Positions 1 through 64,000 of a DNA stretch of 64,000 nucleotides are shown one piece after another. The position numbers were made by a program, and so were the translations under genes. The stretch's first letter is position 1. Each line of letters starts with the position of its first letter. Origin of the DNA: Eledone cirrhosa (lineage: Eukaryota); NCBI GenBank assembly GCA_964016885.1, contig OZ024743.1:214706001-214770000 (forward strand), read 5' to 3'. Under the pieces are notes generated by a model. The model was given only the letters and a program-made list of their open reading frames with translations. It made no database searches and was not told the DNA's origin.

Positions 1-3000
1 TTCTTATCTATACAGGGGGATCTTTCAAAAGGGTATGTCTTGCTAATAAGTGTTTTTACGGAGGTATCTGGTCTTTCTACTATCTTAATATTGAGTTTAT
101 GTTTATCTTGCGCCCTTCTAAATGTGTAAGCTAATTCACCTCTAGGGGTTGTATCGATGAACATTACACTCTGGTATTTATTTCTATCATACCATGAGTT
201 TATTCTATTAGCCTTATTCCTAGTTCTTTTTATTCTATTCCAAAATTTGCTCCTATACAAGGGGCAGGTCCCATTTGTGTCATTATTTACCATTTTTTCC
301 CCATTTGGTTCTGGCTCCTCTATATACTCTGATTTTATCTCTCTGATTCTAACCAGAGAACTGCATACGGTGGATGAAGTTTTGTATGTGTCTCTCTAGT
401 TCTTCGGGGTTGCAAATGCGGGACACGTTTCTCATCACCCGTACCAAATCCGCAATCAGTATGTTGATTTTGGTATGGTCCGAAACAGCCGAGTTTCGGT
501 GGATCAGATGTTTGGAAGTCATGGGTTTGGCATAATGGGAATGCAGGATTTGTTTTTTGTTATTATAATGGTATCTAACCAGACCTCTGTGTCTAGTACA
601 GGTAATCGATGGTTGAGGTGTTTACTTGGGTAGTCTATAGTAACTGTAATACTCTGGTGGATGGAGTTAGCTATTTGCTGGATGCTTTCCATTGTGTTTT
701 TCTCTAGTTCCTGACTCTTCTCTAGTGGGGGTGTCTTAACTACGATGTTTATATTATCAACGTAGCGGGAGTACATTATCAGGGTTAAGGGTTCTTCTAA
801 TTGTTCTTTAAGTTTAAGTTTACTGTCCCACCATACGCTGAATAAGTTAGCTATGTCGGCTGCAATGCTAACACCAATGGCTGCTCCTTCCTCTTGGGCA
901 TATGTTTTTCCATTAAATTTGAACATATGTTCCTTAACGGTTAGCTTTATGCTGGCCCCTACCGCTTGTGCAATCATTTTCTTCAGTTCATCGTGGTTTT
1001 CGGGTGTCCTTATGGCTCTGGTCCACCCGTTCCATCTATCTCTGTGGGTTTGCTTGGCCAATGAGGTAATGGTAGGTGGTCTGCCTCGTGCTGGTCTTGT
1101 AGGGCACAGGTTGCTAAGGTCATATGTGTCTAGGTAATTATTACTATAGGTAAGTTTAAGTAGGAGTCCCAGCTCACTGGTATCAATCCCACGGAACTCA
1201 ACATTGCTCTTACTGATCATTTCTAAGCATTTCTCCACAGCAAAATCCACGTCAATAGATGGATAGAGGGACACAACATTCATACTACCTATTATGCAGT
1301 TTGTTAGGTCCCTAGATCGGTTACTCTCGCCAATTCTGCTGAGGACGTCCTCCGTGCTGTCACATACATCTGGGAACATTTCAATCATGGGGCGTATGAT
1401 CAGGAAGATGAAGTAGGACAGTCTGTAGTTACTAGCAATGTTAGCTCCACAGACTGGCCGTGTTGGTGGTCCCGTGACAGGGCCACTGCCCGTTTTATAG
1501 TCTTTTCGAAGCCCATACAATGCCGGCACGTCATTGTTCCAGGCCTGGAAGTTGTTGGCAGTCCTTTTGTTGGGCTGCATTATATTCGTCCACATCACCA
1601 TATGGGCATTGAGGGCTTTTTCTCTATCCTCATGCTCCTGTGGTGTTACCTCTCTTGTGTTAGTGATGTGGGGTTGCATTGCCTGGATGTAGTTTGGCAG
1701 GCTGTCAACCGACATTCTGCCAGACTTGTCTGTTAGAAAGCATGCTATCTCTCCATTACGCGAGCGCTGCATGAGCTTACGCAAGCCATTTGCAGATTTT
1801 TCTCCCAGTTGCTGGGCCTCCATTCTATTATGCTTCTTGCTATACTGTTCTATAATATTTCTAAGTTCGGATCTAGCTATACTAAATTGTGCTTCTGTTT
1901 GTTCATCGACCTGCGACGGCAATTGCGTGCGTTTGTTAAATGGTAAAGTCGTGGCGTGGACACGTCGCAGGTCGAACGAGTTATTGGAGGGATTATAAAA
2001 AGTAGAGTTCCATGCTGCTGCTTTATGTGTACTAGTGCTATCGTTATTGTTAGTTGTGTTGTTTCTATTTCTATTTCCACCAACAGCCTCATGGTTGTTT
2101 CTATGTCTCTCATTATTACTCCTGTCTCTTTCCACTGGCTCATTGCTATTATCTACTCTATTTTGTGTGTCTGTGTGTTCGTCTTAGTTATTTTCTTTGT
2201 CCATAGTCTCCCTTCTCCTTTTAATTCTATTACTTTCCCTTATTTCTGTGATTTCTGTGCTACTGTCATTACTTGTTTTCTGTGTCTGTGTGTTTGCTAA
2301 GATTGTGGTGGTGGTGAGAGGCATTGAATGTGTGTGTGTTGTTGTTGTTGATGTGTGCTGTTGTTGATGTGTGTTGTTGTTGTTGTCTCCGTGTGTTGTT
2401 ATTTTTGTTTTTGTATGCGTGTCTGTTGTTGTTGTTTCTGAGTATGTTATTATTGTTGGTGTGTGTGTTGTTGTTATTGTTGTTTGTGTCTGTGTGTCTG
2501 TTGTTGTTGGGATGTGTGTTGTATATGTGTGTGCGTATGTTGTTACTTTTGTTTTTGCTTTTGTTTTTGAGGCTCCAACGTAATTTTGTAAATGATTTTT
2601 CTATTTCTGACAGACAACTAATCATATTTACCTTCTTGAATGTCGCAAATTTCGGTGGTAGAAGTAATACAGATAATTCATCAGGATCTATTGCCGTGTT
2701 GCCGTATATATTTGTGTTGTTCTTGTTGTTGAACTCATCTGTTAATGAGGTGTTGGCCATATTTATACCGTCAATTTTGTCGGGATATCTATTGGTATTC
2801 TCTACAGTATCCTGATTTAGTTTTATCTGCTTAAGCCACCTTAGTTTCTTGTTAAAGTGCTTATCACATTCTTCAGCAATGTATTGTTCTTCAGGACGTA
2901 TAAGGCTTATACATATTAGTTTCTCTCTTGGTGTGGTGATCCTAGTTAATTCTTGTATTAGGTTACGCTTATGTTTTTCTTGATGACTTAATTCTCTACA

Positions 3001-3303
3001 GATCTTATTTTTTATGTTTAGAATTAGTGTTCGTTTTAGCCTATCTGCTTGCTTTTTGGTGAGTTGTAATCTTCTTACGTCGGTGTTGATGGTGTTGTTG
3101 TAAACTCGGGACGAGGCACATTCTTTTATGAAGTGTAGTTGTCGAAATATTATGGTTTTTCGTAGACAACACAACATGTTGGTTTTCAGAATCTTGTTAG
3201 CCTGGCTAAGGCTTACGATATTTCGTTTCTGAATTCTTTTAGCAAGATTCTTTATCTGAAATCGTGTGTTGAAACCGATATTGTTATACTTTGGGAGGGT
3301 CAT
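1..3303 (-). pseudogene. Family A PLE ORF (N-terminus MTLPKYNN, Asn/His-rich insert, RT), disrupted
   Basis: ORFs 2269-3339 and 519-2135 are collinear with the family B protein. Frame breaks are present, and catalytic Asp are changed (GSMNVV, YVDN). Confidence 0.88.
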
Positions 3304-3427
3304 GTAGCCAATAAGAAACACACGCACCAGTTGTTTCACCTGAATTTACTATAATAAATTTATAAATTTTGGAATTTATAAATTTCTGGTTGGTTGGTTC
3401 CACAACCAGGTAGTTGTTTATATATTG

Positions 3428-3468
3428 TCAAAGTTCTTTCGTCACACATTCTGTGACCTCTTCAGTGA
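3428..3468 (-). ncRNA. Minimal type I hammerhead-like motif in family A pLTR
   Basis: Reverse strand reads TCA-CTGAAGA-G-GTCACA-gaatg-TGTGAC-GAAAG-aa-CTT-TGA. Confidence 0.65.
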
Positions 3469-3715
3469 TTGGGGATTCATTCTTTGTTTTTGTGCCTCTC
3501 CTTTGTTCTGTCCTACGCCATTTTGTTTCTGTGTGTGTGGTGTGTGATCAGTCTGCGCATGCGCCACATCCGGATGTCTGTGTGTGTTTATATTCGTTTA
3601 TTTATTTGTTTATTTACATGCTACCGGTTGGTTGTTTGTTCTATGTGCGTGTGTGTTCTCATTTTGTCCTTAATTGTAAGTTATGATGTTGCTGTTCCAC
3701 TCATATTTTCTATTT

Positions 3716-3779
3716 AATAGGTAGTATGGATAATAGTTAGTATGGATAATAGGTAGTATGGATAATAGGTAGTATGAAT
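3716..3779 (+). repeat. 4 x 16-bp tandem repeat at the inversion junction, derived from RT motif A coding sequence
   Basis: AATAGGTAGTATGGAT, AATAGTTAGTATGGAT, AATAGGTAGTATGGAT, AATAGGTAGTATGAAT; the last unit runs into the ORF. Confidence 0.9.
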
Positions 3780-5423
3780 GTTGTGTCCCTGTATCCATCT
3801 ATTGACGTTGATTTTGCTGTTGAGAAATGTGTAAAAATGATCAGTGAGAGCAATGTTGAGTTCCGTGGGATTGATACCAGTGAGCTGGGACTCCTACTTA
3901 AACTTACCTATAGTAATAATTACCTAGACACATATGACCTTAGCAACCTGTGCCCTACAAGACCAGCAAGAGGCAGACCACCTACCATTACCTCAATGGG
4001 CAAGAAAACCCACACAGATAGATGGCACGGGTGGACCAGAGCCATACGGACACACGAAAACCACGATGGACTGAAGAAAATGATTGCACATGCGGTAGGG
4101 GCCAGCCTAAAGCTAACCCTTAAGGAACATATGTTCAAATTTAATGGAAAAACATATGCCCAAGAGGAAGGAGCAGCCATTGCCGTTAGCATTGCAGGCG
4201 ACATAGCTAACTTATTCATGGTATGGTGGAACAGTAGACTTACATTCAAAGAACAATTAGAAGACCCCTTAACCCTGATAATGTACTCCCGCTACGTTGA
4301 TGATATAAATATCATAGTTAAGACACCCCCACTGAGAGAACAGTTAGGAACTAGAGAAAAACACAATGGAAAGCATCCAGTAAATAGCTAACTCCATCCA
4401 CCAGAGTATTAGAGTTACTATAGACTACCCAAATAAACACCCCAACCATCGATTACCTGTACTAGACACAGAGGTCTGGTTAGACACCATTAATACAAAC
4501 AACAAATCCTCCATTCCCATTATGCCAAACCCATGACTTCCAAACATCTGATCCACCGAAACTCGACTGTTTCGGACCATACCAAAATCAACATACTGAT
4601 TGCGGATTTGGTACGGGTGATGAGAAACGTGTCCCGCATGTGCAACCCCGAAGAACTAGAGAGACACATACAAAACTTCATCCACCGTATGCAGTTTTCT
4701 GGTTACAATCAGAGAGATAAAATCAGAGTGTATAGAGGAGCCAGAACCAAATGGGAAAAAATGGTAAATAATGATACAAATGGGACCTGCCCCTTGTATA
4801 TGAGCACATTACTGAATAGAATAGAATGAACTAGGAATAAGGCTAATAGAATAAACTCATGGTATGATAGCAATAAATACCAGAGTGTAATGTTCATCGA
4901 TACAACCCCTAGAGGTGAATTAGCTTACAAATTTAGAAGGGCCCTAGATAAACATAAACTCAATATTAAGATAGTAGAAAGACAAGGTACCTCCGTAAAA
5001 ACACTTATTAGCAAGACATACCCTTTTCAAAGACCCCCCTGTATAGATAAGAAATGTATAACCTGTAAAATAAGCCCCGATATTAACTGTAAAACTAGAA
5101 ATGTAGTGTATAGCATAAGATGTACTGAAGCACAATGTAGAGACAAAAATATACTGTACAGAGGTGAGACAGCTCGTAGTGTAGGGGAACGGATAAATGA
5201 ACACTGGCGAGACCTTCAATTTAGTAAAGAATCATCTGTACTCTACCAACATGCTAAAATAGAACATAAGGGTAAACTAGAGAACATAGAAATAAAAATA
5301 GAATCTACACACAGAAAAGACGCAATGTTTAGACAAATCACAGAGGCAATAAACATAAAAGAATTACAACCAAAATTAAATAGAAAATATGAGTGGAACA
5401 GCAACATCACAACTTACAATTAA
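3764..5423 (+). pseudogene. Family A PLE RT(A-E)-thumb-GIY-YIG, 5'-truncated, with frameshifts and stops
   Basis: ORFs 3774-4391, 4533-4829 and 4890-5423 are consecutive parts of one protein. Confidence 0.9.
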
Positions 5424-5625
5424 GGACAAAATGAAAACACACACGCACATAGAACAAACAACCAACCGGTAACATGTAAATAAACAAATACATAAACGAA
5501 TATAAACACACACAGACACCCGCATGTGGCACATGCGCAGACTGAGCACACAACACACACACATAAACAAAAGGGCGTAGGACAGAACAAAGGAGAGGCA
5601 CAAAAACAAAGAAAATAATCGCCAA

Positions 5626-5666
5626 TCACTGAAGAGGTCACATAATGTGTGACGAAAGAACTTTGA
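5626..5666 (+). ncRNA. Minimal type I hammerhead-like motif in family A pLTR
   Basis: TCA-CTGAAGA-G-GTCACA-taatg-TGTGAC-GAAAG-aa-CTT-TGA. Stem II covaries with family B. Confidence 0.65.
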
Positions 5667-5820
5667 CAATATATAAACAACTACCTGGTTGTGGAACCAA
5701 CCAACCAACAAGAAATTTATAAATTCCTAAATTTATAAATTTATTATAATAAATTGAAGTGAAAGCAACTGGTGCGTCTGTTTCTTATTGGCAACATGAC
5801 CCTCCCAAAGTATAACAATA

Positions 5821-6323
<503 letters not shown>

Positions 6324-6424
6324 TTTAGATCAATAGCTGAAGTACACGGTTCGTTTTGCTTTTGATCATCTTACTACTGCTTGATTCTAGCTTAACGACT
6401 CTAAACATTTAAGAGTACTGAATA

Positions 6425-6960
6425 TTGTCTTCATCTTCTTTATTTAACCACCACCTCACTCGTCAGAATTCAGGAACTTTACAGCATATAGACACATGGC
6501 ATGGTATGGTCTCGTAGCTGCTGATGGAGTGGAAGAGATGAGGTATCAACATACAACTTTCTAGGTCATTTTAATACTAGCGGAGACCTCCCTCTCCAGG
6601 TCTGAATAGAGCAAATTTTCTCCAACGAAGGATAGAAAGAGTAAATGAATGACAGTGAGAAAGAGATATAAAGGAAGAATCGGTACTGAACCGGTTCTTT
6701 TTTTATCGAACAAGAAAGGATGAAACGCAAATATGACCTCGATAGTATTTGATCTCAGAGAGCCGAGCACCGGAACGATTACCACTAAGTATTCTATCAG
6801 GCGTTCATCTAAGTGTAGACATATACACGTGTGGAAATGTTTGTTACAGCAATCAGCAGATGACATGTATGTGCGAAATTGTACTACGCCACGATTCACG
6901 ATTTGGAAGGTCTTGTATGTTAGAGAAACTTCCGAAAATATTCGCTTGACCATGCAGTTT
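6425..6960 (-). mobile_element. Possible highly decayed LINE 3' fragment
   Basis: Minus translation KHFHTCICLHLDERL resembles the K.LG..LD..L motif of the RT C-terminus; GAA-rich end. Weak. Confidence 0.3.
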
Positions 6961-7455
6961 CATTTTACTTAGCATCTTTTCAAGGAAATAGAATTGCAGA
7001 GGATTTTCTTGCTCAATATTTTACATTTAACAGTGCGCATGCTTAAATGCATGTTTGTTTCAATGTGAGTATACATTGTAGGATCTGAAGATAGAAAGCT
7101 TTACATTGTCTAAGTGTAGTGTTGTATGGAGAAATAAAACCTAAAAGATTCATTCATATTTTGAACGTGGTCTAGTAATTAGACAATGTGACCCCCAAAT
7201 GAATGAAGTTTCGATAACATTTTTAAACAAGAAATAGTTGTATTCGAAGTTGACATTTAGACTGTAATAGACATTTTAATAAATATGTTTCGTCGGGGAG
7301 CTATTTTGATTAGTACTATTACAAGGCCTTAGGAAGTAGTAAGATATGTTTATATGCAACTGGAGAATCAAATTTGGTTGAATTACCTTCATTTCTATAA
7401 AATGGTAAAAATATATTCAAGTGGAAATGCAACAAATTCATTAAAATAATTGCAA

Positions 7456-7556
7456 TAATGGTTTCTACTTTGGCCGCAATGCCAGCAATTATCCCAGTGA
7501 ATTACTAGTGCTTTATTCTATCGACTCCGTAAGGATGAAAGGCAAAGTTAACCTTG
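7456..7556 (-). mobile_element. Partial octopus-type SINE (3' half)
   Basis: Matches 9365-9549 in reverse complement (CCTTTCATCCTTACGG.GTCGATA core). Confidence 0.75.
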
Positions 7557-8570
7557 AAATAATGTCATATTAGCGGTATCAGAAAATCTTTTGACATTAT
7601 GTATGCAGACTAAATATTTCATCCATCCGTACAGACATGGAAATGTGAGTGAACAGACCTACATATCAATACCCTGCAATCGTAATTCCCTCCATATTAA
7701 ATACATCACCACCTACACTTTCCTAACATCAAGTGTTATTACATGTAGGTTGCCAATTTCAATACTTAGGACACTTCACACTTAAAAACACCCTAGCCAT
7801 CACTCAAAGACGTGATAAAGGCCAACGAGTGGTTCAAATAATTTAGAGTGTATGCTATCTTCATTTCAGAAAATTCTTTCGAATTACTTTCTTCTACTAT
7901 CTGATATTAGAAGACACACTCGACAATATGCTGGTGTTTTTTGAAAGTAACAATATATTTCGACACATATTACAAAATATTTCACCATTAAAATATTATT
8001 ACTGTATTTTCACAAGAGCAGAATTTTCATTGGCACTTGTTCAATGCTAACCACAAAGATAAGAATATTATTAGTTTTGTACGGTGGCGTTATACTCAGT
8101 ACTACTAAATTTTACAATCAACAGTTATAATGCGTCTTCCATAGATCAGTCAACAACTATGTTGTCAATGTAAAGGGCAGGGCCAAAAATAAATTTTGAA
8201 TTTTTTTTATTAATCATTTTTGGTTGCACAATAAAATCCACAGAAAAAAATAAATAAATAAATAAACGGTATTTTGAAAACCATAAATAAAATACAATTA
8301 AAAAATAAAGTTAGCTTGTTCGCATGAATGAACTATTATGAATCATTTACTTACTCGTTTTTGTTATTCACGAAAGTGCATTTAAATCTTTACACTATAG
8401 CTTCCACACACCATTGCCTCTAAGGTAGCAGGACCATGTATGAGGGATATATGTTTTCAATGTCTATAATGTATACTAACAATTGCACTGACTTCCAAGT
8501 CATACACATATACACACGTGCATATGTATGTATATATATATATATATATGCATACACACACACATGTTTA

Positions 8571-8605
<35 letters not shown>

Positions 8606-8833
8606 ATGCACGCGCGTGAGTAGGTGTGAAAGAAATGTTGCTATTATTTCACTGGGGACTTTGGTAAAAACCCTGGTAGATCAAGCTATCACATAGTATC
8701 TGCAGATGACAAGACGGTATAGCCATACATCCCCACATTTGTCTTAACTTTAGAAATGTATTAAATCTGTGAAATAGATAAAGTTATAAGTTATTGAACG
8801 TTTTTGTAAATAAACCTTCTTAAAAACTCCTTT

Positions 8834-8919
<86 letters not shown>

Positions 8920-9364
8920 AAAATTAAGATAAATTAATTTCGGATATAGATATATAAATTCGGCTCCTTAATTGTAGAGCTAACACTGTTGAAAGGACTC
9001 GACTGCTGTTTCTAGTTGTCGATAACCCTATTCACGCCACTGGGTCGAAGCTACTATGATGTGTGCATTTCTAATAAATACTACACGTGGTGATAGCCAG
9101 TCGCAGATTTGAACTTGAAGCGTAAGCACGGATAGCTGGAAATTTGGATTTTTAACAAGGAAGAAAGTTCCAGCTATCCGTGGTTTACCATCCGATTAAT
9201 TGGTGAAATATATTTCTTTAATGGAATATATACAGGGAAGATTAATCATATTATAAGGTATCTATTTTTGAAGTTCTGGTAAACTTTATTTAGTTACCTA
9301 CCTAGCTATGTGTGGTTACACACTTGTAAAAATTATCTCCTGTGATTATTCATGTTTATATATA

Positions 9365-9545
9365 TGGTGGATTGGCAGTATCGGTAGAAGGTCGGACGCC
9401 ATGCTTTCCAGCATAGTTACGTCCCTTTGCGATCTGAGTTCAAATCCCGCCGAGGTTGACTTTGGCTTTCATCCTTACGGGGTCGATAAAATAAAGTACC
9501 AGTAATGCACTGGATAATTGCTGGCCTTGTGCCTAAAGTAGAAAC

Positions 9546-9549
<4 letters not shown>
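9365..9549 (+). mobile_element. tRNA-derived SINE, octopus OK-like with Meta-type central domain
   Basis: A-box TGGCAGTATCGG, B-box GAGTTCAAATCC, core CTTTCATCCTTACGGGGTCGATAAA; three copies in the window. Confidence 0.8.
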
Positions 9550-9581
<32 letters not shown>

Positions 9582-9584
<3 letters not shown>

Positions 9585-12369
9585 TGTGTTCCAGAATCAA
9601 GAATTTTACACAAAAGTGTTTTTTTCTTAGCTCCCTATGCCTTTTCTCATGCCATTTTCGATATTATCAATTTGTAACGTAATTTTGATTATTTCCGACT
9701 AATTTAAGCGTTGCCTAATAGTTGCAAATTGGCAGAATAATGGCGTAAACCAGTGGGCCTAGTTGTAGCTACTCGCTCCGTTGTGATGATTGAGAAATAT
9801 GGCTCCTGGGGCAATATGTTACATCCTTTTCACTAAATAAAATACCAACAAAGAGGGATGTTCTAAGATATTTCTTCTACCAGAAAGATGGTCCTATGAA
9901 ACACGAAAAGCATGTGAGCTTCAATGGTGCTATTGCGGATAGGCTTGTGATGGAAGTAGTTAGTCACTGGGAAAAAACTGGTGTGTCGACTCAACTAAAA
10001 GACAAAGTGAAAATGAAAATTATGAACGTGTACAGTGAATACAGAAATTAAAAAAACAAACAAAAAATAAAGGTTCTAAGTCAAACAAAGAAAAGGAAGC
10101 ACTATTTATTTCTGAATTGGATTCGTATTTCTACATTGCACATACTGATGCTGAAAAGAAAATTTTGAAAGACGGCCTTCGTAATAATGAACAGAACATG
10201 GAAGATGCTACATTTCTCGAAGCCCTGCGTTGCCAGAAAAAAGTATCTCTGGGTGCTGAAGAAACGATATATCAGAAAAAGATATCTTCAAAGTTTAAGC
10301 GTGATCAGGTTTCTGTGGCTCGTCCAGAGTCAGAGAACCATAGAAAGCGTTTGTCAGGATCTGTAGCAGAACAACTTACAGGTAACGAACTGAGGGATTC
10401 AAGTTCAACCAATTATGAAACTGAAGATGAACAGGATCCTGAATTTAAGGCCTCAAACCCACCCAGAGACAGCTCGAAGTCAGACAAGAAACGAAATATC
10501 CAGCTGGAACTCCCAAAGATTCCATTTCAAAGTCCAAACATTTCTCTAATGGGTGATCGTTTAAACGTGACACTGAGCCAGAGAACAGCATTTATGGCAT
10601 CGATTATTTCTGAGGGTGGGACTGAGATAGACGACACAATTGTCTCCAAGAATAGTGGCAGACGTGCAGCTAAGAAGATCAGAACTGTGGGGGCTGAACA
10701 CATAAAGGAACAATTTGCTGTACCAGACTTTGTTACCTTGCATTGGGATGGCAAAATAATTCCTGGTGACCACGAGAGGCTAGGTGTGCTAGTTGCTGGA
10801 ACTCCGGACTTCAGAGAAGGTAAACTCCTCGGTGTTCCCATAATTACTGATTGCACTGGAACCACCCAAGCCAAAGCATCATTTGATCTTGTTAAAGACT
10901 GGAATGTTGATGGGTCTGTGGTGGGCTTGGTCTTCGACACAACTGCTTCGAATTCTGGATGGAAAAATGGTGCCTGCGTGAAACTAGAACAGAAGCTCAA
11001 CAAAAAGGTGTTTTATTTTGCTTGTCGGCACCATGGAGCGTATCTTGTGTGCAGTCTGGCAACAAGTATTCGGAACAATGTCCAGTCCAGACACCCCAGG
11101 GTTCAAGGTGTTCAAAAAAGATTGGGTGTCACTCACGGACAACACTAACTTTAAAACATTGAACATTGTCGACTCAAGCGTCTGTGTTCTGAGAACATCA
11201 AGTTCCTCCAAGATTTGCTGACATCTGACGAGGGGAAAATGTGTTCTCTTCCAAGGGATGACTACCGAGAATGTGCCGAGTTGATGTTGATCTTACTTGG
11301 TGTCACCCCTCCTCGTGGAATTCATTGGATGCTGCCTGGTGCACATCATAACGCTCGGTGGATGCCCACAATCATATATAGTGCAAAGATGTATGCATTT
11401 TGTGAGCGACTCAATTACGATCAAGCTAAAAGGGAAAGTTTCGCCGGATCTGTATGTTCAATGCTCTGCTCTACGTACGATACTGGCTGACAGCAGTCAA
11501 GTGTGCTGATGCACCATCTAATGACCTTCAATTCTACGTGGAGTTGACACAGTACAGTAAGGTTTACAGAGATCTCTCGCAGGCAGCCACTACTGCTCTG
11601 AGCAGCCATCTTTGGTACCTGACGGAAGAAGCCATTCGGCTGGCGCTATTTTCAAGTCGGGTCCAAGAGTCTGAGTAGAAACAAATTACCCAACGTCTTG
11701 TCAAAACGAAAAGGTCTGGGCCTCTCGACCGTGGTGCTCCAGTATTTGCCGAATTGAAATCGTCCACGAAGCTACCTCATCTAGTCGGGAAGAAATCAAG
11801 GCTTCTGTTCGATCTCCTTGATCTCGACGATACTTGGCTTGAGCTGTCACCTGCAACTTTGTCATCACAAGCGTCATATCAAAATGCCTGTGCTGTTATT
11901 CACAATATCAAGGTAGCCAACGATCTGGCGGAGAGAGAAGTCAAGTTGATAACTGATTTTGTTGCCATCACCAAGAATGAGGAGGAGAAGCAGTGTGTTC
12001 TTCAAGTAGTAGAAGCTCATCGTCGCAAGGTCCCGAATGTCAAAAAGGAAACTCTGAAAAAAAATATGACTGGAGTTAACTTAACTGAACTTGTTTCTTC
12101 CTTGTACACCTTAATATTAAAAAAATGGTTTACTAAATATAATGGGTTAATAACATAAACAATTATTGTCTGGTCATATTTGGTTTCACATTTTCATGAT
12201 TTCATGCAACATAATCACACTTTTTCCACAATAATCACCATGATATAGGCAAAACTCAGAATAATTTATTTTATACAAAATATGTTTTATTTTACCAATT
12301 GGGGCATTTATAATGGGAAAATACCCAGGGAGCGTTAGGAGTGTGACTTTGCTTTTTATGGCACGCTCT
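9582..12369 (+). mobile_element. Decayed DDE DNA transposon, hAT superfamily (hATm-like), inserted in (TA)n
   Basis: Transposase motifs plus weak degenerate termini (TAGTGTGTTCCA / reverse complement AAGAGCGTGCCA); TA tracts on both sides. Subgroup named from memory. Confidence 0.65.
9799..12158 (+). pseudogene. Transposase, frameshifted
   Basis: PTKRDVLRYF, LHWDGK, FDTTASNSG..GAC, ACRHH (CxxH), RDDYRE, PGAHHNARWM, HLWYL, NDLAER spread over ORFs 10117-12158. Confidence 0.85.
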
Positions 12370-12388
12370 TATATATATATATATATAT

Positions 12389-12954
12389 AAGAGGGTGTTA
12401 AAGTTTGCTTGAAGCATTGTGAAATGTGTAAAAATACGTATTTAAGAAAGCCACAACAATGCAAAGGGAAATCTCGAGGTAGGAAGTGAAATATAGATAG
12501 GAAAAACAGGTGAAAGTGAAAGTTGAGAGAGACAAAGATGAAAACAAAACAAAGGTAGAAGGGTTACCGTAGTAGAGATTTTAATCCCAATATTTCGGGC
12601 TCACGCCCATCAATGGGGGAAAAGTTCCAAAAGGGGGGAAAAACAGGCCAAGCGGAGAAAGTGGTGATGTCGTTAAGACAGGAATGCCGTTATGCCCATA
12701 ACGGCATTCCTGTCTTAACGACATCACCACTTTCTCCGCTTGGCCTGTTTTTCCCCCCTTTTGGAACTTTTCCCCCGTTGATGGGCGTGAGCCCGAAATA
12801 TTGGGATTAAAATCTCTACTACGGTAACCCTTCTACCTTTGTTTTGTTTTCATCTTTGTCTCTCTCAACTTTCACTTTCACCTGTTTTTCCTATCTATAT
12901 TTCACTTCCTACCTCGAGATTTCCCTTTGCATTGTTGTGGCTTTCTTAAATACG

Positions 12955-12962
<8 letters not shown>
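12389..12962. mobile_element. Non-coding fold-back insertion in (TA)n: arms of about 265 bp (12429-12694 / 12697-12962) plus a 40-bp one-sided tail
   Basis: Arms are reverse complements with one mismatch seen and a 2-nt loop; TA on both flanks. Confidence 0.85.
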
Positions 12963-13017
<55 letters not shown>

Positions 13018-14370
13018 GTATGTATGTATATATGTGTGTGTGTATTTGTAGGTGTGTTTGTATTTGTATGCGTATGTGTATGTGCGTGTGTGTCTGTATG
13101 TAGGCATATATAAGTGGCGGTAAGAAACTCCCAGGAGAGCTTGACAGCCAGAGTGACAGTAGGATAGAAAGAAAGACATATGTAGATAGCTAGATAGATA
13201 TTAAGTGAAACGGAGTAAACATTGTGTTCAGATCTGAAATCTCCCATCTCTATGTTTGTATGTAAAAGGTACACTATCTATTTCATCTACAGTTTATGGA
13301 CATTCACAAATAAAGCCATAAATTGAATTAAAATAGGCTTTCTTATATATACAGGGAGAACATTTACTATATAGTTGATAAACAAGTGATATATAGTATT
13401 TTTACGTTTCATAAATAGGATTATAGATAAAATATATTTCTTATGATATAGAGACATTAATGTTCAGATTTAAAATAGATGGAATTATTTCATATATGCA
13501 TATTGATAAACATATGAAGTCAGATATAACAATGTGTATACATACATATATACATGTGTCCATATATATATGTGTGTGCATGTGGGTATCTCTCTCCCCC
13601 CCCCCCCCTCGATCTCTCTCTCTATATATAGTGTGTATGTGTGCGTGTAATTTTGTGTCTATGCGTGTGCCTCTGAAATGCAGAAATGTGTGTTGCGTAT
13701 GTTTGCGTATGTGTGCATATATTTGTGTAAGTTGGCTTGTATCACTGTCAATACATATATCAACTTGTTTAGAATGAAATATAAATCGATAGACAGAAGT
13801 AGAGATAAACAAACGTGGGTTAAATTTTAAGAGTTTATTGGAAAGATGTTGGGTCTATGAATATTTGCGTGTCTATATTTGTGCGTTTATAGAGTATAGT
13901 GACAGGTATATATGAGCAAGAAAACGTATATTTTTGAAATAGATTATGAAGGGGAATAGAGAAGATATTTGAAAATCTATGCCATTTAAAATCTGGATAA
14001 GATTTTTTAGATAGTAAATTGTAATTAGGTTCTGTATACAATAAACATGAATGTTGGTTTTATGGAATATGAAAATACACAAATAAATCAGTTAAGAAAA
14101 ATGTTCATGCAAAATATTTCTTTTCAATACATATAACAATATGAGAGTACGCATTCTAATAAATAAAAAAAAAATACCTGACCGATGACTAGAAATCATA
14201 CATTATTTCGAATAGTAGAGATTATATTTTCAATGTAGATGATTTGAATTCGCTGCAGGCAGGTTATTTATATTTTTGTTTTATTAATGTTAGTAAAGCA
14301 TCCATTTTTGTATACGTACATGCAAAGATACACATACATACATGCATATATTTGAGTGAGTGTGTGCGTT

Positions 14371-14820
<450 letters not shown>

Positions 14821-15147
14821 AGTATTGCTGTGTACCGATATGAGTATATACATTTAAGCATATGTGTATGTGTGTGTCTGTATGTGTGTATGTGTGTCTG
14901 CCATAAGTTTTGTTTACTTACGGTTTGTATTAATCTGTGCTTTCATAAATATATGACATATTATCATTTGATGGGATGACTTATATAATGAATTCAATTT
15001 CTTAAAGTAACCTGCATCATCCTTGTAATTTAAATAGAATGTAGTATATCGTTGAAGTTTTAATTATTTTATTGGAGTTCACAATGACCATATATATTTT
15101 TCAGAATACATACACACTTCCATGGGACACATACATGCACACACTTG

Positions 15148-15389
15148 TGTGGGCTCCCGTGGTGGAGATTGCTGGAAGTTGCGAGACGGCTGACCGGAAG
15201 TAGGAGGACGATTGACGTCACATGAGGGTCAGGGGCTACTGACTGGCCCTTTTTCCTAGCAGTTCAAGAGGAGTGAAAACGCTCGTGGTGTGAAGCGAGA
15301 CAGACAGAGGCGCTGATACGCTAAAGTCGGATGTACTGCACGTGGACGTGAATCAAAGACGCAAGTTAACCCGAATGCCTCCGGTTACA
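15148..15389. mobile_element. Solo LTR (242 bp) with 5-bp target-site duplication
   Basis: Begins TGT and ends ACA; ACTTG at 15143-15147 and 15390-15394; GC-rich island in AT-rich DNA. Confidence 0.8.
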
Positions 15390-16227
15390 ACTTGCATATA
15401 TACACACACATTCACAGGGTAAATACATGAGCAGCTAAAATTATGCCAAAGGAGTATTAACCTCAATGACTTTAAACAATCAGTAAATCGATTAAAATAT
15501 TCAGACAAAATATACAATCAGGAATTGACATTTGGTGTAAACAAGTCCACCGTATTGCATATCATAGGGGCGTCGAATATGTAAACAATAAATACTTAAA
15601 TGAATTAAAACAAATTTATTAAACTTATGCATGATTCCATTAGAGAGAATAGGGGAACTTTCATATAATATATAGGGGAACATAATCTGATCAAGGCATA
15701 TTACATTACATGGATTTTTTTAACATTATATATATTATAACACATATCTGTCTAGGAACGACATCGCATTTGAAACATATGTTGCTAGTATCACAACCAC
15801 ATACTACGATCATTAGGGCTCTCGGATATGGAGAAATTGCATCAGAGCAAATCTTAAGAAACTTGGCTTCACAGAACCACAATAAGCACTAGTAGTTACT
15901 AAAGGTTACAAGTACAATCCATAAATGTAACTGTAAATATATGTAAAATATTGCAAAATTTATACATGTAATACATGCATAGATACATACATGTATAGAT
16001 ACAAAGCATACACACGTGTAAATATATAACTCAAAGGAATAACAGATCCATACATACAATATGCAAAAACACAGGCATATATGCATAATTACCAAGTTGA
16101 GGTTCTCTAAACTCAAATGAATTGGTATTGTGTCTGTGTTAATACACGGCTCTCCCTCTATTAGTAAAAGATTATCAAATAATGAAAGCAGAAGAACATA
16201 CATACATACATACATATAATATATGCA

Positions 16228-16282
<55 letters not shown>

Positions 16283-16294
16283 ACATATATATAT

Positions 16295-16487
16295 AACGAA
16301 GGAAATGTGGTAAGGAACCAGGTGGACCAAAGTACACAATACGTAGGGTAGTAGAGTGGGTAATAGGAACGAGTAGGACCGCGACGGCTGAGCTCAAGCC
16401 GTTTCGACGGCTAATTCAGGACTAAAGTTTTAGTCCAGAATTAGCCGTCGAAACGGCTTGAGCTCAGCCGTCGGGGTCCTACTTGTT

Positions 16488-16490
<3 letters not shown>
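16295..16490. mobile_element. Mini hairpin element (AACGAAGG...GTTCCT family) in (TA)n
   Basis: Arms 16363-16426 / 16429-16492; homologues at 27680 and 46316; contains the hammerhead 3' half GAAACGGC..GCCGTC. Confidence 0.85.
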
Positions 16491-16574
<84 letters not shown>

Positions 16575-17413
16575 TAATATAACAGATTAAACTTTAAGCA
16601 AAGAATCGCTGCTTTCACCCTTAATGGGATCTTCTGAAACTAACAAAGTCAATCCGTGAACGCAGAAGTGAATATTTCAAAAAACGTTGCACCGGAGGAA
16701 GACAGGAAGACGATACTTTGGTTCGTGGAAACGTTCCTTGGCAAAGAACGGGAAAAAACCAATATAATACGTCATTATTTGGAGCGGTGAAAAACAATTA
16801 CACGCAAAGACAGAACCACGTCTATGGTATAAAAGAAGACGTAGACTAAAATTCTAACTAGGAAACCGAATGATTCTCCGCTTCAGAGTTAAGAATAAAG
16901 TAAATAAAATACAGAGGTAATTGAAATTAAATAAATACATATACGCATCCATGTACGTACATACACAATCATACCATAGGTATATAAATACACGCACATG
17001 TAAATATGTATGTGTGTGTGTGCGTGTATACAAATAATTAAATAAACGGATATAAATAAATAAATACGTATATAACAAGCGCACACACATACCTACATGT
17101 AAATACACAAATGTTCGGAGACTACGTCAACCTAAACACGAAGTACACATATACACACACCCAACATACGTACGAACCCGCATACTCACACAGACGCAAA
17201 ACTCCCGTATACACATAACCAAAAGCATATGTACCAGAATATATAAAAATATACGCCATAACATATACAATCAAATATACGTACGAGAAAGTATACGTAC
17301 CTTCACAAAACATACAGGTAATATATACTTACCTATGCAAATAAGTAATGGTATAAACATAACATATACTTAGCCACCACATCAAGATGTAAAATATCCA
17401 TGTATAGATCGTA

Positions 17414-17989
17414 CTATCCGTTAGGGTTTAATGTGGGGCTGTAATACAGGAAAGTGTTGTGCAATTTATGTTTACAAGCCGAAATTGCCTCAGATTTTTT
17501 GTTTAAGATGTGGTCTGTAGCTTAGAGTAGTTCCAGGGCCTCAACGGCGCAGCGGTCACATGGTCTTTTATTTCCGTTATACGATCTAGCCCTAGCAAGG
17601 ATCTCCCAGTGTCACTTATATTGGGTGTGGTTGTCTTTTAGTCTCCAGATATAAGCTGAAAGTGACGTCGTATTCCTTCTTAGAGGGTAACGGAAAGAAT
17701 GGGTATGCATGTAAAGACGTTGCTTGAATTTATTGGCGGTTAACCCTATGTAGGCCCTACGGGATGTGGGTGTCTCAACCTTACATTTGTAGACAATGTT
17801 ACTAGAGAGGCATTTCCCGGATAGGGGGCAATCAACCCGATTCCTACAATTACAGCTAGTACTAACTACAGGGTTGCACGTGTCCCAACGGCTAGGTAGT
17901 TTAGCTAAATTTGAAGCTGTGATGTTATGTGCAAGGTTAGGAGTCGTAGAGTAAGACATTTTAATAATATTTTTATTAAAAATGTTACT
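17414..17989 (-). pseudogene. PLE linker + GIY-YIG endonuclease with two in-frame stops
   Basis: CNCRNRVDCPLSGKCL, NIVYKC, AYIGLT, FKQRL..H; continues in frame as CDRC..E..LNKKSE..CKH. Confidence 0.88.
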
Positions 17990-17998
17990 AACTTTGTT

Positions 17999-18049
17999 AG
18001 TTTCAGAAGATCCCGTTAAGGGTGAAAGCAGCGATTCTTTGCTTAAACT
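17999..18049 (+). ncRNA. Hammerhead-like motif with variant core CAGAAGA (second copy at 16591-16641, minus)
   Basis: AGTTT-CAGAAGA-T-CCC-gttaa-GGG-T-GAAAGCA-loop-TGCTT-AAACT. Confidence 0.55.
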
Positions 18050-18600
18050 TTAATCTGTTATTTTAATAAATATTTGCTCTACGTTTCTTATATATTTGAT
18101 ATATATTTATCCTTATCGAGCCCTCTCTGGATTTTAGTCTTCACATTTATTATTATTACTATATATATATATATATATGACTGGGAGTTCAGACACTATT
18201 TCAAATTAATGAATATATGCCTGTCTTCATACAATTGAGTCTGATGTACATGTTAGTATATGATATTGTCTTTTGCATAAGTACAACCAAAAGCAAAACA
18301 AACATTCGTACGTAAACTATTTAATAAACAATATTCCATAGGGTAATACATATAATTTGAAATTTGAATGATGTTTTTTATTTTATTATGCAAGAACATG
18401 TTGCAAACGACGGCCTTGTCATACCATACAGTATTACAGTTATTTGATATGTTGCTGAACGTGAATGCATCCTTTTTGGGATTTTCCTATTTATCAGCCA
18501 TACACTTATACACATACATACATATTAGCCATGCACACTCTAATGAGATCTTACATTCTTTCTCTCTATATCACTCTCTCTCTCTATATATATATATATA

Positions 18601-18711
<111 letters not shown>

Positions 18712-19013
18712 AAAGTAAGAATATTTTCGAAACAGCGAGTGGTTTTGAAAATATTAGAAATGTAAATTATCGCCGTATTTTGACTAAAGAAATTAAACAA
18801 ATTATTTAGCCTGATAGAGGGGTTAAGAACCCTCGGAGAAATGGAAAAAGATGAGTTGGTCTAAATGGTAGCACAGTGGTCCGGATAACCAAAGATGTGG
18901 GTTCGACTCCCATGTACGTCAATACTCATCATTTTCCATTTCTCCGATGGTTCTTAACCCCACTATCAGGCTAAATAATTTCTTTAATTTCTTTAGTCAA
19001 AATACGGCGATAA
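18712..19013 (+). mobile_element. tRNA-headed SINE-like element inserted as a fold-back in (TA)n
   Basis: Arms 18767-18856 / 18924-19013. The loop 18857-18923 has A-box TGGTCTAAATGG, B-box GGTTCGACTCC and T-arm GTGGG/CCCAT. Confidence 0.75.
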
Positions 19014-19250
19014 CATATATATATATATATATATATTCACGATGTATTGCAGCAGCTGTAGTAAATGGGGAAACAGTATAGAAAAAAAAAAAAAAAGATG
19101 TAGTTGGCTACACATTACTCATATTTGTTATTTAGCAAATTTTCTATTATAACGTATGATGGAATTACTGGTTTTCGACCAGACAAGCAAAACAGATGAA
19201 ATACATTGCTTCACGTTCCACTGAATATAAAATAAGTAATGCACAAAATG

Positions 19251-19316
<66 letters not shown>

Positions 19317-19656
19317 TGTGTGTTTGTGTGTGTATATGTGTGTATTTACTTGTGTGTGTATGTATGCATATGTGTGTTTCATTGTCTAATTCTATATATA
19401 TATATATAATTTATGTTTCATAATTTATAATTTTGATTTTAGTTTAAAAAAATCATTGAATTCATGTTATTTATTGAATAGATATTTCTTATTATTTATT
19501 ACATTCCTTCTTTATTAAATTCGTATTAGTTATTAATATCATTAATATTCACCGTTGCAAATTATACACAAACCAAATATTTTCAAGATGAATTGAATAT
19601 AAATACGCCAACTAAATAATCAGTTTTAAATGACTTTTTCAAATTATAAAACATAT

Positions 19657-19847
19657 ATAATTGTTTCTACTTTTTGCACAAGGCCAGCAATTAACCCAGT
19701 GTATTACTGGTACTTTATTTTATCGACCCCGTAAGGATGAAAGGCAATGTTAACCTTGGCGTATTTGAACTCAGACCATACAGGGCCGTAATTCTTTGCT
19801 GAAAGCATGGCGTCCGACCCTCTACCGATACTGCCAATCCACCGCCC
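19657..19847 (-). mobile_element. tRNA-derived octopus-type SINE
   Basis: Reverse-complement homologue of 9365-9549. Confidence 0.8.
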
Positions 19848-20334
19848 TTAAAACATATATAATAACACATATATAATAATTCTAAGTATGTTTCATTTAA
19901 ATATCTAAGTGAGAATGCAGATGCCTTTTCACGAATTAATTTGTAGTAAGGCTTTGGTTTCTCATACACTAATTGAAAATCAAGCAGGAGTAGATATTCA
20001 ATGCCATTGGTTACTCAAATCCATCACCAATGGCCGTAAACAATTCGGATATTTAGGTGCTTTGTTTCAATTTCGACTAACAAAACGAAGTGGCATCGAC
20101 ACCAACTAAAACCGCATCCGCGCGGAATGAACGTACGCAAATCAATAACAAGTGCAATAATGTGGAGAACCCAATGTACATGAAACAACTACGCCAATCG
20201 TGTTCAAATCAATAAACCCAATAAACATATCTTCTCAAGCTTGTCTTCTTCAGCTCCCACACTTCAATAATATCTGCAGGATTTTCCTCATTGCAGATAA
20301 AATAATGGCTTGAAGACACCAACAATTACGCACT

Positions 20335-20945
20335 GGTGAACACAGGTAATGGCTGGCACGAAAGCCGAATTGAAGACAGCCAATTTGACTTTTACACCTC
20401 CATTCTTCTGATTACCGAATGCTGAAGCTGGCACATTAGTGCATCAGCTCTTGCAATACTTGCACGTAATTCAAGCCCCTGTTTGCATCACGCATGAATA
20501 CGATCCCGAGATAGTTGAACCTCTCCACATGCTTCAAAACGCTCCATGTACATGTAGATTTCACAGTGCAGGCATCATTAAGAGGAAAGATTTCTCAGTT
20601 TGTGCAGTACTAATTTTCATTCGAAACATGCAGCACTCGGCATCAAACTTATCAAGTGCAAGACGGAGATCATTTTCCCCCGGGTTAAGTGAAACCATAT
20701 CGTTTGCAAATTTCAGTCGATTGATTCTATACTTACCAGTCGTAATAGCACATACAATAGGGCTGCGCATGAAGAATGCATTGAATGTTTGCGATTCAGT
20801 AACATTTATCCGAACACAAATACTCGGGAATTCCTATAGAGACATCAGTGCAACATGAAGGTGACTATCGATGTCATACTCCTGCAGAACCTTCCACAGC
20901 AGGTTCTGTGGATGGCGGTCATATGCATTTTGAAGGTCTATATTA
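20335..20945 (-). mobile_element. Decayed RTE-type LINE RT fragment
   Basis: Minus translations DLQNAYD..LLWKVLQEY and LKFANDMV..MKIST. Confidence 0.7.
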
Positions 20946-22516
20946 GCAATATCAAAACATTAGAAGAACCAACATTGAAGCTCTAGTTTCTGTTATCAAG
21001 ATAGAATTCTTTGGAGCAAAGGGAAATATAGAAATTAAAGTATACAGATAATGTCGATGCCGGAATTGCAATTTGTTCAACACATTTTAACATTAAACTC
21101 CTAAATGAATATAAATCTCTATATGAATTAAAACTATACGACATGCTCACCATGACGCTGGAAAATTTGCAGTAACACCCAAAGATCGTTATCACTATAT
21201 ATTTCTCAAATCAACAGCATTTCCTGTGTAAAGATTCACATACCCAACATTACATTTGTGCTCATTGTAAGAAACACATTCGCTGAATATTAATGAAATT
21301 TGTAGCTGTTAATTTGATTTACTGGTATAGAATGGAAATCAAGGACTAAATTCCGAAAACCTCATATTTATTGCGTATTGTTGTACGCAAGCCATATTTT
21401 TGGAAAGCAATCTCTAAGTTCAATCTCCGACAAAGGAGTGCATATAGAGTGTTAGCTCAGACGAAATAGTCAAATAAATGGGCTAATGGATGTAGACTTG
21501 GATGTAGACATGGGATATATTCATGCTGACAAGGAAACACAAAGAAATGAGACAGAATAAAAAATGAATTAAACCCTTAACTGTTGCACCTATTACTCCT
21601 TGTCAAACTCCCCTTTTTATTGTTCGCTGTTTTTCGTTCGTTATTTCTTCATTTCTTTCTTTCTTTCTTCTTCAGCTTTTAAACATCACTTTATTTAACC
21701 TCACTCGTTAGCATGGCCCTCAAAGATTAATAAAGAAATGTTGAATGATTTTAAAGAATATCTGTTAGTAATTAAAAGAAATGCACTGAAAATGCTCAGA
21801 GGCGGAAATGTATATTCCGATAAATAAGAGAAACTAATATAATTGATTTTAGTAATTAATATGTTTCAGTATTAATACTGCATTTGCTGTTAACAACTAC
21901 CAGACATGTAGTTTCAGGAAGCAGTGTCCCACCAAAATGCTCTTAAATATATATGTAGATATGTGTTATTGTGTGAGATTGAGGTTACATTTGTGTAATG
22001 TCTACGTCTTGGTCACTATAGCTAAAGTTTCATACTCGTTTGTATTTATTTGCTAATAAAAGGATTCTCGAAACTATTCAATATTATGCTTACTGTCTAA
22101 GCTGCATTTAAATGATAATTCGTCCGATTTGTGTTTTCGTTCAAAGAACCATAATCAATTTAGATAAGATGTCTTAATTGAGACGATGAATTTATTTTCA
22201 TTCAATGGGTTATCTTCACGCTTCACATATTCCCTGCACGATTATATAAAAGTTATGAACAGTCTTATAATATATCATACAATTCACATCAGCAGAACTG
22301 TATCCGGTTTATTACTTTGTGCTTCAATTTGAGCATTCCAGGCGCCTTAAGCTATGCAGCTATTATATTCCATTTCATTTTTAGTATATTCACAATTACC
22401 ATACTAAATCTTTCATTCCGTAATCTCACTATTCCCGAATTTCTAACAAAAAACACACACACACACACCACACATAAATACACACAAACACACATACACT
22501 CTCACACACACACACT

Positions 22517-22549
<33 letters not shown>

Positions 22550-22719
22550 GTGTGTACATGTATGGGTATGTGCTTTTGGGCCTGTGTGTGTCTCTGTGTG
22601 CGTGAGTGTGTGTCTATGGGTATGTGCAGCTCTGTGTATTTGCATTTGAGACCTTTTACGCGCATCATTTCGAAAAAATTATCATCGAACCTATCCATTT
22701 GAAGCGATTAATATATTAA

Positions 22720-24400
22720 CGTCATTGCCTATTATGTTCCCATTTTAAGAAGATTTGGATTTTCAATGTGATTGACCATACTGATCCGTTCACAACTAAT
22801 ATCACTTTTACATTACCTATTCGAATTCCAAACAGTCTTGCCATCTTTACTTTCCATTCAGGATACTTGCTGTTTTCAACCTCTTTACGTACAATATGTG
22901 TGTCATTTAGTATGTCTACGTCTATAATCTGACATTTTTGATTTCTTGTCAACACGACAAGGTCCGTTCGTTGATGCTCAATTACTCTATCAGCTTGAAA
23001 AATCATAATCCCAGAATATCGTATCTTTCCCATCTTCCTGCATTTATTTACAAAGCACCTGCTCATACCAACTTTCAATTATTCGTTTTCGGATGTACGA
23101 CATAATAGCCGATGAAGTTATAAACATAATTTACTATGGAGGTGTTGCTCGTATACATTTGACGTAAGGCTATCGCATCCACTTACCAACTGAGTAACGT
23201 TTTTCCACAGAGTCTGGATTTATGAGTTCAGAACTTTTGTAGAATTTATGCTTCACTGGATTGGTAGCAAGTTGGCCTTATGCTGACATTATAAAGCTTT
23301 CATTGGTACGCTTCAAATCACCTCGGTTAAAACATGTCCATTATGTTGATTTATCTTTGATAGCCTGTGCATTATTTTCAAGATGCCCTTCCATTCTCAT
23401 TACCAGACGATCGTTTCCCTTCTATACAACCACATGGTTATCCCCTTCCTTACTAGCCAGTCCATCTGCATTTATACCCGTGCATTTTGCTGTATATGTC
23501 AAAAACGCCTCATTACCTTTGACCAAATGTTCTGTAATTTTCTTTCGCTCCTAACAAAATAATGCACACTAATGGGGAGCACGCCAAGGATTTTTTTCTC
23601 TTCGGGTACAATCTGTTTATATTTACTTCAGGCTGAAAAGCTCCGTACAATGTTATTAACTTTCTCTTCTACCTATCAAACTTGCCCTTTCTTCTTCGTC
23701 CACCTGAGAATGTATGGACACTATATCTAACCACAGCAACAGTCTAGATATTTATTACAGTGATTAGATTTCTAGCAATCAGGTTGAATTTTATGATAAT
23801 TTTTAACCGTTTGCAATATATTGCTCTAATGTATTCGTTCAATGTGCATGTCATATGTCATTCAGTTCTAAAATCCCCAAATATGTGTATCCACTATCTT
23901 CCGCTTTCCCTATGGTTTCTCCTGATGGCAGCCTTAATATACTACAGGCTGCTTTTCCCTCCTATTTTATTCCAAACAGAATATTTGATGATCCCAAATT
24001 CCAAACCGTTACATATCTTTACTGTTTAACCCAATAATCTCTATGAGTTTCTGGAATTCACAAACAATGTCAGGCCATAAACAGAAAATGGGTTTTTAAC
24101 GGTCATTTCATTCCACATTAGTAACCCATTTTAAGTTTCTTAACTGCCAGTATTATAGGAATAAATGCCGTGATAAATAAGTATGCTGAGAATGAATTAC
24201 CTTGGAGGTTGCCCCTTTTAATTTTTATTTCTCCAAATAATACATAGCTTGTGTCTAGCTTGATTTTCCACACTAGCATACTATTCAGAAGAAATTTGGG
24301 GATGTTGTCAGTACCAAACATCAAGAATTAGGCACATAATCAGCGGCATTCTTGAAGTCTATCCAGGCCATAAACATGTTCGTATATTGTTTTATTCGAT
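22720..24400 (-). mobile_element. Decayed RLE-type non-LTR retrotransposon (R4/Dong-like)
   Basis: MAWIDFKNA, IKRGNLQGNSFS, and an RLE-like FQADRVIEHQRTDLVV..CQIIDV..SKY. Confidence 0.7.
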
Positions 24401-26399
24401 GACTCAAAATATTGATAACGTAATTCAATATAAATTCCGCTAATGCTCCCAATACTACAGTCAATTGAAGAAATATCCTTTATAACAGTATACTTTTGAA
24501 ATTCGGCGTATCGGATACCTCTTTTGCCTACCTAAATAGTGGTAAATATATTTGTCTTTAACCTCTCTGTCAAAAATCTTTTACAACAAGCGAGTACAAC
24601 ATTGTGTAATACTCTGTGCATAAAACCCTTGCAGTCAGTTTGACAAATATTTCCGGGATATTCAAACAAACCAACAAGAATGGTTCTTCAAGAGTCTTGA
24701 TTTGCTATGGAAGTCTTTAAATTCTTCATTGAATTAAACTTAACGATCTTTAAAATGAACGCGGCACATCTGTCTCAATTCCGATAAAATTGTTTTCATT
24801 TCCTTTATGAGTAGCATCACACAAACCTATATAGCTTATAGTCATTCTCGTCTTTCAGTAGTTTTGCTTTGGCAATGCTTCTAAAATGAGCGAAACATTT
24901 CCGGAGATGTCATTATAACTAACGATCGTCATACGTACTCTCCGCCTCTTTATGTATCAATATGCGTGTTCGTTTAACGTTGTTGCTCTCATCTTCGCTG
25001 TCTGTTTTGATGTCACTTTCAGAAACGCTAATGGTATTTATTTTCATTACAGTTACATATTTAATTACGTCAAAAATAATTTCGTCTCGTCATAATTCTT
25101 CGTTTATGAATGCCCAAACTCTAAGTATATTAGTAATAACAACATATTCAAAGAGTTATATTTAAATGTCACAGTAATTACGAATATAAACAATTATTTC
25201 CTCAAATATTTCTAGACATATGTACTCGTAAATATGAGCTTCGTATTAATGTAACGTAACGTGATAATGAATTAATATAAATTCATAACACATGGTTCAA
25301 TAATACTTAATGAAGTAGTAATAATAATAATCGTAATAGGTATATCTAGTTCGCACCTTTATTCCTTTTTACATAGACGCAATTATGAATAGTGTTATTT
25401 TAAAGATAGGCTTCAATTTTCCATATTGTTTAATGTTCTTACCAATGCGCTCGGGATTTTTCTGAAACCTATGAAAAGCATATCTGCCAGCGTCATATAT
25501 AGCATTGTGTAGTTATTTTGTAAGTCAATGATCTCACACACAGAAGCCTCGGAAATCATAAAGAAAACAAACATTCCCAGTAAGAACGTAATCTATGAAA
25601 TTTTACCAACCCTACTTTCTGCGCTAAAATAGGAATGTCCTACATATTTTGTTTATCAGGGTACTAAATGCAATTTAATATTTACTGAAAAAGACCCTTT
25701 AAATGTGTTCTTGAGAATTGTATCTACATTCAGACAGAGAGAAATACCCCTTAAGTAACCGATTATAATTTGAGATTAAATGATACAAATATCAATAATT
25801 CTGAAATCGATTGGAACATCAAGGAGAAAGCATCTTTCATACATTAATGGTTTAAGTAGAAGATAAAGCCAATTCTGAATTATTGCATACACTTTCATGT
25901 ATATTTCTCGACAATTAACCATACAGCAACTGGCTAAAATGTCTTACGTCTAATATATGGCTTTACTATCAAATGAAGTACGCTCATATATCATCATTTC
26001 TTTATTTATTATAAACGATTATTAAATAAAGCCTTGCTGGTTTACTTGTGTTTTATACATATGATACAAACCATATAAAAACACCACGGGCTTTCACGTA
26101 AATAGACGAAAATCTCGACGCATAGAGGGTAAACATTTTAAGGGAAAGCAAATATACTTTTTATAAACTGTTGATTCAACGTGTTTAGAAATAATTCGTT
26201 GATTCTCTACTATAGTTTTCTAAATAGCTGGTGATGGGAAAATGGGAAAACCAGTTTCCAGATTAAATATTTCAGCTTCTGAAAGAATATTGGCATCGTG
26301 TTCATTGAGCACTATTAAGTCTTTTGTTCACACACACGCACAGAGACACATACACACACAGAAATACTCTCACCCTCTCTCTCTCTCTCACACACACAG

Positions 26400-26432
<33 letters not shown>

Positions 26433-26545
26433 AACAGAGAAAGAAAAAGAGAAAAGGAGGAAATATATAGATAGTAACAAATAAAATATGCATGTAATGT
26501 GCATTAGTCATTCACATACTCAAAGTACACACGCAGACCCCCTCC

Positions 26546-26630
<85 letters not shown>

Positions 26631-26908
26631 ATATATATATAAACGGAAAAAAATGAAACGAAATTTCATTTCCCACTCTTAGTACGGCTGTTAGTTAAAT
26701 ATAAGTATCTATACGTACATACGTATATGTATACAGACGTACAGTAGTATGTATATATATATACATACATGCACACATATATATATATGTACGTATAGAT
26801 TCACCGAACATTTATTATAATGCTCGGTGTGTTTGTAAACAAACATCCCGTATTAAGCCGTAGTGTCTAGCAACTATCTTGCTCGTTTGTTCAACACTGA
26901 CAAAGGAG

Positions 26909-26948
26909 CGCTGTACTAGTTCAAGCTTATTAGCTATCATCAGCAACG
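26909..26948 (-). ncRNA. Minimal type I hammerhead (one A missing from GAAA)
   Basis: CGTTG-CTGATGA-T-AGCT-aata-AGCT-T-GAAC-ta-GTA-CAGCG. Confidence 0.65.
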
Positions 26949-27373
26949 TATACTTTCCTGCCAGATGATTGAACGTTTGAAAGTATATACTTTCCTTATG
27001 CATATTAACGGCTGAGCAGCCTAATTTGCATATCGAGTGGGTTAATCGGCCGGGTGCACCGAAAACGATAAACGGAAAAAAAGAAATGTTCGGTGAATTC
27101 ATACGTACATATATATATGTGTGTATGTATGTATATATATATACATACTACTGTACGTCTGTATACATATATGTATGTACCTATACATATTTATATTTAA
27201 ATAACAGCCGTACTAAGAGTGGGAAATGAAATTTCGTTTCATTTTTCCGTTTATAGCTTTCGGTGTACCCGGCCGATTAACCCACTCGATATGCAAATTA
27301 GGCTGCTCAGCCGTTAATATGCATAAGGAAAGTATATACTTTCAGACGTTCAATCATCTGGCAGGAAGGTATA

Positions 27374-27414
27374 CGTTGCTGACGATAGCTAATAAGATTG
27401 AAACTGGTACAGCG
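27374..27414 (+). ncRNA. Minimal type I hammerhead
   Basis: CGTTG-CTGACGA-TAGCT-aata-AGATT-GAAAC-tg-GTA-CAGCG. Confidence 0.7.
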
Positions 27415-27616
27415 TTCCTTTGTCAGTGTTGAACAAACGAGCACCGATGGTTGCTAGACAGTACTGCTTAATACGGGATGTTTGTTTACAAACACACCGG
27501 GCATTATAATAAATGTTCGGTGAATCGATCCGTAAATATATATACGTGTGCATGTATGCATATATATATACATACTACTTTACATCTGTATACATATTTG
27601 TATGTACGTATACATA

Positions 27617-27679
<63 letters not shown>

Positions 27680-27681
<2 letters not shown>

Positions 27682-27871
27682 CGAAGGCAATGTGGTAGGG
27701 AACCAGATGGACCATAAAGTACCAAAGTACTCAATACTTATAGTAGTAGTGTGGGTAATAGAAAGAAGTATGACCCCGACGGCAGGGCTCAAGCCGATAC
27801 GACGGCTAATTATGGTCCAGAATTAGCCGTCGAAACGGCTTGAGCTCTGCCGTCGAGGTCATATTTGTTCC

Positions 27872-27872
<1 letters not shown>
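27680..27872. mobile_element. Mini hairpin element (AACGAAGG...GTTCCT family), copy 2
   Basis: Same termini as 16295-16490; shorter centre and more diverged arms. Confidence 0.85.
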
Positions 27873-27926
<54 letters not shown>

Positions 27927-28520
27927 ATATACTCGTATATATATATATATATATATATATATGTAGGAGGTGAGTTTTATTGTAGTACAATAAAGCAATG
28001 CAGATATCGGATAAGAAGCACTCTACAGTTTGTAGGGCTGGAATATACATAATATATAAGAACAAAAGATCTTTAAAAGAGTTCCATGTATTTTATTATG
28101 CGCATTTCAAAAACAAATATCATCATGCAATAATATTTGTGTTTTCATCAGATAAAATAGGAAGACATGATATGAAGGTTAAAAAACACTTGTGGATAGT
28201 GCAGTTTTAAATCAACATATGAAAAGTAGTTTTAGATTGATGTGTGCTATTGGGAACATTTTTTGGGAGGGGTTGGGGGGGGGTGTAAAGGATGAACAAG
28301 AGGAGGAGATGAGAGTAAAAAGTGGAGAGGGAGGAGTATAATGAGGAAGGATGAGATAGGAGGAGAGATGGGTGATAGAGAGAGAGAGATATCTTTTATA
28401 ACTGAGAAAAATATATTGTTTTATATAGAGAGGTTGAAAAACCGTTGGAAGATAATGTATAAATTAAAAGAATTTGAAAATTAACGAAGAGAAAAATAAT
28501 GTAAAGTTAAGGTTTGTATA

Positions 28521-28810
28521 TTGAAGGGTTAAATAATATGTGCGATGAAAAGAAATTGTTAATATGTATTAAGAATAATATTTAAGGGTGTAATAATATG
28601 TGCGATGGAAAGAAAATGTTAATATGTATTAAGAATAATATTTAAGGGTTTAATAATATGTGCGATGGAAAGAAAATGTTAATATGTATTAAGAATAATA
28701 TTTAAGGGTTTAATAATAGGTGCGATGGGAAGAAATAGTTAAGATGTATTAAGAATAATATTTAAGGGTTTAATAATATGTGCGATGGAAAGAAAATGTT
28801 GATATGTATT
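28521..28810. repeat. 60-bp minisatellite, about 4.8 copies, in the family D 3' UTR
   Basis: Unit TTTAAGGGTTTAATAATATGTGCGATGGAAAGAAAATGTTAATATGTATTAAGAATAATA. Confidence 0.92.
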
Positions 28811-29244
28811 ATTAAAAAGAACAACAAGTATTGTAAGTAAGGATATATTGTGAGATGAGCATGAGTAAGTTAGATGAAAGGGAGAAAAAAATAATGAATT
28901 GAGGATGAATAATCTAACGTCAAAAAATGTTTATGTTTACGAAGGATTTTTACAAGGTGATATGAAGTAAGAATGTATTGTATTGTGTAATAAATGTTTC
29001 TATGTTAGGCAACAGTGAGAAAAGGTACAGATTAGGGGTTAGACATTAAAAGAAAAAGAGAAGAAAGGGAAAATGAAGAAAGGGAAGTGATAAATAGGAG
29101 TGTTATAGAATGGGTAACAAGTATTATATAATGTATAATAAATAACTTTGAAGTAAGGTAGAAAGATGGGTATATTTTTAAAGAAGTATATATATATATA
29201 TGTGCCTTTGAGAAAAAGATTCTAAATTGATAACATTGTGGATA

Positions 29245-31179
29245 TTAGCTGTATACTTTGTGGAATGTTTTGTGGAATGTATGCAAGCAGAGAGAAAAGA
29301 AGTCAGTGCCTCTATTTATTATAGAATCTAAATTAGATATAATGGTAAATTTTTCATTTAGACAGAGATTGCAAATCTTGGATAGAGAACTGTTCAAGTA
29401 TGTAGACGCAGAAGAAACCTTTTTCCAAAAGATGCTATATTTAATATGTTGGTCTTTCAAGGACCATATGAGTTCTGAGAGAGCCGTGTTGGTTCTTTTA
29501 AGTTTGTATTTAAAAGACGAATGGTGGTTATAAAGACGAGCTTTAAAGGAGGTGGAAGTGGAGCCAAAATAGGTGAAGGAATTGGTGTCAGTTATAACTT
29601 TACATTCGTAAATTAAGTTTTTATCAAGACAATGGTTGTTGAGAGGACATTTATTTTTAACAGGGCAATTGCAATTGCGATTAGAGAGATTATTAACGAA
29701 TGACCTAGTGTTATCTATAGAAGGAATTGGATTGGAGAAGTTATTTGCGATAGGAATAATAGTTTCTTGATTTAGAATGGGATTAAGAACATTTGGCGAA
29801 GTTGTGTTTGACGTTGTATTTGGGTTTGCAGAAATTAGCCTAGTGTTTACAATGACGTCGGGAGTACTATTACTATTATTATGATATTCAGTGTTCGAAG
29901 GAAGAGATTTAGTATTTAGTATTTTATTGTTGTGTTTAGAGATAATGTTGGAAATGTTGGAGGATGTCGAATAGGAAAATGTTATAGTGTGTTTGTTAAA
30001 TATTTTACTATAGATATGTGAGGGAGGGAAGCATTTATGTAAGGCACTAAAGAATAATTTAGGAATATTATTATTAATAGAGATGGATAAAAGAGCATTA
30101 TACCAGATTATGTTTTTATATCTAGGTCTTTTATTAAAGTTATTGGAATGATCATGATTAATTATTCTACTGTAAGATCTTCTAGAATGTGTTTCTTTAC
30201 TATATTTGATTTTATCAGGATAGCCGGCTTTAGAAAGCGCGTTATGATAGTAATTGGCGTTAGCATCAAAGATGTTTTTATTAGAAGATAGGTTAGATAT
30301 TCTTTTTCCAATATTACTAACTATAGCATTCTTGATATTAGTAGGATGGTTAGATTTAAAATTAACATAACTTAGGTTCTCATTGTTTTTATGGTAAGGG
30401 TAATATAGGCCAGTGTCAAGATTAAGAGATACATCCAAGAAATTAGCTAGTTTGATGCTGTTATCAAATTCAATTTTAAGGTTATGTTGGTTAAAGAGAT
30501 TACGTATATTGTTCTTAATAATATTAAGGTTAACTATGTTGCAATTTAAGATAGTAAAGAGTCCATCGTCACGATAAATTCCACTGCGTATTTGAGGAAT
30601 TTTCCGACTCAAAGAGTTCAAAATAAAGATGCCAATTAAATATGTCAATTGGGATGAATCGGATGCTCCCATTGTGATGTCGAAGTTGTTAGAGGTATCG
30701 GCTCTGGTCCAATATTCATTGATGAACTCTAGGATGGTTTTACGTGCGGTGAGAATGATGTGAAATTCATCTGTGGTGAAGTCAGATTATTTAAGTGCGA
30801 AAGATAGAGCATTATTGAGAAGTGAAGGTGAAATAGAAGAATAGTAGCTGGCAATATCAAATTGAACAAACTTTAGTTTGTTTTTATTATTCAATTTGTT
30901 GAACCAGCCAATCACTTCAGAAGTACCAAACCATAAATTTAAGTTCAAAGAAGAGCAATTAGAACTAACCTGTGGGATAATTCTATCCAAGATGGCTTTA
31001 CTAACAACTCTCAAATCTGATTTACAAGGGGCGATTAATCTAACATGTAGTTCAGTGCGAAAATTGTTTTTATGATCCTTGAGATTTATCCTCGGAGTTC
31101 TTGGGAGGAATGGTTCGGTCTTTTTTTCGATGCCAAGTTTTGACATAATCTCAGAGGCCACAAAGTTTATGTATTTCAA
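29245..31179 (-). pseudogene. Family D RT-GIY-YIG, truncated, one in-frame stop at 30787
   Basis: LKDHK, QFDIASYYSSI, FDITMGASDS, IYRDD, CNC..CPL..CL, LIYEC..YFGST, CNLC. Confidence 0.9.
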
Positions 31180-31670
31180 TATACAAACCTTAATATTACA
31201 TTATTTTTCTCTTCGTTAATTTTCAAATCCTTTTAATTTATACATTATCTTCCAACGGTTTTTCAACCGCTCTATGTAAAACAATATATTTTTCTCAGTT
31301 AGAAAAGCTATCTCTCTCTCTCTATCACCCATCTCTCCTCCTATCTCATCCTTCCTCATTATACTCCTCCCTCTCCACTTTTCACTCTCATCTCCTCCTC
31401 TTTTTCACCCACCCACCCCCCACACCACCTAAAAAAATATATTTTTCCCAATATCACACATCAATCTAAAACTAAAAAAGACCGAACTATTCCTCCCAAG
31501 AACTCCGGGGATAAATCTCAAGGATCACATATATATATATATGTGTTTGGCCCTTAACGTATGTTGTAGCTCTGATTCATATGATTCATCGATCGCTTGC
31601 CACACATACCGGACGTTGATTTTCGTTAATTCCTGAGCTGAAAACGATTCTCGCTAATATATATTTGTAT

Positions 31671-31870
<200 letters not shown>

Positions 31871-32168
31871 TGAGACAAGGGTACAGATGAAAAAACCAAA
31901 TGCACGAACTTCATCCGTTCCCATGTCGATTCATTTTGGATTGCCTCGGAAACAACCTTATTATGTAACAAGCTGTCTGATGGTGACACGATACTCGCAT
32001 ACAGAACAGTGTGGCCAGTGTCGTCATTGAAATATATATCACAGCATTAGTATTAAAGGACTTGAACATCTGAAACTACTTCGCTTTTCCTTACGCGATA
32101 TTTACTCCGTCACACCAATGTGGAAAAAGTACGTTGAGTGCTTGAATTGAATTGCATCAATGTTTACC

Positions 32169-32261
<93 letters not shown>

Positions 32262-32838
32262 CGGCGATGAATTAGTTTTGCGAGGTTTTTTATATGAAAT
32301 CGTGTGTCGAAACAGATATTGTTATATTTGGGGAGGGTCATATTTGCGTAATATTGCCAGAATTAATAACAGAACACACTCACTGTTTGGTTGGTTTTCG
32401 CTTCTCGCTGTCTTTTATATATATATATCTGCGATCTAACTTACTCGGTCCTCAATGTTGCCATTGACTGACCGGCGGTCAAAAATAATACAGATACAAT
32501 ATAGACAAACACATATATATATAGTTTACATAAATCTTTCGTTGCACATCTGCAACATCGTCAGTGGTGTTATATTCATTGTTCCTCCTGTTGTGTTGTA
32601 TGTCTACGCCATTTTTTTTGTTCAGTCTGTCTATATATTTATTTATTTATTTGCTTGTTTGTTTGTTTATCTTATTTTATTTTGTCTTCTTTGCGCATGC
32701 GTTTGCGTGTGTGTATAGTGTTATGTGTGATGTGTGACTAGTGTGTATAGTGTTGTCTGCTGGGTGACTAGTGTGTGTTTATGTGCTTGTGTATGTATTT
32801 ATTTATCTTATTTTATTTAATTTAATTTACTTATTTAT

Positions 32839-35800
32839 TTATACTTCTCTTAGGTCAGTGTTGTTTGTTTGGGTGTTGTTGTTGTTCCACTCATTCTTTC
32901 TGTTTAGCTTTGGTCTTCTAATTTCTATTTCACTGGCCTCTCTGATTTGCCTATCTGCTGGGTCATTCCTATGTTTAGATATTATTCTAATTTCTATGTT
33001 GTCTATGTTACCGTCATGATGTTGTCTAGCATGTTCGTATAGTACTGACCCGTTTTTTCGTCCTTTTAGTTCCCCCCAGTGTTGGTCTATCCTTTCACCT
33101 ATGCTACGAGCTGTCTCACCTATGTATGTTGTTGTCGTGTTTCTGCAAGTACCCTCTGTACATCTTATGCTATAGACTACGTTTCTAGTTTTACAGTTTA
33201 TCCGGGGGTTCACCTTACATATGATACATTTCCTATTGGTACAGTGGGTTTTCTTAAAAGGGTAGGTTTTGCTGATCAGGGATTTTATGGTGGTTCCTGG
33301 CTTTTCTACCACCTTTATTTTTAAGTGGGTCTTTCTCAGGGCCTTTCTACACTGGTTAGCTAATTTCCCTCCAGGGGTGGCGTCCACAAACATGACACTC
33401 TGATATCTCTGGTTGTCGTACCATGATGTGGCCTTCCCTATCTTATGTCTAGCCCTATCTAAGCTATTCCATGATTTGCTCCTGTATAGTGGTCAAATTC
33501 CTTTCATGTCCAGTTCTATGAGGGTCTTATACTTTTCCATGGCTCCTTCGTATACTCTGACTCTGTCTCTTTGGTTGTAGCCAGAGAACTGCATGCGGTT
33601 GATGAAGTGTTGGATGTGTCCTTCCATTTCTGTTGGGTCGCACATGCTGGACACATTCTTCATCACTCGTACCAAATCTGCGATCAGAATATTAAACTTA
33701 GCACTACTGGACATTGCTGAGTTTTTGAGTATCAGGTATTTGGAGGCCATGGGTTTAGCATAGTGTGAGTGGAGAATTTGGGCTCTCTCGTCTATAGTGT
33801 TAATCCAGAGTTCTGTGTCTAATACAGGTAGTCTATTGTTAGGGTGTTTGGAAGGGAAGTCTATAGTTACAGTTATACTCTGGTGTATGGAATTAGCTAT
33901 CTGCTGGATGCTTTCCATCGTGCTACGTTCTAAATCAAACTTGTTAGTGCTCTCTAGTGGGGGTGTTCTTATAACTATATTGATATCGTCTACATAACGA
34001 GAGTACATGATGAGGTCTATGGAGCTTTCATTAAGGAGATCTTTAAGTCTCCTTTCCCACCATACCATGAAAAGGTTGGCAACATCGCCAGCTATGCTGA
34101 CGCCGATGGCTGCTCCCTCATTTTGGGTGTAGATTTTCTCATTGAACTTAAATATGTGGCCCTTTAGGGTAGTTTTGATACTAGCCCCTATTGCATGTGC
34201 GACCATTTTTCTTACCTGATCAGTGTTTTGGGGGGTCCGTATAGCTTTGGTCCACCCAATCCACCTTCCTATGGGAGTCTTTTTAGCCATTGAGGTTATG
34301 GTGGGGGGTCTACCTCTTATAGGTCTACTAGGGCAGAAACATCTAAGGTCATGGCTGTCTAGGTAGTCAGTGTCGTAGGTAAGTCTAAGTAGGAGGCCCA
34401 GTTCGTCTGTGTCGACGTCGCAGAACTCCACCTCACTCTCAATGATCATCTCCACACATCTTTTCACAGCAAAATCAATGTTAATGGATGGGTACAGTGA
34501 CACCACATCCATGCTGCCTATTATGCAGTTGGATAGGCTCCTGTTTTTGTTGCACTCACTGATTCTGCTGAGGAGGTCCTCTGTACTTTCACATACATCT
34601 GGGGACATCTTGATTATGGGGCGTATAACCATTGAGAGGAAGTAGGAGATCCTGTAGTTGCTAGCTATATTAGCTCCGCATACAGGTCTTGTTGGTGGTC
34701 CTATTGTCGGGTCGTCGACTGTCTTGTGGTCTTTGCGGAGCCCATACAAGGGTGGTATGCCATTGTTAGACGCCTGGAAGTTGTTGGCAGTGCGTCTGCT
34801 TGGCTTTAGGATGTCAGTCCACATCATCATGTGAGCGTTGAGGATTTTTTCCTCTCCCATCGTGTGTTAGTTGTGCAACTTCGCTCGTGTTGGTGATGTG
34901 GGGTTGCATTGCCTCGATGTAGTTCGGCATGCTATCTATTGACATCCTACCAGACTTATCTGTGGGTAGACACACTACCTCACCATCCCTTGTGCGCTGC
35001 TTGAGGCTAACCAAGCCTTCTACAGGTTTTATCCCAAGTTGTTGGGCCTCTGGTCTGCTCTGTCTCATAGTGTACCTGTCTACTACTTGTCTAATCTTAT
35101 TTCTAGCTATGGTGAACTGTGCCTCCGTCTCGTCATCTATTTGTTGTGGTATGCAAACTCTTTTATTAAAGGGTAACCTCGTAGGATAGATATTACCCAT
35201 CTTATATGTTTTGTCAGCTGGGTTGAAAAATAGTTTCTCTAAGGGGTTGTCGTTATTTCTATCGTCATAGTTGTGTGTGTTGCTATTATTGTTATCATGG
35301 TGGTTGTTGTTGTTTCTATCCTTAGCATTAATATTATTATTGTTATGATTGCTAGGTGTATTGTTGTTTACTTCACCGTTATTGTTGTTGTTACTGCTAT
35401 TTCTACCATTGTGGTTGTTACTATTATTATGTTTCTTGTTTTTGTTGATGTTGCTACATGTACTATTTCCATTATTACCACTGTGGTTATTGTTGTTGTT
35501 GTTGTTCGTATTGTTACCGTTATTACTACTGTGGTCACTGTTGCTGTGTCTGTGGTTAACGTTTCTATTATTATTATTATTGTGGTTGTTGTTGTTCTGT
35601 CTATCGCTAGTATTATTACCATTATCACTATTTCTCACTTTCCTGCCATTGTTATGGTTATGGCTGTTATTTCTATACCCAGAGTTATTGTTTATATTAC
35701 TACTACCGTTATTATTGTTGTTGTTGTTTACCTTTGCATTCCAACGTATTTTTGTGAAACACTTTTCCAGCTCCGTTTTGCATTCCATAGGATTAATCTT

Positions 35801-36469
35801 TTTGTAGATGGCAAATTTTGGTGGTAACTTTAGGATTTGTTGTTCTTGTTCACTGATTAAAGTGTTCCCATAGATATTTACTGTGTGGTCATTGGTAAAT
35901 TCTTCCGGTAGTTTTACATCACTCATACGGATGTTGTCGATGTTATCTGGGTATTTTTGAGAATATTCGATTTTCCTTTCTTGTAGTTTTTTCTTATTCA
36001 TCCATTCTAATTTCTTCTTGAAATGCCTACAGCATTCGTTTTGAGCATATTTCGTTTCGCGTCGGATGACGCTCATGAAGTCATCTCTCTCGTTTGCTGT
36101 GATGAGATTTCGGATTTCCTTACCGTTGATGCGTTTTTGTCTGTAGAGTGCGTTGACTTTTGTGTATGTTGTTCTTTTCATATTAACTGTTATTGTGTGT
36201 TTTAGCCGTTCAGCTTGTGTTTTGTTCAATAATAAATTATTTACTTGTTTTGATATGTTTGTTGTGTATGTTTTGGAGGAAACACAGTGTTTTAAGAAGC
36301 GGATTTGTTCTGTTGTTATTGTAGTTTTTATATAACAGAAAACAGTGTCTTTCAATAACCTTTCAGCTTGGCACAAGCTAATGCCATAGCGGCGATGAAT
36401 TAGTTTTGCGAGGTTTTTTATATGAAATCGTGTGTCGAAACAGATATTGTTATATTTGGGGAGGGTCAT
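32839..36469 (-). pseudogene. Family B polyprotein (N-terminus, Asn-rich insert, RT, GIY-YIG); one +1 frameshift (about 34852) and one in-frame TGA (33493-33495)
   Basis: ORFs of 551, 455 and 184 aa; GSMDVVSLYPS, YSRYVDD, NVVY..YIGETARS..ER..QH. Confidence 0.9.
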
Positions 36470-37804
36470 ATTTGCGTAATATTGCCAGAATTAATAACAG
36501 AACACACTCACTGTTTGGTTGGTTTTCGCTTCTCGCTGTCTTTTATATATATATATCTGCGATCTAACTTACTCGGTCCTCAATGTTGCCATTGACTGAC
36601 CGGCGGTCAAAAATAATACAGATACAATATAGACAAACACATATATATATAGTTTACATAAATCTTTCGTTGCACATCTGCAACATCGTCAGTGGTGTTA
36701 TATTCATTGTTCCTCCTGTTGTGTTGTATGTCTACGCCATTTTTTTTGTTCAGTCTGTCTATATATTTATTTATTTATTTGCTTGTTTGTTTATCTTATT
36801 TTATTTTGTCTTCTTTGCGCATGCGTTTGCGTGTGTGTATAGTGTTATGTGTGATGTGTGACTAGTGTGTATAGTGTTGTCTGCTGGGTGACTAGTGTGT
36901 GTTTATGTGCTTGTGTATGTATTTATTTATCTTATTTTATTTAATTTAATTTACTTATTTATTTATACTTCTCTTAGGTCAGTGTTGTTTGTTTGGGTGT
37001 TGTTGTTGTTCCACTCATTCTTTCTGTTTAGCTTTGGTCTTCTAATTTCTATTTCACTGGCCTCTCTGATTTGCCTATCTGCTGGGTCATTCCTATGTTT
37101 AGATATTATTCTAATTTCTATGTTGTCTATGTTACCGTCATGATGTTGTCTAGCATGTTCGTATAGTACTGACCCGTTTTTTCGTCCTTTTAGTTCCCCC
37201 CAGTGTTGGTCTATCCTTTCACCTATGCTACGAGCTGTCTCACCTATGTATGTTGTTGTCGTGTTTCTGCAAGTACCCTCTGTACATCTTATGCTATAGA
37301 CTACGTTTCTAGTTTTACAGTTTATCCGGGGGTTCACCTTACATATGCTAGACAACATCATGACGGTAACATAGACAACATAGAAATTAGAATAATATCT
37401 AAACATAGGAATGACCCAGCAGATAGGCAAATCAGAGAGGCCAGTGAAATAGAAATTAGAAGACCAAAGCTAAACAGAAAGAATGAGTGGAACAACAACA
37501 ACACCCAAACAAACAACACTGTCCTAAGAGAAGTATAAATAAATAAGTAAATTAAATTAAATAAAATAAGATAAATAAATACATACACAAGCACATAAAC
37601 ACACACTAGTCACCCAGCAGACAACACTATACACACTAGTCACACATCACACATAACACTATACACACACGCAAACGCATGCGCAAAGAAGACAAAATAA
37701 AATAAGATAAACAAACAAGCAAATAAATAAATAAATATATAGACAGACTGAACAAAAAAAATGGCGTAGACATACAACACAACAGGAGGAACAATGAATA
37801 TAAC

Positions 37805-37845
37805 ACCACTGACGATGTTGCAGATGTGCAACGAAAGATTTATGT
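37805..37845 (+). ncRNA. Hammerhead-like motif of family B pLTR (also 32528-32568 and 36656-36696, minus)
   Basis: CTGACGA-T-GTTGCA-gatg-TGCAAC-GAAAG; stems I and III are weak. Confidence 0.55.
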
Positions 37846-38049
37846 AAACTATATATATATGTGTTTGTCTATATTGTATCTGTATTATTTTTGACCGCCG
37901 GTCAGTCAATGGCAACATTGAGGACCGAGTAAGTTAGATCGCAGATATATATATATAAAAGACAGCGAGAAGCGAAAACCAACCAAACAGTGAGTGTGTT
38001 CTGTTATTAATTCTGGCAATATTACGCAAATATGACCCTCCCCAAATAT

Positions 38050-38056
<7 letters not shown>

Positions 38057-38089
<33 letters not shown>

Positions 38090-38403
38090 TATATATAATA
38101 TATATATATATAATATATATAATATATATAATATATATATATATATAATATATATAATATATATGTATATATAATATATATATATGTATAATATATATAA
38201 TATATATATATATATAAAAAAAAAATATATATATATATAATATATATAATATATATATATATAATATATATATATAAATATATAATATATATAATATATA
38301 TAATATATATATATATATATAATATATATAATATATATATATATATATAATATATATAATATATATATATAATATATATATATATATAATTTATATATAT
38401 AAT

Positions 38404-38435
<32 letters not shown>

Positions 38436-38569
38436 ATATATAATATATATATATATATATATATAATATATATATATATATAATATATATATATATAATA
38501 TATATATATATAATATATATATATATTATATATATATATATAATATATATATATATAATATAAATATAT

Positions 38570-38608
<39 letters not shown>
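38057..38608. repeat. Degenerate (TA)n tract
   Basis: Direct observation. Confidence 0.95.
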
Positions 38609-39065
38609 CGATATTAGATAAATGGAAACTATATTTATAAAACCATATTTATTTCATTATATATATTTCAGGGATATCATATTAACAATATGTTATGCCT
38701 TCCTCAGACAAAATATAATATAGACAGTTTTATAGATAAATAGATTTGACATACCGTTCAACATCGACTTGTATTTGAGAAAGTTGATTTGGCAGAAATC
38801 AACTTTCTCAAATACAAGTCGATGTTGAACGGTATGTCAAATCTATTTATCTATAAAACTGTCTATATTATATTTTGTCTGAGGAAGGCATAACATATTG
38901 TTAATATGATAACCCTGAAATATATATAATGAAATAAATATGGTTTTATAAATATAGTTTCCATTTATCTAATATCATAAATATACTCCAAATACTTGTT
39001 GAGTGCTTTTATATCAGTTATAAATATTTACTAGTTGTAACCCAACAATTTAAATATAACTTTCC
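38609..39065. mobile_element. Family C pLTR-only fold-back (arms 38609-38790 / 38796-38976, plus a tail to 39065)
   Basis: Matches the family C 3' end; carries a hammerhead in each arm (plus copy at 38871-38936). Confidence 0.88.
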
Positions 39066-39092
39066 ATATATATATATATATATATATAATAT

Positions 39093-39124
<32 letters not shown>

Positions 39125-39153
39125 CATATATATATAATGTATATATATAATAT

Positions 39154-39196
<43 letters not shown>

Positions 39197-39317
39197 TATA
39201 TATATAATATATATATATAATATATATATATATAATATATATATATAATATATATATATATAATATATATATATATAATATATATATATATAATATATAT
39301 ATATAATATATATATAT

Positions 39318-42300
39318 GGAAAGTTATATTTAAATCGTTGCGTTACAACTAGTAAATATTTATAACTGATATAAAAGCACTCAACAAGTATTTGGAGTAT
39401 ATTTACGATATTAAATAAATGGAAACTATATTTATAAAACCATATTTATTTCATTATATATATTTCAGGGATATCATATTAACAATATGTTATGCCTTCT
39501 TCAGACAAAATACAATATAGACAGTTTTATAGATAAATAGATTTGACATACCGTTCAACATCGACTTGTATTTGAAAAAGTTGATTTGGCAGTGAAAAGT
39601 TGTAAAAAGAAAGAAAGAAAGAAAGAAGGAAATAAAGAAAGAAAACGAAGGAAAGAAAGAAAGAAAACGAAGAAAAAGAAGAAAAAGAAGAAATGCATGC
39701 AACAAAATAGAGAGATGGAAAGATAGAAAGATAGATAAAGAGAAGAACTTCATGTAAAGAAACAGAGAGAGATATATAGAGAGAGGAAATAGATAGAGAT
39801 AGATATATATAGAGAAAGTAGGTAGTTGAACAACGTATCAATGACACATTTATTTATTTATTTATTTATTTAGCTCTAGTATTAATGTAAGGGAGATATA
39901 TGTGGTTAGGAAAGAAACCAGCCGTTATATATAGAGAAAAATGAAAAGTAACCAGACATAGGCGAGGCAGAATTTAAAAACCCTATGTTTTAATGTAGAA
40001 ATATTAGTTCGTATAAAAACCAGGCACTATAATGTAAATATCAGTATTCCTGAATGAGACACGTATCTATAATGTGTGAAAAGTAATGATCTTATGTCTA
40101 GTTTTAAAAATTCATATGTTTATATGATAACTACAAACATCGATGTGAATTTACGTGATCATCTCTGCAAACCCCTATTTCACACGGAGAACATTCTCAT
40201 TGTGCTATAAAAATTTAAGTATACATATATGTGTATATATACACATATATATAGAGTCTATATTAATTTTAACAATACTATGCTTGTCTTTACTCTACAT
40301 GATTATCTATCAAGCAGAAATAGAGAACAGATTTCAATATATTAATAAAAATAAAAATATCAGAAACAAAAACAAAAAATAATAATAATAATAATAATAA
40401 TAAACAAATAAATAAAATAGAAAACTAAAAAATATTACATATTAAAAATGAAAATATTAAAAATATTAAAAAATATTAAAATAAGAAAAATAAAAACATA
40501 ATATGCCACGCAAATCGACCACAAAGATCAACCCTTCAAAATTAATTGACAATATAGTGCCAAGTTCCTTATAAGCATCAGAGTCGAAAACAGATAAAGC
40601 TAAAAATTATTTACCAAATCGCGTCTAGCAGAAATCATTTCAAAAGTTTAGGATGCCCATTTGGTCTACATATGTTCTTATATTTTATATAGAAGATTAT
40701 CTAGTGTAACGTTTATTCGATATATTTGGAGCATCAACTTTTAGGGTAGTTTAATTTTTCATGAAGAATGTTTAAAATAAAAATAAAAATAAAAATAAAA
40801 AGAAGAATAAAAAGAAGAAATCGAAAGATTTATCGGCTAGTTTCCCAAATAATTACAAATCAAACTAAATATACTACATTTTAAATTTAAATTTATATTT
40901 AAAAGTTGAGTTCAATCTATGTTTGCAGCCACTGAATAAATTTGTCCGTAGATTAAGGGAATGTTTAGATTTTAGTATAAAGAATATCTCCTCCGCGCAG
41001 AGGTCACATGTCTCAGAAGGATGAATTAAAAGGAATCCCTCTTGAGACTATATTCCAAGCCGTCGAATATCTAACGTTATCTTGCCTAAGTTGCCAGAGT
41101 ACGCCTGATAGTGCTGTTGAAGATTTTTAGCTTGGATCTGTGAAAGAATTCTTGTGGTTATTATAGCGAAGTTTAAATTCCGTCGATGTGGAACCGACGT
41201 AGTTAAAAGAATTAGAGTCCGTTTTAACATTACAGTTGTATATTATATTTTTAACTAAGCAGTTGTTATTTAACGGACATTTAGATCTATCTCTACAGTT
41301 ACACTTGTTAACTTGTATATTATTTATGCTATTATCGCTAGGTTTTAAGTTCCTATTATTTATTCTATTAATATTTTGTGCTAAATTTTTGGTGGATGAG
41401 TAGGTTAATTTTATAGTATGTCTATTGAAAATTGAGTGATACCTATGTGTTCTAGGGAAGCGACTATCAAGAGCTTTAAAAAATAGTTTAGCGATGTGGG
41501 TTTTAATGTTTAGTGAGAAAGGGGGGGGGGGGAAACCATATTATGTTCCTAGTTCTATTTCTTTTTTGGCTTTTGGAATTATTGTAATGCTTTCTATTAT
41601 AGTTGTTAAGGTTGTGGCCGTAATTAAAATAGTTGTTATTTTGTTTAGTTTGTCTATTATTATCTATGTAGATAATCTTATCACTATATCCTGCTCTAGC
41701 TAACGCTTCATTGTAGTACTGGGCTTTTTCGTCGAAAATCTTTCTATTAGACGAGATTCTAGAGATACGTTTTTGAACAGAGTTTACTATAGTGTTTTTG
41801 ACAGATCTGGGGTGGTTAGAGTTAAAGCTGACATAGTTTAAGTTTTCATTCAACTTGTGAAATGGATAGTGAAGACATGTGTTGAGATTTAATGTTATAT
41901 CTAGGAAATTGACTATTCTATGGTTGTTCTCAATTTCTATTTTTAGATTAAAGTAATTAAAAAATTGTGTAATTTGTTTTCTTTTTCTATTTAGTTCAGA
42001 GTTATTATTATCAATAAGTAAAAGCATGTCATCTCTATATAAACCTCCGGTAGTCACAGGTATTTTCCTATGTAGCGAATTGATTAAAAATAAGCCCACA
42101 AGGTCAGTTACCTGAGCTGAGTCGGATGATCCCATAGTAATGTCACTAGAACACATAGGTATCACTCAATTTTCAATAGACATACTATAAAATTAACCTA
42201 CTCATCCACCAAAAATTTAGCATAAAATATTAATAGAATAAATAATAGGAACTTAAAAACTAGCGATAATAGCCTAAATAATATACAAGTTAACAAGTGT

Positions 42301-44258
42301 AACTGTAGAGATAGATCTAAATGTCCGTTAAATAAAAACTGCTTAGTTAAAAATATAATATACAACTGTAATGTTAAAACGGACTCTAATTCTTTTAACT
42401 ACGTCGGTTCCACATCGACGGAATTTAAACTTCGCTATAATAACCACAAGAATTCTTTCACAGATCCAAGCAAAAAATCTTCAACAGCACTATCAGGCGT
42501 ACTCTGGCAACTTAGGCAAGATAACGTTAGATAATCGACGGCTTGGAATATAGTCTCAAGAGGGATTCCTTTTAATTCATCCTCTGAGACATGTGACCTC
42601 TGCGCGGAGGAGATATTCTTTATACTAAAATCTAAAAATTCCCTTAATCTACGGACAAATTTATTCAGTGGCTGCAAACATAGATTGAACTCAACTTTTA
42701 AATATAAATTTAAATTTAAAATGTAGTATATTTAGTTTGATTTGTAATTATTTGGGAAACTAGCCGATAAATCTTTCGATTTCTTCTTTTTATTCTTCTT
42801 TTTATTTTTATTTTTATTTTTATTTTAAACATTCTTCATGAAAAATTAAACTACCCTAAAAGTTGATGCTCCAAATATATCGAATAAACGTTACACTAGA
42901 TAAACTTCTATATTAAATATAAGAACATATGTAGACCAAATGGGCATCCTAAACTTTTGAAATGATTTCTGCTAGACGCGATTTGGTAAATAATTTTTAG
43001 CTTTATCTGTTTTCGACTCTGATGCTTATAATGAACTTGGCAATATATTCTCAATTAATTTTGAAGGGTTGATCTTTGTGGTCTATTTTTATTATTGTAG
43101 TATTTTCTAATATTTTTATTTTTAATATGTAATATTTTTTCGTAATATTTTTTAGTTTTCTATTTTATTATTATTTATTATTATTAATATTTTTATTTTT
43201 TGTTTTTGTTTCTGATATTTTTTATTAATATATTGAAATCTGTTCTCTATTTCTGCTTGATAGATAATCATGTAGAGTAAATACAAGAATAGTATTGTTA
43301 AAATTAATATAGACTCTCTATATATATGTGTATATATATACACATATACGTATACTTAAATTTTTATAGCACAATGAGAATCTTCTCCGTGCGAAATTGG
43401 TGTTTGCAGAGTTGATCACGTAAATTCACATCGATGTTTGTAGTCATCATATAAACATATGAATTTTTAAAACTAAACATAAGATCATTACTTTTCACAC
43501 ATTATGGATACGTGTCTCATTCAGGAATACTGTTATTTACATTATAGTGCCTGGTTTTTATACATACTAATACTTCTACATTAAAACATAGGGTTTTTAT
43601 GCCTCGCCTATGTCTGGCTACTTTTCATTTTTCTCTATATATAACAGCTGGTTTCTCTCCTAACCACATATATCTCCCTTACATTAATACTAGAGCTAAA
43701 TAAATAAATAAATAAATAAATGTATCATTGATACATTTATTCAACGGATGTCCAACTACCTACTTTTCTCTATATATATCTATCTCTATCTATTTCCTCT
43801 CTCTATATATATCTCTCTCTGTTTCTTTACATGAAGTTCTTCTCTTTATCTATCTTTCCATCTCTCTATTTTGTTACATGCATTTCTTCTTTTTCTTCTT
43901 TTTCTTCGTTTTCTTTCTTTCTTTTCTTTCTTTCCTTCTTTCTCTCTTTCTTTCTTTCTGTTTACAATTTTTTCACTGCCAAATCAACTTTTCAAATACA
44001 AGTCGATGTTGAACGGTATGTCAAATCTATTTATCTATTTATCTATAAAACTGTCTATATTGTATTTTGTCTGTGGAAGGCATAGCATATTGTTAATATG
44101 ATATCCCTGAAATATATATAATGAAATAGATATGGTTTTATAAATATAGTTTCCATTTATTTAATATCGTAAATATACTCCAAATACTTGTTGAGTGCTT
44201 TTATATCAGTTATACATATTTACTAGTTGTAACCCAACAATTTAAATATAACCTTCCA
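39318..44258. mobile_element. Family C inverted pair: minus copy 39318-42145 truncated in RT; plus copy 42146-44258 truncated in the linker
   Basis: DITMGSSDSAQ..LYRDD (ORF 41503-42165); EN coding on both strands; both ends are the long 3' end. Confidence 0.9.
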
Positions 44259-44276
44259 TGTATATATATATTTATA

Positions 44277-44325
<49 letters not shown>

Positions 44326-44328
44326 ATT

Positions 44329-44359
<31 letters not shown>

Positions 44360-44387
44360 ATATTTATATGTATATATATATATATAC

Positions 44388-45684
44388 AGGTTAATGTAAA
44401 TTAATATATTTGATAAACACAAACACCAACATATTCATATTTGTATTGTAAATTACCAAGTTAGCTAGATTGAAATATACTAATAATAATATTACAGTTT
44501 TCCTATCTTGGCTTAAGATAATAAATCAACAAAAACAAATTGTATTGGCAAGTCTTTTACAATGAAATAGCTCAAAGAAAGAGTATCTCTGAGCTATTCT
44601 TTCGTTGAGCTGAATTTAGCCCCATACAAACGGCTGTTATTTCTAGCAGCACGAGTATGTGACTAGCTAGACACTGGATAACCGCGTGAAATTACCTCGT
44701 GCGCTAAACAGTCTTTCTAAATATTTTGAAGTGGAACATACACATTTTTATAGTGCTTGCTGAGGAGATCAAAATGCGGTATTTCTTCCACCTTTTCATT
44801 ATTCGAAACATATTTGGATTTTAAGCTTTAAACCTGTCTACGGAACAGGTTTGATTTTGAAATTTAAATTTGTCCAAGCACAACGGTCATTGCCAATACA
44901 ATTTGTTTTTGTTGATTTATTATCTTAAGTCAAGATAGGCAAACTGTAATATTATTATTAGTATATTTCAATCTAGCTAACTTGGTCATTTACAATACAA
45001 TCATGAATATGTTGGTGTTTGTGTTTATCAAATATATTAACTTATATTAACCTGTATTACACGGCTAAGAAATACTCTTTCTTTGAGCTATTTCATTGTA
45101 AAAGACTGCCTGAGATTTGAACTCATTATTATTGATTTATCACTGCTCCTTCGTTGAGCTGAATTTAGCCCCATACAAACGGCTGTTATTTCTAGCAGCA
45201 CGAGTATGTGACTAGCTAGACACTGGATAACCGCGTGACATTACCTCGTGCGCTAAACAGTCTTTCTAAATATTTTGAAGTAGAACATACCAATTTTTAT
45301 AGTGCTTGCTGGTGGAGATCAACATGCGGTATTTCTTCCACTTTTTCATTATTCGAAACATATTGGGATTTTAAGCTTTAAACCTGTCTACGGAACAGTT
45401 TTGATTTTGAAATATAAATTTGTCCAAGCACAACGGCCATTGCCACTACAATTTGTTTTTGCTGATTTATTATCTTAAGTCTAGATAGGCAAACTGTAAT
45501 ATTATTATTAGTATATTTCAATCTAGCTAACTTGGTCATTTACAATACAAACATGAATATGTTGGTGTTTGTGTTTATCAAATATATTAATTCATATAAA
45601 CCTGTATTACACGGCTCAGAAATACTCTTTCTTTGAGCTATTTCATTGTAAAAGACTGCCTGAGATTTGAACTCATTATTATTG

Positions 45685-45690
<6 letters not shown>
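44388..45690 (+). mobile_element. Retrozyme-like non-coding element: two tandem units of about 549 bp plus inverted arm 44388-44592, in (TA)n
   Basis: TTCGTTGAGC at 44601 and 45150; one hammerhead per unit. Confidence 0.82.
44754..44880 (+). ncRNA. Type I hammerhead with long stem III (second copy at 45303-45430 has a mutated core)
   Basis: TGCTTG-CTGAGGA-GA..TC-GAAACA-(hairpin with AAACCTGT/ACAGGTTT)-TGTC-CAAGCA. Confidence 0.75.
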
Positions 45691-45728
<38 letters not shown>

Positions 45729-45731
45729 ATT

Positions 45732-45762
<31 letters not shown>

Positions 45763-45831
45763 TTATATATATATATATATTTATATATATTTATATATAT
45801 ATATATTTATATATATATATATATTTATATA

Positions 45832-45924
<93 letters not shown>

Positions 45925-45931
45925 ATACATT

Positions 45932-45962
<31 letters not shown>

Positions 45963-45965
45963 ATT

Positions 45966-45998
<33 letters not shown>

Positions 45999-46001
45999 TT
46001 A

Positions 46002-46064
<63 letters not shown>

Positions 46065-46073
46065 TTATTTATT

Positions 46074-46133
<60 letters not shown>

Positions 46134-46245
46134 TATATATATATATATTTATATATATATATTTATATATTTATATATTTATATATATATATATTTATAT
46201 ATTTATTTATTTATATATATATATATATTTATATATTTATATATA

Positions 46246-46316
<71 letters not shown>

Positions 46317-46412
46317 ACGAAGGAAATGTGGTAAGGAACCAGGTGGACCATAACGCACCAAAGTACTCAATACTTGAGGTAGTAGAGTGGGTAATAGGAA
46401 CTCTTACTGGTT

Positions 46413-46481
<69 letters not shown>

Positions 46482-46640
46482 CTATATATATATATATATA
46501 TATTCATATATATATGTTTATATATATATATATATATTCATATATATATATAACTATATATATATATATATATTCATATATATATATATAACTATATAAC
46601 TATTTATATATATATATATATATAAATATATATATATATT

Positions 46641-46673
<33 letters not shown>

Positions 46674-46674
46674 T

Positions 46675-46707
<33 letters not shown>

Positions 46708-47063
46708 ATATTTGTATATATTTATATTTTTATATATATATATTTATATATCTATTTATTTATATATATATATTATTTATATATATATATATTTATATAT
46801 TTATATATATATATTATATATAATATAATATATTTATATCTATATATATTTATATATATATATATTTATATATTTATTTATTATATATATATATATTTAT
46901 ATATATATATATATATTTATACATAAATATATATATATATTTATTTATTTATATATATATATGTATTTATTTATATATATATATATATTTATTTATATAT
47001 ATATATATTTTTATATATATATATATATTTTTATATATATATATATATATTTTTTATATATAT
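45690..47063. repeat. Long degenerate (TA)n/(TTTA) tract
   Basis: Direct observation. Confidence 0.95.
46316..46415. mobile_element. Mini element (AACGAAGG...GTTCCT family), copy 3, with a fold-back of only about 8 bp
   Basis: Same two termini; ATAGGAAC-tcttactg-GTTCCTAT. Confidence 0.8.
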
Positions 47064-48025
47064 GTAGATAAATCTACCAAGAGTTTACGGTAGTGTCCAA
47101 TCCGTATGAAGAACTCAATGTATTCCGGATATCATGGAAAGAAGAGATGTAATGAAAAATCACTTTCGGTGAAAGATAAACAGAATACAGAGTCAAGATA
47201 AAATATTAAACAATTAATGAATAAAACAATGAAAGAGTTCCTTATATTAAACAAAAAAAGTTCATTATTTAACGATCGTTTCTAGGATATATATGTGTTA
47301 GAATTGGCATGCATATTCAACAGATCTATGTACAAAATTATACAAAATTATACAAACTATCAAGATTAAATATACATACCAAACACACATATATGCCGTC
47401 TTCAGAAATAATGAAATATATTTATTGATAATAACAACAATTCAAAATTTCAGGTCCGTTTGGGAACGGAGTTCAAAATTGACCAATGAAAGTACAAAAA
47501 GTTTTATGCAGTTTGGTGTGTGTATATACATGTAACTAACCCCGTACATATATTTATACAAAGATATATGCTCAACATGCATACGCATGCCAAAAAGATG
47601 TATGCAAATACAAAAATTCAAGGCTAATGTCTCTGTAAGTTTATAATCCACAGATAAAATGCGTATAGACACATAAATATGAAATAAGTGTATACACATA
47701 TTCTCATACTCACACATATCCGTACACTCACACACACGCGCGCGTATATGCATAAACATACACATAATTACGAACATACATACTCACATACACCCCCACA
47801 CACATATATATGTGGATATAATATTATCATAAGCACATGGATATTAATTCACTCACATAAACACTGCCACACACATTTAGATCAAGATACAGAAATTAGG
47901 TGGGAGGGGGGGAGAGGTCAGTATTCAACGGTTTGGGCAGACTGCTTATTTATAGCTGTATCTATAAACTTATAAATAAAAAGAAAAGAAAAGAAAAAGA
48001 AAAAAGAAAAAAGAAATATATCAAG

Positions 48026-48029
<4 letters not shown>

Positions 48030-48076
<47 letters not shown>

Positions 48077-48141
48077 CTACACATACAACACACACACACA
48101 CACATATATAAACATATACATATATATATATACACACATAT

Positions 48142-48182
<41 letters not shown>

Positions 48183-49210
48183 TACACATATATACACACA
48201 CACATATATAGACACACATATATATACACATACACGCACATATACATACACATACATACTTATATACATACAGACATACACATACATACATATATATACA
48301 CACATATACATACAGACATACATACATACATAACCACATACACACATACATACACACACATACATACTCATACATAGACATAGATATAAATTCACCCACA
48401 CATACGTACTTATATATACGCATATATACAAATACTTACGCATCCATATATCGGTATATACATACAAACACCACTACACTCTCACACAACTCAGACATAC
48501 AAAGAAAAAGGTATATACATATACACATATACACATACAAATAGAGATACATATACATATATACACACATTAATAGAGATACATATACACATATATATAT
48601 ATATATATATACACATACATTTATATATATACACACACACACATACAACCATAAACACACATACAAACACATAAATACACACATATATACATATATATAC
48701 ACACACACAAAAGCACACATACACATATATATTTTTACATATATATATACATATATATACATATACACACCTTCACATATATACATATACACATAAGTTA
48801 TATTATAATAATAAATAATATATATATATACACATACGAATATATATATACACACACAGATATACATATATATATATACACACACACACACACACTCACA
48901 TATATATGTGAGCACACGTACATATATACAGATACACACATATACACATAAACATATACATGTGCATACATGTACATACACACATATACCCATATAGATA
49001 CGAAGATAGACATATATATAGAGAGACATACATATACATACACATATATACATACACATACATACACACATATATATATATATATATACACACACATACA
49101 CGCCCACACACATATACACATACACACATATATATATATATATATACACATATATATACACATGCATATATACACATATATATATATATACATATACATA
49201 TACACACAAT
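48030..49210. repeat. Compound (CA/TA/CATA)n microsatellite inside the family E 3' region
   Basis: Direct observation. Confidence 0.9.
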
Positions 49211-49885
49211 CATACATTGTTATTTGCATGCGCATATATGTATTTTTATACTCAGATATAAACACCCAAACATATATGCACCTACCTACATATATATTCA
49301 TACATACACGCTTACAAACACAGATGATAATAGTATGGGGGAAAGGGGGGGGGGTGGAGAAGGGGATTATAGTAAATATATGTTTCAAGAAACATAGAAT
49401 ATTAATCTGTATTTGGATCTCAATATATGTTTTTACATAGTTTCAGTGTTAGGAAATGCAAGAAATAAGGCAAAATTATGCATTTCAAAATAAGTATACC
49501 ATTAATTATATGTTAACTAAACTAAAGATAGTTAACATATTGATTTCTAAGGTGTAAATTAGTTAGATTTATAATATTTGAAGCAGAATTTTGAAGTTAA
49601 ATAGTAGTAAAGTATTAATTATAGTATAACTAAATTAAAGTTATTAACGTTATGGTATCAATATTAGGAAATGAATTTAGTAATAGGGAAAAAACAAATA
49701 AAGTATTACATCGGTAGTAGAATATAAATTATAGGTTAACTAAATTAAAAATTATATATTAATTTCTATAGTATATGTTAATTAGGTATATAATAAACAA
49801 AACAGATATTGTATTTTATCAATAGCAGAATATAATTATATGCAAATAGAAATCAAAATTAATACATATACATATACATATACAT

Positions 49886-49942
<57 letters not shown>

Positions 49943-50439
49943 TACATACACATACATATACATACATACATATACATATTATTCAAAAATTGCAAAGAAT
50001 ATATTAACTAGGTATACATCCAAAACACATCCCATTCTATGATTACATGACACTCTGCAATCCGTCTGTATTAGGATACTAATTTTAAGCCAATTAAATT
50101 AAATTTTTAGGTTGACTAAATTTAAAACCAAATTATAAATATATTTCTAAAATGTATATTAATTAGGTCTATAATACTAAAAATTATTTCTCTGTCATTG
50201 GATACACGATATTTTGTTATATTTTATCTGTAAAGGAATTTTAATAAAGGGTTAAATAAATTAAAATTAATCTATAAATTAAATTACTAAGTATATATTA
50301 GTAATATTTAAAGGTTTTTCACAATTTATGATTACACAATATTTTATATTCTCATCTGTAGTAGAATTTTAATTAAATTAAATTCATAGGTTAACTAACA
50401 TTTAAATTAAATTATATATTAATTTCTAAAATAATGTTA

Positions 50440-52881
50440 TTAATTAGGTTTATAATATTTAAATGTTTTTTTTAGTTTATGATTACACGATATAATTAAT
50501 TCCTGTCGTTTATTTAATAGGATATCCTTAGATTTCATTATTTCAAATAGTTCTTGGGAACATAATCTACATTCATTTCTATTATTTTGATAAGGGGTGG
50601 CTCTTTTGAGCACACTCCAGGTCAAATCATATTTTATATTCTTATTTTTATAACTATTGATTTTTTCTGCTAGAGATGTTGTATTAGCCAGTGCGGCATT
50701 TTTAAAACTATGCTTGTGGGTATTAAACCTTGTCTTAAAATTGTTAGAAGTAGCTCCTATATATGAGCAAATAGAATCTTTAGTTTTAACATTACATTTA
50801 TAGACTATGTTGTTAACAAGACAATTCCCTTTTAATGGGCAGTTTGCTTTGTTTCTACAGTTACAACCTTTCGTTAATTCTGTATTTGAGGAGATATTAT
50901 GGTTAATTTGATGTATTGGTGGTATATTTATGGTTTTCTTACATTTATATGCATTATAGGCACTTATATTTTGTTTTATGTTATTTGTTGTTGAGTATGA
51001 GAATTTAACTGTAGACCTATTTAAGATTTGATGGTATTTGTGGTTTGGCGGGAAGTTTTTCTCTAGGATATAAAAAAATTTTTTAGCAATATTATCCTTA
51101 ATTTGTAAATTAAATGGAGCATTATACCAAGTAACCCGTCTATTACGGTTTCTATGTTGTTTATTATTTTTATTATTTTTATAGGTTGTATCGTGATGTT
51201 TACTAGGAGGATTAATGTTAATGATCTCACCACAACCATTTTTAGTTATATTTGTAGATTTAGGTGTTTTATCTTTTTTATTAGGAGTTTTATTATTAAT
51301 ATTTATTAGAGTTGTATGATGAGTAGTTTTTTGAGAGTTACTATATTTTATATTAGAAGATTTGGTATTTTGGGGTATAGTGTGGGTGGCATTTAGGTGT
51401 GTACTTTTCATTTGGTGTTTGTTGGTAATATTAGGTTGTATGCTTTTAGTATTTTTAGTAGAAGGTATATATTCTAATCTATTTTTGTGGCCACTTCTAT
51501 CTAGAGCTTCGTTATAGAAGGTCGCATTTTTATCAAATACATCTTGGTTAGAAGAAAGGTTAGAAATTCTAAGTGATATATTATATGCAAGGTTTTTAAG
51601 GATAGATTTAGGGTGATTAGATTGTGAGTGTATGTAATGTAAGTTTTGGTTTGGTTTATGGTAAGGTTGGTAGATACCCGTAGCTAAATCTAAAGTTATA
51701 TCTAGGAAATTTACTACTTTACTTATTTTTTCAAAAGTAATATGAAGATTATAATAGTCTTTAAGGAAAGTTCTAATATGTTTTTTGTTTTTTTCTATTT
51801 CTGAAAGGCTAAGGTTGTTAGAAAGAAGAAGACAGTCATCACGATATAAACCACCTTTAAGGTGGGGAAAGGAGGCATTTATGTTGAAAAGGAGAAAGAG
51901 GCCCACAAGATCAGTAATTTGGGCGGAATCGCTTGAACCCATAGTAATATCAAATAGATTACTATATGTGTTTCTGGTCCAGTATTCATTCTGAAATTCA
52001 ATAAGTGTTAGTCTAGCATGTGTAATAATATTAATGTCATCCAAAGTTAAGTTAGATCTATTTTTAGCAAATATCAATGCTTTGTTCAGGAGTATAGGTG
52101 ATATAGAAGAATAGTAATTATCTATATCAAATTGTAGAAATGAAGCAGAAGATTTACAACTAATATTTTTAAACCAGTTAATTACCTGGGAGGTGTTTTC
52201 CCAGAGTGGTAAAATAACGTGTTTTCTTATTTGTGGGATGACTCTATCCAAAATTTTTTTGCTAATTATTCCAATATCTGATTTGGAGGGACATATAAGT
52301 CTTATAGAAGGATTTGAGTTAAAGTTTGATTTATGATCCTTCAGGTTGAAGTGTGGTCTTTTCAATGCCAAAGGTTCAGTTCTATCTTCAATGTTTAGTT
52401 TTTTTACTATGTTGTGTGTTTTGTTGTTGATGTTGGTGAGTGACGCATTATTAGATTTTTTATAATTTTTTCTGAGTTCTTTATATATGAACTCATTATA
52501 ATGTTCAATATCCATGTGATACAATTTACCAGTTTTGTCAGAGTGGACATGGATTTTTTTAGACTTTTTTAGGTCCAATAGGGTAGAATCAAGGTCCTTT
52601 TGAAAGACGGATTTATACTTTTTAAATTTGAGGTGTTTAATTAAATTAAAAAGGTCTTTCTCGAAGTCTTCAAGTAAAAAGTTGTGTGGTGGATTCTTGT
52701 AAGTATTGAAATCATACATATATTTCCGATCTGCTTGTTTAGATTTTGTATCGAAGTGGTAGGCCCTCCATCTAACCCTTCTGATAAAATTATTAGTTTT
52801 TTGAATCATAAGGAGTAAGAAGTCATCCTTAGAAGGTATTGGTATGTTTTTTAAAGAGGTTCCCAAATATTGTTTTTCCAT
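50440..52881 (-). CDS. Intact Penelope-like RT-GIY-YIG protein (813 aa from the first ATG; possibly Nematis-like)
   Basis: Uninterrupted ORF: SLKNIPIPS, RRVRWRA, LKDHK, FDIDNYYSSI, DITMGSSDS, LYRDD, NFLD, CNC..CPL..CL, IVYKC..YIGAT, RFNTH, CRLC, CNH. Confidence 0.9.
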   Translation of the reverse strand: MEKQYLGTSLKNIPIPSKDDFLLLMIQKTNNFIRRVRWRAYHFDTKSKQADRKYMYDFNTYKNPPHNFLLEDFEKDLFNLIKHLKFKKYKSVFQKDLDSTLLDLKKSKKIHVHSDKTGKLYHMDIEHYNEFIYKELRKNYKKSNNASLTNINNKTHNIVKKLNIEDRTEPLALKRPHFNLKDHKSNFNSNPSIRLICPSKSDIGIISKKILDRVIPQIRKHVILPLWENTSQVINWFKNISCKSSASFLQFDIDNYYSSISPILLNKALIFAKNRSNLTLDDINIITHARLTLIEFQNEYWTRNTYSNLFDITMGSSDSAQITDLVGLFLLFNINASFPHLKGGLYRDDCLLLSNNLSLSEIEKNKKHIRTFLKDYYNLHITFEKISKVVNFLDITLDLATGIYQPYHKPNQNLHYIHSQSNHPKSILKNLAYNISLRISNLSSNQDVFDKNATFYNEALDRSGHKNRLEYIPSTKNTKSIQPNITNKHQMKSTHLNATHTIPQNTKSSNIKYSNSQKTTHHTTLININNKTPNKKDKTPKSTNITKNGCGEIININPPSKHHDTTYKNNKNNKQHRNRNRRVTWYNAPFNLQIKDNIAKKFFYILEKNFPPNHKYHQILNRSTVKFSYSTTNNIKQNISAYNAYKCKKTINIPPIHQINHNISSNTELTKGCNCRNKANCPLKGNCLVNNIVYKCNVKTKDSICSYIGATSNNFKTRFNTHKHSFKNAALANTTSLAEKINSYKNKNIKYDLTWSVLKRATPYQNNRNECRLCSQELFEIMKSKDILLNKRQELIISCNHKLKKTFKYYKPN

Positions 52882-53334
52882 TGTGATATGGATGATGGAC
52901 AATTAATATCCATGTGCTTATGATAATATTATATCCACATATATATGTGTGTGGGGGTGTATGTGAGTATGTATGTTCGTAATTATGTGTATGTTTATGC
53001 ATATACGCGCGCGTGTGTGTGAGTGTACGGATATGTGTGAGTATGAGAATATGTGTATACACTTATTTCATATTTATGTGTCTATACGCATTTTATCTGT
53101 GGATTATAAACTTACAGAGACATTAGCCTTGAATTTTTGTATTTGCATACATCTTTTTGGCATGCGTATGCATGTTAAGCATATATCTTTGTATAAATAT
53201 ATGTACGGGGTTAGTTACATGTATATACACACACCAAACTGCATAAAACTTTTTGTATTTTCATTGGTCAATTTTGAACTCCGTTCCCAAACGGACCTGA
53301 AATTTTGAATTGTTGTTATTATCAATAAATATAT

Positions 53335-53489
53335 TTCATTATTTCTGAAGACGGCATATATGTGTGTTTGGTATGTATATTTAATCTTGATAGTTTGTAT
53401 AATTTTGTATAATTTTGTACATAGATCTGTTGAATATGCATGCCAATTCTAACACATATATATCCTAGAAACGATCGTTAAATAATGAA
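53335..53489 (+). ncRNA. Type I hammerhead with stem II of about 115 nt (second copy at 47261-47415, minus)
   Basis: TTCATTATTT-CTGAAGA-[ATATATGTGT..GGTATG...CATGCC..ACACATATAT]-GAAAC-gatc-GTT-AAATAATGAA; 10-bp stem I. Confidence 0.75.
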
Positions 53490-53598
53490 CTTTTTTTGTT
53501 TAATATAAGGAACTGTTTCATTGTTTTATTCATTATTTGTTTAATATTTTATTTTTATATATATATATTTTTTTATATATATATATATTTATATATAT

Positions 53599-53644
<46 letters not shown>

Positions 53645-53699
53645 ATAAATATTTATATATATATAAACATATATATATATATTTATATATATATATATT

Positions 53700-53739
<40 letters not shown>

Positions 53740-53775
53740 TATATATATATATGTTTATATATATATATAAATATT

Positions 53776-53810
<35 letters not shown>

Positions 53811-53883
53811 ATATATATATATAAATATTTATATATATATATATATAAACATATATATATATATATATATAAATATATATATT

Positions 53884-53959
<76 letters not shown>

Positions 53960-53964
53960 AATAT

Positions 53965-55701
53965 ATCTGGGATCTTAAGGGAGCTTGTATACCATATAGC
54001 CTTAACTGGAGTTTAGTAGCACGATCTAACCACCTTTCTGCACATAGTAAGTTTTGTAATCTCTGTATACTTGAGACACACTCTATTATTTTCTCTAGCG
54101 TACCCTTACTGAATAGAAAGTCTGAGATATTCTCTTCTTGCCCCCATGCAATTTCTAATTCTTACTTTTATTATAAACCCAAATTTTCTAGTAGTACAAA
54201 TAGTACCCATTAGCAGATATATTCCATTACTTAGTTTTTTGTTTGGGTTCTTTTGTTTGCCAACACTATTGTTACCATTGGTTTTTGATGACTCTTCATT
54301 CTAGCTCTCATAATCATTTGGCCACTGTACCATATCTATGTCTTCACTATTACACCTTGTTAGTATAAATAAGATTACACACGTTATTATCTTTATATAT
54401 TCTTTTATTATCATTAACTTTAATTTTTAATTTTAACATTATTTTTATTTTTATTTTTAATTCTATTTATATTTTTATTTCTAAGTCTATTCTGATTTAT
54501 CTATCGAACCCCTCACCCTTCCCCCCATGCACGCATAACCTTATTGTCAACCCCTCTAGATTGAATATGATTATATCTTTTATGCTCTGTTCTATTATTT
54601 ATTATAGTATATCGAATATATGTTATGCCACTTCGCACCCTCCATATATTTTGCCAATTCTCTCCCCATTAGCCTACCTTAACTCTACTTAAGTCAGTTT
54701 TTTAGATATCGTTGCGTGTATGATAGTGTAATTTTATTCCTTTTTGTAAACATTTGTAACGATACATTAAAGTTTATATACTTTAATGACTTAGAATATA
54801 GCTAATTTTATACTACCTTATCGGACGGGTTTGATATTTTTAATATTAATTTATCAGATAGGGTTTGGAGTCATTTAAAATGATCGTTTTCCTTGGTGTT
54901 TACCAAATTTCTTAATGCACGCGAGGCCTAAGTGTGTACACATTTGCTTTGTTTTGTAATTTCCGGTTGATTGTATTTATCTGTTTTATTTACCACTTAC
55001 TGTCTGGCTTCGTTCACTCATCAACACATGTCTGTCTACTAACCTTGAAATTATAAGTATTTATTTATATATTATATGCCAATATTTAAAATATATTACA
55101 TTATGATATAGATCCTTATTACTTACCGTTTATTATATATAATATTAAGATAATTAAACTTTATATTTTTTAATATTTTAATATTTTAATATTTTAATAT
55201 TGTAATATGTAACATTATGGTATTTCGACTTTACATATGTTAGATGTCTATATTTTTTCTGTAACAACATATTTTTTCTGTAACATCATAATTGTTCCCT
55301 GTACCAATATAGTTTTTTTTAGTATTATTGTATTATATTATATGATGGATATTTCCCCATTTATTATGTAACCCAGTATGAATCATGTTGTACATATTGC
55401 TTATGGTAATTGTTAATATAATGTTAACAATTTATCATTGTATTTCACTGTGACATCTATATTGTTTCTGTAAATTAACCGGAGATTATATATATTCTAC
55501 TTTATTATATTGTATTGTATTATATAATTTTGTTGTTTATTATTTATTATAAGTGTTTCTTGTAATTATTGCCTCGTGTATATTGGGTGGATGTGTTAGC
55601 ATTATTTTCACTATTACCATGCTTATTTTTGATATTTTTGATGTTCAAACTTCCAATAGGGCTTAATTTCTGTGTAATAGAAAATAGATATGTGTATTGT
55701 A

Positions 55702-55741
<40 letters not shown>

Positions 55742-56260
55742 ACATATATACATGTATATATTGTACCTTTTGATTTTTGATTTGGAATTTCAGTGTTGGT
55801 ATTGATATATTATTATTATAATGTATTATACTGGGTTATATATAATTCCTGCTCTATATAACCAAATTTGTTTAGATTTAAGTTGGTGACTTTGGACTAT
55901 ATTTGTAATATGGTTCTTAATGTTATCTACATCCTTAGTTATTATAATTTTATTATTTTTATCTTCATTTTTATTATAGTATATCTTTGTAAGACATTAG
56001 TGTATGTAAACTCCATATTCTTCAGAGTTTCTGGCTTGTATCTGCCGAAATTACCTCTTGTTGTTTTGATTGCCCTGATGAGTCCTTAATAGGACGAAAC
56101 ATTGTCGGCTAATAAACACTTTTGATGTTTTAAAGGATTCTTTGTTTTACTCTCTTAATTTTTCGGCTCTGTTTAACTGCATTGAGCTATACCTTTTATT
56201 GTCATTTCTATAATACGAAGAGGGTGTTTGAATCAAACACGCTCCAGTATTCTAATCCTT
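53965..56260 (+). mobile_element. 5'-truncated PLE family H: EN C-terminus plus about 2 kb 3' UTR, between TA tracts
   Basis: 53965-54177 translates to [37 protein letters not shown] (not in the ORF track); hammerhead near the end. Confidence 0.82.
56069..56113 (+). ncRNA. Canonical minimal type I hammerhead ribozyme
   Basis: ATTGCC-CTGATGA-GTCCT-taat-AGGAC-GAAAC-att-GTC-GGC(T)AAT. Confidence 0.9.
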
Positions 56261-56272
56261 ATATAAATATAT

Positions 56273-56307
<35 letters not shown>

Positions 56308-56357
56308 AATATATATATATATTTATATATATACATAAATATATTTATATATATATA

Positions 56358-56475
<118 letters not shown>

Positions 56476-56503
56476 TATATATTTATATATATTTATAAAT
56501 ATA

Positions 56504-56536
<33 letters not shown>

Positions 56537-56549
56537 TTATATATATTTA

Positions 56550-56640
<91 letters not shown>

Positions 56641-58272
56641 TATATATATATTTATAAATATATATATATTTATATATATTTATAAATATATATATATATA
56701 TATATATATGGAAAGTTATATTTAAATTGTTGGGTTACAACTAGTAAATATTTATAACTGATATAAAAGCACTCAACAAGTATTTGGAGTATATTTACGA
56801 TATTAAATAAATGGAAACTATATTTATAAAACCATATTTATTTCATTATATATATTTCAGGGATATCATATTAACAATATGTTATGCCTTCCTCAGACAA
56901 AATACAATATAGACAGTTTTATAGATAAATAGATTTGACATACCGTTCAACATCGACTTGTATTTGAGAAAGTTGATTTGGCAGAGAAAAATTGTAAACG
57001 GAAAGAAAGAAAGAGAGAAAGAAGGAAAGAAAGAAAGAAAATGAAGAAAAAGAAGAAAAAGAAGAAATGCATGTAACAAAATAGAGAGATGGAAAGATAG
57101 ATACAGAGAAGAACTTCATGTAAAGAAACAGAGAGAGATATATATAGAGAGAGAGGAAATAGTTAGAGATAGATATATATAGAGAAAAGTAGGTAGTTGG
57201 AACGTATCAATGATACATTTATTTATTTATTTATTTATTTATTTAGCTCTAGTATTAATGTAAGGGAGATATATGTGGTTAGGGAAGAAACCAGCCGTTA
57301 TATAGAGAGAAAAAAATGAAAAGTAACCAGACATATGCGAGGCATAATTTAATAAACCCTATGTTTTAAGGTAGAAGTATTAATACGTATAAAAACCAGG
57401 CGCTATAATGTAAATATCAGTATTCCTGAATGAGACACGTATCCATAATGTGTGAAAAGTAATGATCTTATGTTTAGTTTTAAAAATTCCTATGTTTATA
57501 TGATAACTACAAACATCGATGTGAATTTACGTGATCAATTCCGCAAATCCCTATTTCACACGGAGAACATTCTCATTGTGCTATAAAATTTAAGTATACA
57601 TATATGTGTATATATATACACATATATATAGAGTCTATATTAATTTTAACAATACTATTCTTGTCTTTACTCTACATGATTATCTATCAAGCAGAAAAAG
57701 AGAACAGATTTCAATATATTAATAAAAAAATATCAGAAACAAAAACAAAAAAATAATAATGATAATAATAATAATAATAAATAATAATAAAATAGAAAGC
57801 TAAAAAATAAAAAATAAAAAATATTACAAAAAAATATTACATATTAAAAATAAAAATATTAGAAAATATTACAATAATAAAAATAAACCACAAAGATCAA
57901 CCCTTCAAAATTAATTGACAATATATTGCCAAGTTCATTATAAGCATCAGAGTCGAAAACAGATAAAGCTAAAAATTATTTATCAAATCGCGTCTAGCAA
58001 AAATCATTTCAAAAAGTTTAGGATGCCCATTTGGTCTACATGTATTCTTATATTTAATATAGAAGTTTATCTAGTGTAACGTTTATTCGATATTTTTGGA
58101 GCATCAACTTTTAGGGTAGTTTAATTTTTCATGAAGAATGTTTAAATAAAAATAAAAATAAAAATAAAAATAAAAATAAAAATAAAAATAAAAATAAAAA
58201 GAAGAATAAAAAGAAGAAATCGAAAGATTTATCGGCTAGTTTCCCAAATAATTATAAAACAAACTAAATATA

Positions 58273-60482
58273 CTACATTTTAAATTTAAATTTATATTTA
58301 AATGTTGAGTTTAATCTATGTTTGCAGCAACTGAATAAATTTGTCCGTAGATTAAGGGAATTTTTAGATTTTAGTATAAAGAATATCTCCTCTGCGCAGA
58401 GGTCACATGTCTCAGAGGATGAATTAAAAGGAATCCCTCTTGAGACTATATTCCAAGCCGTCGAATATCTAACGTTATCTAGCTTAAGTTGCCAGAGTAC
58501 GCCTGATAGTGCTGTAGAAGATTTTTTGCTTGGATCTGTGAAAGAATTCTTGTGGTTATTATTTAAATTCCGTCGATGTGGAACCGACGTAGTTAAAAGA
58601 ATTAGAGTCAGTTTTAACATTACAATTGTATATTATATTTTTAACTAAGCAGTTGTTATTTAACGGACATTTAGATCTATCTCTACAGTTACATGTGTTA
58701 ACTTGTATATTATTTATGCTATTATCACTAGGTTTTAAGTTCCTATTATTTATTCTATTAATATTTTGTGCTAAATCTTTGGTGGATGAGTAGGTTAATT
58801 TTATAGTATGTCTATTGAACATTGAGTGATACCTATGTGTTCTAGGGAAGCGATTATCAAGAGCTTTGAAAAATAGTTTAGCGATGTGGGTTTTAATGTT
58901 TAGTGAGAAGGGGGGGGGGGGCAAACCAAATTATGTTCCTAGTTCTATTTCTTTTTTGGCTTTTGGAATTATTGTAATGCTTTCTATTATATTTGTTAAG
59001 GTTGTTCCCGTAATTAAAATAGTTGTTATTTTGTTTAGTTTGTCTATCATTATCTATGTACATAATCTTATCACTATATCCTGCTCTAGCTAACGCTTCA
59101 TCGTAGTACTGGGCTTTTTCGTCGAAAATCTTTCTATTAGACGAGATTCTAGAGATACGTTTTTGAACAGAGTTTACTATAGTGTTTTTGACAGATCTGG
59201 GGTGGTTAGAGTTAAAGCTGACATAGTTTAAGTTTTCATTCAACTTGTGAAATGGATAGTGAAGACATGTGTTGAGATTTAATGTTATATCTAGGAAATT
59301 GACTATTCTATGGTTGTTCTCAATTTCTATTTTAAGATTAAAGTAATTAAAAAATTGTGTAATTTGTTTTCTTTTTCTATTTAGTTCAGAGTTATTATTA
59401 TCAATATGTAAAAGCATGTCATCTCTATATAAACCTCCGGTAGTACCAGGTATTTTCCTATGTAGCGAATTGATTAAAAATAAGCCCACAAGGTCAGTTA
59501 CCTGAGCTGAGTCGGATGATCCCATAGTAATGTCAAAATTGCTATCTCTATCTGCTCTGGTCCATAGTTGGTCATTAAATTCTATCAATGTTTTCCTAGC
59601 CGATAATATAATGTGCATGTCATTGCTAGTTAGGTCTGTATGTTTGAATGCGTAATTTAGTGCCTTATTTAGTAGATTAGGGGTAATAGAAGAATAATAG
59701 TTAGCAATATCAAGTTGAATAAACTTATTATTACTGTTATATTTAATTTGCTTAAACCACTCAACAACCTCTCCAGTTCCCTTCCACAAGCTCAGGTTAG
59801 GTAAACAATCCAAGTTCTTAATTTGCTGTATCACCTTGTCAAGAATGTTTTTGCTTAATTTGCCCAGGCCCGATTTTGATGGTGCGATCAATCTAACTGG
59901 CAAATCATTTTCAAAATTCCTTTTGTGATCTTTCATATTGATCTTCGGTTTCCTGGGCACGAAAGGTTGTGTTCTGTTCTCAATTTCCAACTCGTGCATT
60001 ATACAAGATGCTTCGACATTCATTTTCTCAAGCTCGGCTTTATCTGCTACCTTGTACTTTTTCCTCAGTTCCTTCAGTATGAGGCCATTATACATGTCTT
60101 TCTGCACTCCATAGAGGTTGTTGGTCTTGTCAGATTTCACCAAGATCTTCTCAGTTTTCTCTAAGCTCTCAATATTATCCTTAATGCCTTTCAGATATGC
60201 CTGGCCTTTGAAGTTTCTCTTGAATTTGACCCCTTGTATGATAGAAATTATATCGTTTTCAAAGTCAGATAAAAGTTTGTTAGGGGGTGGATTTCTTTTA
60301 GATTTGAAAACTTTGTTTAAGTCCGAGACATTTTCATTTATATTAGATTTATCAAAGTGGAATGCTCGCCACCTGATTCTCCTTATAAAAGAGTCAGATT
60401 TATCTATTAATTGTTTCATAAAGTCTTTGTTTCTAGGTATATGTATGTCTTTTAAAGAGGAAGTAATCTTAAAGAATTCCAT
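58273..60482 (-). pseudogene. Family C RT-GIY-YIG; frameshift in a G-run (about 58910-58921) and an 8-nt deletion (about 58561)
   Basis: ORFs of 529, 121 and 115 aa. The copy at 42421 retains CTTCGCTA (FKLRYNNH). Confidence 0.9.
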
Positions 60483-61505
60483 GTTTTCAGTTATAATATA
60501 ATGCGCTCAACAGTATTGGAGCAAGATACATGGAAAGTTATATTTAAATTGTTGGGTTACAACTAGTAAATATTTATAACTGATATAAAAGCACTCAACA
60601 AGTATTTGGAGTATATTTACGATATTAAATAAATGGAAACTATATTTATAAAACCATATTTATTTCATTATATATATTTCAGGGATATCATATTAACAAT
60701 ATGTTATGCCTTCCTCAGACAAAATACAATATAGACAGTTTTATAGATAAATAGATTTGACATACCGTTCAACATCGACTTGTATTTGAGAAAGTTGATT
60801 TGGCAGTGAAAAATTGTAAACAGAAAGAAAGAAAGAGAGAAAGAAGGAAAGAAAGAAAGAAAATGAAGAAAAAGAAGAAAAAGAAGAAATGCATGTAACA
60901 AAATAGAGAGATGGAAAGATAGATAAAGAGAAGAACTTCATGTAAAGAAACAGAGAGAGATATATATAGAGAGAGAGGAAATAGATAGAGATAGATATAT
61001 ATAGAGAAAAGTAGGTAGTTGGAACGTATCAATGATACATTTATTTATTTATTTATTTATTTAGCTCTAGTATTAATGTAAGGGAGATATATGTGGTTAG
61101 GGAAGAAACCAGCCGTTATATAGAGACAAAAATGACCACATATATCTCCCTTACATTAATACTAGAGCTAAATAAATAAATAAATAAATAAATGTATCAT
61201 TGATACGTTCCAACTACCTACTTTTCTCTATATATATCTATCTCTATCTATTTCCTCTCTCTATATATATATCTCTCTCTGTTTCTTTACATGAAGTTCT
61301 TCTCTTTATCTATCTTTCCATCTCTCTATTTTGTTACATGCATTTCTTCTTTTTCTTCTTTTTCTTCATTTTCTTTCTTTCTTTCCTTCTTTCTCTCTTT
61401 CTTTCTTTCTGTTTACAATTTTTCACTGCCAAATCAACTTTCTCAAATACAAGTCGATGTTGAACGGTATGTCAAATCTATTTATCTATAAAACTGTCTA
61501 TATTG

Positions 61506-61571
61506 TATTTTGTCTGAGGAAGGCATAACATATTGTTAATATGATATCCCTGAAATATATATAATGAAATA
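61506..61571 (+). ncRNA. Type I hammerhead of family C pLTR (7 copies in the window)
   Basis: TATTTTGT-CTGAGGA-AGG..CATATT-gtt-AATATG..CCT-GAAATA-ta-TATA-ATGAAATA. Confidence 0.68.
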
Positions 61572-61662
61572 AATATGGTTTTATAAATATAGTTTCCATT
61601 TATTTAATATCGTATATATATATATATATATTTATATATTTATATATATAATTATATATATT

Positions 61663-61700
<38 letters not shown>

Positions 61701-61900
61701 TATATATATATATTTATATATATATATATTTATATATATATATTTATATATATATATTTATATATATATAAATATTTATATATATATATTTATATATATA
61801 TATTTATATATATATATTTATATATATATATTTATATATATATATATTTATATATATATATTTATATACATATATTTATATATATATATTTATATATACA

Positions 61901-61945
<45 letters not shown>

Positions 61946-61946
61946 T

Positions 61947-62362
61947 GGATTAAATGCTCTGAAATAGCGATATATATGTGAAGATAGACATAGAATATTC
62001 GAAAATATTCTGTATGTTTATAATAAACATTTTGAAGACCTAATCGCTATAGAATAGAATACGTCACGTATTACAATTAGATTCTCGATAAAAGCAAGGG
62101 AAGTAACCTACGCGTTTCATTCTCATTAGAAATCTTCAGGATTACATATCCAGTGCTTTTATCGAGAATGACACAGCTAGAGACTTATAGAATACTTAGC
62201 TGTGTACAGGAACTGGTTTGAAAGAGCGGTTGCCGGTCCGGCAGAAATTAGAAATTGGATTAAATGCTCTGAAATAGCGATATATATGTGATTAGCGATT
62301 AGGTCTTCAAAATGTTTATTATAAACATACAGAATATTTTCGAATATTCTATGTCTATCTTT
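61947..62362 (-). mobile_element. Retrozyme-like element: 310-bp unit with 35-bp terminal redundancy plus inverted arm 62293-62361, in (TA)n
   Basis: 61947-61981 equals 62257-62291; the arm is the reverse complement of 61981-62049. Confidence 0.82.
62103..62145 (-). ncRNA. Minimal type I hammerhead
   Basis: GTAATC-CTGAAGA-T-TTCT-aatg-AGAA-T-GAAAC-gc-GTA-GGTTAC. Confidence 0.8.
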
Positions 62363-62376
62363 TATATATATACATT

Positions 62377-62413
<37 letters not shown>

Positions 62414-62416
62414 TTA

Positions 62417-62521
<105 letters not shown>

Positions 62522-62567
62522 GGAGAAGAAGTTTATGAAATGGAAATGCGGGCATACAGAATTTATT

Positions 62568-62684
62568 AGATAACAATTGTTTCTATAGTGTATGGGTTAC
62601 CTATACCTCGCTATTTGAATAATATAACAATATTATCATAAACTGAAGGTACACTGTAAGCAAACACACCATGTCGTCAGACCT
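62568..62684 (-). ncRNA. Type I hammerhead with long stem II (family F)
   Basis: AGGT-CTGACGA-C-ATGGTGTGT...ATACACTAT-A-GAAAC-aatt-GTT-ATCT. Confidence 0.68.
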
Positions 62685-63090
62685 TTGTATTGGAATGACA
62701 TGAAAATATTTTATACACTAGATAAAAGAGAAAGAAGAAGGTAGGAAGAGAAGGGGAAGAGGGAAGTGAGTAAGGTGGAGGGAGTCCTAGCATTTAAGAC
62801 TGTCAGACTAGTAGAGATTGTAAGGAGAGAATGTTTTGGCAGCAGTTAGCTTAATGAGGCGTGTTTGGTTTGGCGGGGGAGGTAAATTCTTCTAGTGGTG
62901 TTGTTCGGACAAAATTCAGTGAATGGGGTCAAAGTGGTACAAGTTACAGACAAGTTATTAGGGCTATTATAGTAGGTCATTTCTAAAGGGGTCCAGAAAA
63001 CAGTGTTTAGTACTATTATTATAGAAAGCCATATCTTGTGTATAAACATATAAAACAGAAATTTGCAAACGGTGGTGTAAAATGGTAACA

Positions 63091-64000
63091 TTATATGCAT
63101 TTAAAAAAAGAAAAATTCGTTTTCAAACGATGGTTCCAGTACAGTGAACGTTCAATTTTGCTGTTCAAAAGTTTGTTTACCGACGTTAAAATGCAGTATA
63201 TCTCCAAATTGCATAATTTGCAGAATCGCTGATTCTGCTTATATGCAGGCGCAGCTGCAATAATTTGCCAATGAAGGGAGAATGCTTGATTGTTCCTCTG
63301 GAGCTGCCAGGCTTTATCGGCGAGGGTTGTTACGGAGCGCATTTTCTCGTGCCTGATCGAAGATCGATGTTGGTATAGGCGAGCTTTGAAAGAAGTTGCG
63401 GTACATCCGACGTAATACCATTTGTTGGTTCCGGAATTTATTGTACATCGGTAGACAATATTGCGTGCTAGGCATTGGTTATTCAGTGGGCACGTACCTG
63501 GTTTGGTGCAGTTACAATTATTGTTATGTTTTGCAGTAGAATCCTGGATAGTTTGGTGGGGTTGTAGTTGCGTGTTAGTGCGTTGTATTTTGTTATGCTG
63601 GGGCGCTGAGTCATTAGGGATGTACTTATTTAGTATTGCTGAGTTGAGTTTTTTAATTAGTTGTTCTATGTTAGGTGCAGTGGAGTATGAGAGTCTAATG
63701 GTGCGCGAGTTAAAGTTTTTATAGTATTTATGTGAAGTTGTAAAATGTTTATTGATTAGTGTATAGAATTGTGAGATAATCTTAGTGCTAATAGAAGTAT
63801 TGTACACGGGGTTATACCATATGTACTCTCTACGTCTGACTCTATTTGCTGGTTTGAACCTATTAGTATGCCTATTGATGTGTGTGTGTGGTGCAATACT
63901 AGTTCGACTTAGATGTGTTTTATTCATAGTACTTATGTGGTTATCGTCTAGATATTCTATTTTCTCTCAGTAACCAGCTTTTCTAAGTGCTTCATTATAA
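63091..64000 (-). CDS. Family F thumb/linker + GIY-YIG (partial)
   Basis: Homologous to the C-termini of families C, D and E. Confidence 0.75.

Follow-up and report, generated by a model that had tools for sequence, protein, structure and literature searches.

What is the compact, structured 310-nt sequence that lies between two long TA runs close to the end of the 64,000-nt stretch of DNA analysed here (the window), and by what route did it come to lie there? The original prediction described a retrozyme-like unit and read it as a branched, viroid-like circular RNA integrated by the machinery of Penelope-like elements (PLEs). Our analysis indicates that positions 61945-62361 are probably a single inverted-ended insertion of a non-LTR retrozyme, likely made in a (TA)n target by way of a PLE enzyme. 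The word circular, where applied to the RNA of the 310-nt unit, would follow by analogy from the literature on this family.

One full non-coding unit was delimited at 61945..62254 on the minus strand from a repeat spacing of 310 nt, the length that had been predicted, and its GC content was 34.5%. It is followed at 62255..62291 (minus) by an exact redundancy of 37 nt (61945-61981 = 62255-62291), corresponding to the last 37 nt of a preceding unit; a redundancy had been foreseen, at a length of 35 nt. As the redundancy is the end of a preceding unit, a head-to-tail junction is present in the genome. The original description of the features stood overall, but the sense strand is minus and a 69-nt inverted copy, described below, had been missed. 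Read as a circle, the unit contained a longest stop-free run of 59 codons and a longest ATG-started frame of 26 aa. The 64-kb window held one copy, and no long terminal repeat was seen at the locus. The evidence for Pol III boxes on the sense strand was not convincing: the A box was absent, and two B boxes had a mismatch each.

The unit was as highly structured as predicted. The linear fold reached -78.2 kcal/mol (z -5.4, with none of 100 shuffles as stable), and folding as a circle, which the original prediction had named as a check, gave a z of -5.0 with none of 60 shuffles as stable. Both polarities folded well (z -5.0 and -5.1). The hammerhead described next sits on an 89-nt arm (62081..62169, minus) closed, as proposed, by a perfect 16-bp stem (62081-62096 / 62154-62169), which was 100% complementary and had a mean pair probability of 0.95 in the circular fold. 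Two further hairpins had been proposed. A 9-bp hairpin at 62171..62205 (minus; 62171-62179 / 62197-62205) was recovered with a pair probability of 0.98 in the circular fold, but the GC-rich TGCCGG/CCGGCA hairpin at 62231..62243 (minus) falls short of the 6 bp proposed, since the gap between its arms is 1 nt and only 5 bp form. Two short hairpins at 61992..62030 (minus; 61992-62011, with 8 bp and a UUCG loop, and 62014-62030) had gone unmentioned and stand just 5' of the inner end point of the insertion.

A type I hammerhead was identified at 62103..62145 on the minus strand. Helix I is formed by 62145-62140 and 62108-62103 (6 bp), the core by CUGAAGA (62139-62133) and GAAA (62118-62115) with all core nucleotides present, helix II has 4 bp with a U on either side (U.U), and helix III is a single base pair with a palindromic loop (A-CGCG-U). 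The cleavage triplet is GUA, and the cut is predicted between 62109 and 62108. When the 310-nt unit was dinucleotide-shuffled 20000 times, 6 of the shuffles fitted the descriptor, and it gave 8 matches in the window as compared to a mean of 0.05 in 100 shuffles. Rfam returned nothing in 61940-62300 at E<=10, so the hammerhead call rests on the descriptor match and on reading of the sequence. On the plus polarity of the unit only one-mismatch cores were found, with no exact core and no descriptor match. The canonical type I form is given as a helix I of 6 bp, a helix II of 4 bp and a helix III of 1-2 bp with a palindromic loop, and these short proportions are reported for tandem-repeat ribozymes and a long helix II for PLE motifs (PMC4209133). 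The coding PLEs of the window have hammerhead helix II regions of 31, 35 and 90 nt. For the window copy the lowest-energy fold predicted is a slipped pairing in which the core is buried, and the catalytic fold lies 8.8 kcal/mol higher, in an energy model that ignores core and loop-loop contacts.

The U...U flank of helix II had been predicted to recur at two other motifs of the window, and it was present at all three sites, including those near 26909 (core 26943, minus) and 17999 (core 18004, degenerate). A U-U at the helix II base has already been described for an axolotl retrozyme (PMC7229834). Among the public contigs discussed below, an A-U pair replaces U.U in three contigs labelled as other organisms and in three contigs of run X1. 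The flank is real in the window copy, is not fixed in the family and is no family hallmark.

The insertion is made of two pieces pointing outward from a single base, 62292, that fits neither. A 347-nt piece extends from there to 61945, and in the opposite direction a second, 5'-truncated piece of 69 nt (62293..62361, plus), a perfect inverted copy of 61981-62049, extends to the equivalent of 61981. Each piece meets a TA run, the left target flank being a (TA)n-rich microsatellite at 61613..61944 and the right one another at 62363..62520. The two outer 3' ends differ by a 36-nt "tail" at 61945..61980 (minus). PLE insertions typically show a partial tandem, an inverted 5'-truncated piece, a tail of 30-40 nt at one end and a (TA)n target (PMC8557442), and in vitro, once both target strands have been nicked, the tail corresponds to the spacing of two internal sites at which the RT starts (PMC11167929). 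At the 310-nt insertion the inverted 5'-truncated piece, the 36-nt tail and the (TA)n target were all present. Three other insertions of the window with both ends located had a like anatomy, their ends being offset by about 55, 58 and 82 nt; for the insertion at 3278-5821 only the inverted end was located.

The original prediction had asked where the permutation points fall. The unit is circularly permuted relative to the ribozyme cut site, with genomic ends 128 and 164 nt away from it. As neither end is at the cut site and the head-to-tail junction is spanned by the long piece, the template was not a linear cut monomer, and we infer from the sequence that it would have been circular or multimeric. 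The direct piece has its 5' end (62291) at the same unit position as the outer end of the inverted piece (61981). In this one case it looks as if the first cDNA had stopped at the second priming site on a second pass, and the coincidence was absent in the element at 26642-27626.

That element belongs to a second retrozyme-like family, with a unit of about 427 nt unrelated to the 310-nt unit. Its hammerheads lie at 26943 (minus, with GAAC in place of GAAAC) and 27379 (plus). It consists of a direct piece and an inverted one, the latter longer and running across the head-to-tail junction, its ends lie in (TA)n about 55 nt apart, its arms have diverged to 86-93% identity, and it folds with a z of -7.9. 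Comparison of the 310-nt unit with 11 window stretches bearing PLE ends or ribozymes gave only TA-rich matches and the hammerhead core (best E 0.016), and the apparent sharing of 'CACATATAT' between the unit and window stretches was not significant.

The window as a whole is AT-rich eukaryotic DNA, dense in microsatellites and PLEs, with several PLE RT and GIY-YIG frames. Its PLE ORFs contain the RWR, DKT and CxCx5C motifs, which are described features of the Hydra clade, and that clade inserts in (TA)n (PMC8557442). Pfam recognised one of six PLE ORFs, weakly. The frame at 50440-52902 (minus), of Hydra type by its RWR/DKT/CxCx5C motifs, is open for 820 codons. The best homologue of the 820-aa protein showed 39% identity over 99% coverage, and the named homologues came from one cephalopod and one ctenophore at 37-42% identity, a level that leaves the host unplaced; taken with the range of the Hydra clade, they make an aquatic invertebrate no more than a guess. 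Judged from its sequence, this frame is a candidate for the helper enzyme. One Hydra-type PLE family is present at 38250-44420 and 56430-61620 in several nested copies, some direct and some inverted, with hammerheads having a 31-nt helix II region at 38707, 38879, 39504, 44071, 56896, 60718 and 61514. Two families of another PLE type, with a DKS motif, a Cx5CxxC linker and a long Asn-rich stretch, were found at 519-5821 and 32258-38057 (hammerhead cores at 3465, 5629, 32564, 36692 and 37809). The 3' region of the neighbouring Hydra-type PLE lies at 62570-62690 (minus) with a hammerhead core at 62680, whose 90-nt helix II is well paired (-23.8 kcal/mol) and whose helix III is palindromic. Standard descriptors would miss this hammerhead with its 90-nt helix II.

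The rest of the window was surveyed as well. Rfam gave a Hammerhead_1 match at 56069-56113 (plus; 31.7 bits against a gathering score of 34), a tRNA-model match at the gathering score inside a hairpin at 18850-18921, and otherwise mostly miRNA-model matches to microsatellites. Short related non-coding pieces with internal inverted repeats, located between (TA)n runs at 16280-16490, 27681-27872 and 46317-46415, are possibly a third non-autonomous element. Interrupted frames at 10039-12158 (plus) presumably resemble a DNA transposase, and a near-perfect palindrome of 534 nt lies at 12429-12962.

Copies of the unit were then sought in public sequencing runs, and the stretch was found in 20 of the 24 runs listed. 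In three of the 20, from one sample, 0.75 of 36 words of the unit matched, and in the other 17, with 17 other organism labels, 0.36-0.44 of the 36 words matched; the share of 0.00 in four sibling runs is no proof of anything. No RNA run carrying the unit was among the 24 listed, which has no bearing on expression. Contigs were compared in four runs: X1, one of the three best, and X4, X9 and X19, three of the 17 with other organism labels; only these four runs serve as evidence here. Run X1 contained 586 contigs on the unit, 259 at 99+% identity, 207 at 95-99%, 80 at 90-95% and 40 below, with contig depth not taken as copy number. Among those listed, its loose ends in TA runs were at 61970 (12 contigs), 62079 (1) and 62254 (1). 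Run X1 thus has variant copies in large number as well as further insertion points, as a genomic repeat would.

The joint from 62254 to 61945 was bridged in three of the four runs, with shorter sides of 144, 69 and 128 letters. X4 and X9 each contained one 340-nt contig made up of 310 nt plus a 30-nt overlap and no flank, consistent with a closed cycle as seen in a 31-letter word graph, and X19 contained one 280-nt contig across the joint, in which the 30 uncovered nt are without meaning. A closed contig fits a tandem DNA array equally well and so is no demonstration of circular RNA, and the closed cycles came from runs with other organism labels rather than from the run that matched the most words. 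The share of contigs running on into unlike sequence was 0 in all four runs, a value that is weak for X1 because the longest piece listed there was 84 nt and the list covers part of the loose ends only. Arrays of at least two full units were seen neither in the window nor in the four runs, again with 84 nt as the longest X1 piece listed. With the inverted piece, the 36-nt tail, the (TA)n target and the joint in three of four runs, the idea of a retrozyme-like unit integrated by PLE machinery was supported, on more grounds than the original prediction had.

The contigs of X4, X9 and X19, from three studies (2020, 2022 and 2024), share seven differences from the window copy, and all seven were also found in X1. 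In the hammerhead register three of them keep or add a pair (62107, 62132 and 62142; two in helix I and one at the helix II base), and four are unpaired (62124 and 62125 in loop II, 62135 at a free core position, and 61983). All seven were compatible with the hammerhead register and two of the seven break a pair in the slipped fold. This variation favours the hammerhead register as the one conserved and suggests that the window copy may be a weakened variant, although one haplotype with seven sites is a thin basis. If traces of a high-copy repeat had been carried over, a single haplotype with no flanks would be expected. As a matter of judgement and not of computation, we consider it quite likely that the other-organism contigs are trace carry-over or environmental DNA from a many-copy host; related species sharing the family are a lesser possibility, and true cross-species spread is very unlikely.

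These observations can be arranged into a mechanism. The retrozyme cycle is described as transcription of an array, dimeric cleavage by hammerheads with a 1-bp helix III, closure by a host ligase and a circular RNA product (PMC7229834). For the 310-nt unit, tandem copies elsewhere in the genome would be transcribed, hammerheads next to one another would pair via the palindromic helix III and release monomers of 310 nt, and host ligase would close the monomers to circles. Integration would fall to the RT/GIY-YIG protein of a PLE, the Hydra type with its (TA)n target being the most plausible; this protein would nick both strands of a TA run and prime at two internal sites 36 nt apart. One cDNA would extend for 347 nt, a full turn of the unit and a further 37 nt, the other would stop after 69 nt, and the two would be joined head to head. 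Within the retrozyme reading, the template was probably a circle rather than a linear multimer. The window copy has one hammerhead and would therefore release no monomer by itself; it is likely a dead-end daughter copy. Two published results count against this scheme: eight of nine predicted Xenopus retrozyme dimers remained uncut in vitro (2026 preprint, bioRxiv 10.64898/2026.07.22.740005), and ribozyme cleavage was dispensable for PLE insertion in vitro (PMC11167929; Frangieh et al. 2024).

The retrozyme class and its link to PLEs are already in print. The enzyme that moves animal retrozymes has so far been argued from co-occurrence and phylogeny in the sources consulted (PMC7229834, PMC7761336 and the 2026 preprint), and here two unrelated retrozyme-like families within 64 kb directly carry the PLE-specific insertion footprint. 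The added value is mechanistic and modest. The two end points also give testable RT start sites on a 310-nt template. Should the other-organism contigs be genuine and not carry-over, a ribozyme circle would have moved across species. Our literature search, which covered its sources in part, returned no paper dealing specifically with the marks of PLE insertion in retrozymes, and we make no claim that none exists.

Three other readings of the locus were weighed. The 310-nt unit could be a 5'-truncated pseudo-LTR from a coding PLE with its ORF beyond the window, the redundancy then being only a PLE tail duplicated by a template jump. In its favour, the insertion anatomy is identical to that of coding PLEs, and retrozymes and pseudo-LTRs are related (bioRxiv 10.64898/2026.07.22.740005). 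The search for an ORF link, which covered the window and the four runs, found no continuity with or homology to an RT-endonuclease ORF. A truncated pseudo-LTR fits poorly with an identical end-to-start joint in three independent runs, in two of them as closed branchless cycles, and with a zero share of contigs leaving the unit for unlike sequence in four of four runs (X1 being weak here). The hammerhead is moreover canonical and not of PLE type by the proportions in PMC4209133, the strong fold of the unit (z -5.4) compares with a z of -0.67 for the one coding-PLE pseudo-LTR (terminal repeat) of the window that was folded, and the adjacent PLE at 62520 has its own hammerhead unlike that of the unit. 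We regard this explanation as unlikely.

An endogenised, autonomously replicating viroid-like circular RNA passing between animal species would account for the viroid size, the branched fold, the folding of both polarities and the flank-free contigs with seven common differences in three other-organism runs. Against it, an exact hammerhead core exists in one polarity only, and X1, with its numerous variant copies ending in TA runs, has the pattern of a genomic repeat; on these two points the viroid-like part of the original prediction was not supported. One of the three other-organism runs is, at a guess, DNA; the single haplotype with no flanks would also result if traces of a high-copy repeat had been carried over; and no exact 20-nt piece of the unit was matched in the viral, metagenome and prokaryote collections. 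A scan for the degenerate hammerhead motif gave 83 viral loci and, from 3 of 64 metagenome parts, 114 loci. One of the 197 (L070) had both helices, and none was like the unit beyond the motif. Autonomous replication of this kind is highly improbable. The broader proposition that the 310-nt ribozyme circle is a mobile RNA crossing animal species, with the window copy as its PLE-made genomic fossil, is scarcely more plausible, though if true it would mean either a viroid-like agent of animals in minimal form or the recent horizontal spread of a retrozyme. Finally, an assembly artefact in a TA-rich region producing the inverted piece and the redundancy is barely credible, for although the arms are 100% identical with long TA runs on both sides and contig support is confined to the direct piece, the junction inside the direct piece was found independently in public contigs, a similar anatomy is seen at 26642-27626, where the arms have diverged (86-93%), and the anatomy is the published PLE pattern (PMC8557442).

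The non-LTR retrozyme reading is thus best placed by comparison with known systems. Hammerhead viroids carry ribozymes in both polarities (PMC8781251), which the 310-nt unit does not. It resembles Avsunviroidae and viroid-like RNAs in its size, branched fold, hammerhead and lack of coding, and differs in having a ribozyme in one polarity only, of type I, and in being a genomic repeat with retro-insertion marks. With the PLE insertions of the Hydra clade (Craig et al. 2021, PMC8557442) it shares the partial tandem, inverted piece, tail, (TA)n target and type I hammerhead, but it has no ORF, a closed 310-nt unit and a hammerhead with a short helix II, and to the PLE ends of the window it has no sequence match. 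The closest likeness is to the metazoan non-LTR retrozymes described from coral, mussel and axolotl (Cervera and de la Pena 2020, PMC7229834). These share with it a non-coding, low-GC unit of about 300 nt, a head-to-tail junction, a branched self-paired fold and co-occurrence with PLEs; axolotl HHR_Amex1 likewise has a type I hammerhead with a 1-bp helix III and palindromic tetraloop, and HHR_Amex2 a U-U at the helix II base (PMC7229834). The size and GC given for the class (150-450 nt, GC under 45-50%) include the 310 nt and 34.5% found here, and the unit also has the type I hammerhead, the absence of coding, the head-to-tail junction, the stable fold and the autonomous PLEs nearby. No relative was found in the viral, metagenome and prokaryote collections searched, and by its sequence the unit would represent a new family within a class known since 2020. 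The 2026 preprint (bioRxiv 10.64898/2026.07.22.740005) derives retrozymes from PLEs and defines an "active" locus by two consecutive hammerhead units; the window locus, with one hammerhead, is a "monomer" in its scheme. Compared to the retrozymes described in these sources (PMC7229834, 2026 preprint), the window locus is a monomer with an inverted second piece and a tail.
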